Of a DNA stretch of 64,000 nucleotides, positions 1 to 64,000 are shown piece after piece. The stretch covers positions 2,480-66,479 of the forward strand of contig CATFLP010000104.1 in assembly GCA_949514915.1 (NCBI GenBank), given 5' to 3'. The translations under genes and the position numbers were made by a program. This stretch comes from Methanobacteriota archaeon (GTDB taxonomy: Archaea > Thermoplasmatota > Poseidoniia > Poseidoniales > Poseidoniaceae). The notes under the pieces were generated by a model. It had not been told where the DNA came from and made no database searches. It saw only the letters and a list, made by a program, of their open reading frames with translations. Numbering within the stretch: the first letter of the stretch is position 1; every line of letters starts with the position of its first letter.

Positions 1-1505
1 CAAAGAGAAGATTTTTTGGAACTATTGCTGCAACATTGTTTGCTTTTACAATTAGTGCAGTTAATGTTTCAGCGGAAGAAGGTTCAGATACTGGAGCAGG
101 AGATATAGCAGTAGTAGCAATTTTTGCATTTATACTGATTATTGTTGCTATGGTAATATTTTTGGCACAACGTTACCGTAGATGTCCACCAGACAAAGTA
201 ATTGTAATTTATGGACGAAGTGGAGGTGCCTCGGCTTCTAAAACAGTACATGGGGGAGGAATTCTCGTATGGCCATTAATTCAGGATTATGCTTATTTAG
301 ATTTGAAACCAATGTCTATTCAAATTAATCTGACAAATGCATTGTCTAATCAAAATATTCGTGTAAATGTACCAAGTACTTTCACAGTAGGTATTAGTGT
401 AGAGCCAAACTTAATGCAAAGAGCAGCGGAAAGATTACTCGGTCTTGCACCTCAACAAATTGAAGAATTAGCGCAAGAAATTATCTTTGGACAACTAAGA
501 TTAACAATTGCTATGTTGACTATTGAAGAAATTAATCAAGACAGAGACAATTTCTTAGAATTAATTATGTCTAATGTAGGTAAAGAATTAAACAAAGTAG
601 GATTGTATTTAATCAACGTAAATATTACAGATATTACTGATGAATCAGAATATATTGAATCAATTGGTAAGAAAGCAGCAGCAGAAGCAGTGAATATTGC
701 AAGAGTTGATGTTGCAAATGCTGAGAGAGATGGTTCAATTGGTGAGGCTCAAGCAAATAGACAAAGAGAGATTGAAGTTGCTATAAATGCAGCAGAAGCA
801 CAAAAAGGTCGAAAGAGTGCAGAAAGAGATCAGCGTGTTTTCGTTAAAGAGCAAGAATCAATGGCAGTTGAAGGAGAAAATATCTCTGCTGCTAGTATTG
901 CAGAATATAATGCTACATTGGCGGAAAAAGAAGCCGAAGCAGATAGAAGAGCAGAAGTTGCAAGGCGTACTGCAGAAACAGAAATTCAAAAAGCACAATA
1001 TGTGCTTGAACAAGAACGGTTGAAGGCTGAAGAAATTGTTCGTGAAGAAATTGCAAAAACACAAATTGAGATTGCTGCTGAAGCAGAGGCAGAAAGAGCT
1101 CGTAGAGTCGCAAAGGGTGAAGCAGATGCTATTTTATTCAAATATGAAGCAGAAGCAAAGGGTGTTCAACAAGTTTTAGATGCCAAGGCTGAAGGTTATG
1201 GAAGATTGATTGAAAGTTCTGGAGGAGATGCACGTGCAGCAGCCACATTACTAATGGTTGAGAAAATAGAATCCATGGTAAGTGCTCAAGTTGAAGCAAT
1301 TAGAAATCTGAAGCTTGATAAAATCACGGTTTGGGACGGAGGAAATGGAGGTGCTGGTGATGGTACATCTTCAACTTCTAACTTCGTAAGTAGTTTAGTT
1401 AGAAGTTTACCTCCGATACATGATGTGGCTAAGATGGCAGGAGTAGAGTTGCCAGAATATCTTGGAACAGTTTCTAATGATTCAGAAAATATAGATGTAG
1501 AGTGA
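1..1505 (+). CDS. Flotillin-like SPFH/band-7 protein, 5' end probably outside the window
   Basis: N-terminal TM segment, SPFH domain, then a long Glu/Ala/Arg-rich coiled-coil 'flotillin' region. The frame is open upstream of the TTG at 36 back to position 3, so the true start may lie before the window. Confidence 0.75.
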   Translation, partial: KRRFFGTIAATLFAFTISAVNVSAEEGSDTGAGDIAVVAIFAFILIIVAMVIFLAQRYRRCPPDKVIVIYGRSGGASASKTVHGGGILVWPLIQDYAYLDLKPMSIQINLTNALSNQNIRVNVPSTFTVGISVEPNLMQRAAERLLGLAPQQIEELAQEIIFGQLRLTIAMLTIEEINQDRDNFLELIMSNVGKELNKVGLYLINVNITDITDESEYIESIGKKAAAEAVNIARVDVANAERDGSIGEAQANRQREIEVAINAAEAQKGRKSAERDQRVFVKEQESMAVEGENISAASIAEYNATLAEKEAEADRRAEVARRTAETEIQKAQYVLEQERLKAEEIVREEIAKTQIEIAAEAEAERARRVAKGEADAILFKYEAEAKGVQQVLDAKAEGYGRLIESSGGDARAAATLLMVEKIESMVSAQVEAIRNLKLDKITVWDGGNGGAGDGTSSTSNFVSSLVRSLPPIHDVAKMAGVELPEYLGTVSNDSENIDVE

Positions 1506-1518
1506 TTTTTCGAATCAT

Positions 1519-1977
1519 ATGTCTTCAGTATATTCACTAAATCTATCTTCAGGGGGAGTTCCAAAAGTTCCTGTTGATCAGGTGAGGGTTAATTTAAATG
1601 GATTAGATGGAGATAGTCATAATGATATAAAACACCATGGAGGTTTAAATCGAGCAGTTTGTTTATATTCTTTGGAATTAATTAATGATTTAAAATTAGA
1701 AGGGCACAGTATTTATCCAGGTTCTACAGGAGAGAATATTACAATAAAAGGATTAGATTGGAGTAAATTAGAATCAGGATTGAAATTAAAGATTGGTGGA
1801 GTTATAATCAAACTTACTAATCCTGCGACTCCTTGTAAAACTATTTCCAACTCATTTCTTTTAGGTGATTTTTCTCGAATTTCAGTAAGAAAAAATCCAT
1901 TGTGGTCTCGTTGGTATGCTTCTGTAGTTCAAGAAGGATCTATAAAAATTGGAGATAAAGTGTCTTTGGTGCTGTAA
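1519..1977 (+). CDS. MOSC-domain protein (YiiM-like)
   Basis: HGG...RAV...GSTGENITIKGL and a conserved Cys near the C-terminus (PATPCK) match the MOSC beta-barrel pattern. Confidence 0.55.
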   Translation: MSSVYSLNLSSGGVPKVPVDQVRVNLNGLDGDSHNDIKHHGGLNRAVCLYSLELINDLKLEGHSIYPGSTGENITIKGLDWSKLESGLKLKIGGVIIKLTNPATPCKTISNSFLLGDFSRISVRKNPLWSRWYASVVQEGSIKIGDKVSLVL

Positions 1978-1983
1978 AATTGA

Positions 1984-2235
1984 GTGTGTGTTTTTATGAC
2001 TTTAATTAGTTTGAATTTATGGTCATTAGGTCATTTTTTACAATGGACTTTAGTAGGTCGTTTTTTATTGAAAAATTGGTATGTCTTTTTCATACTCTCT
2101 CTCGGTTGGGAATTAATTGAACTGATACTTCCTTATGAGTTTGCTATAGAGTCTTGGAATAACAAAATTTCTGATATATTGGTTAATTGCATCGGTTTTT
2201 ATTTAGGAGTCATTCTTAGAAAAGATAACACATGA
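1984..2235 (+). CDS. Small hydrophobic hypothetical protein
   Basis: 83-aa ORF with two predicted TM segments; no recognisable motif. Confidence 0.3.
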   Translation: MCVFMTLISLNLWSLGHFLQWTLVGRFLLKNWYVFFILSLGWELIELILPYEFAIESWNNKISDILVNCIGFYLGVILRKDNT

Positions 2236-2240
2236 TTGGA

Positions 2241-4640
2241 TTATGAACCACAAGACAAGCAATCATCAGGGCTATCAATACTGCATGCAATCTGATCCAT
2301 GCTGCTAATGTCTTCTGCTCTTTCTTTAAGGCCGCCAACTGTATCTGACATTTTGTCCTTTTCCAAAGTAAACTGAATGGCATCAACTGCTGCTTTTGTT
2401 CTTAAATAATACATTCCAGTTTTCAGCCCTTTTTTCCATCCATAGAAATGCATCGATGATACTTTTGCAGAATTTGCATCAGTCATGTGTATGTTCAAAC
2501 TTTGACTTTGATCAATAAATGCCCCTCTATCTGCTGACATGTCTATTATGTGTTTTTGTTTAATTTCCCAAGTGGTTCTGTATAGCATACGAATATCTTC
2601 AGGAATTATATCTATATTTTGTATTGAACCTTTGCCTTCAAGAATCTTATCTTTTAATTCAAGAGACCATAAATTAGAATCGATTAAATCCTTGACAAGG
2701 TGTTTGTTTAGGATAATAAACTCCCCAGATAGTGTTCTACGAGTATAAAGATTAGATGTAAAAGCTTCGAAACACTCGTTATTGCCAAGTATTTGACTTG
2801 TTGATGCTGTTGGCATAGGTGCTAATAGTAATGAATTCCTAATTCCTGTATCTACTACCTTTTCTTTCAATGAATTCCAATCCCAATTTCCAGAATCAGG
2901 CTTTACATTCCACATGTCAAATTGTAAGATTCCTTTACTTGCAGGAGAACCTGCAAATGTTTCGTAAGGCCCGTCTCTAACTGATAAATCAGCTGAACAT
3001 GTAAGTGCAGCGAAATAAATTGTTTCAAAGATATCTTTGTTTAATTGTTTTGCAGCATCTCCATCAAAATTAAGTTTTAACATTGCAAAAGTATCAGCAA
3101 GACCTTGAACTCCTAGTCCAATAGGCCTATGCCTCATGTTTGAATTTCTTGCTTCAGGTACTGGGTAATAATTGACATCTATAACTCGATTAAGGTTATA
3201 TGCTGCTCTATATGTAACCTCATACAATTTTTGATGGTCAAATTTCATGTTTTTAGTATCTACAAACTTAGGTAATGCTATGCTTGCCAGATTACAAACT
3301 GCAACTTCATCAGGTGAGGTATATTCCATGATTTCTGTACAAAGGTTAGAGGATCTTATAGTTCCTAAATTCTTTTGATTTGATTTCTGGTTAGCAGCAT
3401 CCTTGTAAAGCATATATGGTGTTCCCGTTTCTATTTGTGTGGAAACTACAGCTTCCCATAAATCTCTTGCTTTCACGGTCCTTCTTGCTAATCCTTCAGA
3501 CTCATATTTGTGATATAATTCATTAAATTCTTCACCATATACATCATGTAATCCAGAACATTCATTAGGGCAAAATAAACTCCATTCTCCATCACTTTCT
3601 ACACGTTCCATAAATAAATCTGGAGTCCATAGTGCATAGAATAAATCTCTTGCTCGTAATTCTTCTTTACCATGATTTTTTCTTAAGTCGAGCCAGTCAA
3701 ATATGTCTGGATGCCATGGTTCTAGATATATTGCGCAGGAACCTTTTCTTTTCCCTCCTCCTTGATCTACATATCTTGCAGTTGCATTGAATACTTGTAA
3801 CATTGGAACTATTCCATTACTTGTTCCATTTGTTCCTTTGATGTAAGCACCTTTTGATCTAATTGGATGAACGGATAGTCCAATGCCTCCTGCAGATTTT
3901 GAAATCTTTGCACATTGGTGTAATGTATTGTATATTCCTTCTAGTGAATCATCTTGCATTGTTAGTAAAAAACAACTTGACAATTGAGGTCTTGTAGTTC
4001 CCGCATTGAAAAGTGTAGGTGTTGCATGTGTAAACCAACCCTCACTCATTAAATCATATGTTTCTAAAGCCCTTTCAATATCATTTGAATGAATTCCTAC
4101 AGCAACTCTCATCAACATGTGTTGAGGTCTTTCAGCAACCTTACCATTCATTTTTAGAAGGTATGATCTTGCTAATGTTTTAAATCCAAAGTAATCGTAA
4201 TTATAATCTCTATCGTAATTAATATGGTTGTCTAAAATATCTTTATTTTCTTTTACTATCTCTAAAACTTCTTTAGAAATTAGTGGGGCATGCATTTTTG
4301 TTTCAGGATCTATGTATGAATGCAAATCTTCAATTAATTCACTAAATGTCTCTTTTGTACTTCTATGCAAATCATCTACTGCAATTCTTGCCGCTAATTT
4401 ACTATAATCTGGGTGGTTGCTGACCAAACTTGCACTTGTTTCAGCAGCAAGTTGATCTAATTCTTTTGTAGTGACTCCATCATATAAACCTTCAATTACC
4501 ATTTTTGCAACTTGTCCAACATCAATCCAATTTGTATCTAATCCCTCTGATAAATTGGTTAATTTTTCTAAGATTGCATCGAATCTTACATCTACTCTCT
4601 CACCTGATCTATTTATTACTTGGAGCCCCATTTTTAACAA
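2241..4640 (-). CDS. nrdA: Ribonucleoside-diphosphate reductase large subunit (class I, with N-terminal ATP-cone)
   Basis: ATP-cone at the N-terminus ([20 protein letters not shown]), active-site motifs LSSCFLL and SNLCTEI, C-terminal CxxC tail. Confidence 0.9.
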
Positions 4641-4719
4641 CCTCTGTACACACTTGATAGCGCAGTGTCTCTTTGGGGACGCGGACGGTATTAGAACTAT
4701 ACGTTAGATTCTTACCGAA

Positions 4720-5757
4720 TCAGAAGTCTTCTTCCATAGAAAATCTAGTCTGGAGTGACGCCGATGCTTCGCCAGAATTGAGTACTCCACTCTTCTGATA
4801 CTCTCCTACGCGCTTTTCAAAGAAGTTTGTTTTTCCTTGCATGCTTATCATTTCCATCCAAGGGAATGGATTAGTTGCGCCATATAGTCTTGTGCAGTTT
4901 AAAGCTACAAGTAATCTATCTGCCACAAATTCAAGATATTGAGACATTAAGTCAGCATTCATACCAATTAATGAAACTGGTAATGCTTCTAGAATAAATT
5001 CTTTTTCAATAGTTACTGCTTCTGCTACAATTCTGTGTATCTTACTTTCAGAAGTAGGTTTTTCTAACATGCTATGTAATAGGCAAGCGAAATCACAATG
5101 CAATCCTTCGTCACGAGAGATTAATTCATTTGAAAATGTTAATCCTGGCATCAAACCTCTTTTCTTTAGCCAGAATATTGCACAAAATGCGCCAGAGAAA
5201 AATATCCCTTCAACTGCTGCAAAAGCAATTAATCTCTCGGGGAAAGATGCTCTTTTCCTATCAAGCCATCTTAGTGCCCATTCTGCTTTCTTTTTTACAG
5301 CAGGAATTGTATCTATTGCATTAAATAACTTATCTTTTTCTTTTTCATCTTTTATGTAACTATCAATCAATAATGAATAAGTTTCTGCATGGATGTTCTC
5401 CATCATTATTTGAAATCCGTAAAAACACCTTGCTTCTGCATATTGCACCTCTGCTGCAAAATTATAAATTAAATTCTCATTGACAATTCCATCGCTAGCA
5501 GCAAAAAAAGCCAAAATATGTTTGATGAAATGAGTTTCGCCATCAGTTAGGTTCTCCCAGTCTTTAGCATCTTCACCAAGATCAATTTCTTCAGCAGTCC
5601 AAAATGCAGCTTCATGCTGTTTATAGAAATTCCAAATTTCTTGATGTTCAATTGGAAATAATACGAAACGATTAGGATCTTCTCTTAACATGGGTTCAAT
5701 AAATTCACCACTTAGATTGAATTCTTCTTCCATCTCGAACACCTCATCTCTGAACAA
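4720..5757 (-). CDS. nrdB: Ribonucleoside-diphosphate reductase small subunit (ferritin-like R2)
   Basis: Di-iron/tyrosyl-radical R2 signature ([29 protein letters not shown]). It lies directly upstream of nrdA on the same strand. The real start is probably the internal Met at MEEEFN (about 5733). Confidence 0.9.
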
Positions 5758-5906
5758 GCACTGCTTGGATTTTAACCACCAAAAAAACTCGCTAATAACC
5801 TTGACTAATAATATGTCAAAAAAAACCCAAAAATTAATTATATTTCATTTACCAAATTATTGTGAACAAGTAAAATGAATTCTTCTTATAGATGATGTTT
5901 TAGCGA

Positions 5907-6932
5907 GTGATGAATATGCGTCGAATAGTGATTAGTAAATTGGGGTCTCCTGAGGTATTAAAGGTTGTAGAACAAGAGAAATTAATTCCTTCGGATGATG
6001 AAGTGATAATTAGAGTTAATAAAGCAGGAATTAATTTTGCTGATTTAATGATGCGTTTAGGAATTTATGGAAAAACACCTGATGTGCCTTTTACACCTGG
6101 TTATGAGGTGTCGGGAGTAATTAGTGAAGTAGGCAAATCTGTTGAAGGATTTCATGTTGGTCAACGTGTTGCTGCATTTACAGGAGTAGGCGGTTATTCA
6201 GAGGAAGTAAATGTACCATCAAATCAAGTAGTTTCCATTGGAGATGACATCTCTTTTGAAACGGCTGCTGCAATGCCAGTAACATACATAACAGCATACC
6301 ATATGTTAGTGGAATTAGGAAATATAAGGGATGGAGATACTGTATTGATTCATCATGCAGCAGGAGGAGTTGGTACCGCAGCGGTACAAATTGCAAATGC
6401 ATTTGGTGCTTCTAGAATATTTGGAGTTGCATCTTCGAGGAAAAAGGAATTCGTTGAAGGTTTAGGAATGAGATTCATAGACAGGGATTCTGAAGATTTT
6501 GTTAAGGTAGTAAAAGATGAAACAAATGGGGCTGGTGTACATCACGCTTTAGATCCTGTAGGAGGACAGCATCTCAAAAAATCGTTTAAGGCATTAAGGT
6601 CTGGAGGTAAATTATATGCTTTTGGAGGATCATCATTTGTAAGTGGTCCAAAAATATTCAAACCAACGGCACTTTGGAGATTACTCAGAACACCAAAGTT
6701 TTCCCCTCTGGGAATGATTGGTAAAAACAAAGCAATTTTTGGAGTGCATATGGGTACAATAAAAGATCTGGATTTAATGCGTAGAGAGATAGAAACATTG
6801 GTTGAAATGTTGAATAAAAAACAAATAGTGCCAATAATTGACAAAGTATTCCATTTCGAAGATGTAGCAAATGCTCATCAATATATTCATGATAGGAAAA
6901 ATAAAGGAAAGGTCTTATTGGACTTCTCATAG
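5907..6932 (+). CDS. Medium-chain dehydrogenase/reductase, quinone-oxidoreductase-like
   Basis: MDR fold with a GGVG nucleotide-binding motif (HHAAGGVGTAAVQ) and no structural-zinc Cys cluster. Confidence 0.7.
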   Translation: MMNMRRIVISKLGSPEVLKVVEQEKLIPSDDEVIIRVNKAGINFADLMMRLGIYGKTPDVPFTPGYEVSGVISEVGKSVEGFHVGQRVAAFTGVGGYSEEVNVPSNQVVSIGDDISFETAAAMPVTYITAYHMLVELGNIRDGDTVLIHHAAGGVGTAAVQIANAFGASRIFGVASSRKKEFVEGLGMRFIDRDSEDFVKVVKDETNGAGVHHALDPVGGQHLKKSFKALRSGGKLYAFGGSSFVSGPKIFKPTALWRLLRTPKFSPLGMIGKNKAIFGVHMGTIKDLDLMRREIETLVEMLNKKQIVPIIDKVFHFEDVANAHQYIHDRKNKGKVLLDFS

Positions 6933-6936
6933 ATTT

Positions 6937-7347
6937 TTACAATTTCACGGGTCTTGTAGCTCCACATGCTAGACATTTTAATAAAGTAGTGCGGTCTTCT
7001 TTAATGAAAGTTGTATCTGGAGAATTGCATTGAGAACATTTAATGTAAGTGTTTACATAATTTACAAACTTTTGTTTAATATTTTTTGGAGGAATTCTAC
7101 CTTTGAAGTGTACTCTTGGACCATCTATAGCCCCACTAGTTCCTAATTCCTTTAATAAATATTGGAAAACATGTACTAAATCTCTGTCCATGTGAGAAAC
7201 TACATCTGAAAAATTTCTAATATATGTGTTTGAACCTTCTATCATAATATCTGGTGGTGGAAGAGTCCACCTTTCTCTATTAGATATTTGATCTGGTATT
7301 TTTTCTCGCGCACGATCTAATAAATCCTCATAATTGAAGTCGCCCAT
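6937..7347 (-). CDS. eif2b: Translation initiation factor aIF-2 beta subunit
   Basis: 136 aa with a C-terminal C4 zinc ribbon (CSQCNSPDT...CLACGA), typical of archaeal aIF2-beta. Confidence 0.85.
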   Translation of the reverse strand: MGDFNYEDLLDRAREKIPDQISNRERWTLPPPDIMIEGSNTYIRNFSDVVSHMDRDLVHVFQYLLKELGTSGAIDGPRVHFKGRIPPKNIKQKFVNYVNTYIKCSQCNSPDTTFIKEDRTTLLKCLACGATRPVKL

Positions 7348-7431
7348 TGTACTTCCGAAGGAATGTGTAACATTAAGGCTACTATAATCGACGTATTAAT
7401 ATCACATGGATTAGACCCTATTTACGATAGC

Positions 7432-8028
7432 ATGGCATTAAGTATCGATGAATTAAGAAGAACTGTCGCCAAATATAAACAACAAGGATTATCCACAGAA
7501 CAAATTGCTGATGAATTATCACTTTCTGAAAGTACAATATTATGGTTGCTTACAAATACAAATGAAAATAATTCAGAAGAAAGGCCTGCAGACATTAGAA
7601 TCGGTTGGAGGACAATAGGTGCTAGACCAATCAGGGTAGCAGCTTTATCAAATATTTTCGCAGATGTAGTTTTAGAAGAAATGAATTGGGATGTTGAATT
7701 ATTAGATACAATTGTAGGAATAAGCATCAATGGTATATTATTTGCACATGAAATCGCTTCGCAATTAAATGTAGATGTTGCAATCCATAGAGATAGTAAA
7801 GGTGCAGAGGGTGGGCATTTATCAACAAAATATGGACAAGTAGGTGGTAAAAGAGTAGTAGTTGTTGATGACGTATTATCTACTGGAAGTACCATGAAAA
7901 ACACAATTTCAGTTTTACAAAAAATGGGTGCAGAAGTATTATTGGCATTAGTATTGGTCAATAAAACCCAACTTAATGAAATAGATGGAGTACCTCTTAG
8001 AGGATTAATTAGGACTGTAACCGTGTAG
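7432..8028 (+). CDS. PRTase-domain transcriptional regulator (GfcR / OPRTase-like), N-terminal HTH
   Basis: HTH segment (GLSTEQIADELSLSESTILWLL) followed by the phosphoribosyltransferase PRPP loop VVVVDDVLSTGSTM. The ATG at 7432 is the likely start; the tool ORF begins at 7363 on an alternative start. Confidence 0.6.
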   Translation: MALSIDELRRTVAKYKQQGLSTEQIADELSLSESTILWLLTNTNENNSEERPADIRIGWRTIGARPIRVAALSNIFADVVLEEMNWDVELLDTIVGISINGILFAHEIASQLNVDVAIHRDSKGAEGGHLSTKYGQVGGKRVVVVDDVLSTGSTMKNTISVLQKMGAEVLLALVLVNKTQLNEIDGVPLRGLIRTVTV

Positions 8029-8055
8029 GTGATTTAGATTCATTGGGCAGATGCA

Positions 8056-9645
8056 GTGGCACACAGATTGTCTCATAGGGGTAAAAAACATATTATTGCA
8101 GCAGGAATCACCCCTAGTGGAGAGTTTCATATTGGCCATCTTAGAGAGATATTAACGGGAGAGATAATTCATAGGGCTTGCCTTAGATTAGGTTTAGAAT
8201 CAGAATTTGTTTTTGTTGTGGATTCTGCAGACCCTTTGAGAAAAGTATACAATTTTTTAGATCCAGAATATGAGAAATACGTTGGTCACCAATTAGCTTG
8301 TATCCCTGCGCCAGACGAAAATGGAAAACCAGGAAAAAATAATGGAACATATTCTGAATATTTCTTGAACCCATTTTTAGAAGCATTGAGTAAGATTGGT
8401 GTGAATCCTAAAATAATTGATAATTACAAGAGTTATGCAGATGGTAAATTTGCTAATGCTGTAAAGATTACATGCGAAAATGTAGAACAAGTAAGAGAAA
8501 TAATTGAAAAAATTTCTGGAAGAGAATTATCAGATGATTGGTTTCCTTATAATCCAATAAATGATTCAGGCTCAATGGAAGGTTTAACAGTGTCTAGTTA
8601 TGAATGGCCCTATGTGTATTGGAGAGATAATGAGGGTAATTCTGGTAAAAATGATATTAGAAATGGAGAGGGTAAATTACCTTGGAGACTTGATTGGCCC
8701 GCAAAATGGAGTTGGTTGGGAGTAACTTGTGAACCGTTTGGAAAAGATCATGGTACTTCAGGAGGTTCTTATTCGACAGGAAGAAAGTTTTCTGAAATGT
8801 TTGGACATGAGCCTCCATTTCCTCTGACTTATGAATGGATTTCTTTGAAAGGAGAAGGAGCAATGTCTAGTTCTACTGGAGTTACAATTGGGCCAATGGA
8901 CGTTTTAGAATTAGTTCCTTCAGAAATATTAAGATATTTTATTGCACGTTCAAAGCCAAGTAAACATTTGGAATTTAATACAGGAGAATTATTGTTAAAT
9001 CTTGCAGATGAATATGAGAGGACATGTTTATCAATAGTTGAGTCAAAAGACGAAAATACTGAGACTTTATCTAAGAGGCAACGTGTATTGAAAGAAGAAG
9101 CAGAAGGAAGTATACGTTATTCAAAGATTGATAATGACTCAGAAATTGACGATTCTTTTAAAGTTCCTTTTAGGCATCTGTCGATGTTAGTTCAGATAAG
9201 GTCAAATGATGAGGATGTTTATTCTGCACTTGAAAAAGGAGGTTATATTTCCTCAGCAAAAAAACCAAGCAAAAAACTTTCAGAAAAATTATCAAAGATT
9301 AGAAATTGGATAGAATCAGATCATTTCCCAGATAATTTAAGAATTAATATCAATTCTTTAATAGATATAGATTTAATTAAAGATTATTCTTTTTCTAAAG
9401 ATTATTTGACAGAATTATTAATTTCTTTTCAAGAAATAAATGAGTGGCGTAGTTTAGAAATTAGCCAGGCTATAAATTCACCAGCAAAAAAAATGGGTTT
9501 AAATTTGGGAGAGGTATATTCATTATTATATCTTATAATATTAGGTGAAAAATCAGGTCCTAAATTAGCGAGATTATTAGAAGAACTAGATAAAGAATCA
9601 ATATGTAAATTAGTTTCACAAGCGGCGAATCATAAAACCTCCTAA
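8056..9645 (+). CDS. lysK: Lysyl-tRNA synthetase, class I (archaeal type)
   Basis: HIGH motif (FHIGHLRE) and KMSKS-like motif (GAMSSSTG); the length is typical of class I LysRS. Confidence 0.9.
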   Translation: MAHRLSHRGKKHIIAAGITPSGEFHIGHLREILTGEIIHRACLRLGLESEFVFVVDSADPLRKVYNFLDPEYEKYVGHQLACIPAPDENGKPGKNNGTYSEYFLNPFLEALSKIGVNPKIIDNYKSYADGKFANAVKITCENVEQVREIIEKISGRELSDDWFPYNPINDSGSMEGLTVSSYEWPYVYWRDNEGNSGKNDIRNGEGKLPWRLDWPAKWSWLGVTCEPFGKDHGTSGGSYSTGRKFSEMFGHEPPFPLTYEWISLKGEGAMSSSTGVTIGPMDVLELVPSEILRYFIARSKPSKHLEFNTGELLLNLADEYERTCLSIVESKDENTETLSKRQRVLKEEAEGSIRYSKIDNDSEIDDSFKVPFRHLSMLVQIRSNDEDVYSALEKGGYISSAKKPSKKLSEKLSKIRNWIESDHFPDNLRININSLIDIDLIKDYSFSKDYLTELLISFQEINEWRSLEISQAINSPAKKMGLNLGEVYSLLYLIILGEKSGPKLARLLEELDKESICKLVSQAANHKTS

Positions 9646-9677
9646 AACAGCATTATTGGTGTTATTGAGCATTATAC

Positions 9678-10958
9678 TTGAAGAACAATAACAATTCTTG
9701 CGTGTCGATGGGCGGGGTGTATTGTCCTAAGTGCGAGGCCGAGGTCGACGCTGTTGCAAAGTTTTGTTTAGCATGCGGTCATAGTTTTTTGAATGGCGAG
9801 GGGCCAATAACCTCCACAGGTCATGATTTGAATGAATTAAAAGAAGCAATAAAGGTTAGAGAAGATATTTCCATGGCTGAAAAATTCAACTTAATGGCTC
9901 AAATTGAAGAAGGAGCCAACCCAATTAGGTTAGGCATAGCTGCTCCTGCAGAAGATGACAATTCCTATGAGGGCCTACCATACCTTGAAGATCAAGATAA
10001 ATCTGATGAAGAAGATTTATCTGTAAACTTAATGAAATTTGGTGATAGTGCTGCTTCAAATTATGCTGTAAATAGTGTAGTAGGATCATCAGAAGCATGG
10101 GATTTAGTAAAATCTGGAAAAATAGATTTTTCAGATAAATTATATCGAGAATCTATGACTTTAGGAATAGATGCATCTAAGCATATTCATGATATTTCAA
10201 CTGGTGAATTTGAAGGAGTAGATGCTGAAGTAATTAAAGAGATTCCAGTTTTGAAACCACCAAAAAGATCATTTTGCCCAAAATGTGGAACAGATATCCA
10301 TTCATTTACAATGATGCAATGGAGAAAATGGCGTGATGCATCATCAGATGTTGTTGGAATACAACTAGAAGCAGCCATGGAAACATCAATTGTTAAGGTT
10401 AGTGCACACTATATTAATGAGATGGAAGATTTAAAAATTGACAATTCAAAATTAAAAGCAGAAATTGATGATTTGAAAGAAGAACTTGAAAACACAGATA
10501 AAAAATCAATTGAAGCAAAGTTAAGAAAGTCTTTAACAACAAAAATTAGAAAGGAACTATTGAAAGAATTAAAGTCAGGCAAAGATTCTATAGAAGAAAA
10601 AGCAGAGCCAGAAGAAGAATTAGACGACGATTCTGAGGATGTTGAAACAACTCAAACACCCGCTAAGAAGAAGGCAAAGTCTTTATTTGGCCCAGGCAAG
10701 AAATCAAAATCATTTGATGGTAAAAAATCAGAGAAACCTGAATGGTTCCTTAATGAAGCACTTGACACAGTATATGATCCACATGGGACAGGTAAAAAAT
10801 TGAAGAGAAGAACAATTCTTGCACGCTCATCTAAAGGTAATGTAAGGGTAGAAGATGTTGTTTTTGATTATGCAAAATCAGGAGAAAAAGGGATTTCTGA
10901 ATTGGCATGGACTTCTCCAACAACAAAATATATTATCGAGGCATACGATTCTTGTTAA
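9678..10958 (+). CDS. Hypothetical protein with two zinc ribbons and a Lys/Glu-rich coiled coil
   Basis: CPKCEAEV...CLACGH and CPKCGTDIH ribbons, then a coiled-coil KEELENTDKK region and a basic C-terminus; no family recognised. Confidence 0.4.
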   Translation: MKNNNNSCVSMGGVYCPKCEAEVDAVAKFCLACGHSFLNGEGPITSTGHDLNELKEAIKVREDISMAEKFNLMAQIEEGANPIRLGIAAPAEDDNSYEGLPYLEDQDKSDEEDLSVNLMKFGDSAASNYAVNSVVGSSEAWDLVKSGKIDFSDKLYRESMTLGIDASKHIHDISTGEFEGVDAEVIKEIPVLKPPKRSFCPKCGTDIHSFTMMQWRKWRDASSDVVGIQLEAAMETSIVKVSAHYINEMEDLKIDNSKLKAEIDDLKEELENTDKKSIEAKLRKSLTTKIRKELLKELKSGKDSIEEKAEPEEELDDDSEDVETTQTPAKKKAKSLFGPGKKSKSFDGKKSEKPEWFLNEALDTVYDPHGTGKKLKRRTILARSSKGNVRVEDVVFDYAKSGEKGISELAWTSPTTKYIIEAYDSC

Positions 10959-13900
10959 GCCTGTCCGAAATGTGTAGATGAATTAATAGCAATGTTGTTT
11001 TTATTTTTGGATTTCAAAGTTTGATAGTTTACTTGTAATTTTATTGGTTTCAAACTACCTTTTTTTGCCTCAATTATTGCAGCAACTTCCATTTTAGCTC
11101 CTGAAATTGTTGTGACAAATGGGATATTCATTTCCACTGCTAATCTTCTCATAATATTTCCATCTCTTACAGCACCACCACTTATTGTTGGCACATTAAT
11201 AATGAATTGAATTTTTCCTTGGTGCATTAAGTCTAATGCATCTGGATGACCTGGTTCATTAATTCGATATGCAGTATTTACGTTGATTGAATTTTTCCTT
11301 AATGTGTCAGAAGTTCCTGGAGTTGCATATAGTTCAAAACCCATATTTTCTAGTTTCCTTGCTAAGGGAATTAGTGATTGTTTGTCTTCATCTCTTACAG
11401 TTAAATATGCTCCTCCAGATGTTGCAACAGGAATTTCAGTTGCTAATCTTGCTTTTAGATATGCACTTTCAGCTGAAGTATCACTTCCCATAACTTCTCC
11501 TGTAGATTTCATTTCTGGACCTGGTGCTGGATCTAATCCAACTAATTTTATGAATGGGAATACTGGTGCTTTAACACATACATGACCTTTAGTTGGTTCA
11601 GGAATTATTTGTTTAGATAATTCCACACCCAATGTTGCTTTCGCGGATATTTTTGCTAATGGAACTCCTGTTGCTTTTGCTACAAATGGTACAGTTCTAC
11701 TTGATCTCGGATTTACTTCAAGAACATATAATTCATTATCTTGAATTGCAAATTGGATGTTAAAACAACCTACGATTTTTAATCCAATGCCAATTGTTTT
11801 TGTTTGTTCTTTAACTAGTTTTAAAATATCTTCTGAAATATTTTGAGTGGGTATGAAACAAGTTGAATCACCAGAATGAATTCCAGCCTCTTCTAAGTGC
11901 TCCATTATTGCACCTACAAGGACTTCTTTACCATCAGAAACAGCATCTACGTCAAGTTCTATTGCATGTGATAAATATTGATCAACAAGAATTGGTTTTT
12001 CAGGTGTAATATATGCCTCAGAAAGATAAGCATTTAGTTGCTTATCATTAGTAAGTACTTCCATACCTCGGCCACCTAAAACATAAGAAGGCCTTATTAA
12101 TACAGGGAATCCAATCTTGTTTACTGCCGCTCTCACTTCATCTGATGTTTTCCCAGTTAATCCATGTGGCATTTTCAGGCCATTTTCTTTTGAGAATTTT
12201 TCAAACCTTTCTCTGTCACTTGCTTCATCAATTGCATCAATACTTGTGCCTAATAATTTTAGATTTAGTCCAAATTTTTCTAGAACATCCATTCTTTTTT
12301 GCAGAGGTAATGCCAAATTTATTGCAGTTTGCCCTCCGAACTGTAGAAGAATTCCATGAGCTCTTTCTCTAAGTAATATTTCTATTACATATTCAATGCT
12401 TAATGGTTCAAAATAAAGTCTGTTTGATGTGTCAAAATCAGTAGATACTGTTTCAGGGTTATTATTGATTATTATCGCTTCATCACCATGATCTCTAATT
12501 GATTTTACTGCATGTACGCACCCATAATCGAATTCAATCCCCTGGCCAATTCTTATTGGGCCACTTCCAATAACTACATGTCTTTTTGGTGATTTCGGCT
12601 TAAATTTAATCAAATCAATTCCACTTTCGTTATTGATAGTTCCTTCTTCGTATGTTGAATAATAGTATGGTGTTGTGGCTGCAAATTCTGCTGCGCATGA
12701 ATCAACCATACGATATTTAGGATGAACTCCTAATTTGTGTCTTTGAGCCATCACAGCTATTTCTGATTGACTTTCTCGTAAAAATTTCCATCCTTTCGTT
12801 GGGAAATTTGCTAATGCATCTGCTATATATGCATCACTAAATCCATATCTTTTCCAAACTCTAAGAGACTCCTCTTTAATTTCATCAGGAGAATTACCAG
12901 AATTTACAATTTCATTTTCTATTTCTATAATCTCTTCAATTCTATATAAAAACCATTTAGTAATACTAGTGTGATTATGAATTTTATCTACGCTCCAACC
13001 TCTCCTAAATGCTTCTAAAATAGCAGATAATCTTCTATCGGTGGGGACTTCTAGCCAATTTGTAAGTACTTCTTCACTTAATTTTTCTTTGGCTCGGATA
13101 ATCATATCATCTCCTTCTGATTCATCTGCCTTGGTAAGAGGTCTTGGATGAGGGTTTCCTGTTTCCAAACTTCCCCAAGCTTTTAGAAATGCTTCTTGAA
13201 ATGACCTTCCTATTGCCATTACTTCACCTGTTGATTTCATTGAAGTGCCTAATGTTCTATTTGCAGTTCTAAATTTATCAAAAGGCCAACGAGGGATTTT
13301 TACTACGCAATAATCTAGTGTTGGCTCAAAAGCAGCAGTAGTTCCATGACCTGTAATTGGATTTGGCAACTCATCTAATGAGTAACCTATTGCAATTTTA
13401 GCAGCGATTCTAGCAATAGGATATCCTGTTGCTTTACTTGCTAATGCTGATGATCTACTAACTCTTGGGTTAACCTCTATCACTCGAATATCTCCATTTT
13501 TTTGATTTACAGCAAATTGAACATTACACCCTCCACAGATGTTTAATTCCCTAATCAATTTAAGTGAACAATCTCGAAGATATTGATGATCATTATCAGA
13601 TAATGATTGAACTGGAGCTACAACAATACTTTCTCCTGTATGCACTCCCATTGGGTCTAAATTCTCCATTGTACAGACAATGATGCAATTATCATTTGCA
13701 TCTCTTACAACTTCATATTCATGTTCTTGCCAACCTAGTATTGATTCTTCTATTAGTACCTGGTTAATTCTACTATTTCTTATCCCTAGTGATGAAACTT
13801 CAACTAATTCGCCGATGTTGTTAACAGTTCCTCCTCCAAGTCCTCCCAAGGTAAATGCAGGTCTTACCAATAATGGCCATGTGCCTAGTTTTTCAGCTGC

Positions 13901-14371
13901 TTTGATTACTTCTTCAATAGAATTACAAGCAATTGCTTTAGGTACAGGTAAATCTATAGATTCGCATATATCTTTGAATAAAGCACGATCTTCTGCTTTT
14001 TCAATAGCATCTAAATCAGAACCTATCAATTCTACATCATATTTCTCAAGAGTGCCATCATTTGCCAATTCTGTAGCTATGTTTAATGCAGTTTGTCCAC
14101 CCATTCCTGCAAGTAAAGCATCTGGTTTTTCAATTTCAATAATCTTTCTTACAACATCTGGTAGTAAGGGTTCAATATATACTACGTCAGCCATCTCAGG
14201 GTCATTTTGTATGGTAGCAGGGTTTGAATTTACTAATATGACCTCAAAGCCATCTTCTCTTAATGCTCGGCATGCTTGAGAGCCACTAAAATCGAATTCT
14301 GCAGCTTGACCTATTCTTATTGGTCCACTTCCTAGCAAAAGAATTCTATTAATGTCATTTCTTCTTGGCAT
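10955..14371 (-). CDS. carB: Carbamoyl-phosphate synthase large subunit
   Basis: Duplicated ATP-grasp halves, N-terminus MPRRNDINRILLLGSGPIRIGQAAEFD. The true ATG is at 14371-14369 and overlaps the carA stop as TAATG; the tool ORF starts 9 nt earlier on a TTG. Confidence 0.92.
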   Translation of the reverse strand: MPRRNDINRILLLGSGPIRIGQAAEFDFSGSQACRALREDGFEVILVNSNPATIQNDPEMADVVYIEPLLPDVVRKIIEIEKPDALLAGMGGQTALNIATELANDGTLEKYDVELIGSDLDAIEKAEDRALFKDICESIDLPVPKAIACNSIEEVIKAAEKLGTWPLLVRPAFTLGGLGGGTVNNIGELVEVSSLGIRNSRINQVLIEESILGWQEHEYEVVRDANDNCIIVCTMENLDPMGVHTGESIVVAPVQSLSDNDHQYLRDCSLKLIRELNICGGCNVQFAVNQKNGDIRVIEVNPRVSRSSALASKATGYPIARIAAKIAIGYSLDELPNPITGHGTTAAFEPTLDYCVVKIPRWPFDKFRTANRTLGTSMKSTGEVMAIGRSFQEAFLKAWGSLETGNPHPRPLTKADESEGDDMIIRAKEKLSEEVLTNWLEVPTDRRLSAILEAFRRGWSVDKIHNHTSITKWFLYRIEEIIEIENEIVNSGNSPDEIKEESLRVWKRYGFSDAYIADALANFPTKGWKFLRESQSEIAVMAQRHKLGVHPKYRMVDSCAAEFAATTPYYYSTYEEGTINNESGIDLIKFKPKSPKRHVVIGSGPIRIGQGIEFDYGCVHAVKSIRDHGDEAIIINNNPETVSTDFDTSNRLYFEPLSIEYVIEILLRERAHGILLQFGGQTAINLALPLQKRMDVLEKFGLNLKLLGTSIDAIDEASDRERFEKFSKENGLKMPHGLTGKTSDEVRAAVNKIGFPVLIRPSYVLGGRGMEVLTNDKQLNAYLSEAYITPEKPILVDQYLSHAIELDVDAVSDGKEVLVGAIMEHLEEAGIHSGDSTCFIPTQNISEDILKLVKEQTKTIGIGLKIVGCFNIQFAIQDNELYVLEVNPRSSRTVPFVAKATGVPLAKISAKATLGVELSKQIIPEPTKGHVCVKAPVFPFIKLVGLDPAPGPEMKSTGEVMGSDTSAESAYLKARLATEIPVATSGGAYLTVRDEDKQSLIPLARKLENMGFELYATPGTSDTLRKNSINVNTAYRINEPGHPDALDLMHQGKIQFIINVPTISGGAVRDGNIMRRLAVEMNIPFVTTISGAKMEVAAIIEAKKGSLKPIKLQVNYQTLKSKNKNNIAINSSTHFGQA

Positions 14372-15678
14372 TATAGACAACTCCTTACTAATTCTTCAAA
14401 TTGATCAAATAATTTTGATGCATCATGCGGACCAGGGCAGGCTTCAGGATGATATTGTACACTAAATGCAGGTTTTCCAATAACTTCTAATCCCTCAACG
14501 GTATTGTCATTTGCATTAATATGTGATACTTTGACTTTAGAACCAATTAAGTTTTCTTCTTTTCCAGAACTAACTCCAGATGGATGTTCAGCTAATCTTC
14601 CTTTAAGTGGGTCTGCAACTGCAAAGCCGTGATTTTGTGAGGTTATGCTAACTTTTCCAGTTTTTACGTTAATTACTGGTTGATTAGCTCCTCTATGGCC
14701 ATATAGCATCTTGTATGTTTCAAGTCCAGCAGCAAGCCCTAGTAGTTGGTGTCCTAAGCAAATGCCCATTGTTGGCATGCCAGATTTTATTCCCTCTGCT
14801 AATGTTCTCCTTGCTGATGTGGCGCTTTCTTTCTGTGCTGGGTCTCCAGGGCCATTTGAACAAAATAATGCTGATATTTTCCATTTAGAAACTAAATCCT
14901 CAAATTCAATATTTGGAGGGCACCATAAAACTTCAAATCTTTTTGTTAATTCTCTGATTATGTTATATTTTATACCACAATCTAGAACTCCAAGCCGAGG
15001 GAGTGCATTTCCATTTTTGTCCTTTACTCCTTCATTGACAAGGGTTGGTTCAGAAATAGAAACCATCTTAATTAAGTCATTTATTGATGGATCTTCTATT
15101 GTAGTAAGAATTTCTCTTAACTCTTCTTCTTTTTCAAGTGGACCCATTACACATAATAATGTTCCATACTCTCTTACTTTTTTTGTAATTGCTCTTGTAT
15201 CAACTTTTCTTAATCCAGGAATTTCATGAATTCTTAGTAATTCATCAACATTTCCTATTGAGTCTCTATGATCTGGGTGAATGATGACTTCTCTACAAAT
15301 TAATGCTCGAGGCCAAACAGAAGAACTCTCTGAAGCAGAAGGATGAATTCCATAATTTCCAATTAATGGGTATGTAAAAGTTAGAACTTGGCCAGCAAAA
15401 GATGGATCTGTAAGACTTTCTTGATAACCAGTCATTCCAGTTGTGAAGACTAATTCTCCTTGTGCAATTCCTTTTGCACCAAATAATTCACCTTCAAATC
15501 TACTTCCGTCTGCCAAAAGTAATACTCCCTTTCCTTCTGCGGCTATTGGTAAAACCGTATTTTTATTTTTAGCTAAAACTAGTTTATCCGATGCATCTAC
15601 GAAACTAATTGGGTTCTTTACTCCAAGTTGCCCTAGGCCCGGATTAAACCCGCCTCCGCTCCTCTTAGACGCCGACAT
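14371..15678 (-). CDS. carA: Carbamoyl-phosphate synthase small subunit (glutamine amidotransferase)
   Basis: CPSase small-subunit N-domain (GEVVFTTGMTGYQE-like) and class I GATase triad (GICLGHQLL). The N-terminus as called may be extended. Confidence 0.88.
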   Translation of the reverse strand: MSASKRSGGGFNPGLGQLGVKNPISFVDASDKLVLAKNKNTVLPIAAEGKGVLLLADGSRFEGELFGAKGIAQGELVFTTGMTGYQESLTDPSFAGQVLTFTYPLIGNYGIHPSASESSSVWPRALICREVIIHPDHRDSIGNVDELLRIHEIPGLRKVDTRAITKKVREYGTLLCVMGPLEKEEELREILTTIEDPSINDLIKMVSISEPTLVNEGVKDKNGNALPRLGVLDCGIKYNIIRELTKRFEVLWCPPNIEFEDLVSKWKISALFCSNGPGDPAQKESATSARRTLAEGIKSGMPTMGICLGHQLLGLAAGLETYKMLYGHRGANQPVINVKTGKVSITSQNHGFAVADPLKGRLAEHPSGVSSGKEENLIGSKVKVSHINANDNTVEGLEVIGKPAFSVQYHPEACPGPHDASKLFDQFEELVRSCL

Positions 15679-15732
15679 CAGCCCATGTCGTTGAATAGAC
15701 TCAATAAGGATTGAGGATAAAAATTATTTTTT

Positions 15733-16422
15733 TTATTCTTCTTCGGACAATAATTTTTCATTATTTTTTGTATTAAAACCATGATCTATTACATTCTTGC
15801 CATCTATATCTGGTATAATCTCTAATATTGGATTTGAGAAATCTTTTTCTGTAGATTTCCCCTCATATATTGCATCCAGAATTAGAGCAAGAGCAGCAAC
15901 TTCACTATGTGGTTGATTGCCCACAGATACGTTGTAATCTGCCGTTCTATAGATTGAAGCAGGAACTTTAGCACCTCCAACTACAATTGCTAATGGCTTA
16001 TCTTTAGGAATTTTTTTGACTATTTTCCTATAGTCTTCTCCATACATAGTGAGGTGTATTATAGTTCCTTTTTTGCCATGTTGATCATTTGATTTAAAGT
16101 TCCTAAGCCAATTCATTGGCGATTCTAAATGCTTTGTATTGAATTTCCCTCCGAATGTTTTTGTCACTTGATTAATCGTTTCAAACATTTTATGGTCTTT
16201 ATCTCCCGAAACAAAGAATTCGTCAGCACCCAAAGCTCTTGATACAAGTCCTAGGTGTGTGTTTATTCTTGGGTCTCTTCCAACTCTGTAACCTAATCTT
16301 AGAACAGTAATAGGAAATGGATGTTTAGACACATATTCACCTTTTGAATTATTCTGGATTTTCAGAATCATTATTTTCAAGATATTCGATGTTAGAATTT
16401 TCTTTTGTGATGCTTGCTTCAT
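15733..16422 (-). CDS. trm56: tRNA (cytidine56-2'-O)-methyltransferase (aTrm56, SPOUT)
   Basis: VLRLGYRVGRDPRINTHLGLVSRALGADEFFVSGD matches the aTrm56 N-terminal signature. The start is probably the internal Met at 16371, which would shrink the overlap with the upstream ORF. Confidence 0.6.
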   Translation of the reverse strand: MKQASQKKILTSNILKIMILKIQNNSKGEYVSKHPFPITVLRLGYRVGRDPRINTHLGLVSRALGADEFFVSGDKDHKMFETINQVTKTFGGKFNTKHLESPMNWLRNFKSNDQHGKKGTIIHLTMYGEDYRKIVKKIPKDKPLAIVVGGAKVPASIYRTADYNVSVGNQPHSEVAALALILDAIYEGKSTEKDFSNPILEIIPDIDGKNVIDHGFNTKNNEKLLSEEE

Positions 16423-16996
16423 GCATTTCTAAAAACCTTTTAACCCAAGATAATAAGAATGCCTCCATCAACATTTTTGAACCTACGTATACTCCAGAAC
16501 CAATTATTGCTAGTTTAGTACAAAGCCATAATATCGTACTCATCTCAGCCTCAGTTTGACTAAAAATAAGCATTCCTAATGGTTCAATGATAAAATATAC
16601 TGAGATTAATAGTAAAAATCCTGCAATAGTTCCTGGTCCAGGTCTACCTAATTCTCTACTCATCATATTAAGTACAGATCCTGCAAAAACCAACAATGGA
16701 AGTATTGCAGAAATAATCTCATAGTCTAGTTGTGTTATTAATTCTGGTTCATTGAATGTAGTTGATTTAAATTTAATGAATACAAGCCACCAAAATAATA
16801 GAAGGCTACCAATGATTGTGCCAGAAAAAACAGCTCTTTTATGTATCATTTCGTCAATTGTATGACTATCCTTTACATCCATTCTTTCAAGAATTGCATC
16901 TGCTAATTGCCATGGATCAATTCCTCCAGATTCGTTCGAAACAGTATTTTCTACAATTATCTCGTTAGTAGAAATCATCGCCGCCTCCTCATCCAT
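16349..16996 (-). CDS. Membrane protein, unknown function
   Basis: 215 aa with about 5 TM segments; divergently arranged with folP. Confidence 0.4.
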   Translation of the reverse strand: MDEEAAMISTNEIIVENTVSNESGGIDPWQLADAILERMDVKDSHTIDEMIHKRAVFSGTIIGSLLLFWWLVFIKFKSTTFNEPELITQLDYEIISAILPLLVFAGSVLNMMSRELGRPGPGTIAGFLLLISVYFIIEPLGMLIFSQTEAEMSTILWLCTKLAIIGSGVYVGSKMLMEAFLLSWVKRFLEMHEASITKENSNIEYLENNDSENPE

Positions 16997-17050
16997 TATG
17001 CACGGGCTGTTTTGCTAACTGATAAAGACTCGCAAGCATAGCGGGGTAAC

Positions 17051-17923
17051 ATGGCGAGTTCTGGCCCTTCTGAGCATCAGCGGCCAACATTGTCTGAACT
17101 GTCAAAATTGATTCGTAAAGATTCAAGTAATAAGCCTAGAATAATGGGTATAGTTAATGTAACTCCAGATTCATTCCATAAAGAATCTCGTAAGGATAAG
17201 AATGCTGCAATAAATGCAGCATTAGAAATGTGGGATTCAGGTGCACTTTGGGTAGATATTGGTGGTGAATCAACTAGGCCTGGTTCAGAAGAAGTGTCAT
17301 TAGATGAGGAATTAGATAGGGTGATTCCAGTAATAGAGAAACTAAAAAAGATAAAACCAAATGGATTAATTTCAATTGATACAAAAAAAGCTGAGGTAGC
17401 AAAACAAGCAATTTTAGCTGGAGCATTAATGATTAACGACGTTTCAGGTTTAAGAAGTAAAGAGATGTTTGAATTAGTCCTATCTGAAAAAATACCTGTT
17501 TGTATTATGCATATGCAAAAAAACCCAGAAAATATGCAAGTATCTCCTTACTATGATGACTGCTTAGGTGAAGTTTGTGAATATTTGTTTTCAAAAGCAG
17601 ATGATTTGATAAGCCAAGGTTTTCCAAAAGAATTAATTGTATTGGATCCAGGAATAGGTTTTGGAAAATTATTAAATCATAATTTAGAACTTTTAAGAGG
17701 AACTGAGAGAATAAGAAGAGATGGTTTTAGTGTATTGCATGGAGTTAGTAGAAAGTCGATGATTGGTGAATTAACAAATAATAAATCAATTGAAAAAAGA
17801 TTACCTGGGACTTTAGCAGTTTCAGCATTTGGGCAACTTAATGGAATTGATATAATTAGGGTGCATGATGTAGCAGAGCATGTTGATTTAACTAATGTAT
17901 TAAGTGCTATAGTGAATGAATAG
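17051..17923 (+). CDS. folP: Dihydropteroate synthase
   Basis: GIVNVTPDSFHKES pterin-binding motif and TIM-barrel DHPS pattern (IDIGGESTRPG). Confidence 0.85.
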   Translation: MASSGPSEHQRPTLSELSKLIRKDSSNKPRIMGIVNVTPDSFHKESRKDKNAAINAALEMWDSGALWVDIGGESTRPGSEEVSLDEELDRVIPVIEKLKKIKPNGLISIDTKKAEVAKQAILAGALMINDVSGLRSKEMFELVLSEKIPVCIMHMQKNPENMQVSPYYDDCLGEVCEYLFSKADDLISQGFPKELIVLDPGIGFGKLLNHNLELLRGTERIRRDGFSVLHGVSRKSMIGELTNNKSIEKRLPGTLAVSAFGQLNGIDIIRVHDVAEHVDLTNVLSAIVNE

Positions 17924-19102
17924 GTGAGTTTAATGGGAGAGGATAGTGATTTAGTAATTTCTATAGAAGACAACATATTATTGGTAGGAACTGCTCATAT
18001 AAGTAAAGAGTCAGTTGAATTAGTTCGAAATGAAATAGAGAGTTGGAATCCAGATTTTGTTGCAGTTGAATTATGCCAAAGTAGATTTAAGGCACTTTCT
18101 GAAAATAGGCGTTTAGACAAAGAAAGTTTACTAAAAGTAATCAAAGAAGGAAAGGCTCCACTTATTCTCATGCAGAGTCTACTAGCTTCTGAGCAAAGAA
18201 AATTAGGGCTTAGTGAAGAAATGCAACCTGGAGCAGAATTAATTGAGGCAATATCAATTGCTAAACAAAATAAAAAAGAGATTGCTTTGATTGATAGAGA
18301 TATACAAGTTACATTGAGAAGGGCTTGGAAGAAAATGAAATTTCGTGAAAAGTTTAGATTATTGTTTTCATTAATTGGTGAAGATGAAATTGATGATGAA
18401 TTTGATGTTAATCAAATACTAGAGAATAAAGATTTAATGACTATGATGATGGATGAATTAAAGCAAGTAGCACCAGGTGCAGGATCTGTGTTAGTTGATG
18501 AAAGAGATGAATATCTAGCACATAACATTCTTCAAAAAAGTGCCTCTGGAAAAGTACTTGCTGTTATTGGGGCAGGTCATTTAGATGGCGTAAAGATGCA
18601 TTTATCATCATTAAAAAAACCAAATAAAGAGAGAATTGAGATATTGTCTAGAGTGCCAAAAAAGAAAGTATATCAGAAATTTATACCTTGGATTATTCCA
18701 CTAATTTTATTTGGATTTATTCTAAAATCAGGTTTGGAAAAAGATTTTACCGAATTTGCAGAAATTTTAACCATTTGGGCATTAGCTAATTCAATATGTG
18801 CTGCATTTGCTGTAATTTTAGCTAGAGGGCATATTTTTGCAGTAATTACGGCTGCTTTAGCATCTCCTATTACATCTTTGAATCCATTTCTTGCTGCAGG
18901 ATGGTTCGCAGGTTATGTTCAAATGAAGGTAGATGAACCAACTACTGAAGATTTAACAAATTTTTTGAAATTAGAAGATTGGAAATCTTATTGGACTAAT
19001 TCGGCAGGAAAAGTATTGCTTGTAACTGCATTAGGTAATTTAGGCAGTATGTCTGGAGCATGGGTTGCGGCATCAATGATAGGATTATTTGGAGCATTGT
19101 AA
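17924..19102 (+). CDS. TraB/GumN family protein
   Basis: Soluble N-domain with ATAHISKESV/GAGHL motifs and a C-terminal membrane domain, as in TraB/PrgY family proteins. Confidence 0.65.
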   Translation: MSLMGEDSDLVISIEDNILLVGTAHISKESVELVRNEIESWNPDFVAVELCQSRFKALSENRRLDKESLLKVIKEGKAPLILMQSLLASEQRKLGLSEEMQPGAELIEAISIAKQNKKEIALIDRDIQVTLRRAWKKMKFREKFRLLFSLIGEDEIDDEFDVNQILENKDLMTMMMDELKQVAPGAGSVLVDERDEYLAHNILQKSASGKVLAVIGAGHLDGVKMHLSSLKKPNKERIEILSRVPKKKVYQKFIPWIIPLILFGFILKSGLEKDFTEFAEILTIWALANSICAAFAVILARGHIFAVITAALASPITSLNPFLAAGWFAGYVQMKVDEPTTEDLTNFLKLEDWKSYWTNSAGKVLLVTALGNLGSMSGAWVAASMIGLFGAL

Positions 19103-19128
19103 TTATTAATTATTTTACTTAAACTCTT

Positions 19129-20388
19129 ATGCTTGACCTGAGTCGCCTTGTCATGGACGAAAATGATGTTGTTATTATTGGAGGGGCAAGGACACCTTTT
19201 TGTGAATGGTTAGGTGGAAAAAGAGGGGATGGAGAATATGGAGGAAGGTTATCTTCACTTTCTGCAGAAGAACTTGGAACAATTGCAATAAAAGGTGCCT
19301 TAGAAAAAACAGGAACAAGTCCAAAAACAGTAGATCATGTGATTATGGGTCATGCACTTCAAACATCTGGGCAAGCAATTTTTGGAGCTAGGCATGCAGG
19401 ATTAAATGCAGGTATACCTCAAGAAGTACCTATGTTGACATTAAATCGATTATGCGGCAGTGGTGCCCAATCAATAGTTTCAGGTTCACAAATGATAATG
19501 CTTGGAGAGGCTGAAGTAATTGTAGCGGGTGGTATGGAAAATTTAAGTCAGGCACCTCATGTATTAAGAAATTCAAGAGATCAATACAAATTAGGTAGAC
19601 CTCCTAAGGCAGGAACAGAACTTGAAAAAGATATGGAAGATTATCTATTTACAAATTTAATCGATGGAACATGTAATATGTTTATGGCACAAACAAGTGA
19701 TGAATTATGTAAAAGAGTGGGAGTTACAAGAGAGGAAGCAGATGAATTTGCAGTTTTAAGCCATAGCAGGACGGAATATAGTGTAGATAATAATTTATTT
19801 TCTGAAGAGATAGTTCCTGTAGAAACTCCTAGTGGATTAATCGATTCATCACACGAAGACCATTTTGTAAGAGGAACTACTAAAGAATCATTATCGGAGT
19901 TAAGAACACATTTTGGTCCAGATTCATTAGTTACTGCAGGAAATGCATCGGGAGTCGTTGATGGTGCAGCCGCATTAGTATTAAAATCAGGGAAAAGAGC
20001 AAAATTAGATGATGATGTGCCACTTGCAAGAATAGTTTCTTGGGGAATTGTGGGATTAGAACCAGCAATTATGGCTTACGGGCCAGTTCCGAGTAGCAGA
20101 AAAGCATTGGAAAAAGCAGGTCTTTCAGCTGAAGATATAGACAGATGGGAAATTAATGAGGCATTTTCAGGTCAGGCTGTAGCTTGTATTAAAGAACTTG
20201 AAATTGATGTAGATAGAGTAAATGTTAATGGCGGAGCAGTTGGATTAGGTCATCCACTTGCAGCTACAGGAACAAGATTGATATTGACTTTATCACATGA
20301 ATTAAAAAGATGCGGTGGAAGATATGGAGTAGCAACTGCATGTATTGGCGGTGGACAAGGTATTGCAGTAATTATTGAAAGAATTTGA
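19129..20388 (+). CDS. Acetyl-CoA C-acetyltransferase (thiolase)
   Basis: Thiolase active-site Cys (NRLCGSG) and C-terminal GGGQG/CIGGGQGIA motif. Confidence 0.88.
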   Translation: MLDLSRLVMDENDVVIIGGARTPFCEWLGGKRGDGEYGGRLSSLSAEELGTIAIKGALEKTGTSPKTVDHVIMGHALQTSGQAIFGARHAGLNAGIPQEVPMLTLNRLCGSGAQSIVSGSQMIMLGEAEVIVAGGMENLSQAPHVLRNSRDQYKLGRPPKAGTELEKDMEDYLFTNLIDGTCNMFMAQTSDELCKRVGVTREEADEFAVLSHSRTEYSVDNNLFSEEIVPVETPSGLIDSSHEDHFVRGTTKESLSELRTHFGPDSLVTAGNASGVVDGAAALVLKSGKRAKLDDDVPLARIVSWGIVGLEPAIMAYGPVPSSRKALEKAGLSAEDIDRWEINEAFSGQAVACIKELEIDVDRVNVNGGAVGLGHPLAATGTRLILTLSHELKRCGGRYGVATACIGGGQGIAVIIERI

Positions 20389-21857
20389 GGTGCTTTTTAT
20401 TGACAAATAAAGTAGACTCGGTCGTAGATAAGTATTTACTCACTTCAAATCCATTAAAGAAATGGTTATCAATTATTTTTGGATGTATTTTCACATTTTT
20501 TTCAATTATAGGAATATTTATTCCAGGGTGGCCAACTGTGTCTTGGGCCGTTCCAGCAGCTTTTTTGTTTTCTATTTCTAGTGAGAGATTATTTCGTTGG
20601 TCTCTTACAAACAAATTTTTTGGTTCTGCTATTTTAGAATATTATCATACAGGTAAAACAATACCAAAACATGCCAAATTAGGAATATGTCTTTTAATTT
20701 TGTTAATGGTTGTAATTTCTGCAATTTCTACATTTCATTTAGGTGATCCAGGATACGGCTCTATCACAATTATAATCGTGGGCCTTATTGGAATTTGTTA
20801 CGTTAGTTTTATTGTAAAATCAAGAGAATCTTTGAATTATAAATCCTCTAGGCCTAAATTAGCAATTTATTCAATATTGTATGTAATCATGTTATTGATT
20901 CCTATTCTTTATTCGGGATTGGGGTTTGTGATAGCTACTCAATCAGGTTTGCAATTATCTCAAACATGTGGTGTTTTTGAAGAAAACACTCCTAGTGATT
21001 GGGATATGGACGATGAAGATTGGTATCTTAATTATGCTAATGGCGAAGAGAGAATTAAATTAAGGCAAGAAATGAATGTAAGTGAATATCAATTTCCATT
21101 TGAGGAAGTTAATTTCCCAAGTAGGAGTGAAGGTGTAACAATAAGCGGGTGGTATCAATTTGTAGATTCAGAGTCACCGACAGTAATTATTACTCACGGT
21201 GTAGGTACAAATGGAAAGTGTAAACATGAACCTTTGATGGTTTCTGCAATGCTTTATAAAAATGGAATTAACACACTTTCTATAGATTTACAAGGTTATG
21301 GTAATAGCACAGTAGTAGATGAATATATGAAAATTGGTCAAGCAGAATATCTAGATGTTTTAGGCGCAGTTGATTATTTGATAGATTCTAGAAATGTTAG
21401 TGAAAATAAAATAGGCGTTATGGGTATTTCATTAGGTGGCATAGCTGCTTCAATTGCTTTTTCAGAGGATGAAAGAATATCTGCTATTTGGTTAGAGGCA
21501 GCCCCCTCAGATTTCCAAATATTAGTTGAAGATCAATTAGCAGAACTTGGCTTTCCTAAGTTATTAGGAAGTTCTGCAATAAGGTGGGTTGAAGTATTTA
21601 TTGGGGTAAATCCAAATGAAATTCCAGCAACAAATTCAGCATCATCTGCAGGAGAAAGGCCTATGTTCTTATGTCATGGTTATGAAGATGATTTAGTTCC
21701 AATATCTCATTCTCAATCATTAGAAAAATTAGCATTAGAGAATAACGTAAATGTAACTTCTTGGTATGTTGAAGGTGCAAACCATGTAGATGCAATTTGG
21801 AGTCATACAGAAGAATATGAGGATAATTTGACAGCGTTTTTCAAATCATTAAACTAA
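20385..21857 (+). CDS. Fusion protein: DUF454 (YbaN-like) membrane domain plus alpha/beta-hydrolase (dienelactone hydrolase/S9-like) domain
   Basis: N-terminal PGWPTVSWAVPAAFLFSISSERLFRWS matches DUF454. The C-terminal half has a GxSxG nucleophile elbow (GISLGG), an acid residue (CHGYEDDLVP) and a His (ANHVD). Confidence 0.55.
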   Translation: MRCFLLTNKVDSVVDKYLLTSNPLKKWLSIIFGCIFTFFSIIGIFIPGWPTVSWAVPAAFLFSISSERLFRWSLTNKFFGSAILEYYHTGKTIPKHAKLGICLLILLMVVISAISTFHLGDPGYGSITIIIVGLIGICYVSFIVKSRESLNYKSSRPKLAIYSILYVIMLLIPILYSGLGFVIATQSGLQLSQTCGVFEENTPSDWDMDDEDWYLNYANGEERIKLRQEMNVSEYQFPFEEVNFPSRSEGVTISGWYQFVDSESPTVIITHGVGTNGKCKHEPLMVSAMLYKNGINTLSIDLQGYGNSTVVDEYMKIGQAEYLDVLGAVDYLIDSRNVSENKIGVMGISLGGIAASIAFSEDERISAIWLEAAPSDFQILVEDQLAELGFPKLLGSSAIRWVEVFIGVNPNEIPATNSASSAGERPMFLCHGYEDDLVPISHSQSLEKLALENNVNVTSWYVEGANHVDAIWSHTEEYEDNLTAFFKSLN

Positions 21858-21881
21858 TAATTTTTTAATTTAGGCGAGATT

Positions 21882-22574
21882 ATGAAACGAAAACCATTAT
21901 TTCCATTTGTTTTTCCTTTATGTGATTCTAAAGGTAATTTTTTACGCACCAATGCTCTAATTAAATCTAGAGGTTTTTCATTTTCTTATTTATTAATAGT
22001 TATGTTAATTTGGTATTTTTTGGGTTTTGGACATTGGGGTGGTCGTGTTTGTGAATCATTTATTCAACAATTATCTTGTTCTAGTGCAATATGGCCTAAC
22101 AAACTTTTTTCTAAACCTCATGAATATATATTCTCTTTTTTTACTTCTCCATTTTTTCATAATGATCCACCACATTTAAAATTGGTCATTTATGGTTTTT
22201 TAATATTCGCTCAATCTTTTGAAGCAAGATCAAGTCCAAAAAGTGCAATGCTACTTTTTTTCCTATCAATAACATTTACTTGTCTTTTAATTGGTTTAAT
22301 AATGAACATCGGTCATTATTTAGATCCTGATTCTGCTCTTTTTAATGGGGCTTTAGATCGTAGTTTTATGGGAGGATCTGTAGGAATGTTTGGACTTCTT
22401 GGAGGCTTGTCACATTATTCAAGGAAAAAATGGTTAATTCCATCTATTGTAGTTATGTTTGAAATTTGGAATAGATATTTTAATGGAATGAATATTTACA
22501 TAACTATGGGTCATTTAACAAGTTTCTTTTTTGGATTTATTCTATGGAGTTATTGGTTGAAATATGAAAATTAA
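21882..22574 (+). CDS. Rhomboid-family intramembrane serine protease (putative)
   Basis: Multi-TM protein with a GxSG-like motif (GGSVGMFGLLGG) and a downstream TM His (GHLTSFFFG). Confidence 0.45.
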   Translation: MKRKPLFPFVFPLCDSKGNFLRTNALIKSRGFSFSYLLIVMLIWYFLGFGHWGGRVCESFIQQLSCSSAIWPNKLFSKPHEYIFSFFTSPFFHNDPPHLKLVIYGFLIFAQSFEARSSPKSAMLLFFLSITFTCLLIGLIMNIGHYLDPDSALFNGALDRSFMGGSVGMFGLLGGLSHYSRKKWLIPSIVVMFEIWNRYFNGMNIYITMGHLTSFFFGFILWSYWLKYEN

Positions 22575-23197
22575 TTGTTAATTTTTCTACCTAATGAATT
22601 TATATTATTGATTAATGCTTTTTCAATTTTATTTCTATTTGTAATGTGATTATTTGCAGCTAGTGAGGAAGTAATTCCCGCTTCTAAACCACATCCTTCT
22701 AATGATTCAACTCTTTTCTCAGGTGTATCATAATTAATTGATAAGCCATGTCTAGAAACCCATTTTAAAAAAGAAAGGCCTATGCTTGCAACCTTTTTTC
22801 CATTTACCCAGACTCCTCTCATGCGTTCATCTCTAACTCCAATAATGCCTAAATCTGAAAAAGATGTAATAATCCATTCTTCTAACTTTGAAATTATTAC
22901 TTTTGTATTCACTTCATCATCTAAATCCCATTTAATTATTGGATATACGACTAATTGGCCAGGTCCATGCCATGTTAAACCCCCTCCACGATCAACAAAC
23001 TTTCTTGGATAATCTTCAGGAGGGAGTATATTTTCCTTTTTTGCTTTAGGTCCTATGGTTACAATTTCAGGATGTTCAACAAAAATTAAAGTATCATTTA
23101 TTTCATCATTGATTCTCATTTTTTGCATTTCTTTCATTATCAAATCTACTTTTTCATGATCCTCACACGAAAATTGTATGAGTTCCACATTTCGCAT
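22571..23197 (-). CDS. lipB: Octanoyltransferase (lipoyl(octanoyl) transferase)
   Basis: RGGGLTWHGPGQ, catalytic Lys (KKVASIG) and Cys (CGL) motifs typical of LipB. Confidence 0.75.
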   Translation of the reverse strand: MRNVELIQFSCEDHEKVDLIMKEMQKMRINDEINDTLIFVEHPEIVTIGPKAKKENILPPEDYPRKFVDRGGGLTWHGPGQLVVYPIIKWDLDDEVNTKVIISKLEEWIITSFSDLGIIGVRDERMRGVWVNGKKVASIGLSFLKWVSRHGLSINYDTPEKRVESLEGCGLEAGITSSLAANNHITNRNKIEKALINNINSLGRKINN

Positions 23198-23206
23198 ACT
23201 TTAGCC

Positions 23207-24655
23207 TCATGAAATATGAATTGCATGTCCTAAAGTTGCTAGAATTGCTTCATGGAATGATTCAGTCATTGTTGGGTGTGCGTGAATAGTCCCTGCAACG
23301 TCTTCTAATAGCGCACCCATTTCAAGTGCTAGAGAGAATTCTCCTGATAATTCACTGATGGAACTACCAACTGCTTGAATTCCAAGAATCTGATGATTAT
23401 CTTCTCTAGCAAGAACTCTAACGAAGCCTCCTGATTTCTCTGCTTCCATTGTGAGTGCTCTTCCGTTTGCGGCTAGAGGGAATTTTCCTGTTAGTAATTT
23501 GGTTTCTAATTCTGTGCAGTATTTGTTCGCTTCATCCGGAGACATACCTACAGAAACAATTTCTGGTTCTGTAAATACTATGGCTGGAACTGAAACTGGG
23601 TCATACTCTCTAATTTCTCCTGCTATAATTTCAGCAACCATTTCACCTTGAGTTGAAGCAACATGGGCTAACATTTCTCCACTATCTGCAACATCTCCAA
23701 TAGCCCAAACATTTCGCATATTTGTTGCACATTTATTATCTACAATAACAAAACCTTGTTCGTTCATTTTAACTCCCATTTTTTCAATTCCAGAATCTTT
23801 AGATCTAGGCTTTCTTCCAACAGTAACTAAGATTTTATCAGCATCTAATGATTTTTGGGCACCTTTAGAGTCAGTATAATTAATTTTAATGCCATTTGAG
23901 GTTTTTTCCACTCCTTTAGCACGAGATTTTGTATGTACTGTAATCTTGTTTTTCTTCAAGTATAATTCAACAGGCCTTCTTAATTCTTTATCAAATATTG
24001 GTAAAACACTATCCATGGCTTCAATTATTGTGACTTCTGCACCTAGTAATCTGTAGGCAATGCCTAATTCAAGTCCAATATATCCTCCTCCAACAACAAC
24101 TAAATGTTTCGGTAAATCATTTAATTCTAAAGCATCTCTACTTGAAATTACATTTTCATCAAATGGCATAAATGGTAATTCTATTGGTATTGATCCATTA
24201 GCCAAAATTACATGTTCAGCTTCAATTCTTACTTCACCTTCAGAATTTGTAACAATACATGTCTTTGCATCTATAAATTTAGCCCATCCAGAGATTAGTT
24301 TAACTTTTGCAGCCTTTAATAGCCCTTCAACTCCTTTGTTTAATTTATTTACAATCTCTTCTTTCCAAGAAATTAGATTAGCTAAATTAAGTTCTGCGGG
24401 AGAAGGTAGTGTGATTCCCATATGCCCTTCTTTTGTGCTATGTTTGGAAAGTGAATGGAATTTATGAGCAGCATGGATGATGGCTTTTGAGGGTATACAC
24501 CCTCTGATTAAGCATGTCCCCCCTGCTTTTTCACCTTCTACAATAATAGTGTCCATTCCTAATTGTCCAGATCTTATTGCTGCGACATACCCTCCTGGGC
24601 CAGCACCAATTACCAGAACTTTACATCTCTTTGTTTCCATGATGATTCCCCTCAC
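23207..24655 (-). CDS. lpdA: Dihydrolipoyl dehydrogenase (E3)
   Basis: FAD-binding GAGPGG, redox-active disulfide GGTCLIRGCIPSK, C-terminal HAHPT motif. Confidence 0.9.
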   Translation of the reverse strand: MRGIIMETKRCKVLVIGAGPGGYVAAIRSGQLGMDTIIVEGEKAGGTCLIRGCIPSKAIIHAAHKFHSLSKHSTKEGHMGITLPSPAELNLANLISWKEEIVNKLNKGVEGLLKAAKVKLISGWAKFIDAKTCIVTNSEGEVRIEAEHVILANGSIPIELPFMPFDENVISSRDALELNDLPKHLVVVGGGYIGLELGIAYRLLGAEVTIIEAMDSVLPIFDKELRRPVELYLKKNKITVHTKSRAKGVEKTSNGIKINYTDSKGAQKSLDADKILVTVGRKPRSKDSGIEKMGVKMNEQGFVIVDNKCATNMRNVWAIGDVADSGEMLAHVASTQGEMVAEIIAGEIREYDPVSVPAIVFTEPEIVSVGMSPDEANKYCTELETKLLTGKFPLAANGRALTMEAEKSGGFVRVLAREDNHQILGIQAVGSSISELSGEFSLALEMGALLEDVAGTIHAHPTMTESFHEAILATLGHAIHIS

Positions 24656-25890
24656 ATGAAAATTGTAGCTGGATGTTCTAGTAATTTCTTAAGAGTTTGA
24701 ATTAACATAGCTCCATCCCAACCATCTATGACTCTATGGTCCCAACTAGAACTTAATCGCATTATTTTTCTCACTTCAATTCTACCATCAATAACAACAG
24801 GTTCGTCTTTAGCATTATGTACTCCTAATATACCAACTTCTGGATGATTAATTATTGGTGTTGCTCCTAAACCTCCCATTCTGCCTAAACTTGTAATTGT
24901 AAATGTAGAACCTTGTAAATCTTTAATGCTTGCAGTACCATCTCTTGAAGCCTTTGAAACTCTCATCATTTCACTAGCAGATTCCCATATGTCTTGTGCT
25001 TCTACATTTTTAACTACTGGAACAAATAATCCTTTGTCTGTTTGGGTTGCAATACCTAAATTTATTGCTTCATATTGTAGAATTTTTTCTTCTTCATCTA
25101 AATAATGAGCATTACATTTTGGGTGCTCAGATAATGCTTTTACGAGTGCTTGCATTATGAAAGGTAAATATGTTAATTTTGGTTGTCCTTCTTTTCTATT
25201 ATTGTTTAGATGAACTCTTAATTCTTCAAGGTTCGTTACATCAACTTCTTCGAAATATGAAAAATGAGCTATTGTAGAATATGATTTACTCATTTGCTCC
25301 GCAATTTTCCTTCTTAATCCAATTACAGGTACTTCTTTTACACCAGATAATGCTGTCCTTTTTACTCCTGCAGCGGCAACTGGAGACCCTGCTTCTTTCC
25401 ATGAATCAAGATCTGTATGTGTAATTCTTCCACCAGGGCCACTTCCACTTACTTCGTTTAAGTTGATTCCAACTTCTCTTGCTTTTTTACGAACGGCAGG
25501 GCTTGCCATTACTCTTTCACCTTTTTTTCTTACTTGAGGTGTGGCTTTAGTTGTCTTTTCCACTACTTTTTCTACTATCTTTTCCTCTTTAATTTCTTGA
25601 GTTATAGTTTCTTCTTCAGTAACTTCCACTACTTCTTCTGTTGAGCCACCTTCTCCTTCAAAAACAATACATACTTGTCCAACTTTAAGCATCTCACCTG
25701 CTTTTCCTTGGATTGATTTGATAATTCCATCAGTTGGGCTTGGAATTGTAACTGTTGCTTTATCAGTCATAACATCTAATATGGGATCATCTTCTTTTAC
25801 AGAATCACCTACTTTTACGTGCCAAGAAACAATTTCTCCTTCTACGACACCTTCTCCTATATCTGGTAACCTAAATTCAATTTTCCCCAT
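24652..25890 (-). CDS. Dihydrolipoamide acyltransferase (E2) of a 2-oxoacid dehydrogenase complex
   Basis: Single lipoyl domain (VMTDKATVTIPSP), E3-binding region and catalytic DHRVIDG motif. Confidence 0.9.
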   Translation of the reverse strand: MGKIEFRLPDIGEGVVEGEIVSWHVKVGDSVKEDDPILDVMTDKATVTIPSPTDGIIKSIQGKAGEMLKVGQVCIVFEGEGGSTEEVVEVTEEETITQEIKEEKIVEKVVEKTTKATPQVRKKGERVMASPAVRKKAREVGINLNEVSGSGPGGRITHTDLDSWKEAGSPVAAAGVKRTALSGVKEVPVIGLRRKIAEQMSKSYSTIAHFSYFEEVDVTNLEELRVHLNNNRKEGQPKLTYLPFIMQALVKALSEHPKCNAHYLDEEEKILQYEAINLGIATQTDKGLFVPVVKNVEAQDIWESASEMMRVSKASRDGTASIKDLQGSTFTITSLGRMGGLGATPIINHPEVGILGVHNAKDEPVVIDGRIEVRKIMRLSSSWDHRVIDGWDGAMLIQTLKKLLEHPATIFM

Positions 25891-25893
25891 GTT

Positions 25894-26904
25894 TCATTCC
25901 TCTATAGTATTCTTTATTGCTGTTGCTATCCTTTCAGGACTTGGTAAGTAATCCCATTCAGTAGAATGCGGGAACGGTGTATCCCATCCTGTAACTCTAG
26001 TGATTGGCGATTCTAGTGAATAGAAACATCTTTCTTGAATTGAGGCTGAGATTTCTGCTCCAAAGCCACTAGTTTTTGGTGCTTCATGAACTATGACGCA
26101 TCTGCCTGTTTTTTGAATGGAATTAACAATAGTGTCTTTATCAAATGGAATTAGTGTTTGTAAATCTATTAATTCACAAGAAATTCCACTTTCTTTGATA
26201 CCTTTTTCGGCCACATGTACCATAGCACCCCATGCTATTACTGTACATTCAGAGCCTTCTTGTACAATGTCCGCTTTACCTAGTTCAATTTTATAATAAT
26301 CTTCGGGCACTTCAGATTTTGGATGTCCTGCCCATGTAGGTACATTATGTGGATCTCCATAAAATGGTCCTCTGTAACACCTTTTTGGCTCAAAGAATAT
26401 TACGGGATCATTAGATTCTATTGCAGCCGTTAGTAATCCTTTGGCATTATTTGGATTTGAACAATATACTACTTTTATTCCTGGTGTATGTGTAAATTGT
26501 GCTTCAGGAGATTGAGAGTGGTGATTTCCACCTTTAATTCCACCACCTGCTGGAGTTCTAAATGTTATTGGGGTCGAAAATTCACCGCCACTTCTATATC
26601 TGATTTTAGAGATTTCATTTACTATTTGATCATATGCAGGGAAGATATAATCCGCAAATTGGATTTCTACAACTGGCCTAAGTCCATTTATTCCCATTCC
26701 AAATGCAGTTGCAGCAATACCTCCTTCTGCTAAAGGTGAATCAAAAACACGATGTTTCCCATACTTTTGTTGTAATGTATCAGTTACTCTAAAAACCCCG
26801 CCAAAGAAACCAACATCTTCTCCAAATATTACCACACTATCATCATTTTTTAATTGAATGTCTAAAGCAGAATTAAGTGCTTGAATCATATTCATTTCTA
26901 CCAT
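25894..26904 (-). CDS. 2-oxoacid dehydrogenase E1 component beta subunit
   Basis: Transketolase-like pyrimidine-binding and C-terminal domains of a heterotetrameric E1. Confidence 0.88.
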   Translation of the reverse strand: MVEMNMIQALNSALDIQLKNDDSVVIFGEDVGFFGGVFRVTDTLQQKYGKHRVFDSPLAEGGIAATAFGMGINGLRPVVEIQFADYIFPAYDQIVNEISKIRYRSGGEFSTPITFRTPAGGGIKGGNHHSQSPEAQFTHTPGIKVVYCSNPNNAKGLLTAAIESNDPVIFFEPKRCYRGPFYGDPHNVPTWAGHPKSEVPEDYYKIELGKADIVQEGSECTVIAWGAMVHVAEKGIKESGISCELIDLQTLIPFDKDTIVNSIQKTGRCVIVHEAPKTSGFGAEISASIQERCFYSLESPITRVTGWDTPFPHSTEWDYLPSPERIATAIKNTIEE

Positions 26905-26908
26905 AAAA

Positions 26909-28150
26909 TCACTTTCCTAATTCCTCTCTTTGTTCTTGTATATGCCATGGTATTTCTTCATAGACATCACTAAAAATTGTAGATGCAGGAGGGAATGGTC
27001 CATTGGCTAAATCACCATATTTTACTGCTTCTTTATAGGCAGCCATGACTTCAGAATCTATTTTTTCAGTTAGTTCTTTATCTCTTTTTTCATCCCATTC
27101 TCCAATTTTAATTAAATGCATTTTTAGACGTTCAACAGGATCTCCACCTGGCCAAAATTCAGCTTCATCACCTGGTCTATATCTTGATGGGTCATCAGAG
27201 GAACTATGTGCGCCAGCCCTATACGTGTATATCTCAATATGTGTTGGTCCTAATCCTGCTCTACATCTTTCTGCTGCCCATTTTGTTATTGAATAAAGTG
27301 CTAAGAAATCATTTCCATCTACTCTAAAGCAAGGGATGTCATAAGAAAGACCTCTTGATGCAAAATTAACACCTCCAGTAGCCAAGTTGCTATGTGTTGA
27401 AATTGCCCATTGATTATTTACAACATTTAATATTACTGGAGGTTTGAATGCACTAGCAAAATTAAGGCCATAATGGTAATCTCCTTGAGCACTAGTTCCA
27501 TCTCCCAGCCAAGTGATTGTTACTTCATCTGTGCCTTTGTAAGCACTTGCCATGGCGACACCAACAGCTTGACTAAATTGAGTTCCTACAGGGCTAGAAA
27601 TGGAAATAAATCGCCCTTCTTTATATGTATAATGAACTGGCATTTGTCTTCCTTTAACATTATCTAATTCATTTCCAATACAATGACAAATCATCGAAAC
27701 CATATCTCTGCCTCTAACAAATTGAGCACCTGGTTGTCTATATGATGGAAAAATCCAATCTTGTTCTTCTAAAGCCATTGTTTGAGCGATTGCAATTGCT
27801 TCTTCTCCAAGGGACCTCATGTAAAAGGAAAGTTTCCCAGTCCTTTGCATCTTCATCATTCTATCGTCAAAGATTCTTAACTTCATCATATATTCTAAAC
27901 CCTTTCTAAGTATGTCAGGATCTAACTTTGGATCCCATTCTCCTTTAGCTTCATTAGAATCATTTAGAACACGTAATAATCCATATGCATGTTTTTCTGT
28001 ATCTTTACTTGTACATTTGAGTGGATCTAATTTTTTCAAATCTTCAGGCTGGAAATCCCAACTTGAGAAAGTTGGTTTCTCACCAGGTCTAGCAGGAGGA
28101 GTTCCTACCCGGAAAGGAGTGGATTTGTTTGCCTTGTCTTCATCACTCAT
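26909..28150 (-). CDS. 2-oxoacid dehydrogenase E1 component alpha subunit (TPP-binding)
   Basis: TPP-binding GDG...N motif (WLGDGTSAQGDYHYGLNFA); PDH/BCKDH-type E1 alpha. Confidence 0.88.
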   Translation of the reverse strand: MSDEDKANKSTPFRVGTPPARPGEKPTFSSWDFQPEDLKKLDPLKCTSKDTEKHAYGLLRVLNDSNEAKGEWDPKLDPDILRKGLEYMMKLRIFDDRMMKMQRTGKLSFYMRSLGEEAIAIAQTMALEEQDWIFPSYRQPGAQFVRGRDMVSMICHCIGNELDNVKGRQMPVHYTYKEGRFISISSPVGTQFSQAVGVAMASAYKGTDEVTITWLGDGTSAQGDYHYGLNFASAFKPPVILNVVNNQWAISTHSNLATGGVNFASRGLSYDIPCFRVDGNDFLALYSITKWAAERCRAGLGPTHIEIYTYRAGAHSSSDDPSRYRPGDEAEFWPGGDPVERLKMHLIKIGEWDEKRDKELTEKIDSEVMAAYKEAVKYGDLANGPFPPASTIFSDVYEEIPWHIQEQREELGK

Positions 28151-28184
28151 AATAGTCCCTCTTCACTTCTCTCTTTGATTGTTT

Positions 28185-29123
28185 CTAATTTTTGGTTATA
28201 TTTCTATAAAGAATCCCTGCACGATATGATGAACGTACTAAGGGTCCACAAGCTGTACCTAGGAATCCCATGTCCTTAGCCAAAATGTCCCATTCTTTGA
28301 ATTTTTCAGGATTGGGGAATCTATCTACAGGCAATAATTTTTTATTCGGCTGAAGATATTGACCTATTGTTATGATGTCACAATTAACTTCTCTCAATAA
28401 TTTCATAGCCTCAATAATTTCATCATCTGTTTCTCCAAGTCCTACCATTATGCTGCTTTTTGTAATTATGTCTGGCCTTAATTCCTTAGCCCAGCGTAAA
28501 ACATTTAGAGATTGATTAAATGATGCTCTTTGATCTCTAACAATGGAATCTAATCTTGGTACACATTCTACATTATGTGCAAATACATCTAGTTCTAGAT
28601 TTTCTAATAATGACGATAGTGCTTTTTTATCTCCTGCTAAATCACTACAAAGTAATTCAAGTGATGTATCAGGGCAAACTTCTCTTACTTTTTCAATGCA
28701 TTTTCTATAATGCATTGCTCCACTATCACTTAAATCATCTCTATTTACTACAGTAATTACAGCATGTTCTAAGTTCATATTTTTAACCGCAAGAGCAAGA
28801 TTTAGTGGTTCATCTTCATCTAATGGAGGCGGAGTTTTAATTGACCCTACAGCACAAAATCTACATCCTCTTGTACATTCTTGGCCAGCAATCATAAATG
28901 TCGCAGTACCTCTGCCCCAACATTCATGGATGTTAGGACATTTTGCTTCAACGCAAACAGTGTTTAGAGTATTTTCATTAATAGTAGATTTTATTTTGTT
29001 GAATGCGTTTAATGCTTTTCCTGTAGGTAATGATACTCTAAACCATTCAGGCAATCTGGTTTTTACCTTTTTCTTGGTTGATGAATCCGCATCTTGCAAT
29101 ACAGGTAGACGTTGTCCAGCCAT
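28185..29123 (-). CDS. lipA: Lipoyl synthase (radical SAM)
   Basis: Auxiliary cluster Cys motif (CVEAKCPNIHEC) and radical-SAM CxxxCxxC (CTRGCRFCAV). Confidence 0.9.
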   Translation of the reverse strand: MAGQRLPVLQDADSSTKKKVKTRLPEWFRVSLPTGKALNAFNKIKSTINENTLNTVCVEAKCPNIHECWGRGTATFMIAGQECTRGCRFCAVGSIKTPPPLDEDEPLNLALAVKNMNLEHAVITVVNRDDLSDSGAMHYRKCIEKVREVCPDTSLELLCSDLAGDKKALSSLLENLELDVFAHNVECVPRLDSIVRDQRASFNQSLNVLRWAKELRPDIITKSSIMVGLGETDDEIIEAMKLLREVNCDIITIGQYLQPNKKLLPVDRFPNPEKFKEWDILAKDMGFLGTACGPLVRSSYRAGILYRNITKN

Positions 29124-29220
29124 CCTACTCAGTAGACCCTATATCCTAAGTCTCAAAAGTGTTTGTTTTTTGAATTTTTAAAATCAAGAACCTTCAAACG
29201 TATTAAGGATAGGCAATAGC

Positions 29221-29979
29221 ATGGGCCGAAGAGATATCGACTCAACAATACTAGGGAATAAAATTGCTTTAGTTACAGGTTCTGCAAAGAGACTTGGTGC
29301 AGCAATTGCAATACACTTTGCAAAAAATGGGTATGATATTCTTGTTCATTATAACACTTCAAAAAAAGAAGCAGAGGGAGTGCTTTCTATTATTAGTGAA
29401 ATGGGTAGAAATGCGACATTAATTAAAGCGGATTTAACTACTGAATTAGATCTATTTATTGATGAAGTGAAGAATACAGATTTAGTTAAAAAAAGAGGTG
29501 GTCTTGATGTACTTGTAAATTCTGCTTCTAAATATGAAAAAATTGAATTTTCATTAGTTTCCCAAGAAAAATGGGATTCTATGCACGATATAAATTCAAA
29601 GGCCCCATATTTTATAATTCAAGGATTATTAAACGAATTAAAAATGGTTAATGGTTGTGTAATTAATATGGTTGATACGTCATATAATCGCCCTTGGGAG
29701 AATTATAGTAATTATTGTGCTAGTAAAGCATCTTTGTATAATTTAACAATGAGTCTTTCATATGAATTAGCTCCTGAAGTAAGGGTAAATGGTATTGCAC
29801 CAGGTGCGATTATGTTTCCAGATTGGCTTGATGAAAAAGATAGACAAGAGATATTGAATCAAATACCTATGAAAAGAGAAGGAACGGTTGAAGAAATTTC
29901 AGAAACTGCTTTATTTTTAGCAAATGGTCCAAATTATGTCACAGGACAAATTATTGGTGTAGATGGTGGATTAAAATAA
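29221..29979 (+). CDS. Short-chain dehydrogenase/reductase (SDR)
   Basis: TGSAKRLG Rossmann motif and catalytic YxxxK (YCASKAS). Confidence 0.8.
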   Translation: MGRRDIDSTILGNKIALVTGSAKRLGAAIAIHFAKNGYDILVHYNTSKKEAEGVLSIISEMGRNATLIKADLTTELDLFIDEVKNTDLVKKRGGLDVLVNSASKYEKIEFSLVSQEKWDSMHDINSKAPYFIIQGLLNELKMVNGCVINMVDTSYNRPWENYSNYCASKASLYNLTMSLSYELAPEVRVNGIAPGAIMFPDWLDEKDRQEILNQIPMKREGTVEEISETALFLANGPNYVTGQIIGVDGGLK

Positions 29980-30008
29980 TAAATCCAGTGAAAAAACGAA
30001 AATAAAAA

Positions 30009-31220
30009 GTGCATAATCATATATCTCTTGTTGCTCGGCTTTTCATGGGATGGCTTCAATCCACAGCAATAGACCTCTCTGATTCTTCGGTAAAGGGTAG
30101 TTTTTCTGCCAAGTCTTGCATTTCTAGTGAAATGGAATTAACTGCAGATGATTCTGGTTTACATTTTAAATTAGGAGTGGCTGAAAAGAGTTTTGAAAAA
30201 GGTACGATAAAGGCATTAAGAACAATACGTGAAAGTAATAATTTACCTGCTTTATGGACATTGCAATTGAAATTAGATAATGATGAATGGGTCGATATTT
30301 TAGAAAGTTATGACGAAAATTCATTGTTGGATATGATGAATGGAATTGCTTCCAAATTGTTACTTCCTCTAAAAGAACATACAGGCCGTTTAGTAAGAAG
30401 AGATGAGCATGGCATGGGAGTAATTGAACAATTAGCTAGATTTCCTGATCGTTGGCCAAGACCTGAAAGATTACCATCAATACAATTTGGATTTAGAAAA
30501 GGAGTAAACAGTGTATACACTACAATACCAACACGCTCTACACAATCAGCATTAGCATTTTTTTGGATTTCATTATTGTTTTCCTTTGGTGTTGGAATTT
30601 CGATGTGGTATTTGAGGACTATTGGTGATAAAGATTACAATCAATTAATTTGGATCTTTTTATTCCCCATACTCACGATTGCTTATTGGTTGGTCTTTAA
30701 TTCAAATACTGGACAATTAGAATCAAGACATAAATTGAATATTTCTGCAACGAATATTTCATTACAGGCCAAATTTTTAGGAATTATTCCTTTAAAATCT
30801 AAAATTTGGGATTTAGATGATTTCGTAGATATAGACGCTGACGAGGATGGAAGACTAACTTTGTTTATTGGAAATCGTAGATATTCTATGAAAATGCATA
30901 GAAGAGAAGCAGAATGGTTCGTCGGAGAGGTTGCAACACAGATGGAGCAATTAATGGTAGATCGAATTAATGAAGCCAGAGAATCAATGAATTTAGAATT
31001 AAAAGAGGCATTTAAGAAATTTGATGCTAATAATGATGGCAATTTATCTACTGAAGAATTAGAAGCAGCTATTGAAGAATTTGGAATTGGACTTTCTAAA
31101 TTACAAATGAAGGTATTAATGAGAGATATTGATAAAGATTCAGATGGAAAGATAGATTATAATGAATTTGTAGATCGCTTTTCTTCACTCAGTTCGACTG
31201 ATGTCTCAGAAGAAGAATAA
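30009..31220 (+). CDS. Membrane protein with a C-terminal pair of canonical EF-hand Ca2+-binding loops
   Basis: Two TM helices mid-protein. EF loops DANNDGNLSTEE and DKDSDGKIDYNE each fit the 12-residue D-x-[DN]-x-D-G-x-[IL]-x-x-x-E consensus. Confidence 0.6.
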   Translation: MHNHISLVARLFMGWLQSTAIDLSDSSVKGSFSAKSCISSEMELTADDSGLHFKLGVAEKSFEKGTIKALRTIRESNNLPALWTLQLKLDNDEWVDILESYDENSLLDMMNGIASKLLLPLKEHTGRLVRRDEHGMGVIEQLARFPDRWPRPERLPSIQFGFRKGVNSVYTTIPTRSTQSALAFFWISLLFSFGVGISMWYLRTIGDKDYNQLIWIFLFPILTIAYWLVFNSNTGQLESRHKLNISATNISLQAKFLGIIPLKSKIWDLDDFVDIDADEDGRLTLFIGNRRYSMKMHRREAEWFVGEVATQMEQLMVDRINEARESMNLELKEAFKKFDANNDGNLSTEELEAAIEEFGIGLSKLQMKVLMRDIDKDSDGKIDYNEFVDRFSSLSSTDVSEEE

Positions 31221-31296
31221 ATGCGGGGGATGGAGCCCCAGCAGAATAAGTGAGATTGTTGGAATTTAGAACAAATTAGGACTTTTTTATGTTTCA

Positions 31297-31378
31297 TGCT
31301 GGGGGTGGGATTTGAACCCACGAAGGCTTCGCCACCGGATCTTAAGTCCGGCCCCTTTGACCACTCGGGTACCCCAGC
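31297..31378 (-). tRNA. tRNA-Leu (anticodon UAA), class II with long variable arm, CCA not encoded
   Basis: Reverse complement reads GCTGGGG-TA-CCCGAGTGGTCAAAGGGG-CCGGA-CTTAAGA-TCCGG-TGGCGAAGCCTTCG-TGGGTTCAAATCCCA-CCCCAGC-A. It has a 7-bp acceptor stem, an anticodon stem CCGGA/TCCGG with loop CTTAAGA (anticodon TAA), and a GTTCAAATC T-loop. Confidence 0.85.
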
Positions 31379-31438
31379 GGCCCTCCGAAACCGAACTAGT
31401 TTTTCAACGAGTAGGATAATATGGCTAAAATTAACTAC

Positions 31439-31450
31439 TTATGTACATAA
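31439..31450. promoter_or_regulatory. Perfect 12-nt palindrome TTATGTACATAA about 55-65 nt upstream of the first giant surface-protein gene; candidate operator
   Basis: The sequence equals its reverse complement. It sits inside an 8-bp inverted repeat (31407-31414 / 31472-31479) between tRNA-Leu and the giant gene. Confidence 0.2.
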
Positions 31451-31500
31451 GACGGCAAACCGTTTAATGCTCTACTCGTACGGTTACTTGTTAACGGGTA

Positions 31501-34494
31501 GTGATTATGTCGCGGTTTTTCAATCAATCAAAAGTAATGGTGCTTTGTTTAATGATGTTTTGTTCAATTTTATCTTCAGTAATTTCTGTAGAATCTGAAA
31601 CAGAAGATTTGTCTATTTCACCAGTGGTTAAATACGTAGATACTCCAAATCAAGATTATCGTTTTTATTTTGATGGGAAAACTCAAGCTGATGAACAATC
31701 AGGAGATTTCCCCCAATCTGATGGAAAAATAACTACAAAAGAACCGAGTAGCGGAAACCAAGCATCAGTAAGTATTATTGAAAACACTGCAGAATTTACA
31801 ACACCATATTTACTTTCAGACATTAATATCAGTGGAGTAAATAATGAAATAATCTTCAATGTATTTTTTCAATTTGAAGGCCCAGCAGAAGCATCAGCAG
31901 AAATGTCTGTAAAATTAACCACTGATGCAGGAGTCCTTATTTCTACTGTCAATGAAGATTTAGAAGATCCTTGCTCCACTTCCCCCTTCTCGAGTCAGCC
32001 TAATTGTGACGAAGATAATCCCGATGATGAAAGTCTACTCTTAGAGAATGTTGGAACTACTTTAGTTGAATCGGATGGATTTTTGAAAGTTGAAATAGAA
32101 ATAGTTTCTAAAAACGGTTGTGATTCTGGTGGCTTTGGTACTGGAGGATGCGATGTAAAAATATTTTTTGGAGATATTAATAATGATAATTCTGAAACAT
32201 ATCTTAATGTAAGGACAAATACACTTTCTGGAAGTTCAATTAAAGTGCATAAAGAAGGTGCAGGATGGAACGATGTAGAAACTATTGATTGGTATCCTCA
32301 TGATTCTGATGAAGATCGTAATATGCAAATTTCAGTTGATATTAGGAGTGCATTTGGTAGGGCAGATATAAATGAAATTGAAGTATTTATTGACGATGCT
32401 GATGGAGTAGATGGAATTTCTGAATTTTCACATATATTTTCCAATAATGATTTGAAATTAGATAATGGGGGGCTAGTAGGTAATGTTATCTATAGTTATC
32501 AAAAAGGTGGCCTTAAAGCGGGTACATATCCAATTGAATTAAGAGTGACTGATTTGCAACATAATTCTCCAGTAATATTTAGTCATGAACCATTAATATC
32601 TCATACTTATGGGGTCGATTTTGAATTATCAGATGAACAGGGAGATACATTATTGGTTGCTCCAGATCAAACTAGTAGGTTGGAATTCTCACTAACTCAT
32701 ATTGGTTATGCTGACAATGAAATTTCTGTAGAATTATCTATACAACCTCCATTGACAAATGATTGGCAAGTAGAGTTTGATCAACCAGTAGGGGGATATC
32801 AGTTAGATTACGGTGGAACTAATATTAAACCAACATTACTTATTAAAGCACCAGCTGAAGATATGTCTACTACTCCTAGCACAATCAATATTATCGCAGT
32901 ACCAAAAGTAAATGGATCTCAAGTTACTGATGTATCTCAAATTCTACTTGATGTTGAACAAATAGATGTCTTTTCAGACCCTAGATTGTCAATTTTCGAA
33001 GATGCGGAACACCAAATACAAATTGGAGATTCAGTTGATGGTGATTTTGATGTTAATGCCTCAAACTTTGTAGATTTTGAAGGAATTGGCGAGTTTTATC
33101 TTGATGTCAGAAATACAGGTTTTGATGTCGATCAATTTAGAATGAAATTCCTTGAAATTCCAGATCAATGGGATGCAGCATTTGTAGATAACAACACAGG
33201 AGAAGCGATTGTTAAAGATCAGGGTGCATATCCTACAGGAGATGTAAATTCAAATGTAATTGAGACAGTATTAATCGAAGTATATCCTCCTATTGATCGT
33301 GAAGCACCAGATCTTGGTAAAATAACCTTAGAAGTTACTAGTGCTAATGATTTGACTTTGAGGGCAACAATTTCATTTACAGTGCAAAGAACATTTGGTG
33401 TACATTCTACAGTAATTTATGATTGTGATGCTTCCCCGTTAGGATATGTTAATGCTGAACTTTCAACTTGTGAAAATCCTGAGTTTAATGATGAAACATT
33501 TAGGCTTAAAGTAACTAGTACCGCTTCTGAATCTGATACGCAGATAACAACTTTCCAATTAAAAAATCCTAGTTTATTGGATAAAATAATTTTAACTCCT
33601 GATGGGGAACTTGTTTCTCAGAAGGATTATTACGGCACTTGGGATTTTGAAATATATGATAGTAATAGTTCATTAGCATCAAATGTAAAATTATCTTCTG
33701 GAGATTCTACTGAAATAAAACTTCTCATAACTCCAAGTATGGGTATGCTTTCAGGAGATCATACGATTTATTTGAGAATAATCGAGGAAGTAGAAGCTGA
33801 TTCGGGAATAGAACCTAAATATTTTGACATGCCTTTGACAGTATTTATTGGTGAAGATGAGCCACAGATAGAGATAACTCAAACCTCAGCTAATGAATTG
33901 ATAGGAATAAATTCTTTTGAAGAGATTGAAATGCGTGTTTATAATGTTGCTAATGTTGAAGCATTAGTGCTATTGAAATTAGAATCAACAATAGGTGGAG
34001 ATTGGAAAGTCGAAATAGAATCTGAAGATGGAGGGGAGTTATTAACCGTTGCACCTTTTAGTGAAAAGAACTTCACAATTAGAATCGATTCGCCTCCTTG
34101 TATGAGGCATAATGAAGTATATGACTTTGAGATTACAGCTAAACCATTAGATCTCAATGAGGCATATGGTTCAGAGTACACTACAGTTAAAACAGTAAGA
34201 ATACAGACAAATGTAGACAATATACCTTGCAGAATCCAATCAGAATTATTTAGTGAACCAGACCCAATTACACTAGGAGTTCTAGGATCTGTTGTGCTTA
34301 TGGCTGTATTTTGGTTTTCACGTAGAGGTGCAAATGGTCAAGAATTAGATATGTGGGATGTCGAAGAATCATTCGATGAGAGCAGCGATATCCAATCTTC
34401 TATTTCTGAAGAAATAGAAACTAATGAAGAAACTATTGAAGATATTCCAGAACCTATACATTATGAAGAAGTAGAATTAGTTGAAGAAGACTAA
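31501..34494 (+). CDS. Giant (997 aa) secreted, membrane-anchored surface protein, unknown family
   Basis: N-terminal signal peptide, long Asp/Thr/Ser/Asn-rich beta-type ectodomain, and a single C-terminal TM (GVLGSVVLMAVFWF) followed by a strongly acidic tail. The ATG at 31507 is the probable start. Confidence 0.7.
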   Translation: MIMSRFFNQSKVMVLCLMMFCSILSSVISVESETEDLSISPVVKYVDTPNQDYRFYFDGKTQADEQSGDFPQSDGKITTKEPSSGNQASVSIIENTAEFTTPYLLSDINISGVNNEIIFNVFFQFEGPAEASAEMSVKLTTDAGVLISTVNEDLEDPCSTSPFSSQPNCDEDNPDDESLLLENVGTTLVESDGFLKVEIEIVSKNGCDSGGFGTGGCDVKIFFGDINNDNSETYLNVRTNTLSGSSIKVHKEGAGWNDVETIDWYPHDSDEDRNMQISVDIRSAFGRADINEIEVFIDDADGVDGISEFSHIFSNNDLKLDNGGLVGNVIYSYQKGGLKAGTYPIELRVTDLQHNSPVIFSHEPLISHTYGVDFELSDEQGDTLLVAPDQTSRLEFSLTHIGYADNEISVELSIQPPLTNDWQVEFDQPVGGYQLDYGGTNIKPTLLIKAPAEDMSTTPSTINIIAVPKVNGSQVTDVSQILLDVEQIDVFSDPRLSIFEDAEHQIQIGDSVDGDFDVNASNFVDFEGIGEFYLDVRNTGFDVDQFRMKFLEIPDQWDAAFVDNNTGEAIVKDQGAYPTGDVNSNVIETVLIEVYPPIDREAPDLGKITLEVTSANDLTLRATISFTVQRTFGVHSTVIYDCDASPLGYVNAELSTCENPEFNDETFRLKVTSTASESDTQITTFQLKNPSLLDKIILTPDGELVSQKDYYGTWDFEIYDSNSSLASNVKLSSGDSTEIKLLITPSMGMLSGDHTIYLRIIEEVEADSGIEPKYFDMPLTVFIGEDEPQIEITQTSANELIGINSFEEIEMRVYNVANVEALVLLKLESTIGGDWKVEIESEDGGELLTVAPFSEKNFTIRIDSPPCMRHNEVYDFEITAKPLDLNEAYGSEYTTVKTVRIQTNVDNIPCRIQSELFSEPDPITLGVLGSVVLMAVFWFSRRGANGQELDMWDVEESFDESSDIQSSISEEIETNEETIEDIPEPIHYEEVELVEED

Positions 34495-34497
34495 TTT

Positions 34498-34515
34498 CTC
34501 CCCCTAAAGGGGGAG
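34498..34515 (+). terminator. Perfect 8-bp hairpin (CTCCCCCT / AGGGGGAG) just after the stop of the 997-aa gene
   Basis: Seen directly in the sequence. No clean oligo-T tract follows, so a terminator role is uncertain; it may instead be a processing or attenuation structure between the two giant genes. Confidence 0.2.
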
Positions 34516-34578
34516 TCTTGTATGAACAACGTACCATTCCCCTTAAGTCCTTCTTTGACCGGCTACTGTTGAGGTGAG

Positions 34579-37500
34579 ATGATTTCATACACAGAAATAC
34601 AGTCAGGCCGCGCTAAAGAAAATGAGATAAATTTGCTAATAATCAAGCAAAGGCGCTCAATTTTCATGATTATACTGCTCTTAGGAGTTACATTTGCCAC
34701 AATACAGTTTGCATCTTGGCAAGCAATGGCTTCAAGTGATCAAGATGGAGACGGATTAATTACATCAATAGAATATTTATTGAATACTCAGATCCAAAAT
34801 TGGGATTCTGACGGAGACGGACTTCCAGATGGATGGGAGTGGAAATATGGATTGAATCCATTAAGTGCATCTGTAGGAGATGATGGACAAACAGGAGATC
34901 CAGATGGTGATCAATTAACTAATTTACAAGAGTATAATTACGGCCTTCCACCCAATTGGGATAATTCAAACACTCCAGATGTATTGGATAATGGAGTTTG
35001 GTGGAATGGTACAGTTCCAGTAAATAATTGGAACGAAGAAGATGCACTACAATACAATCAACCAGGTTGTGGAGATTCAGGCGCAGATGGAGTTGGAGGA
35101 GTAATTCTTTGTGATGAAGATCCTGTAGGTGATATTTGTTCTGATGGGTTTGATAATGATCATGATGGGCAAATAGATGCTCAAGATTCAGATAATGATG
35201 GTGATGCTGTTTGTGGAAGTAATGATGATGATGGTGACGGTTTGATTGATGAAGATCCATATGGTTGGGATACTGACGCTGATGGATTAAGTGATGGTTG
35301 GGAAGTTGCTAATGGTTTGGATCCTACAGATCCTACAGGAAATAATGGTGCACAAGGAGACCCTGATGGAGACGGCATGATTAATATTTATGAATACATT
35401 AACCCTAGTTGGGACACTCAATGTAATGCTGCAGATTGTTTTTGGCCTGCACCGTCACATTATGCTCCGTCCGATGTAATGACAGGAACTGAAAGCCCAT
35501 GTAATCCAGTTACAGGAGATGGTCCTAATGGATGTGCAAATCTTGTTGCCGAAGTAGATGGCAATACACAAACAAATCCAAATAATCCTGATACAGATGG
35601 CGACTCAATTTCAGATGGCGACGAAGTTACGATTTGGTTGACTGATCCTACAGAGGCAGATACTGATGGTGATGGATTAACTGATGGAGTAGAGATTAAC
35701 AGTGGATATGGTAATCCAGCTCAAGCAACAGATCCTAGAAATAATAATACTGACGGAGATGCATGGGATGATGGAGATGAAGATGTAAACTTCAATGGTC
35801 AAATTGATGGAAACGAAAGTGATCCTACACGTAGAGAAGATACGGGCGATTTTGATGAAGATGGAATAGACAATTGGGAAGAAAATTTGACATGTACCGA
35901 TTGGAATAATGCAGATACAGATTACGGGGGAGTTTTAGATGGAGATGAAGTAAATCCATTACATGGAACAGATCCTTGTGATTCATTAGTTGATGAAGTA
36001 TCAACAATTCTTTCATGGGGTAGTGCTACTTTGACTCTAAGTGATGCTAGTGCATTCAATCCTAATGGAGGAAAAGGATGGTATCAAAGTACAAGTGGTA
36101 TTTTGACTGAGTTTGATTATGCGGCTAAAGTTGGAAATCAACTTAACAATGTAAATGTTGCACCAAGTGGTGGAGATATTGTACTTGCAAAAGATGGTTC
36201 ATGGTGTAGGATGGATGCAGAGGCAGATGGGACTATCTTCACAACAAGACAATATTGTGATGATGATTTTTATGATACAGATGGTGATGGCTTAGCAGAT
36301 TGGCAAGAGAGAACCGCATTTTTTGGATATTTTTCAAATCATACAAATGTAGATTCAGATGGCGATGGCCAAAATGATTATGATGAAGTAATGGGTGCTA
36401 CAGATCCTTTGATTGCTTGTGAAAATTCATTAGATGCAGATAATGATGGCGTGAATGATTATTTTGAAACGACCACTGGTTGTAATCTTGTGTATATTGG
36501 TGTATTAAGTGGAGGAAATGACAATTATGTCACAGATCCTTTGATTTTTGATACAGATAATGGTGGAGTAAGCGACTATCAGGAATATTTTGATGGTACA
36601 AACCCAGAAGATGACCCATCTGATGATATAAACCCTCAAGATACAGATGGTGATGGAATTCCAGATTCAATAGAGAATCTTACTGGAACTGATTGGAGGA
36701 ATCCAGATACAGATGGCGGAGGAATGTCTGACTATGCAGAATGCCCACCACAATTTTGGGCAACATTGTGTAATGGTTCTAATTATGATCCTTTTGATCC
36801 AACAGATGATGTGACTGATGAAAATGTGGTATTTTGGGCTAATACAACTAGTAATTTACTTGATAGAGATTCAACATTGTATTGGAGAGTGAATACTTAT
36901 GATAATTATACTGGAGGAGGATATGGTATAGATGCATCTTCACATCCATCACAACTTATGAGTCCTAATTATCTAAACACTACTTGGATAGCAGATTCAA
37001 CATATTCTAATGGTACAATAAGTTGGAATATGGCTTATAATTCTCCTATTTCAAATGGTCTTACTGTTCCAATGCCTCATAATTGGGAAGCATTGGATAT
37101 TTGGTCAGATCCAACTTCAAAACTTGAGCGTTGGGATAGAGTTTCCACAGTTACAGCTGATGGTTCTCCATTATTCGAATTAACAACTCAAGCTAAGCAA
37201 TTATGGTATGAAGAAGCAGATTTAGATGATTCAGAACCTCATATTCCAAGTTCATTAGAATTAAATTTACCCTCTTATTTCTCAGATGGAGTTTCTAATG
37301 AATCGATTGTTGATACAATTACACAAGAAGTAATAGCAGATTCAGGTGAAACAAGTGGTTTTGGTATGGCATTCGCACTTGCAGAATATCTGAGGCAAGG
37401 AAATGAGACTTTATTTTATCAAATTAATTACAATGGTTCCGGTGTTGATCCGAGTGATGATATTGTCTGGCATATTCTTAATAATTCAAAAGAAGGGACT

Positions 37501-40500
37501 TGTTCAGACTTTGTTACTGTATTTGTAACAATGGCTAGACTTGCAGGGATTCCTGCACGTAAAGTATCTGGATTTATGAATGGAGAGCAAACAACAGATG
37601 GATATGAAGTTTCTAGTACTAATGCTGCAGTTTGGGCAGAATTTCACCTAAGAAGTGTTTCTACGGGGGCGGATTTAGGCTGGATTCCTATAGATCCTTG
37701 CCCACAACCATTAGAGATTGAATTAGTTAATATGACTTATATTCCAGATACATGGGATCGAGATGGGCTAACAAATATTACAATTGAAGGAGACTTAGTA
37801 TATTCTAGCAACGGTACAGGGATAGATGGAAATACTGTTCGAGGATATCTTGCTCAAGCACCTCAAGATCCTGAGGCATCAGTTACTACAGACTCATCAT
37901 TGTTAGTAGGTACTGCAACAGTTACAAATGCTACAGGCCACTTTATAATCACTGGAGTTCCTGCTGAAGCAGTAATGCCTGGTTTCCAAAAGATTGTAGT
38001 TGTTAATTCTGCTGAAGAATATATTCCTCCTAGAATTCATGAATATCCTGGACATATTAATGTGACAGATGATAGTGTGCTTGTTCATACTTCATCTACA
38101 TCAATAGGTCAAGGGGCAACTACAGATTTCAGTGGTACATTAAATTTTGAAAACATACCTCTTTTAGATGTTTCAGAAATGGCTAATTTGACTGTGCAAT
38201 TAGATTATACTTCACAAGTTTCAGGGGCGGAATCAGTTACTACAGAAGTTGGTAAAGGTGGGGAATGGTCATTTTCATTAACATTAGATCCATCTGAACC
38301 GCTTGGACCTTTACAATTTACAGTATCATTCCTAGGGTGGGAAGACCCAGATGAAACTTATCCAGGTTCACCGATACATCTACGAGCATCATCTATTATT
38401 GTTAATGCTACAGTATCATTAGCTCCTGATGTTCAAGGTACTGTGGAGGGGCATGAAGTTAATAGTTCAAGATTATTGGTTGGGAATTATGTTTATGTGA
38501 ACGGAACAGCAAATAGTGCAGGAGCAAATCCATCACCAATGGATGGTTTGCTCGAATTAGGAATCAGAGCAAATGGTTCTGGATTAGATTATCTTGTAGT
38601 ATTTAATCAATCAGTAAATGGAAGCTTTTCAATCTCTTATTTGCTTAATGCATCGTCAATTAACATACCTGCAGGACTTATTGATGTGAGATTAAGATTC
38701 TATCCTACAACATTAGATACAACAGATGATGCCGATTTAGGTGATGAATATTTGCTTAGAAGTTATTTGACTTTTGAAATATATGCAACTCCTCAGATGA
38801 GGGGTTCAGATGCTAATGTAGCAGTAACTGCTAAAGATCATAGGGGAATAAGTACTGATTTAGATTTGACAGGTACTTTCAATCATTTCTTTGACAGTGC
38901 ATTAGTAAATACTAGTGTTGATCCTTTATCAAATCCAATTCCAGTTAATTGGGCAACATTGAGTTCAATGCTTCCTGGAGACTATGTGTTTGAAACTAAT
39001 TTTGGAGGTTCAGAATTATATGAAGCATCTAGTAGTCAAGAATTTATTAGAATTCAAGGTTATGCTGCATTACAAGTATCATTAAGTTCAAATTGGATAC
39101 ATATTGGAGATGTTGGATATTTAACTGGGCAGTTAATTGATGAAGATAAATCACCACCTGGTCCAATTACTGGTAATGCAACTGAAATAATTCTCCAGAT
39201 TTTAGAACAAGAACAATTAAAGGATACAATTATTGGAAATGGAACAGTAGATGTAAATACTGGAGAATTCAATATTTCCTTTATGATGCCATCTGGATTA
39301 TCTGCTGGAGCCTATTTATTTTCAGTAACTCCTTCTGGATTAATTGAACCAGAATATTATATTATGCCTAGAGCAATTAATGTTACTGTGGGATTAGAAT
39401 CTGAATTTAAATTGGAGGTTGCTGATTCTGAAGGAGATCCAGTAAATGGTGCAAATGTTTTGAATGCACCACTAAGTGGAGATTTAGAATTTGGAGTCTT
39501 TGCAATAGATATTGGTAATAATTCTAGAGTTTCAGATAGAACAATACATGCGGTATTTGATTGGAATGGTAGTCAACAGGCATTACCTGATGAAGTAACT
39601 CAGACATGGAACATTCCAGATGGTAGAGGCGGTTTTACAACAGAAGCAGGTTCTGCTAATTTTACTTGGACAATACCTGGAGGGACAGCACCTGGAACTT
39701 ATATTCTAAGAATATATATTGATGATGATGTTTCAGATTTAATCTCAGATATTGATCCTGCAAGATGGATTGGAAACGAAACATTCGTAGATGTTACAAT
39801 ACAAGTTCCTTCAGCAGTTGTTATTGATTGGATACAACCAGAAGTTACAGCTGGAGCATTTTTCTCAGTATCAGGTCATGTAGAGGATGGAGACGATAAT
39901 ACAAGAGTTTTCAATGGTCCAATTTCTCTTAAGGTGTACTTTTTAACAGACGAGGATGAACAGTTGATTACAACATATGTCACTAATGCAACAGGATGGT
40001 TTAACATCTCATCTCCAACTGATTCATCATTAGATGGAGTTTCAAGTGGAGATAGAATTGTAGTAGTTGAAGTAATAAATGGATCTAATATTTACTACTT
40101 GCCAAGTTCTGATCAAGCATCAATTCACGTAACAGGAGTTAGTGCCTTTGTAGAGTTAAATCATAGTAATCCAATAATAATAAATCGTGGTGAAACATTA
40201 GAAGTATTTTCTAAATTAGTTGAAACATCTGCTACATGTTCAGCATGTGCATTTGATACACCAATTGATGTTCGTCAGAAAAATAAACCTGTATATTTCT
40301 TGTTTGATGAAACATGGTTGCCAGGACAAGTTACAAATTCAACAGGAGAAGTTGGATTCAGTTATCAAATACCATTTGATCAACCACTTGGTACAGTAGT
40401 TCTTACTCTGTATTATAATGGATCTAATGATGTACATCCTACAACTAGAAACCTACCATCTACAATAATTCGTTCAGTAACAATATTAGTTATGGACCCA

Positions 40501-43500
40501 ATTGTTGAAAATCCAATGGCAGGTGGGACCTTTAATTTATCTGGAACAATAGAATCAGATAATGGAACTTCGTTAATGAATAGGAACGGTGTGCCTTTGT
40601 TGGCACAGGTTCAAATCACAATGGATGGTCAATCAATTCAGTACGTTGATGGACAAATAAATGCTAATGGAACTTGGTATGCAAATGTATATGTTGAACC
40701 TACAACACCTGCAGGAACACATGAAATTAGAGTTGCATATAATCCACAAGTACCGTTCTACATAAATAGTTCAGTATTTGATACAATTGACATTAGAGGA
40801 TATGCAGTAATTGACTTCCTTGAACCAGGTAATTTACAGAATGCAGATTCTAAAGATAGGGGGACCTCTGTAGATGTTGTAGTTCGCGTCTTTGATAATG
40901 CAGGTCAACCAGTACCAAATGCGTTGGTTAATGTAGATTTATTAACAACAAGTGAAACTGGAACTTTGATTACAAACGCATCAGGTTTAGGAGAGGTTAC
41001 AATTAATATTCCACAAGATGTAAATCCTGGAATTTTTACTTTATTTGCATCTTGGCCTGGAAATGTACAAACAATTGGAAGTACTGGTATTGAGGGAGGT
41101 AACTCTTCAGTTAATTTTGTTGTATTGGCACATACAGAATTAACTCTTGATTCAGTAGAAGGTAGTATGATTGTTGGTGAAAATATATGGGTTAATGGAA
41201 CATTACTTGATGATGTTGGTAATCCCTTATTAGGCGTTGATGGATTAGCTGCTGGTGGATTAGTAAGGCTGTATATCGATAATTTGCCAATTGCTACAAG
41301 CATTAGTGATGGAAATACGGGATTATATTCAATAGAATATGAATTGCCAGAATGGATGAGTGCAGGATCTCATAGTATGCGTGTAGAGTTTAGTGGAGGA
41401 TTTTTGTGGGTAGCCCCATATGCGAATGGAGATTCAGTAAACCCAGAATATTATTGGAATTCTTCATATCCTTCACCTGATCAAGAATTTGATGTATTTG
41501 TCCCTACTGAAGTTGTAGTGATTACACCACAAGGAAGTCAAGTAGATCGAGGTTCTGACTTGATTATTAATGGAACATTAGTAGATATCCAAAATAGAGA
41601 ATTAGGAGGAAGGACTCTGCAAATTTTTGTAGGTGCAAATGATGGAACTCCAGATTATTTTGTGTCAACTAATGAGTATGGAATATTTACAATTTCTTTA
41701 CGTGTGCCTGATGATCAGCCACTAGGTGAACTTGATATTACGATAAGATTTGATGGTGATGATTTCAATCTAAGTTCAGAATCTATCTCTAAGTGGTATG
41801 TATATGCAACAACTTCAGTTTCTATTGATGAATTATCACCTCAAACATTGGGTGATAATATTACAATTACAGGTTTAATTATAGATAATCTTGAAGAATC
41901 ACTAGATCAACACCAATTAAGAATAACACTTGATGGAGTAGAAATTGGTATAATTAACAGTAGTTCTGATGGTTCATGGACTTTTGATTGGGTTATACCT
42001 CCTGGAACAAATTGGGGAGAACATACAATTGGAGTGAGAGCACCTAATCAAGGATATTATCGTGAAAGTTATGCAGAAACATCCTTGTTTGTAGCTCATA
42101 GAAGTTCTTTAGAATATAGTTTAGAGCAAGAATCTGTAGTAAGAGGAGAAAGTTGGAATTTGTCTGGAATACTTTACGATGCAGATGATTTATCGAAGAT
42201 AGGTCTAGGGAATGAAACATTAACTGTTTACTTAGATGGTGTTTTACAGCCACAATCAATTCAAACTGAATCTGATGGTTCGTGGACTTATTATTTGCCA
42301 GTTGATATGTCATTGGAACGTGGAAAACATACTATTTTAGTTGAATTTGCTGGAACAATAACTCATGTTGGAAGTTCTCAAGAGGTTGAAGTCACTGCTT
42401 GGTCTGAAGTAAATATTCAATTTACAGAACTTTCTTCGGAATATGTGGTTCGGGGCTCAGATGAATTCCCAATAGAGATATATGGGGAAATTTCTGAGAT
42501 CGGTGGTAATAATTACAAGTTTTCTAATTTATCCTTGTCTCTTTTGACTGAAGATGGAACTTTAATCTCAAGTCAGCTGAATTGGACAGTAATAGGTACA
42601 CAATTATTCTATATTAGTGCAATAGCACCTACTACTTTATCACCAGGTAATTTAGTTTTAGTAGTTGAATTTTCAGGTTCTGATGAAGAATACTTAGTAT
42701 CTAATTCAAATAATCTGACAATGTTATTGAAAGTAGATGCCACCTTTGAGATGGACTTGGAAACAATTGTTTTGGGTGAAAGAGAAGATATTTATGGAAA
42801 TATTACTGTTACTGCTGACGATACAAGTCAACCATTAGAAGGAATTAGTGTTATTTTGACTTTAGGAAATGAAACAGGGAATTTAATAACAAGGACCTTA
42901 ATTACTAACGAGTTTGGTGTAGCAGAAATAAACTTAGAAAACACACCACCTTATTCAGATACTACATCTTTTGGAACAGTTGAATTAGAGTTAACATCAG
43001 ATGATTCTAGGATTTCAAATAAATCTTTAGTGACATTACAAGCAAAGGTTCCAAATTCCTTAATTTATCAATCAGTTGAAGTAGAAAGCGGCCCATCAGG
43101 TTTTGTTTGGGCTTCATTAGTATCTCTAGTAGTATTAGCAGGAGTTGGTATAATGTGGTATAGAAAGAGAAAACAAGATGTGTTGGATGAGATTGCTAGT
43201 ATCTTTAGTTATACTGCAGAATTACTTGCTCATGGAGATGAAATAAGAGAATCAGTATTCCATTGTTATGAGGACCTTTGTAGAGTATTAACAAAACATG
43301 GTTATCTAAGAAGAGACTTTGAAACAGTAAGGGAATTTGAGATGGCTTTGAGAAGTGCACTTCCTATTCGTGAGAACTTCTTAATTGAATTAGATAATGT
43401 ATTCGAAGAAGCAAGATACTCAAGACATGAGATGAACACACAAGATGCACTGAGGGCACAATCAGCTTTAGAAGGTGTACAAAGTGAATTGGTAAGAATG

Positions 43501-43551
43501 AATGTAGGTAAAGGCGGTAGGGAAGATCCCTCTCCTGAGATAGAAGCCTAG
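34579..43551 (+). CDS. Giant (2990 aa) surface protein: TSP3-like Ca-binding Asp repeats, transglutaminase-like cysteine-protease core, about 2000 aa of Ig-like beta-sandwich repeats, C-terminal TM and a DUF4129-like cytoplasmic tail
   Basis: N-terminal TM or signal sequence. More than 20 DxDxDG..D..E repeats (e.g. DSDGDGLPDGWE, DTDADGLSDGWEVANGLDPTD). TGase-like Cys-His-Asp core (GTCSDFVTVFVTMARLAGIPARKVSGF ... WAEFHL ... GWIPIDP at about 37480-37700). C-terminal TM (VWASLVSLVVLAGVGIMWY) and a tail (YEDLCRVLTKHGYLRRDFETVREFEMAL...FEEARYSRHE) resembling DUF4129. Confidence 0.8.
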   Translation: MISYTEIQSGRAKENEINLLIIKQRRSIFMIILLLGVTFATIQFASWQAMASSDQDGDGLITSIEYLLNTQIQNWDSDGDGLPDGWEWKYGLNPLSASVGDDGQTGDPDGDQLTNLQEYNYGLPPNWDNSNTPDVLDNGVWWNGTVPVNNWNEEDALQYNQPGCGDSGADGVGGVILCDEDPVGDICSDGFDNDHDGQIDAQDSDNDGDAVCGSNDDDGDGLIDEDPYGWDTDADGLSDGWEVANGLDPTDPTGNNGAQGDPDGDGMINIYEYINPSWDTQCNAADCFWPAPSHYAPSDVMTGTESPCNPVTGDGPNGCANLVAEVDGNTQTNPNNPDTDGDSISDGDEVTIWLTDPTEADTDGDGLTDGVEINSGYGNPAQATDPRNNNTDGDAWDDGDEDVNFNGQIDGNESDPTRREDTGDFDEDGIDNWEENLTCTDWNNADTDYGGVLDGDEVNPLHGTDPCDSLVDEVSTILSWGSATLTLSDASAFNPNGGKGWYQSTSGILTEFDYAAKVGNQLNNVNVAPSGGDIVLAKDGSWCRMDAEADGTIFTTRQYCDDDFYDTDGDGLADWQERTAFFGYFSNHTNVDSDGDGQNDYDEVMGATDPLIACENSLDADNDGVNDYFETTTGCNLVYIGVLSGGNDNYVTDPLIFDTDNGGVSDYQEYFDGTNPEDDPSDDINPQDTDGDGIPDSIENLTGTDWRNPDTDGGGMSDYAECPPQFWATLCNGSNYDPFDPTDDVTDENVVFWANTTSNLLDRDSTLYWRVNTYDNYTGGGYGIDASSHPSQLMSPNYLNTTWIADSTYSNGTISWNMAYNSPISNGLTVPMPHNWEALDIWSDPTSKLERWDRVSTVTADGSPLFELTTQAKQLWYEEADLDDSEPHIPSSLELNLPSYFSDGVSNESIVDTITQEVIADSGETSGFGMAFALAEYLRQGNETLFYQINYNGSGVDPSDDIVWHILNNSKEGTCSDFVTVFVTMARLAGIPARKVSGFMNGEQTTDGYEVSSTNAAVWAEFHLRSVSTGADLGWIPIDPCPQPLEIELVNMTYIPDTWDRDGLTNITIEGDLVYSSNGTGIDGNTVRGYLAQAPQDPEASVTTDSSLLVGTATVTNATGHFIITGVPAEAVMPGFQKIVVVNSAEEYIPPRIHEYPGHINVTDDSVLVHTSSTSIGQGATTDFSGTLNFENIPLLDVSEMANLTVQLDYTSQVSGAESVTTEVGKGGEWSFSLTLDPSEPLGPLQFTVSFLGWEDPDETYPGSPIHLRASSIIVNATVSLAPDVQGTVEGHEVNSSRLLVGNYVYVNGTANSAGANPSPMDGLLELGIRANGSGLDYLVVFNQSVNGSFSISYLLNASSINIPAGLIDVRLRFYPTTLDTTDDADLGDEYLLRSYLTFEIYATPQMRGSDANVAVTAKDHRGISTDLDLTGTFNHFFDSALVNTSVDPLSNPIPVNWATLSSMLPGDYVFETNFGGSELYEASSSQEFIRIQGYAALQVSLSSNWIHIGDVGYLTGQLIDEDKSPPGPITGNATEIILQILEQEQLKDTIIGNGTVDVNTGEFNISFMMPSGLSAGAYLFSVTPSGLIEPEYYIMPRAINVTVGLESEFKLEVADSEGDPVNGANVLNAPLSGDLEFGVFAIDIGNNSRVSDRTIHAVFDWNGSQQALPDEVTQTWNIPDGRGGFTTEAGSANFTWTIPGGTAPGTYILRIYIDDDVSDLISDIDPARWIGNETFVDVTIQVPSAVVIDWIQPEVTAGAFFSVSGHVEDGDDNTRVFNGPISLKVYFLTDEDEQLITTYVTNATGWFNISSPTDSSLDGVSSGDRIVVVEVINGSNIYYLPSSDQASIHVTGVSAFVELNHSNPIIINRGETLEVFSKLVETSATCSACAFDTPIDVRQKNKPVYFLFDETWLPGQVTNSTGEVGFSYQIPFDQPLGTVVLTLYYNGSNDVHPTTRNLPSTIIRSVTILVMDPIVENPMAGGTFNLSGTIESDNGTSLMNRNGVPLLAQVQITMDGQSIQYVDGQINANGTWYANVYVEPTTPAGTHEIRVAYNPQVPFYINSSVFDTIDIRGYAVIDFLEPGNLQNADSKDRGTSVDVVVRVFDNAGQPVPNALVNVDLLTTSETGTLITNASGLGEVTINIPQDVNPGIFTLFASWPGNVQTIGSTGIEGGNSSVNFVVLAHTELTLDSVEGSMIVGENIWVNGTLLDDVGNPLLGVDGLAAGGLVRLYIDNLPIATSISDGNTGLYSIEYELPEWMSAGSHSMRVEFSGGFLWVAPYANGDSVNPEYYWNSSYPSPDQEFDVFVPTEVVVITPQGSQVDRGSDLIINGTLVDIQNRELGGRTLQIFVGANDGTPDYFVSTNEYGIFTISLRVPDDQPLGELDITIRFDGDDFNLSSESISKWYVYATTSVSIDELSPQTLGDNITITGLIIDNLEESLDQHQLRITLDGVEIGIINSSSDGSWTFDWVIPPGTNWGEHTIGVRAPNQGYYRESYAETSLFVAHRSSLEYSLEQESVVRGESWNLSGILYDADDLSKIGLGNETLTVYLDGVLQPQSIQTESDGSWTYYLPVDMSLERGKHTILVEFAGTITHVGSSQEVEVTAWSEVNIQFTELSSEYVVRGSDEFPIEIYGEISEIGGNNYKFSNLSLSLLTEDGTLISSQLNWTVIGTQLFYISAIAPTTLSPGNLVLVVEFSGSDEEYLVSNSNNLTMLLKVDATFEMDLETIVLGEREDIYGNITVTADDTSQPLEGISVILTLGNETGNLITRTLITNEFGVAEINLENTPPYSDTTSFGTVELELTSDDSRISNKSLVTLQAKVPNSLIYQSVEVESGPSGFVWASLVSLVVLAGVGIMWYRKRKQDVLDEIASIFSYTAELLAHGDEIRESVFHCYEDLCRVLTKHGYLRRDFETVREFEMALRSALPIRENFLIELDNVFEEARYSRHEMNTQDALRAQSALEGVQSELVRMNVGKGGREDPSPEIEA

Positions 43552-44021
43552 AATGTAATATTCAATTGTTCAGCATTCCAATTTGCTACAGGTTCATTTG
43601 CAACCTTAGGTAATAGGAATGTACGTTGTATTACTTCATCATCTGTTTTTGAATGATTAATTGAAAGTTTAATGGCCCAATTTGATTCAATATTTGTATA
43701 CTCTATGTTGATTTGATTTTGGTTAATTCCTTTGAATGGAAGTGAAAGTGAATTACTGCTCACAAAACCATTAAACTCATTTACAAATGATTCGAGAGAG
43801 ATTATTTTTTGACTTTGATTCGTATGTTCTGGTATTTTTCCTGAAATTTCAGAAATATGGTTTTGATTGGCAATAGCTTCTGTAAGGTGTTGTGCTTGTT
43901 CAAAAAAAGCAACATGTAAATCTTCAGGAGATGTAGATAGACTATTGATGTTAGGCTTCAAATCTTTAGTTTCTTCAGATTTCTGAGAACTAATGTCTAG
44001 TGGCTTCCATTCAGTCCCCAT
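43548..44021 (-). CDS. Hypothetical protein, possibly Hsp20/alpha-crystallin-like
   Basis: C-terminal RTFLLPKVANEPVANWNAEQLNITF resembles the ACD beta-strand pattern (R.f.LP..v....A...nGvL.I); the N-terminus is Q/N/S-rich. Weak call. Confidence 0.3.
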   Translation of the reverse strand: MGTEWKPLDISSQKSEETKDLKPNINSLSTSPEDLHVAFFEQAQHLTEAIANQNHISEISGKIPEHTNQSQKIISLESFVNEFNGFVSSNSLSLPFKGINQNQINIEYTNIESNWAIKLSINHSKTDDEVIQRTFLLPKVANEPVANWNAEQLNITF

Positions 44022-44046
44022 ACTTTATCCTCCAGATGGTGTCATT

Positions 44047-46026
44047 TCAACTTCTCGATTGTTTTTTAGAAAAGAACCTTGCAAGATACCTTCTAGTCAT
44101 TTGACTATCACTACATGTTAATGGACTAAAATTTGAGGGATGACACCCCCGATATGTATGGTCAAGATGTCTACTATCTAATAATACGATAAATGCTCTA
44201 TCATCACTAGACCTTATTGGCCTCCCCATTGCTTGTATTACTGAATTTACAGCGGGTTGGATTGAACCATATAACCATCCTTTATTTCTTCCAAATTTTG
44301 TTTCTAAAAATTCTCTTAATGCATCTGAAAAAACACTTGGGGGTGCAACAGGTATGCCAATACATATTACGGCTTCAAGAATATTATTTTTGTAATCTAT
44401 TCCTTCTGATAGTTTGCCACCAAAAACTCCTGCAAGAATTACTTTTTGCCCACTTTTCTTATATTTCTCTAAGTCGGGTATGATTTGATCTACTTCTGAT
44501 TTCTTCCATTCTGAAGTTTCTTTAATCACAATTCTATTTGGCCAGCCCTCAGTGTCAATAAATTCGTCTAATTGCCTATAGCTTGGTGCAAAAACAGCTA
44601 TGTGTCCTGGAGTTTCCTTTGCTACAGCATAAATATGTTCACAGATTTTACGTGTGTTTTCTGGCCCTCTTTGTTTAAATCTAGTTGTTACGTCAGTAGC
44701 AATTGAAATTGGTTTGTTGTGGCTTTCAAATGGTGATGTGTATTCCTTGCAAGTTACTTCTCTAAGAGATGATAGTCCTAATATGTCTGAATACATTTTT
44801 GGAGGATAGAGTGTGCCTGACATTAGTATTGATCCTGCAGATTTTGAGAATATTGGTTTTGAAATTTCACTTGGGTCTAAAAGATGTGATGATAATCTTC
44901 CACTATGTTCATTATTGAATACAAGAACTAATCCTTTTTTATTTTGAAATCTAATTATTGTTTCAAATAATGCTGAAATTCTCCAACAGTTTAGTTCTTT
45001 TTCATTTGAATCCTCTTTTTCTACTGTGACATTTTTTAGCATACTAGATAATCTTGAAAGTGCTGTTTCAGGGGAATCATCCCATTCATTTGAAATCAAG
45101 CAATCTAGTGTAATTTTTAGAAATTCAGATGTATTTATTCTTATTTCATTTTTGCCAGGATCTACTTTACTTCTCCATTCATTAAATTTATTATTCATGA
45201 CCTTTTCAAATTTTTTAAATGTATTTATGCCCCATTTCCAAGAATCATGAGCATTTTCACCACCCATTTCATCAATAAACTCTTCAAGTTCAAATCTTGC
45301 GAATTGAAGAATTCTTGTAGTCAATCTTCTTTCAAGACCTGTTCTTATTCTACTAGGGAGGTTATGTGCCTCATCAACGATTATTATTGAGTCTTCAAGA
45401 TTAGCACCTAATGCTGGAAGTGAACTTTCCCTTACTGCATCTATGAATAGGTGATTGTAGTCACAAACTATGATGTCTGCACTTTTTGCAGCATTTCGTA
45501 AAACTTTCCATGGGCAAAGAACTCTATTTCTCGCCTTTTTTATAACTTCATCAACATGTAAGGGATGTTCAAGGATTATTTCTGTTAAATCATCATATCC
45601 CATTTTTTTAAGATTACCAGGTAATCCAGATTCACAATTACATTTCCCTGTAAATGAATCTAATTCCAAGCACATTGAATGTCTGCCAATGAGGTCAACA
45701 CAACTGATGTTTTGAAAATCTAGAGAATTATTTATTGTCCTAAGTGTTTCAATTACAATTTTATGTTGTGATTGCCTGCCAGTCAAGAAGAAAATTTTTT
45801 TGTTAGGTGAATTTGAAATTATTTCTAATGAAGCGGCTAATGCTGCTGCAGTTTTCCCAATTCCAGTCGGTGCTGCTGCTAGATGGTGGCCTCCATTTTT
45901 TAATGCATTAATAGAATCTCTAAGCATTTCTTTTTGCCCATCTCTAAGTTTTTGATGGGCAAAGAATGCAGTTAGTTCTACGCTATTATCTTCTACCACA
46001 AATGAACGGCAATGTCGATTGACCAA
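44047..46026 (-). CDS. xpd: XPD/Rad3-family 5'-3' DNA helicase with FeS domain
   Basis: Walker A AAPTGIGKT, DEAH box (VDEAHNLP), a four-Cys cluster between motifs I and II, and a helicase C_2 region. Confidence 0.8.
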   Translation of the reverse strand: MVNRHCRSFVVEDNSVELTAFFAHQKLRDGQKEMLRDSINALKNGGHHLAAAPTGIGKTAAALAASLEIISNSPNKKIFFLTGRQSQHKIVIETLRTINNSLDFQNISCVDLIGRHSMCLELDSFTGKCNCESGLPGNLKKMGYDDLTEIILEHPLHVDEVIKKARNRVLCPWKVLRNAAKSADIIVCDYNHLFIDAVRESSLPALGANLEDSIIIVDEAHNLPSRIRTGLERRLTTRILQFARFELEEFIDEMGGENAHDSWKWGINTFKKFEKVMNNKFNEWRSKVDPGKNEIRINTSEFLKITLDCLISNEWDDSPETALSRLSSMLKNVTVEKEDSNEKELNCWRISALFETIIRFQNKKGLVLVFNNEHSGRLSSHLLDPSEISKPIFSKSAGSILMSGTLYPPKMYSDILGLSSLREVTCKEYTSPFESHNKPISIATDVTTRFKQRGPENTRKICEHIYAVAKETPGHIAVFAPSYRQLDEFIDTEGWPNRIVIKETSEWKKSEVDQIIPDLEKYKKSGQKVILAGVFGGKLSEGIDYKNNILEAVICIGIPVAPPSVFSDALREFLETKFGRNKGWLYGSIQPAVNSVIQAMGRPIRSSDDRAFIVLLDSRHLDHTYRGCHPSNFSPLTCSDSQMTRRYLARFFSKKQSRS

Positions 46027-46065
46027 AAGGTTTCTTAATATTAGGTCAAAAATATTGTTCTTTTA

Positions 46066-46260
46066 CTAGCATGCTGGTGGTGGACCACCGCTAGGTCCAC
46101 CTCCGCTGGGGGGAGCGGAGGTGGTTGCCGGGGTTGAATCTGAATTTTCTCTTGCGTTTTTTGAACGGGTTAGCAGCCAAGAGAAATTAATACCGCTAGG
46201 GCGAGAAGAAGGAGGGGCTTCATGCCCCCCCGACTCTCTTTCGTGCATCCCATCTCCCAT
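46066..46260 (-). CDS. Small Gly/Pro/Ser-rich hypothetical protein (64 aa); coding status uncertain
   Basis: ATG start 15 nt downstream of the RHH gene stop. The C-terminal half is PPSGGGPSGGPPPAC and is encoded by an unusually GC-rich, palindromic stretch. Confidence 0.25.
   Translation of the reverse strand: MGDGMHERESGGHEAPPSSRPSGINFSWLLTRSKNARENSDSTPATTSAPPSGGGPSGGPPPAC
46097..46124. other. Perfect 11-bp GC-rich hairpin (CCACCTCCGCT-GGGGGG-AGCGGAGGTGG), flanked by further nested palindromes at 46070-46100
   Basis: Read directly from the sequence. It is a local GC spike in an AT-rich genome, between the RHH gene and the XPD start. Confidence 0.35.
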
Positions 46261-46275
46261 TTGGCTTCCTCCTGT

Positions 46276-46650
46276 TCAAATTTTGTATGAACGGTGTTTA
46301 CTGATGTCATCAACAGCATCTTGTGCTCTCTCTTCCAGTTTTGCCGTAAGATCATCTATCTGTTCTACAGATTTATTTAGATAATCGTGGAGTGCTATTT
46401 TTATTATTGAATTAGGGTCATTACCTGTGATTTGATAAAGTAATCTAAGTTGCTTTCTTACTCCTGCACCTAATACAAGACTAACTCTTTCTTGACCTGG
46501 TAATTCTGGAGAATCTGTAAGATATGAACCTAAAGCTTTACGAAGTAAATCGCTTCTATTTCTAATTCCTTCAAGTCCAATTCTTTGATCTATTGATGCT
46601 AATTCATCATCAGATAATCTTAGGCTGATTAGGTTGCTATTGCCGCTCAT
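46276..46650 (-). CDS. Ribbon-helix-helix (CopG/Arc/MetJ-like) DNA-binding protein with C-terminal extension
   Basis: The N-terminal ISLRLSDDELASIDQR beta-strand-helix pattern is typical of RHH repressors. Confidence 0.5.
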   Translation of the reverse strand: MSGNSNLISLRLSDDELASIDQRIGLEGIRNRSDLLRKALGSYLTDSPELPGQERVSLVLGAGVRKQLRLLYQITGNDPNSIIKIALHDYLNKSVEQIDDLTAKLEERAQDAVDDISKHRSYKI

Positions 46651-46919
46651 ATCGTACTCCTCTAATCTGTGGAGTATAGAGGCAGTATATATACTTTGTA
46701 TTACGTTACGTATTACTTTTGAAATACAAAATAGATAAAAACACGTTTTTTTTAATAATTTATTAAATAATTAACAATAATATGCTTTTTTGTAATACGA
46801 GTAATATTTGTGTAAATGTAATGTTCAAATGTATTGGATATTTATTATTAGTATTGAAAATCACATTTTTCATTAATTCCTATCGCGTGAATAATAAGTA
46901 TGGTCAGTGACGCATATCT

Positions 46920-47360
46920 ATGGTGTTTAATCCAAAGCGTTCAAGATATCTGTATTACATAACTGTAGAAACTGCACTAGATGATGGTATTATTACTGGT
47001 GATGAATCTCAAATATTATCTATACTTGCAAAATCATTAGATATTGATGAAATCACTCAAAATGAAATCTTAGGAATCTTGAGAGAGGGCAAAGATTCTC
47101 CCGAATTTGATTACGAGGTAGTCGAGGAACCAGGAATTGGTGAAGCATCAGCATATCAATCAGCATTAATTGGAGCACTAGATGATGATGTAATAACAGA
47201 TGATGAATGGGCATTATTAGATATCTTAAGAGAATTAATGTCTATTCAACCAAATCAACATTCAATGATTGAAGAGTCAGTAAGATCAAGGTTGATGGGT
47301 TTAGGGGAAAGTGAAAATTTACTTGAAAAATTAGATAGATTTTTATCACGTGGCATTTAA
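46920..47360 (+). CDS. Acidic protein with an internal duplicated TerB-like motif
   Basis: Two repeats: ALDDGIITGDESQILSILAKSLDI and ALDDDVITDDEWALLDILRELMSI. Confidence 0.4.
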   Translation: MVFNPKRSRYLYYITVETALDDGIITGDESQILSILAKSLDIDEITQNEILGILREGKDSPEFDYEVVEEPGIGEASAYQSALIGALDDDVITDDEWALLDILRELMSIQPNQHSMIEESVRSRLMGLGESENLLEKLDRFLSRGI

Positions 47361-47421
47361 TCGAAATAATGGGTTTTTGTGTGACAAACATTACAAGCAT
47401 AATTTGGCTGGAGTCCTTTAA

Positions 47422-48786
<1,365 letters not shown>

Positions 48787-48805
48787 AGTATCTAAGAGTT
48801 AGAAG

Positions 48806-49324
48806 TTATGAAAACCAAGGGTGTTTTCCAAAGTGATTTCTTGGTACACTTTCTCCAGTCTTTGAATAATGCTTGAATCCAGATAATACTGATTTTAGGT
48901 AGTTTCTTAAACGAGGTTTAACCCACAAAATGTGTGGGATATAAGCCAATATTTTGGGGAGTTTTGCCAGTATGAAAGGATAAACTGCGATTGTTAATTT
49001 TGAACCATCAACTTGCTTCTCAATTTCCCAAATTACGAAAGACTGAGCTCCATTTTCCTTGCCGATTAGCAAAGTGTAACCTTTCCCTTCTTCCCAAGTC
49101 TGAAAATTTCTGATATATTTTCTTCCGTTAAGATATACCAATTTGTCACTATGATTTTCTTCATCCCAAGAAATAATTTCATTAGTCTTGCAAAATGGAT
49201 GAGATGAATTTAGATTTCCAGGTTCACTGATTAATTCCCACATTTTTTCGATACTTAATTGATAATCCATCGAATAAGAAACACTGTATCTTTTTTTATA
49301 ATTACTAATTTCCAAGTAAAACAA
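48806..49324 (-). CDS. SRPBCC (Bet v1/START-like) superfamily protein, putative
   Basis: Size and secondary-structure pattern fit a helix-grip fold; weak call. Confidence 0.35.
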   Translation of the reverse strand: MFYLEISNYKKRYSVSYSMDYQLSIEKMWELISEPGNLNSSHPFCKTNEIISWDEENHSDKLVYLNGRKYIRNFQTWEEGKGYTLLIGKENGAQSFVIWEIEKQVDGSKLTIAVYPFILAKLPKILAYIPHILWVKPRLRNYLKSVLSGFKHYSKTGESVPRNHFGKHPWFS

Positions 49325-49335
49325 CTCCGTTTAAC

Positions 49336-49575
49336 TCAGATTGCTGTAGGAGCAACGTGATCTCCAGATTTGTCTTCAGAGGAATTAATTCTATTCCATA
49401 CACTACTCATTAGATAATCATGACATTTTTTGCAGTACCTAAATTGTCTATATGCTTCTCTAAATGAATATGCTTTTTTTCCTGTAGCTACAAGATAACC
49501 CTCAGGAGATAGCCTACTAACAACTTCACCATTATCATCGCATCCAATAACATCGCAACAAGGTTCTCCGGACAC
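49336..49575 (-). CDS. Small Cys-rich (putative zinc-binding) hypothetical protein
   Basis: CCDVIGCDD ... CKKCHD Cys pairs; 79 aa. Confidence 0.3.
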   Translation of the reverse strand: MSGEPCCDVIGCDDNGEVVSRLSPEGYLVATGKKAYSFREAYRQFRYCKKCHDYLMSSVWNRINSSEDKSGDHVAPTAI

Positions 49576-49613
49576 ACTACGATGAAAACGGGGTACGATA
49601 AGAAACCTTGTAT

Positions 49614-49919
49614 CTATTCCTCATCATCTTCTGCTTTAATGACAATTAATGGGATATTTGCATCTACAGAAACTCCTGGAGAACAATTTATTTCGCTTAC
49701 AATTCCAGAAATTGGTGCATTAATTTCATTTTGCATTTTCATTGCTTCAAGTATCATACATACCTGTCCTTCTTCAACCTTTGAACCTAATTCTACTTCT
49801 ATAGTGACAACTTTGCCAGGAATTGATGAAGATATCGTACCACTTTTTTTACCACTTTTAGCAGATCTTTTCCTTGGAGCATTACTTACTTGCCCTTCTG
49901 GTAATTTAATTTTATACAA
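49614..49919 (-). CDS. Biotin carboxyl carrier protein / biotinyl domain subunit
   Basis: Biotinyl-lysine motif EAMKMQNEI within a lipoyl/biotinyl hybrid barrel. The start is a TTG; the overlapping plus-strand ORF 49582-49944 is rejected. Confidence 0.8.
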   Translation of the reverse strand: MYKIKLPEGQVSNAPRKRSAKSGKKSGTISSSIPGKVVTIEVELGSKVEEGQVCMILEAMKMQNEINAPISGIVSEINCSPGVSVDANIPLIVIKAEDDEE

Positions 49920-50019
49920 ATTTCCATTTACAGTTACATTATAATAATCAGATTCAGATTCTATATGTACATTAAATAATTCTCCGTCTACTTCGATTTC
50001 ATATTCGTCGCTAATGAAA

Positions 50020-50199
50020 TCACCTCCAAGTTGTTCGAGAATTTTTCGTTTCTCTAACGCCTCTTAATCCCATGACTTTTCTTCTATGTTCAAAAGCCCA
50101 TTCATTTTTGTTTTGTCTTCCTTGATAGAATTTGTTATCATCTTTTTTGATATGTAATAATAATGCAGTGATTGCAGCAACTTTTTCCTTTTTTATCAT
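50020..50199 (-). CDS. Unannotated small basic ORF (59 aa) between pccB and the BCCP gene; possible small carboxylase subunit
   Basis: ATG 10 nt after the pccB stop on the same strand; translated by hand as MIKKEKVAAITALLLHIKKDDNKFYQGRQNKNEWAFEHRRKVMGLRGVRETKNSRTTWR. It fills an otherwise empty 289-nt gap inside an operon. Confidence 0.3.
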   Translation of the reverse strand: MIKKEKVAAITALLLHIKKDDNKFYQGRQNKNEWAFEHRRKVMGLRGVRETKNSRTTWR

Positions 50200-50208
50200 A
50201 ATAACAAC

Positions 50209-51795
50209 TCATAAGGGTATATTTCCATGCTTTCTTTCAGGTCTATTCTCTTGTTTATCCATAAGCATGTTTAGTGCAAGGCACAATTTTTTCCTTGTTT
50301 CATTAGGATTGATTACATCATCAATATATCCTAAAGCAGCAGCACGATATGGATTTGCAAATGTATCTCTATAATCATCAACCAATCTTGCTCTTTCTTC
50401 TTCTGAATTTCTTGCTGAATTAATACGTTTTTTGTGAATTATTTGAACCGCACCGTCTGCACCCATTACTGCAAGCTCAGCACTAGGCCATGCAATATTG
50501 TAATCTCCTCTGATATGCTTTGAACACATCACATCATATGCTCCTCCGTATGCTTTTCTTAGAATTACTGTGAGTTTAGGTACTGTAGCCTCTGAAAATG
50601 CAAATAATAATTTTGCACCATGTCTGATAATTCCACCCCATTCTTGAGATGCTCCAGGGAGGAACCCTGGTACATCTTCTAAAGTAAGTAGTGGTACATT
50701 AAAAGCATCACAAAACCTTACGAATCTCGCTGCTTTGTTTGATGCATCAATATCTAAACAACCTGCTAAAAACATTGGTTGATTTGCTATAACCCCTACT
50801 AAGTTCCCATTTAAATGAGAGTAACCAATTACTATGTTCGGTGCCCATTCTGATTGGACTTCTAGGAATGCACCATCATCTACTATTGATGAAATGACAT
50901 CTTTAACATCATATGGTTGACTTGGATCAGAGGGTACAATATTGATTAAATCATCACAAAGCCGGTTAGGGTCATCTTTTGATTTTTTGGATGGAGGTTT
51001 CTGAAGATTATTTGCAGGTAATATTGAAATTAATTCTCTGGCAATGTTTATTGCATCTTCATCATTCTCAGCAATGAAATGAGAAACTCCAGATTTACTA
51101 CTGTGTGTTGATGCACCACCAAGATCTTCAAAACTAACAATTTCATTTGTTACTGTTTTGATAACTTCAGGCCCAGTAATGAACATGTGTGAGGATTTGT
51201 CAACCATTACTACAAAGTCAGTAATTGCAGGAGAATATACAGCACCTCCTGCACACGGACCCATGATTAAACTAATTTGGGGGATGACTCCACTTGCTCT
51301 CACATTCCTAAAGAAAATTTCAGCATAACTTCCAAGACTTGCCACTCCTTCTTGTATTCTAGCTCCTCCACTATCATTTAATCCAATTACAGGAACTCCT
51401 GTTTTTAGTGCCATGTCTAATACTTTACAAATTTTCAATCCATGCATTTCTCCAAGAGATCCACCATAAACAGTAAAATCTTGTGCAAAACAGTAAATTG
51501 GTTTCCCTCCAATTTTACCATGGCCAGTAACAACCCCATCTCCAGGAATAATATTTTTATCCATGTCAAAATCTCTACATCGATGTTCTACTAATGAATC
51601 AATTTCATGGAATGTGCCTTCATCTACTAATAATTCCAGTCTTTCTCTAGCAGTTAATTTCCCTCTTTTATGCTGTGCTTCAACTCTAGCAGCTCCTCCA
51701 CCAGCCTCAGCTCTTGCTTTGCGAGCACGCAAATCGGATAGTTTCTCATCGTTAGGTGGCATGCTTTCATACCCCACAGTCAGCATACGCCTCAT
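50209..51795 (-). CDS. pccB: Propionyl-CoA / methylmalonyl-CoA carboxyltransferase (acyl-CoA carboxylase beta subunit)
   Basis: Duplicated crotonase-like CoA carboxyltransferase N and C domains; conserved motifs of the PccB/MmdA family. Confidence 0.88.
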
Positions 51796-51879
51796 ATTGA
51801 TTTTGTATGATAGTTATAAATTAATGCAAATAGGGGATATTCAAAGAAACTATTTGAAAGACCTTTACTTAGGCACAAC

Positions 51880-52329
51880 ATGGATGACCGCCTTCGCATA
51901 ATAATCGCTAAGCCTGGATTGGATGGGCATGATAGAGGTGCAAAGGTTGTAGCGAGAGCATTAAGGGACGCAGGCCATGAAGTAATTTATACAGGACTTA
52001 GAAGGACTCCTGAAGAGATTGTAAGGACTGTAATTGATGAAGATGCAGATTTTCTTGGTTTATCTTCATTATCAGGGGCCCATAATTATTTGATTCCGAA
52101 AATTATTGAATTATTAATTGAGTCAGATTGTGGCGATGTTATCGTTTTTGCTGGAGGTATTATCCCAGAAAAAGACAGGTCTGATTTATTTTCTAAGGGT
52201 GTTAGGGCTATTTTTGGCCCAGGAACTTCAAGTGTTCAAATGTCTGAGTTTGTTGAAACAGCATCAAAAAGAAAAGTAGAATCCTTACCAGTTGGTTGTG
52301 GTGAAGAAACAGATTGGCAATGGAATTAG
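51880..52329 (+). CDS. Methylmalonyl-CoA mutase small subunit (B12-binding domain)
   Basis: DxHxxG cobalamin-binding motif (GLDGHDRGAK), about 150 aa. Confidence 0.85.
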   Translation: MDDRLRIIIAKPGLDGHDRGAKVVARALRDAGHEVIYTGLRRTPEEIVRTVIDEDADFLGLSSLSGAHNYLIPKIIELLIESDCGDVIVFAGGIIPEKDRSDLFSKGVRAIFGPGTSSVQMSEFVETASKRKVESLPVGCGEETDWQWN

Positions 52330-52341
52330 TGATGTGTTAAT

Positions 52342-53214
52342 ATGGATATTAACAAATTAAAGCAAGGAGATAGAAGGGCATTATCAAAAACAATAAGTTT
52401 AATTGAAAATGGCGAATTTAACAGCGCAGATTTAAGAAAAATATTCCCAGAAATAATTTCAGGAGATGTTTGGGCTATTACAGGTTCACCAGGAGTTGGG
52501 AAAAGTTGTATCTGTGAATACTTAATTGAAAATTGGTTAAATTCAAATTTCAAAGTTGCAGTTTTAGCTGTAGATCCTTCATCTCCTTTGAGTGGGGGTG
52601 CATTATTGGGTGATAGAATTAGAATAAATAATTCAGATAATTCAGATAATTTATATTTTCGTTCATTAGCAACAAGAGGCCAATCAGGAGCGATTCCAAG
52701 TAATATTCTTGATATCGTAAATTTACTTTCTGCTTTGAAATATGAAAAAATCCTTATTGAAACAGTTGGAGCGGGCCAAGCAGAAGTTAGGGTTGCAGCA
52801 GTTTCACAATATTTGTTACTAGTAGAGGCACCAGATTCTGGAGATATGCTTCAGGCTGAAAAGGCAGGATTAATGGAATTAGCAGATATTATTTTAGTTA
52901 ATAAATCTGATTTGGAAAGAGCAAATGAAAAACAAGAGCAATTAGAATTAGCATTAAAATTATCAGATCACGAAACCCCCCCTATTTTGATGGTTTCTGC
53001 CAAAGAAAAAAATGGTTTTGAAGAATTATTTTTAGAAATGAATAAAGTTTCTAATAATAAGAAACCTAGTATGATTAAAAGTAAAATCTCATTATCTTAT
53101 GCATGGGAATCTTTGCTTTGGAAACATACAGATATTGATTTAATTATTGGAAAATTAGAAACAAATGAGATTACACTTGATGATGCTATAAATCTCTTAA
53201 AGGAGGGATTGTAA
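52342..53214 (+). CDS. meaB: MeaB/ArgK-like G-protein chaperone of methylmalonyl-CoA mutase
   Basis: N-terminal GDRRALSKTISLIENG and P-loop GSPGVGKS. Confidence 0.8.
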   Translation: MDINKLKQGDRRALSKTISLIENGEFNSADLRKIFPEIISGDVWAITGSPGVGKSCICEYLIENWLNSNFKVAVLAVDPSSPLSGGALLGDRIRINNSDNSDNLYFRSLATRGQSGAIPSNILDIVNLLSALKYEKILIETVGAGQAEVRVAAVSQYLLLVEAPDSGDMLQAEKAGLMELADIILVNKSDLERANEKQEQLELALKLSDHETPPILMVSAKEKNGFEELFLEMNKVSNNKKPSMIKSKISLSYAWESLLWKHTDIDLIIGKLETNEITLDDAINLLKEGL

Positions 53215-53215
53215 C

Positions 53216-53851
53216 TTGTTTGATTTAGAAGGTAGAGCGCATTTAGAAAACACACTTGGAGGTAGAAATGGTCATTTTTTTAGGAGAATTGTACATCTTT
53301 CAATGATGATATTTCCAATCTTGTATTATTGGCACGGTGAACAGATTAGTGAAACACTCTCAAAAGTAATTAATTTAGAATTTTCTAGGGAGGATTTAGT
53401 AACATTTATTCTAGCATTAATTATTATTATAGAATTAATAAGGTTATTTTTTGGGATAACAATCTTTGGTCAAAGAACATATGAGGCAAAACAATTTTCT
53501 GCGCTAGCATGGGGAGGTATTTCCATTTGTTTATGTTTCTTATTTGCACCCCTTGGAGGCTATAATGGATCATATATTGGTTTACCAATAATTTTTACAA
53601 TTTCAATTGTGGATCCATTGTTAGGAGAAACACGTAAATTTATGAAATCTACAAAATTAATTATTTTTCTAGCATTAGTAGTTTCAATGACTATTTGGAT
53701 ACTTTCTTCGGTTTTTCTTGAAACACCACTTTGGCTTACTTTGATTATGCCTCCTTTAGCTATTGCTGCTGAATGGCCTTCTTTGAAATATATTGACGAT
53801 AATGCAACAATGATATTAGTTCCTCTAGCTGCTTCATTAGTGTTAATGTGA
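53216..53851 (+). CDS. Integral membrane protein, unknown function
   Basis: About 6 TM segments; no diagnostic motif. Confidence 0.4.
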   Translation: MFDLEGRAHLENTLGGRNGHFFRRIVHLSMMIFPILYYWHGEQISETLSKVINLEFSREDLVTFILALIIIIELIRLFFGITIFGQRTYEAKQFSALAWGGISICLCFLFAPLGGYNGSYIGLPIIFTISIVDPLLGETRKFMKSTKLIIFLALVVSMTIWILSSVFLETPLWLTLIMPPLAIAAEWPSLKYIDDNATMILVPLAASLVLM

Positions 53852-53909
53852 TTAATTATTTTAAGAATGTTGAGTTATATTTACATAACGTCTTCTCTAC
53901 GTTTACAAT

Positions 53910-54035
53910 ATGTCCGACAATAATGCCGATGAAAATCCTAGTGAGCCAACACAGGGATTGTATTTATTCTCGTTTATTTTTGCTTTCGCGGTAATGTGCT
54001 ATATCATGGTAACAAAAGGAAATTTCCTTGCTTAG
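53910..54035 (+). CDS. Unannotated small membrane protein (41 aa)
   Basis: ATG-to-TAG ORF translated by hand: MSDNNADENPSEPTQGLYLFSFIFAFAVMCYIMVTKGNFLA. It has an acidic N-terminus and a single C-terminal TM, in the style of Sec61-beta or similar tail-anchored proteins. Confidence 0.3.
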   Translation: MSDNNADENPSEPTQGLYLFSFIFAFAVMCYIMVTKGNFLA

Positions 54036-54057
54036 ATTCATTTTTGTGGAGATTTTT

Positions 54058-55893
54058 ATGTGTAGCATAGGTGTAATGCTCGGCTCACCTGAAGTAGATG
54101 TATTGAATAAAATGAATAAAATTCAATCTCATAGAGGACCGGATGGATCAAATGTATGGTATGATGATAAATGTGGTTTTGCACATAATAGATTAGCTAT
54201 TGTCGACATTCAAGGTTCAAATCAGCCAATTGTCTCTGATGAAGGAGTTGTATTAATCCACAATGGTGAAATTTACAATCATGATAAAATCAAACAAAAT
54301 CTATTATATTCCTGTAAAACTAAAGGAGATAGTGAATCAATAATTGCACTTCATAATAAATACTCCAAAAAAACTTCTTTTGAAATTATTAAAGAAACAT
54401 CACTTAAATCAGGAATATTAGTTTCTAATGGATTTGATGCAAAGGATAACCCCGCAACAAGACATATTGAATGGGTTAAGAAGTTAGATGGAATTTGGGG
54501 GTTTGCACTATGGGATTCAAAATGTAATGAATTAATAATTTGTAGAGACCCTATGGGAGTTAAACCATTAATGAGGACAATCGTTGGGAATTCATTATTA
54601 GTTGCTAGTGAATTAAAAGCCTTTTCAGCACATCCAGAATTCATTTCAAAATTTGATTTCAACGCATTAAATCTTAGGCTTGCTTACGAATATCCATTAG
54701 ATAGAACAACATTGATTGAGAATGTTTACCAAGTAGGTGCAGGTGTTATAGAAACATGGAGTCTTGATAATCTTAATCGTCCTGTTTTGACAGGTATTTG
54801 TAAATATTCTAATGTAAAGAATAAACAAAATAAAAGTTGGAATCAAGAAAACAATATTCAAAAATTACTTGATAGTTTCAAATCTAGTTTAGTTGATCGT
54901 TTGATGTCTGACGTCCCAGTAGGAATTGTTCTTTCAGGGGGATTGGATTCAAGTTTAGTGGCTGCATTAGCACATGAAGCAGCAGGAAAAGCAGGAAAAA
55001 CAGTTCCTGAATGTTGGACAGTTGCAGATTCTGAAGATAATCCTGATTGGATTGCAGCAGAGTTAGTTGCAAATCAATTTGATCTTAAGCATCATCAACA
55101 TATTCTTGAGGATAATTCATTTGAACGGATATTGCCAAAATTAGTTTGGCATGGAGAAGATTTAGATGTTACAGTACTCTTTTTCCAACCCTTATTTGAA
55201 AAAATGTCTAAACACGTGAAAGTTGGGTTATGTGGTCAAGGTGCAGATGAATTACATGCTGGCTATCCAAGATATCGTAATTTAGTTCAGCATAGAGAAA
55301 CCTTAAATCAAAGATTAAAAAATATTAGGTTCCAATTAAATAAGGAAAAAATAGGCTTACATTCATCTTGGGATGATGATAATTTAAATCCAGATGAAAT
55401 ATTTAAATCTCTTAATTCTACTTTAGATTTTGAAATGCAAAGAGGGCAATTGACAAATTTCCAATTAAGACTTGTAGATCGTCATTCAATGGCTCATGGT
55501 TTGGAAGTCAGAGTCCCATTCTTAGGTAAAACACATTGGAATGAATCAAGGCAGATACCTTTTGATTGGAGACTTTCATCTAATGCAAAACATGGAGATG
55601 AAAAATTAGCTCTAAGGCATGCAGCAAAATTAACAGGATTACCAACTTCAATTACAGAAAGAGCTAAATTACCAGCAGGCAAGGCAACATCTCCTTCTTT
55701 ATTTGATAAATTTATTTCTGAATATGAATCTTATTTGGATCCATTAAAAGAGAGATATTTTGAGCAGAGTAAGTTATTAACTAAGCAGCCAGAGTTATTG
55801 TTGGGCTTAGGTTTATTTGAATCATTAATTATTGGGCAAAATGAATTTAGTGCAAATAAAACAGTTGATGAGATATTAAGTAATTTAATTTGA
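54058..55893 (+). CDS. asnB: Asparagine synthetase (glutamine-hydrolysing)
   Basis: Ntn-amidotransferase N-terminus MCSIGVM (Cys2) and PP-loop SGGLDSS. The true start is the ATG at 54058, not the tool start at 54028. Confidence 0.85.
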   Translation: MCSIGVMLGSPEVDVLNKMNKIQSHRGPDGSNVWYDDKCGFAHNRLAIVDIQGSNQPIVSDEGVVLIHNGEIYNHDKIKQNLLYSCKTKGDSESIIALHNKYSKKTSFEIIKETSLKSGILVSNGFDAKDNPATRHIEWVKKLDGIWGFALWDSKCNELIICRDPMGVKPLMRTIVGNSLLVASELKAFSAHPEFISKFDFNALNLRLAYEYPLDRTTLIENVYQVGAGVIETWSLDNLNRPVLTGICKYSNVKNKQNKSWNQENNIQKLLDSFKSSLVDRLMSDVPVGIVLSGGLDSSLVAALAHEAAGKAGKTVPECWTVADSEDNPDWIAAELVANQFDLKHHQHILEDNSFERILPKLVWHGEDLDVTVLFFQPLFEKMSKHVKVGLCGQGADELHAGYPRYRNLVQHRETLNQRLKNIRFQLNKEKIGLHSSWDDDNLNPDEIFKSLNSTLDFEMQRGQLTNFQLRLVDRHSMAHGLEVRVPFLGKTHWNESRQIPFDWRLSSNAKHGDEKLALRHAAKLTGLPTSITERAKLPAGKATSPSLFDKFISEYESYLDPLKERYFEQSKLLTKQPELLLGLGLFESLIIGQNEFSANKTVDEILSNLI

Positions 55894-55902
55894 GGGTTTG
55901 TA

Positions 55903-57090
55903 ATGTTAGATAATATATTTCAAAATTTAGAAAATCTTAATGAGTTTGAAAATTGGTTTTTGAAAAAAACTGAAAATATTGAGATGCCCATATATGCTAG
56001 TGTAGATGTGCGATATTCTGGTTGGAAGGTATCAGTTGTTGATGCTAATTCATTTCCAGCAGGATTTAACAATATTTCAAAAGATTTGATTCCTAATTTG
56101 TCAAAATCGCTTAATGAATATTTTAGATGTATAAATTTAGATATTAAACATATTCATATATTGCCAGAATCTCATACTAGAAACACTGCTTATGTAGAAA
56201 ATATTTCAAGAATCAAAGAGATTGTTGAAAAAGCAGGTTATAATGTGACAGTAGGCTCTACTGAATTAAATCGATATAAATTATTAGAAGGATTAACAGA
56301 AGATGTAGAATTAAGTGCAGTTGAAGTTAATGATGAGGATAATATTGAAATTAACGGATCAATTCCTGATTTGGTGTTGTTAAATAATGATTTAACAGGT
56401 GGAAAAATGCCAGGTCTTTCTGGCACTGTTCTTCCAAGAAAAGAGATGGGTTGGTACAATAGAAGAAAATCTGATCATTATAGGATTTTAGAAACCTTAG
56501 TTAATGAAGTTTCTGAAATATTAAAAATTGACCCTTGGTTATTAATGCCTATGTGGTTTGTAAGTGAAGATAAATGCTTAGAATTAGATGCTTGTATAAA
56601 CAAATTATCTAATGATATAGACAATATGATTGGAAAAATTAAATTGAAATATAAAAAATATGGAATAGATTCTGAGCCTGTTGTATTTATTAAAAATGAT
56701 AGAGGTACATATGGTTTAGGAATTATTTCAATAAAATCTGGAAAAGAGATTAGGAATTTATCTAATCGTATGATAAAAAGGCTAACTTATGGAAAAGGAG
56801 GTGCTTCAGCTGAAAATTTCCTTATTCAAGAAGGAATCCCGACAAATCTCAATAGTGATTCTTCAGTAATTGAGCCAGTTGGTTATACTATTGGCGGAAT
56901 GGAATCAAATTGGTTTTTCAGAGCAAATCCCAAAAAGAATAAATTTGAAAATTTAAATAGCCCATCATCTATTTTTTTACAAGAAAGTCAACTAAGTGAT
57001 GGAATTATTAATTCAGAAAGAAAATATTGGTTAAATTTAGTTTCAAAATTATCATATCTTGCAATGGGGTTAGAAAGTATTCAAAAGTAA
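55903..57090 (+). CDS. Hypothetical protein (395 aa) downstream of asnB
   Basis: No family recognised by eye. Its position 10 nt after asnB suggests co-transcription. Confidence 0.35.
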   Translation: MLDNIFQNLENLNEFENWFLKKTENIEMPIYASVDVRYSGWKVSVVDANSFPAGFNNISKDLIPNLSKSLNEYFRCINLDIKHIHILPESHTRNTAYVENISRIKEIVEKAGYNVTVGSTELNRYKLLEGLTEDVELSAVEVNDEDNIEINGSIPDLVLLNNDLTGGKMPGLSGTVLPRKEMGWYNRRKSDHYRILETLVNEVSEILKIDPWLLMPMWFVSEDKCLELDACINKLSNDIDNMIGKIKLKYKKYGIDSEPVVFIKNDRGTYGLGIISIKSGKEIRNLSNRMIKRLTYGKGGASAENFLIQEGIPTNLNSDSSVIEPVGYTIGGMESNWFFRANPKKNKFENLNSPSSIFLQESQLSDGIINSERKYWLNLVSKLSYLAMGLESIQK

Positions 57091-57147
57091 TATTTTTTTT
57101 AATTCAAAGGGAAATAGTATTCAAGTCTCCTACTTTAACAAATAATA

Positions 57148-57942
57148 ATGAAGCAAACAATTTCGATATTAATGATTTTTCTATTTGCTACTTTAATTGC
57201 ACCAACTGTTAGTTCTTCAGTTCCTCTTGAGATTACAGAATTTAATGATATGGTTTTGGAATATAATGAACTTATTTCAACTAATAATTCTCCAGTATAT
57301 ACGGTTAATCATTTTTCAAATTTTGATGCAATTAATGATAATGCAGACGGCGTTCATCCAAACAGAAATGGAGATCTGAAAATGGCAGCTGCATGGACAA
57401 ATTCTTTACTCTCAACAAATTTAAATTTAAGTAAAAATTATTCAATTATGCCTTTAGGTGATTCGATAACACATTTAAATTATCGATATGATTTATGGTT
57501 AAATCTAAAAGAAGCGAATATTATATTTGATTTTGTTGGAAATGAAAATCATTTGCCATGGGGTGCAGATGAATCTAATCTTGAATTTGATTCTGATCAT
57601 GAAGGGCATGGTGGTTGGAGATCTGATCAGATATCATATAATATTGAATCTTGGGTTAAGTTAAATACTCCAGATATAGTATTATTTCATATTGGTACAA
57701 ATGATCTTGCTCAAGGATATTCGCCCTCTCATGTAATTGAACACATAGGAAAAACAATTGAAATACTTAGATTATATAACCCTGATATAATTATTTTTGT
57801 TGCACAAATAATACCCTATGATCTTGAAGTAAATGTAAGTCCGGCAGATTCTTTATTTGGGGGATTGGAAATAACGTTTTTAGTTCTAGGGTTACTAATG
57901 ATTGGGGAAGTGATTAGGAAGAATTATTTTAAGGCTAATTAA
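57148..57942 (+). CDS. Secreted/membrane-anchored SGNH (GDSL) hydrolase, possibly circularly permuted
   Basis: Signal peptide; block I PLGDSITH; block III HIGTNDL. A block-V-like DGVHPN lies N-terminal to block I rather than at the C-terminus. C-terminal hydrophobic anchor. Confidence 0.6.
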   Translation: MKQTISILMIFLFATLIAPTVSSSVPLEITEFNDMVLEYNELISTNNSPVYTVNHFSNFDAINDNADGVHPNRNGDLKMAAAWTNSLLSTNLNLSKNYSIMPLGDSITHLNYRYDLWLNLKEANIIFDFVGNENHLPWGADESNLEFDSDHEGHGGWRSDQISYNIESWVKLNTPDIVLFHIGTNDLAQGYSPSHVIEHIGKTIEILRLYNPDIIIFVAQIIPYDLEVNVSPADSLFGGLEITFLVLGLLMIGEVIRKNYFKAN

Positions 57943-58238
57943 TTATCTTCTTCAGGTTCTTTATTTTCATCAGATTCTTCCATTCCAACAATTTCATAGT
58001 TTGATGGAAATAATGCAATAACTATCCCAGAAACCAAACATATAGTAGCCCAAATCCAATTTGCTTTAGTAAATAATTCTAGTGAAATAGCAACTAGGAT
58101 TAAACCACCAAGATTAGAGGTCCAAACTAAACTTTTGAATGTAGAAAGACTAACCCCTTTAGTTTCCTTGTTTCTAACAGGGCCAAATTCTCCACCAAAT
58201 CTCTGAGCATCCGTTTTGGCCATATATTCACCTTTCAA
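57939..58238 (-). CDS. Small two-TM membrane protein (last gene of the respiratory cluster)
   Basis: 99 aa with two hydrophobic helices and an acidic C-terminus; its start overlaps the ferredoxin gene end by 11 nt. Confidence 0.4.
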   Translation of the reverse strand: MKGEYMAKTDAQRFGGEFGPVRNKETKGVSLSTFKSLVWTSNLGGLILVAISLELFTKANWIWATICLVSGIVIALFPSNYEIVGMEESDENKEPEEDN

Positions 58239-58560
58239 TCATTGAAATTGCATCTGTTGGGCAAACCAATACGCATAATCTGCATCCTGTACAATCATCT
58301 CGAATTATTCTTGCCTTCCTATTGGATGGTACTTCAATAAGAGGGCTTTTAATTGCTTTATGAAACATTTCAATTGCATCATCATCACATACAGTTGGGC
58401 ATTGATCACATCCAATACATGCATCTTCGTGAACATATGCTACCATATTTTCTCCAGATTTTATTTCTTGTAATTTTTTACCTTTTGCCTTATCCATAAT
58501 CATACTAACTCGAGACCTTTCTTGCTCCATTCTTATTTGCAACTCCTCTCGAGTAGTCAT
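58228..58560 (-). CDS. 2x[4Fe-4S] ferredoxin
   Basis: Two CxxCxxCxxxCP motifs: CIGCDQCPTVC and CTGCRLCVLVCP. Confidence 0.8.
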   Translation of the reverse strand: MTTREELQIRMEQERSRVSMIMDKAKGKKLQEIKSGENMVAYVHEDACIGCDQCPTVCDDDAIEMFHKAIKSPLIEVPSNRKARIIRDDCTGCRLCVLVCPTDAISMIER

Positions 58561-58590
58561 ATTATCTTCCTCTTACTCAAATATTTATTA

Positions 58591-61338
58591 TTAAGCCTCA
58601 ATCTTTGTTGCATTTTTTTCCAATAATATTTTTTCATTATTTTTCTTTTCATTAACTTGATTTGCTAAGAATGTAACCACATCTAGAATTTCAAAATTAT
58701 GTGTTGGGTCGCCTTCAAATTTAAGGCATTCAAAGTGGCTAACACATTTTGGACATGATGTTAGCATAACGTCTGCTCCTGTTGCTTTTACTTCTTCAAA
58801 GCGTTCTAAACGGATTGAACGACTATTTTCATTACAAGACATCATACTTGAAACACCACAGCAGAGACCATCTTCTCCATGGTGTTCCATTTCTACAAGT
58901 TCAACTCCTTCAACATCTTTGATTAAATTTCTTGGTTCTTCATATAAGCCCACTTGCCTTCCAAGTCTGCAAGGATCATGGTATGTTACAGTGGTTTCTT
59001 GTTCAGTTTTCAGATTCATATCAAATCCATTTTCTATTAAGAATTCTGTTGTATGCATTACTTTTATATTTTCTAATTCATAATCTTTAGCAAATGTTCT
59101 AAAACATTCTGCACAACTACTTACTAACGTATCAATACCACTTTCTTTCAATTTCTTTTCATTATATGATTTTAATTTTTCAAACACTTCGGTCATTCCT
59201 TGCCATTTTTGGTCATGGCCACAGCATTTTAGGAAGTCTCTACCAAGATAAGTGACTTCCTCACCCATCTCTTCGAATAGAGTAAATGCAGAAGCTGTAC
59301 TTGCACCTAAATTCATTGAACCTTCATTAACATGGCTAAATACCATTTCTTGATCTATGAAATCAACACAACCTGGATAATATCCAATGTTTGAATCAAT
59401 TGGGTATTCTTCAACAGGAATGAATGCTTCATCAGCACCTTCTTCAATTTCTGCATTTAGAACAGCCCTTAGGATTGTATGTGGTATTTCAGCCTCTGGT
59501 GCAGTACCTACGGTTAATGATCTTCTTATGTCTACATATGAGTCATAATCAACTAATTGTGGGCACACATTAGTACAAGCAGAACATGTAAGACATGTAT
59601 ACATTGGAACTCCATCATCTTCATTATTCCAAGTATTGTAAATGATGTTTAATTTGTCTCCTGCATTAAAGAGTCTTACAGGACATGCATCATCACAAAG
59701 GTCACAACCGTAGCACTTGTTCATTTCATATTCATATCCTCTAGCCATTCCCCTAAGTACAATAAATGCAAGAGCACCTAAAGTAAGACAAGGTATGAAT
59801 AATGAATAAATTAATTTTGCATCAAGACTTTTTGGATTTTTCTTAAATCCTGGATTGATTAACATCTCATATGATGATTCATCATCTTCTGATGAAAGAT
59901 TTACAGATTGACCATCCATTGAATGACCGTCAGAATAGATTAATAGAGGTTGGAATGCAGAAATAGATGCAGTATAATTAGTGTATACTTGAGTGCCTGC
60001 TTCAATACCCTCTGGGTCAACATGTAATTCCCATGTATATTCTCCAGGTGTTACGTACTCTTCAATATCTAATGAACAATCAGAACTTAATACTTCTTCT
60101 GAATTTTTGTAAAGAATAAATGTTGATGTAACTGTGCCAACGTTTCTTATGCTTGTTTTAGCACTACAGCTCATTTTTATTGGGACGCTATCAAGTCCCA
60201 TGTTGGTTATTGTAAGAGTTCCTTCTGTTTGGTTTTCAGAATTACTGAAACTTTCAAGAATTGAACCTTCTGTAGTAATTTTATTGATATTTAAATCAGA
60301 GTTGTGATGGTTATTTACATCGGCAAAATCAATGATGTATTCGTTTGTTGGTTGATATAATGCAGCGTTGTATTGAGAACTCATTTTAGCACTTATGATG
60401 GTTCCTTCTTCAGCCCAATCTGTAGTATATTCAATTACATAGTCAAGAGGTTGATCATACATTTTTTCCAGAGTTTCAATATCATCCATTGCTCCAAGTC
60501 CTCCTGCTTCCCAAAAACCTCTCTCATAGTAATCAAATGTTGAAACACTTACTAAGAGTGCAATTACAAAACCACCTACAATCAAGTTCTTACCTACATT
60601 AGGTGTTGTTCTTGCACCAATACTACTTACTAAAAATGCCCTTGCCGCAAAATAAATCAAAATCCATATCAAAATACCTGTAAGAACCCAAGGAATTGTA
60701 TTGAATATTTCTGCAACCCATGGTTCTCTAACTCCACAAATTAATTCTCCGTGATCAACGTGACATGAGTCAGTTCTATTTTTCCCATATAAATCTAGGA
60801 AGATATTAATCGAAAACACACTGATAAACCATACGTGTGCAAGATATACAACTCCTGCAGTAGCAAACCAAGGATCTTCAACACCTCTTTTTGCTGTACC
60901 TCCAAGGATTGGAGGTAATGCAAGGATACCAACTGGTAATCCTGTAAGCATAATTCCCCAAGCACCAGCATTTAGTGGATATACAGGTTGATTGAAAAAT
61001 GATCCAATCGGGCCCATGGGAATGTCAATTTGAGGTAAATATTCACCCCACCTTAGGTATCCATAACTGAATAATACATACCAATCTGGGAAAACAAAAC
61101 CAGCTTGTGCAATAGGATCAGCTGCAGAATGCAATGGAGGTGGAATTAAATAACCATAAAATGTTAATGTAGCCATGATTGATAAAAATATAATAGTGTC
61201 TCTTAACACTTCGTGAGGCCATAATAAATGCCCCATAAATGTCCTTTTTCTAATTTCAGAATCATCAGAATCTAGTAATTTTTCTTTTTCATTCATGTAG
61301 GTTTCTGCAACTCTACCTAAATTCCCTAATAATCCCAT
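58591..61338 (-). CDS. Fusion protein: cytochrome b C-terminal (PetD/subunit-IV-like) membrane domain, extracytoplasmic beta-rich domain, TM, then a 2x[4Fe-4S] plus two CCG-domain (HdrD/GlpC/SdhC-like) module
   Basis: N-terminal LWPHEV...PDWYVLFSYGYLR matches the PEWY Qo-site motif of the cytochrome b C-terminal half. It is followed by CYGCDLCDDACP / CLTCSACTNVCP and the CCG motifs CCGHDQ and CCGVSS. Confidence 0.75.
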   Translation of the reverse strand: MGLLGNLGRVAETYMNEKEKLLDSDDSEIRKRTFMGHLLWPHEVLRDTIIFLSIMATLTFYGYLIPPPLHSAADPIAQAGFVFPDWYVLFSYGYLRWGEYLPQIDIPMGPIGSFFNQPVYPLNAGAWGIMLTGLPVGILALPPILGGTAKRGVEDPWFATAGVVYLAHVWFISVFSINIFLDLYGKNRTDSCHVDHGELICGVREPWVAEIFNTIPWVLTGILIWILIYFAARAFLVSSIGARTTPNVGKNLIVGGFVIALLVSVSTFDYYERGFWEAGGLGAMDDIETLEKMYDQPLDYVIEYTTDWAEEGTIISAKMSSQYNAALYQPTNEYIIDFADVNNHHNSDLNINKITTEGSILESFSNSENQTEGTLTITNMGLDSVPIKMSCSAKTSIRNVGTVTSTFILYKNSEEVLSSDCSLDIEEYVTPGEYTWELHVDPEGIEAGTQVYTNYTASISAFQPLLIYSDGHSMDGQSVNLSSEDDESSYEMLINPGFKKNPKSLDAKLIYSLFIPCLTLGALAFIVLRGMARGYEYEMNKCYGCDLCDDACPVRLFNAGDKLNIIYNTWNNEDDGVPMYTCLTCSACTNVCPQLVDYDSYVDIRRSLTVGTAPEAEIPHTILRAVLNAEIEEGADEAFIPVEEYPIDSNIGYYPGCVDFIDQEMVFSHVNEGSMNLGASTASAFTLFEEMGEEVTYLGRDFLKCCGHDQKWQGMTEVFEKLKSYNEKKLKESGIDTLVSSCAECFRTFAKDYELENIKVMHTTEFLIENGFDMNLKTEQETTVTYHDPCRLGRQVGLYEEPRNLIKDVEGVELVEMEHHGEDGLCCGVSSMMSCNENSRSIRLERFEEVKATGADVMLTSCPKCVSHFECLKFEGDPTHNFEILDVVTFLANQVNEKKNNEKILLEKNATKIEA

Positions 61339-61351
61339 AATATCTCCTCAC

Positions 61352-62242
61352 TCAATGTGGCTCCGCAATTCCTTGTACCCATACAATGAATAAATGTACG
61401 ATAATCAATGTTGTAACTACAACTGGTAATATGAATACGTGAATGAAATACATTCTTGTTACTGTTGCACCAGATAATGAAGTCCCTCCAAACATCAATG
61501 TTGCAACTTGTGGGCCTACAAGAGGAGTTGCAGCTGCCATATTTATTCCAATAGTGGCGGCACCAAATGCTAATGCATCCCACGGAAGTAGGTATCCTGA
61601 ATATCCAAAGAAAATTGTGAAAAACATAAGTCCAACACCAATTAACCAATTTAATTCACGAGGGTTTCTATAAGCTCCTGTAAAGTAAACTCTGCACATG
61701 TGTAGGAATACTGAAGCAACCATGAAGTGTGTAGCCCAATGATGGATTGAACGAATGATGTATCCAAATGGTAATTCTAGCATTATGAATTCCATTGATG
61801 CATATGCAGGTGTAGGATCAAGCTCAAGATTTCCACCTGGTACGTAGTAAATACCTAGCACAGTACCAGTTATTACAAGTATTATGAATGCTAAGAATGA
61901 AATTCCTCCAAGACAATAAAGTGGGTACCAATACCAGATAATTTTTAATTTATATTTTTCAGCATGCGTGAGCGGTAATTGTCTGTGCATGGTATAGAAT
62001 GTATCTCTGCTCATAGCCCAATAATCTTGTAATCTAAATCTTGTATCAAGCCATGAGAAAACCCAAAGAAATGATCTTTCTGCTACACCCATTTTTCCAG
62101 ATGATTCTACTGCTCTTAGAATCTCTCTCCTCGGTGTTTGATCATTTTCTTTACGTAGTGTTAATGCTACTAATACACAGACAATCGCTATGAAAACCCA
62201 AAGAACCCAAAACATCGTATTCATCATCATTACCTCAATCAC
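61352..62242 (-). CDS. Cytochrome b, N-terminal (b6-like) half with four heme-ligating His
   Basis: IRSIHHWATHFMVASVFLHMCRVYF, GYSGYLLPW, and the second His pair in RMYFIHVFILP / IVHLFIV. The as-called N-terminus contains an extra TM helix. Confidence 0.85.
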   Translation of the reverse strand: MIEVMMMNTMFWVLWVFIAIVCVLVALTLRKENDQTPRREILRAVESSGKMGVAERSFLWVFSWLDTRFRLQDYWAMSRDTFYTMHRQLPLTHAEKYKLKIIWYWYPLYCLGGISFLAFIILVITGTVLGIYYVPGGNLELDPTPAYASMEFIMLELPFGYIIRSIHHWATHFMVASVFLHMCRVYFTGAYRNPRELNWLIGVGLMFFTIFFGYSGYLLPWDALAFGAATIGINMAAATPLVGPQVATLMFGGTSLSGATVTRMYFIHVFILPVVVTTLIIVHLFIVWVQGIAEPH

Positions 62243-63080
62243 AAAATGTTAACCAGTCTACAAATTCAGTTACACCCTCAATTATTCCTCCATTAATATT
62301 GGCAGGGATTATAGGAATTCCCACTGGCGCTGGACCTCCTACTTTTTTTATTCCTGCAAATTGAAATGTTTGACCTGTTGCACGGTTTCTATTCTCATTT
62401 ACTTCTAGTGCGGTAGGGTCAAATCTACTACTGTGACAAATACAAAATAATTTATTGCCTCCTTCTTCAGTCCCTCCAGGTGCCCAACTATCTTCTGTGA
62501 AATTATTACTCACTAATTGCCATCCCGGAATACAACAAAGATGAGGGCACCTTCCAAAAGAGATTATAATGCCATCATTTGGAGTAATTATTGGATGTTC
62601 TTCTGCTAAATCTTCAAAATGGCCAATATATTTTCCAGTAGCGTCAACCCCCTCACCAAATTGATATCTAGGAACATTTACTTCTAGTGCTTTTGCCTTA
62701 TTCTCATTATGAGGTACATATACTACATTTACAGGAACTCCGTTCCAAATTCCTGATGCTCCTGCCATTCCAGCAACGCTTTTTGAAGCTTCACTAATGA
62801 ATTCATCTAATTTCATTTCTTGTAGGTGTTTTGAACCATACCAAGCATCATCTTCTCTTCCTTTTGCCCAATATTTTACAGCTAAATCTCCACCGCCACC
62901 TCCACCACCAGGCATTAGTACTGCAGCGAAGCCAATAACTCCAAAAGTTGCAGCAAGAACTCCTGCGGCTGTATTAAAACCATAACGTATAAATTGCCTA
63001 CGATCAATTACTGAACCAAGAAGTTCCTTTTTTGCGGTGTTTTTACTTGGAATCTTTAGTTCAAAATCTCTACTCATCAA
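62235..63080 (-). CDS. Rieske [2Fe-2S] protein with twin-arginine (Tat) signal
   Basis: Tat motif DRRQFIRYG plus a hydrophobic anchor; poly-Gly hinge; Rieske boxes CPHLCC and CICHSSRFD. Confidence 0.85.
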   Translation of the reverse strand: MMSRDFELKIPSKNTAKKELLGSVIDRRQFIRYGFNTAAGVLAATFGVIGFAAVLMPGGGGGGGDLAVKYWAKGREDDAWYGSKHLQEMKLDEFISEASKSVAGMAGASGIWNGVPVNVVYVPHNENKAKALEVNVPRYQFGEGVDATGKYIGHFEDLAEEHPIITPNDGIIISFGRCPHLCCIPGWQLVSNNFTEDSWAPGGTEEGGNKLFCICHSSRFDPTALEVNENRNRATGQTFQFAGIKKVGGPAPVGIPIIPANINGGIIEGVTEFVDWLTFCD

Positions 63081-63085
63081 ATCAC

Positions 63086-63547
63086 CTATACTTTGTATTC
63101 ATACCAATCTTTTTCGTGTTTTCTTTTTGAATGTTCTGGAATAAATTTGTTTCTTTCGTGTTTTATTACAATTAAGTCAGGCAGCACCCATTTTTGATAT
63201 ACTATTGCCATAATGATAATTGTACTTAATGACAAGAAAAGATGGTAAGATAATTGTTGTTGGTCCCAACCGTTCATTAATCCATAAGCCATTGTGCCTG
63301 TCCAATAAGTTACCCAAAATATTCCCCATATGAACAATAAGGAAACTAATGCACTACCTCCAGAAGGAGATATTGTTGCTTTAACAATAGTGCCTGGTTC
63401 AGCAGGAGTAAATACGCCATGGTCAACAGCCCTTTGAAAATCTTCCTTTTCAAGATCAACACCTTCTAGTGCTTTTTTGGCATCTTTAATACTTATTTTT
63501 CCAAGTGACACTTCATGTAGTAACTTTTCAAGTAAATCAGTTGCCAT
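63086..63547 (-). CDS. Membrane protein of the bc cluster (CbsB-like by position), unknown function
   Basis: 153 aa with about 3 TM helices, immediately upstream of the Rieske gene on the same strand. Confidence 0.4.
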   Translation of the reverse strand: MATDLLEKLLHEVSLGKISIKDAKKALEGVDLEKEDFQRAVDHGVFTPAEPGTIVKATISPSGGSALVSLLFIWGIFWVTYWTGTMAYGLMNGWDQQQLSYHLFLSLSTIIIMAIVYQKWVLPDLIVIKHERNKFIPEHSKRKHEKDWYEYKV

Positions 63548-64000
63548 TATTGGTCCCCCCTTCTCATATGTTTATATCTTAATTGCAATAAATTGGTTCT
63601 ACCAGTATAAGAATGGCTAAATCCATAACGAAGCATAAATCCAGAAAATATAATCACAATGATTACTGCTCCAAATCCCAGTAATCCCAACCAGTGTGCT
63701 CTAAATTTTGCACCCATGTCGTGTAAATCAACATGTCCTTCATCTGCAGCAGGTGGTTCTATAGCGCCATCTCCTGAAAATATGGCTCTACGAGAATCTA
63801 AAATTTCAGCAGGAGTTTTTTCTGTACTTTCTGGGATGTGGAATGTCACTCTGTTCCACATATCTCCTAAATTAGCATCAGCGCCATTGACGCTGTTTAA
63901 TGAAATCCAAAATGTAACTTTTCCAGTATTTTCCTCTGGAGCAGTCCATGAGATTGTCCATGCACGATTTTCAGATCTTGCCCCTTCTTCAGTATGCGTT
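63547..64000 (-). CDS. Partial ORF (N-terminus beyond the window end): extracytoplasmic domain plus C-terminal TM anchor, first gene of the bc cluster
   Basis: The frame stays open from the annotated Met (63861) to the window edge (...THTEEGARSENRAWTISWTAPEENTGKVTFWISLNSVNGADANLGDMWNRV...). C-terminal TM HWLGLLGFGAVIIVIIFSGFML. Confidence 0.5.
   Translation of the reverse strand, partial: THTEEGARSENRAWTISWTAPEENTGKVTFWISLNSVNGADANLGDMWNRVTFHIPESTEKTPAEILDSRRAIFSGDGAIEPPAADEGHVDLHDMGAKFRAHWLGLLGFGAVIIVIIFSGFMLRYGFSHSYTGRTNLLQLRYKHMRRGDQ

Follow-up and report, generated by a model that had tools for sequence, protein, structure and literature searches.

Which enzyme oxidizes quinol in marine group II (MGII) archaea, which degrade proteins and fatty acids aerobically and lack a canonical bc1 complex (PMC6336850), and with which carriers does that enzyme exchange electrons? 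In the 64,000-nucleotide stretch of Poseidoniales DNA analyzed here (the window), positions 57939–64000 of the minus strand hold seven co-directional open reading frames (ORFs). All lie where the original prediction had placed them, and its gene order, near-zero spacers (−1, 5, −8, 13, 30, and −11 nt), and domain calls were correct (Table 1). The operon is best explained as encoding a single Rieske/cytochrome b6-type quinol oxidase, the complex III equivalent of MGII archaea. The sole complex-III-like respiratory enzyme of these abundant organisms carries a heterodisulfide reductase (Hdr)-like Fe-S domain. Because the second half of cytochrome b is fused to this domain and a ferredoxin gene is adjacent, the complex probably exchanges electrons directly with low-potential carriers in the cytoplasm. 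Within MGII, PetD was found solely as this fusion, so the complex must serve the ordinary aerobic chain too.

Table 1. Features of the seven-gene operon in the window, from gene 1 to gene 7.
Feature	Position	Strand	Description
Gene 1, 3' part	63547..64000	−	Choice-of-anchor V/Reeler-like beta-sandwich, extracytoplasmic; C-terminal TM anchor, conserved cytoplasmic tail
Gene 2	63086..63547	−	153-aa membrane protein, DUF7318-like; small subunit conserved in this archaeal cluster type
Gene 3	62235..63080	−	Rieske [2Fe-2S] protein, twin-arginine signal, N-terminal TM helix
Gene 4	61352..62242	−	Short b6-type cytochrome b, extra N-terminal TM helix
Gene 5, whole	58591..61338	−	915-aa fusion protein
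Gene 5, residues 1–280	60499..61338	−	PetD-like: subunit IV/cytochrome b C-terminal half, five TM helices
Gene 5, residues 281–505	59824..60498	−	MGII-specific extracellular beta-sandwich insert
Gene 5, residues 506–610	59509..59823	−	Sixth TM helix (509–527), then HdrC-like 2x cubane [4Fe-4S] domain
Gene 5, residues 645–880	58699..59406	−	Two CCG (non-cubane cluster, HdrB-like) domains, all ten cysteines
Gene 6	58228..58560	−	110-aa 2x[4Fe-4S] ferredoxin, 40-aa N-terminal extension
Gene 7	57939..58238	−	99-aa protein, TM 37–55 and 59–77

Synteny extends over the entire operon in contigs of both MGIIa and MGIIb type, and among 456 homologs of the gene 5 protein the best 120, from many independent assemblies, are all full-length and 61–97 per cent identical; the arrangement is therefore not due to chance. 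These homologs also make it very improbable that the Fe-S module is a gene-calling artifact, or a structural or regulatory appendage (e.g. a redox sensor) without bulk electron flow: the fusion is a single ORF, every cluster ligand is invariant or nearly so, and homologous clusters are not ordinary SoxLN clusters with an unlinked HdrD but retain either the fusion or an adjacent split version across several archaeal classes.

Genes 4 and 5 encode a split cytochrome b in which no haem-b ligand is missing and both the haem-cn cysteine and the Qp motif PDWY are kept. The gene 4 product matches PF00033 (E = 1.9e-41) and cytochrome b6 (7r0w_I; E = 2e-45), keeps the four haem-ligand histidines, and has the haem cn/ci motif CLGG at residue 110, where C110 aligns with b6 Cys35; judging by the same alignment, Arg207 of b6, which lies close to haem cn, is not kept. 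By its sequence, this cytochrome b is split and b6-type. A SoxN/SoxC-like identity for gene 4 was rejected (83 bits to the SoxC model against a 740-bit cut-off).

For the other half, Pfam alone misses PetD, as PF00032 gave no significant match to the gene 5 protein taken singly (E = 0.067), whereas a profile of twenty-five family members, including gene 5, matched Rhodobacter cytochrome b over its C-terminal half (E = 1.4e-13) and subunit IV of b6f (E = 1e-9), and shorter relatives pass the PF00032 threshold. The CCG domains were found directly (PF02754; E = 4.8e-23, two stretches), and the predicted PetD–Fe-S/CCG fusion is real. The helices of the PetD part span residues 48–66, 128–146, 159–177, 222–240, and 252–270; PDWY begins at residue 84, in the ef loop, and P84, D85, and W86 are invariant.

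Gene 3 matched no Pfam family, and its HMM support is weak (TIGR01416, E = 1.6e-5; PDB 7yr9, E = 0.047). The 7yr9 alignment spans both cluster boxes, and gene 3 has matches in common with PF00355-positive Rieske proteins of two other loci (L007 and L008). Its motifs are RRQFI (Tat) at residue 27, CPHLCC at 178, and CICH at 213, with the TM helix at 38–56.

The gene 5 protein runs from subunit IV/PetD through the extracellular insert and a TM helix to the 2x[4Fe-4S] and two CCG domains. Since its six TM helices are even in number, its N-terminus and its Fe-S domains are predicted to lie on the same, cytoplasmic side. The insert is placed outside the membrane because of its flanking TM helices and a difference in alignment length, as it is missing from relatives of 540–710 aa; its strands lie at residues 353–468, modeled with a pLDDT of about 80 (AF2). 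The cubane motifs are CYGCDLCDDACP at residue 542 and CLTCSACTNVCP at residue 582 (CxxCxxCxxxCP type), the region matches Fer4_8, Fer4_9, and Fer4_10 in Pfam, and the family profile matches HdrC (E = 6e-10). All eight cubane cysteines are invariant in the family alignment, those of the CCG domains (C657, C705, C706, C742, and C745; C790, C826, C827, C862, and C865) are invariant or nearly so, and the eighteen cluster cysteines together are conserved across twenty-five diverse members.

Next to this protein, gene 6 encodes the ‘orphan RnfB’ of MGII annotations, which matches Fer4_21 (E = 1.2e-17) and carries two Cx2Cx2Cx3C motifs; its score against TIGR01944 rnfB is 51 bits, under the 68.7 cut-off. 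MGII have no Rnf except this type of ‘RnfB’ (PMC6336850). Gene 7, without a family match in Pfam or NCBIfam, occurs only with Fe-S-bearing versions of the cluster, and its homologs follow the ferredoxin gene on the 3' side in MGII, in MGIII, and at one further locus (L030).

A cytoplasmic link at the level of ferredoxin or thiols, as had been proposed, is the natural reading of this gene set, and it is strengthened because relatives keep PetD–Fe-S with other low-potential modules. The link is kept in MGIII, Thermoplasmata, Bathyarchaeia, and Geothermarchaeales. To judge from their domains, the n-side partners in these relatives are all ferredoxin-level modules: in MGIII, gene 6 homologs with an extra flavodoxin or ferredoxin domain (a flavodoxin + ferredoxin protein, PF00258 E = 2e-26, or a di-ferredoxin protein); in Thermoplasmata, polyferredoxin-MvhD/FlpD; and in others, HdrA-MvhD-HdrCB. 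In a set of seventy-six related clusters from archaea, presence of the Cys/GG motif goes with that of the Fe-S module, with Cys in 28/59 and GG in 57/59 Fe-S-fused clusters and in 0/17 and 3/17 PetD-only clusters, respectively (raw counts, kinship ignored). Most MGIII clusters have SLGG, which contains no cysteine, yet retain the Fe-S genes.

The original prediction also held that the core, having neither cytochrome c1/f nor a blue copper protein, is followed by an HdrD-like domain instead. This does not hold: an Hdr-like domain facing the cytoplasm (n side) cannot stand in for an acceptor on the p side. The gene 1 product is most likely that acceptor, a candidacy suggested by analogy because related clusters have, in its slot, a cupredoxin of the plastocyanin family or a pentahaem cytochrome c with the same type of C-terminal anchor. 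Gene 1 is cut by the window end (63547–63999 encode the C-terminal 150 aa, with one TM helix); the complete protein, in a contig that is 97 per cent identical (L001), has 276 aa. Gene 2 matches PF24002 under the threshold (E = 1.8e-4) and by phmmer it and the DUF7318 proteins at L007 and numerous other loci match reciprocally; the genes of these proteins always lie immediately 5' of the Rieske gene.

We tentatively favor, at somewhat less than an even chance, a working Q-cycle complex in which haem cn/Qn receives ferredoxin-level electrons through an Fe-S wire on the n side. Quinol would be oxidized at Qp on the p side, with one electron passing via the Rieske protein and the gene 1 protein (an anchored head of Reeler/cytochrome-f-like type that has an invariant Cys-His) to the terminal oxidase. 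The fused Fe-S chain on the n side would end beside haem cn/bn, and reduced low-potential carriers would inject electrons through it into the Qn site. The carrier would be the gene 6 ferredoxin, which 2-oxoacid:ferredoxin oxidoreductases would charge, and possibly ETF as well. Such a complex would combine the roles of ferredoxin(-level):quinone reductase and quinol oxidase, as a hard-wired form of the ferredoxin-to-haem-ci route proposed for b6f cyclic flow. Its wiring would also be similar to that of EtfD/EMO, with a Rieske/b6 core in place of the NarI-type cytochrome b. EtfD homology, the haem-cn cysteine, the ferredoxin-level partners, the eighteen conserved cysteines, and the topology count for the wire, as does the same idea drawn from gene adjacency in Angelarchaeales (Diamond et al., PMC9038741). 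MGIII SLGG and the non-conserved b6 Arg207 count against it.

The closest solved homolog of the Fe-S part is Mycobacterium smegmatis EtfD (9ojn; residues 578–899; E = 1e-23 with the single sequence and 1e-43 with the profile), and Foldseek matches EtfD, LutA, and HdrB. EtfD is a proven donor-to-menaquinone wire, running from CCG clusters through two cubanes and haem b to MK (PMC13083937), and EMO has the same wiring (bioRxiv 10.64898/2026.08.18.745454). ETF itself might therefore dock on the CCG domain, making the complex the MGII ETF:quinone oxidoreductase with ferredoxin as an accessory; ETF docks on the non-cubane domain in EMO (bioRxiv 10.64898/2026.08.18.745454), and MGII, predicted fatty-acid degraders, encode acyl-CoA dehydrogenases (PMC6336850). 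We consider this improbable, as no etf genes occur in or beside the operon in the window or at any of eighty-eight mapped loci, and the modules conserved alongside the complex are those of ferredoxin, flavodoxin, and MvhD type.

Also counting against a mere wire, both CCG domains have all five cysteines, as in catalytic HdrB/HdrD, whereas the distal site is degenerate in EtfD and EMO (PMC13083937; bioRxiv 10.64898/2026.08.18.745454). The two complete non-cubane clusters could instead form a catalytic site of HdrDE type, reducing (or forming) a disulfide or persulfide of a low-molecular-weight thiol or carrier protein and exchanging electrons with the quinone pool via haems bn/cn. The ten cysteines include the second Cys of CCG-1, absent in EtfD; thiol:fumarate reductase TfrB is the best NCBIfam match (far under its cut-off, and a further point against the wire); the closest unfused relatives (47–50 per cent identical) are Methanoperedens HdrD-like proteins beside hdrCBA-mvhD; and gshA adjoins the operon in the window and L001. 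Yet the gshA adjacency is convergent and not retained in MGIIb, the operon has no thiol-carrier gene, some family members have CVG/CTG in CCG-1, non-cubane domains are plain wires in EtfD/EMO, and MGII are aerobic non-methanogens (PMC6336850). Thiol chemistry would also leave the dedicated ferredoxin and flavodoxin partners unexplained, and we regard it as doubtful, if a serious contender.

The wiring of the favored ferredoxin-to-quinone route would be identical if electrons left on the n side, with bifurcation at Qp sending the low-potential electron via bp-bn-cn and the Fe-S chain to ferredoxin or flavodoxin, instead of or besides quinone, powered by the high-potential branch to oxygen. HdrA-type bifurcating flavoproteins do occur beside the module in anaerobic relatives. 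Aerobic heterotrophs that oxidize 2-oxoacids with ferredoxin, however, have reduced ferredoxin in surplus rather than in short supply. Typical 2x[4Fe-4S] ferredoxins, at about −400 mV, are well below the b haems, and transfer from bp to the n side would run against the membrane potential. Losing Q-cycle recycling would also be costly for the only complex III in MGII. An n-side exit is thus unlikely, even though analogous NAD(P)H-producing Rieske/cytochrome b complexes are proposed for anammox bacteria (PMC12954380); the reverse electron transfer originally suggested is possible but not the favored direction.

Among known systems, b6f and Firmicute/heliobacterial b6c-type complexes share with the MGII complex the split of cytochrome b between helices D and E, the four His ligands, the CxGG haem cn/ci cysteine, a PEWY-type Qp motif (PDWY here), and the Tat signal on Rieske, and b6 chains are the best PDB matches of gene 4. 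They differ in that subunit IV of this cluster type includes a fourth helix (MGII add two further helices and an extracellular domain), is fused to an HdrCB-like Fe-S domain, and is accompanied by a DUF7318-like small subunit, with no cytochrome f or c recognizable by sequence; Arg207 distinguishes b6f further. The haloarchaeal halocyanin-Rieske cluster (Baymann et al. 2012, PMC3509893; subfamily N of Dibrova et al. 2017, PMC5600118) likewise has an archaeal split cytochrome b (4 + 4 helices) and upstream genes for a DUF7318-type protein and an anchored p-side head, but it lacks the haem-ci cysteine and has neither a ferredoxin gene nor an Fe-S fusion; the same probe recovered relatives of this type with PetD only, among them one from the cultured Halospeciosus flavus. 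Sulfolobus CbsAB-SoxLN shows the same order of anchored extracytoplasmic protein, small membrane protein, Rieske, and cytochrome b. The parallel drawn with CbsA/CbsB thus stands for position and fails for identity, genes 1 and 2 being of the types in Table 1 and sequence similarity between the Sulfolobus and MGII genes going undetected.

On the Fe-S side, HdrDE of Methanosarcinales combines a ferredoxin-like 2x[4Fe-4S] domain with two CCG domains (ten cysteines), joined to a b-type cytochrome that interacts with a quinone-like membrane carrier; its membrane partner is the separate NarI-type five-helix HdrE, whereas in MGII, aerobic non-methanogens, it is the fused Rieske/b6 subunit IV. EtfD (mycobacteria) and EMO (Syntrophus), ETF:(methyl)menaquinone oxidoreductases, share the cubane + non-cubane wire, its end at a haem beside the quinone site, and the union of membrane and Fe-S parts in one polypeptide, but their membrane domain is NarI-like and not homologous to PetD, CCG-1 of EtfD reads CTG and contains a linear [3Fe-4S] where gene 5 keeps CCG, and the MGII operon has no ETF genes nearby. 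Anammox Rieske/cytochrome b complexes (PMC12954380) also have non-canonical partners and a low-potential chain proposed to be linked to cytoplasmic carriers; these complexes, from bacterial hosts, include extra subunits of NAD(P)-linked and multihaem type, their partner modules (an FAD/NAD(P) oxidoreductase and HAO-like proteins) are unrelated to the HdrD-like one, and they have no PetD fusion.

A precedent is found in Angelarchaeales, another Thermoplasmatota order with the same gene association, where hdrD-like and rnfB-like genes adjoin a complex III (Diamond et al. 2022, PMC9038741). That complex, too, was suggested as an entry point for reduced ferredoxin, and its partner on the p side is plastocyanin-like. 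That report gave the matter one sentence and did not recognize the hdrD-like gene as the missing PetD half, and Tully (2019, PMC6336850) noted the orphan RnfB and an ‘MGII specific’ complex III. The claim that such a complex had not been described is therefore nearly, though not wholly, true: parts were noted in both papers, and the linked complex as a whole is hardly described before, save for that passing sentence on Angelarchaeales.

The first ORF of the operon leaves the window at its end (position 64000), and the full gene 1 product (276 aa) was obtained from a metagenome contig (L001, 97 per cent identical), in which a divergent TPR/FtsZ pair lies upstream of gene 1. The complete gene 1 and this divergent pair delimit the operon to seven genes. 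The identical seven-gene set, in identical order, is found on a 1.5 Mb contig of the Thalassarchaeaceae type (MGIIb), and named homologs of gene 5 come from Poseidoniaceae, Thalassarchaeaceae, and 'Euryarchaeota/Thermoplasmatota archaeon' metagenome-assembled genomes (MAGs). The remainder of the window is ordinary chromosome, with genes for flotillin, ribonucleotide reductase, class I LysRS, carbamoyl-phosphate synthase, XPD helicase, propionyl-CoA carboxylase, and a giant surface protein. The amidotransferase and GshA-type genes beyond the operon may belong to a low-molecular-weight thiol pathway. Their adjacency to the operon is kept in the related contigs L001 and L002 and not in the MGIIb contig L003, and we rejected these neighbors as a pointer to a thiol substrate because the adjacency is not conserved in MGIIb.

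Coordinates of the operon, its neighbors, and comparable features in related loci and contigs (L numbers)
Feature	Sequence	Position	Strand	Description
Seven co-directional ORFs (operon)	window	57939-64000	minus	spacers of -1, 5, -8, 13, 30, and -11 nt
997-aa ORF	window	31501-34494		precedes the 2990-aa ORF; no Pfam match
2990-aa ORF, probably the giant surface protein	window	34579-43551	plus	transglutaminase core, Ig-like/macroglobulin domains, TSP3 repeats, DUF4129
Asparagine-synthase-like amidotransferase and GshA-type glutamate-cysteine ligase	window	54028-57090	plus	convergent, just beyond the operon 3' end
GDSL lipase-like gene	window	57148-57942		between the operon and the amidotransferase/GshA-type pair
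Gene-1-slot heads on a common type of C-terminal anchor	L008/L009; L085; L076; L013; L018	5092-5817; 4168-5010; 4483-5100; 2-418; 4050-4799		pentahaem cytochrome c, plastocyanin-family cupredoxin, or Reeler/choice-of-anchor V
MGIII split module	L043-L083 loci, e.g. L062	2899-6369 (L062)		PetD+Fer4 (~350 aa), CCG protein (~295 aa), flavodoxin-ferredoxin or di-ferredoxin protein (280-336 aa), 167-aa gene-7-like membrane protein
Extended cytochrome b gene	L007	5343-7973		
Halospeciosus flavus cluster	L047 (NZ_CP122312.1)	1598076-1612540		choice-of-anchor V (347 aa), DUF7318, Rieske, cytochrome b, PetD (331 aa)

Gene 4 encodes a short cytochrome b (PF00033, E = 2e-41), whose top PDB matches are cytochrome b6 chains (E = 2e-45). 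Its alignment retains the equivalents of His86, His100, His187, and His202 of b6, which are the two histidine pairs for haems bp and bn in a four-helix core. It also places Cys110 of the YCLGG motif (CLGG at residue 110, corresponding to the CxGG motif of the b6f-type subgroup) opposite Cys35 of b6, the covalent ligand of haem cn/ci. For gene 3, the Pfam scan of the operon returned no Rieske call and HMM support is weak; its homologs in related clusters are PF00355-positive. The protein carries a twin-arginine motif (RRQFI), a transmembrane (TM) helix, and the Rieske boxes CPHLCC and CICH, and so has the cluster boxes, disulfide cysteines, and Tat export signal of a Rieske [2Fe-2S] subunit. 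The original prediction drew a parallel with the Sulfolobus CbsAB-SoxLN arrangement. That parallel is one of gene position only: homology of genes 1 and 2 to CbsA and CbsB finds no support in Pfam or NCBIfam matches, and the MGII cytochrome b is split and b6-like, whereas the Sulfolobus system has a long, SoxN-type cytochrome b.

The 915-aa product of gene 5 has six predicted TM helices, a PDWY motif at residue 84, two CxxCxxCxxxCP motifs, and two CCG domains (PF02754, E = 4.8e-23). That it also contains the C-terminal domain of cytochrome b, as originally predicted, was missed by Pfam alone (PF00032 on the single sequence, E = 0.067, below significance), and a single-sequence search of its N-terminal part against the PDB gave matches at E = 0.1-0.6 only. 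Taken alone, the Pfam outcome would have half refuted the original prediction on its stated criterion; the question was settled by a family profile and by distant homologs. Residues 1-296, searched against 1.8 billion representatives, have 83 relatives in all, and the distant ones (27-40 per cent identity, 540-790 aa) exceed the PF00032 gathering threshold and likewise carry Fer4 and two CCG domains. A profile of 25 gene 5-type proteins, the window protein among them, matches the C-terminal half of Rhodobacter cytochrome b (residues 231-353; E = 1.4e-13), b6f subunit IV (E = 1e-9), HdrC (E = 6e-10), HdrB (E = 4e-9), and M. smegmatis EtfD (E = 1e-43; 1e-23 with the single sequence). Within this family P84, D85, W86, and every cluster cysteine are invariant. 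Given these profile matches and invariant residues, gene 5 is, by homology, a fusion of subunit IV with HdrC-like and HdrB-like parts, with PDWY as its PEWY-type Qp motif. The Fe-S module is very unlikely to be an inert appendage to subunit IV, since its ligands are invariant and the best 120 homologs are full-length.

Short relatives of gene 5 have four helices ahead of the Fe-S domain, resembling in this number the eight-helix haloarchaeal split cytochrome b, and the MGII protein differs from them by two additional helices and an extracellular beta-sandwich of ~220 residues. Because the helix number is even in both, the Fe-S domains are predicted to lie in the cytoplasm (n side), on the same side as the N-terminus. 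An AF2 monomer model of gene 5 (pLDDT 65, moderate) was used for secondary structure and domain matches only. Extracellular beta-sandwich decorations seem to be common in this family: the protein P0157 has PetD fused to a Laminin_G_3 domain, and in several Thermoplasmata (L007, L025, L030, L032, and L037) the cytochrome b gene encodes 870-1070 aa and is extended at the N-terminus by a large segment, which in L007 holds a Big_5 domain.

Gene 6 encodes a 110-aa 2x[4Fe-4S] ferredoxin and gene 7 a 99-aa protein with two TM helices. We rejected gene 6 as a member (RnfB) of an Rnf complex, because its score against TIGR01944 (rnfB) is 51.2 bits, below the cut-off of 68.7, and no rnfACDGE genes lie alongside; no rnf genes were found in the operon, either in the window or in L001 and the MGIIb contig. 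RnfACDEG has been reported to be absent from MGII (Tully 2019; PMC6336850). Taken together, the operon specifies, as far as its sequences predict, all of a Rieske/b6/subunit IV core, including a haem-cn site, together with a series of four predicted Fe-S clusters that is joined covalently to subunit IV on the cytoplasmic side, and a dedicated ferredoxin.

On the p side, the gene 1 product has a beta-sandwich head preceded by a signal peptide, and its C-terminal TM helix carries a tail that is strikingly conserved. It matches the NCBIfam 'choice-of-anchor V' model (E = 4e-29), and one of its homologs reaches the Pfam Reeler threshold. Among 45 distinct homologs, Cys51, His52, His128, and several Trp and Asp residues are 100 per cent conserved and Cys49 is 91 per cent conserved. 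Residues directly following the predicted signal cleavage are conserved as well. The candidate cofactor motifs are an invariant CxCH/CH plus a His. Gene 1 contains neither CxxCH nor a type-1 Cu motif, and it shows neither the sequence homology nor the CxxCH haem site with N-terminal amine ligand of cytochrome f. In related clusters, the slot of gene 1 is occupied by plastocyanin-family cupredoxins (L085, L076, and L013) or by a pentahaem cytochrome c (L008), and these heads have the anchor region in common with gene 1 at phmmer significance. The common anchor marks the head as an exchangeable redox module and gene 1 as a candidate Rieske acceptor; it is most likely the electron acceptor of the Rieske protein. 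The original premise that the cluster has no cytochrome c1/f or copper acceptor would then need correction, as gene 1 sits in the acceptor slot on an anchor shared with redox heads. The cluster of the cultured haloarchaeon Halospeciosus flavus is a possible experimental system for the p-side head.

A search with the PetD part as probe, in one genome per GTDB species, yielded 80 loci, which were mapped by phmmer with the proteins of the window and a small set taken from relatives. The common archaeal cluster is an anchored p-side head followed by DUF7318, Rieske, cytochrome b6, and PetD. PetD stands alone in haloarchaeal MAGs, cultured Halospeciosus flavus, Hydrothermarchaeota, and some Thermoplasmatota; PetD+Fer4 is followed by a separate CCG protein in MGIII and in MAGs labeled Methanomassiliicoccales; and the full fusion occurs in MGII, several Thermoplasmata, Bathyarchaeia, and Geothermarchaeales. 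Among the 80 loci, no cultivable carrier of the Fe-S version appeared. In the mapped loci, the 3' genes after an Fe-S-bearing PetD are always low-potential electron-transfer modules: a small ferredoxin in MGII and some Thermoplasmata, a flavodoxin domain (PF00258, E = 2e-26) or a second ferredoxin domain ahead of the ferredoxin in MGIII, a polyferredoxin-MvhD/FlpD in other Thermoplasmata, and HdrC, HdrB, HdrA, and MvhD in L009, L012, and L016. Two loci from MAGs with bacterial labels (L046, NZTZ01000011.1, Chloroflexota; L053, CAXGWP010000033.1, Nitrosomonadaceae) have the architecture and SLGG motif of the MGIII loci, which looks like binning contamination rather than transfer.

Among the aligned cytochromes b (L009-L088), the xLGG motif is present in 57 of the 59 that come from Fe-S-bearing clusters, and 28 of these 59 carry the cysteine, with SLGG lacking the cysteine in most MGIII; in complete PetD-only clusters, the cysteine is found in 0 of 17 and GG in 3 of 17. 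The apparent exceptions comprise three ORFs truncated at contig ends and a single locus from Bacillota. The association of motif and Fe-S module has Fisher P-values of 3e-4 and 4e-10, which are descriptive only, since the loci share ancestry. Known archaeal split cytochromes b are without the haem-ci cysteine according to published surveys (PMC3509893, PMC5600118), whereas the MGII-type proteins have it, which extends the haem-ci trait to archaea. As read from the motif, this trait occurs in archaea exactly where the n-side Fe-S module is present.

As the only complex III of obligate aerobic MGII, the complex would have to carry out the usual chemistry at Qp and pass electrons on to the oxidase through gene 1. 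The n-side wire would then, most simply, carry electrons from reduced ferredoxin to haem cn/Qn. In aerobic archaeal heterotrophs, 2-oxoacid oxidation yields reduced ferredoxin that needs to be reoxidized. Electron entry of this kind corresponds formally to the ferredoxin:plastoquinone path under debate for b6f. We tentatively favor this Q-cycle complex fed with ferredoxin electrons, with a confidence that stops somewhat short of even. Ferredoxin entry at complex III was voiced earlier for Angelarchaeales (Diamond et al. 2022; PMC9038741). The opposite flow, a quinol-driven bifurcation to ferredoxin, we regard as distinctly unlikely; the complex is predicted from sequence, and either direction of electron flow is a candidate. 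More broadly, Poseidoniales, MGIII, and many other archaea might possess an uncharacterized class of Rieske/cytochrome b6 complexes, in which bp-bn-cn is wired to an Hdr-type module and a ferredoxin or flavodoxin, as a built-in ferredoxin:quinone reductase or a quinol-driven bifurcating ferredoxin reductase, with a new Reeler/cytochrome-f-fold acceptor bearing a CxCH-bound cofactor. In this full form we consider the proposal unlikely. If it is true, the ferredoxin:quinone reductase version would make explicit the long-debated FQR function of haem ci, and the acceptor would hint at the origin of cytochrome f.

Each part of the system belongs to a known kind, whether the b6-type core, the Fe-S domains of HdrD/EtfD type, or the ferredoxin. 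New are the covalent union of subunit IV with an Hdr-type module, the co-occurrence of that module with the haem-ci motif in archaea, the modular p-side heads, one of them Reeler-like, and the recognition of MGII 'HdrD'/'Fe-S oxidoreductase' and 'RnfB' annotations as parts of complex III. No description of a PetD-HdrD fusion was found in the searchable literature (Dibrova et al. 2013 lies outside that scope); the nearest are one sentence on gene adjacency in Angelarchaeales (Diamond et al. 2022; PMC9038741) and broad comments about a complex III specific to MGII and about an orphan RnfB (Tully 2019; PMC6336850). Marine group II archaea are globally abundant according to the literature, and schemes of their respiratory chain show an 'MGII-specific complex III' that is left undefined, together with an orphan RnfB that lacks an explanation (Tully 2019; PMC6336850). 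The operon accounts for both gaps. The protein that conceals the missing subunit IV goes under the annotation heterodisulfide reductase D or Fe-S oxidoreductase, and the so-called 'RnfB' belongs to the same complex as a subunit or acts as its partner. This natural fusion joins subunit IV to an Fe-S wire next to a cytochrome b of the haem-cn type; it is relevant to the role of haem ci and makes n-side ferredoxin input to b6-type complexes directly testable. On the p side, one anchor carries exchangeable heads (cupredoxin, multihaem c, Reeler-like), and the n-side modules (ferredoxin, flavodoxin, MvhD, HdrABC) can be exchanged as well; this modularity matters for the evolution both of Rieske/cytochrome b enzymes and of Hdr/EtfD-type wires. 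The proposed complex would alter how ferredoxin reoxidation and energy yield are modeled in MGII-type archaea.

Among known systems, gene 5 has the two CxxCxxCxxxCP cubane sites and two CCG domains of five Cys each that characterize HdrD/HdrBC. In HdrDE, the cubane and non-cubane arrangement runs from a quinol-like carrier to a disulfide, and the intact double non-cubane site of gene 5 could likewise reduce a disulfide, a reading that we hold to be unlikely. The membrane part of HdrDE is the NarI-type cytochrome b HdrE, whereas that of gene 5 is PetD; the MGII operon contains no gene for HdrE or the flavoprotein HdrA, and HdrA/MvhD partners appear only in distant relatives of the cluster. Among unfused proteins, those nearest to the Fe-S part are the HdrD-like proteins of Methanoperedens, which precede hdrCB-hdrA-mvhD-frhB and are not located inside the unusual Rieske/cytochrome b cluster of that organism. 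The heterodisulfide reductases act on CoM-S-S-CoB in methanogens or methanotrophs; MGII are described as obligate aerobic heterotrophs (Tully 2019; PMC6336850). In EtfD (PMC13083937), whose Fe-S part is homologous to that of gene 5, cubane and non-cubane clusters spaced 8-9 A apart form a wire that connects a donor in the cytoplasm with a haem b adjoining menaquinone, and EMO has the same wire (bioRxiv 10.64898/2026.08.18.745454). Two gene 5 relatives (P0150 and P0168) have CVG or CTG in place of CCG in the first CCG domain, and a CTG-type change there is the source of the linear [3Fe-4S] cluster in EtfD (PMC13083937). An ETF as the electron donor of the MGII complex, which the homology to EtfD would suggest, is distinctly improbable; no etf genes were found in the loci read (the window operon and mapped relatives). 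The two systems also differ in the membrane, where EtfD and EMO have a NarI-like haem-b domain and gene 5 has the C-terminal half of cytochrome b.
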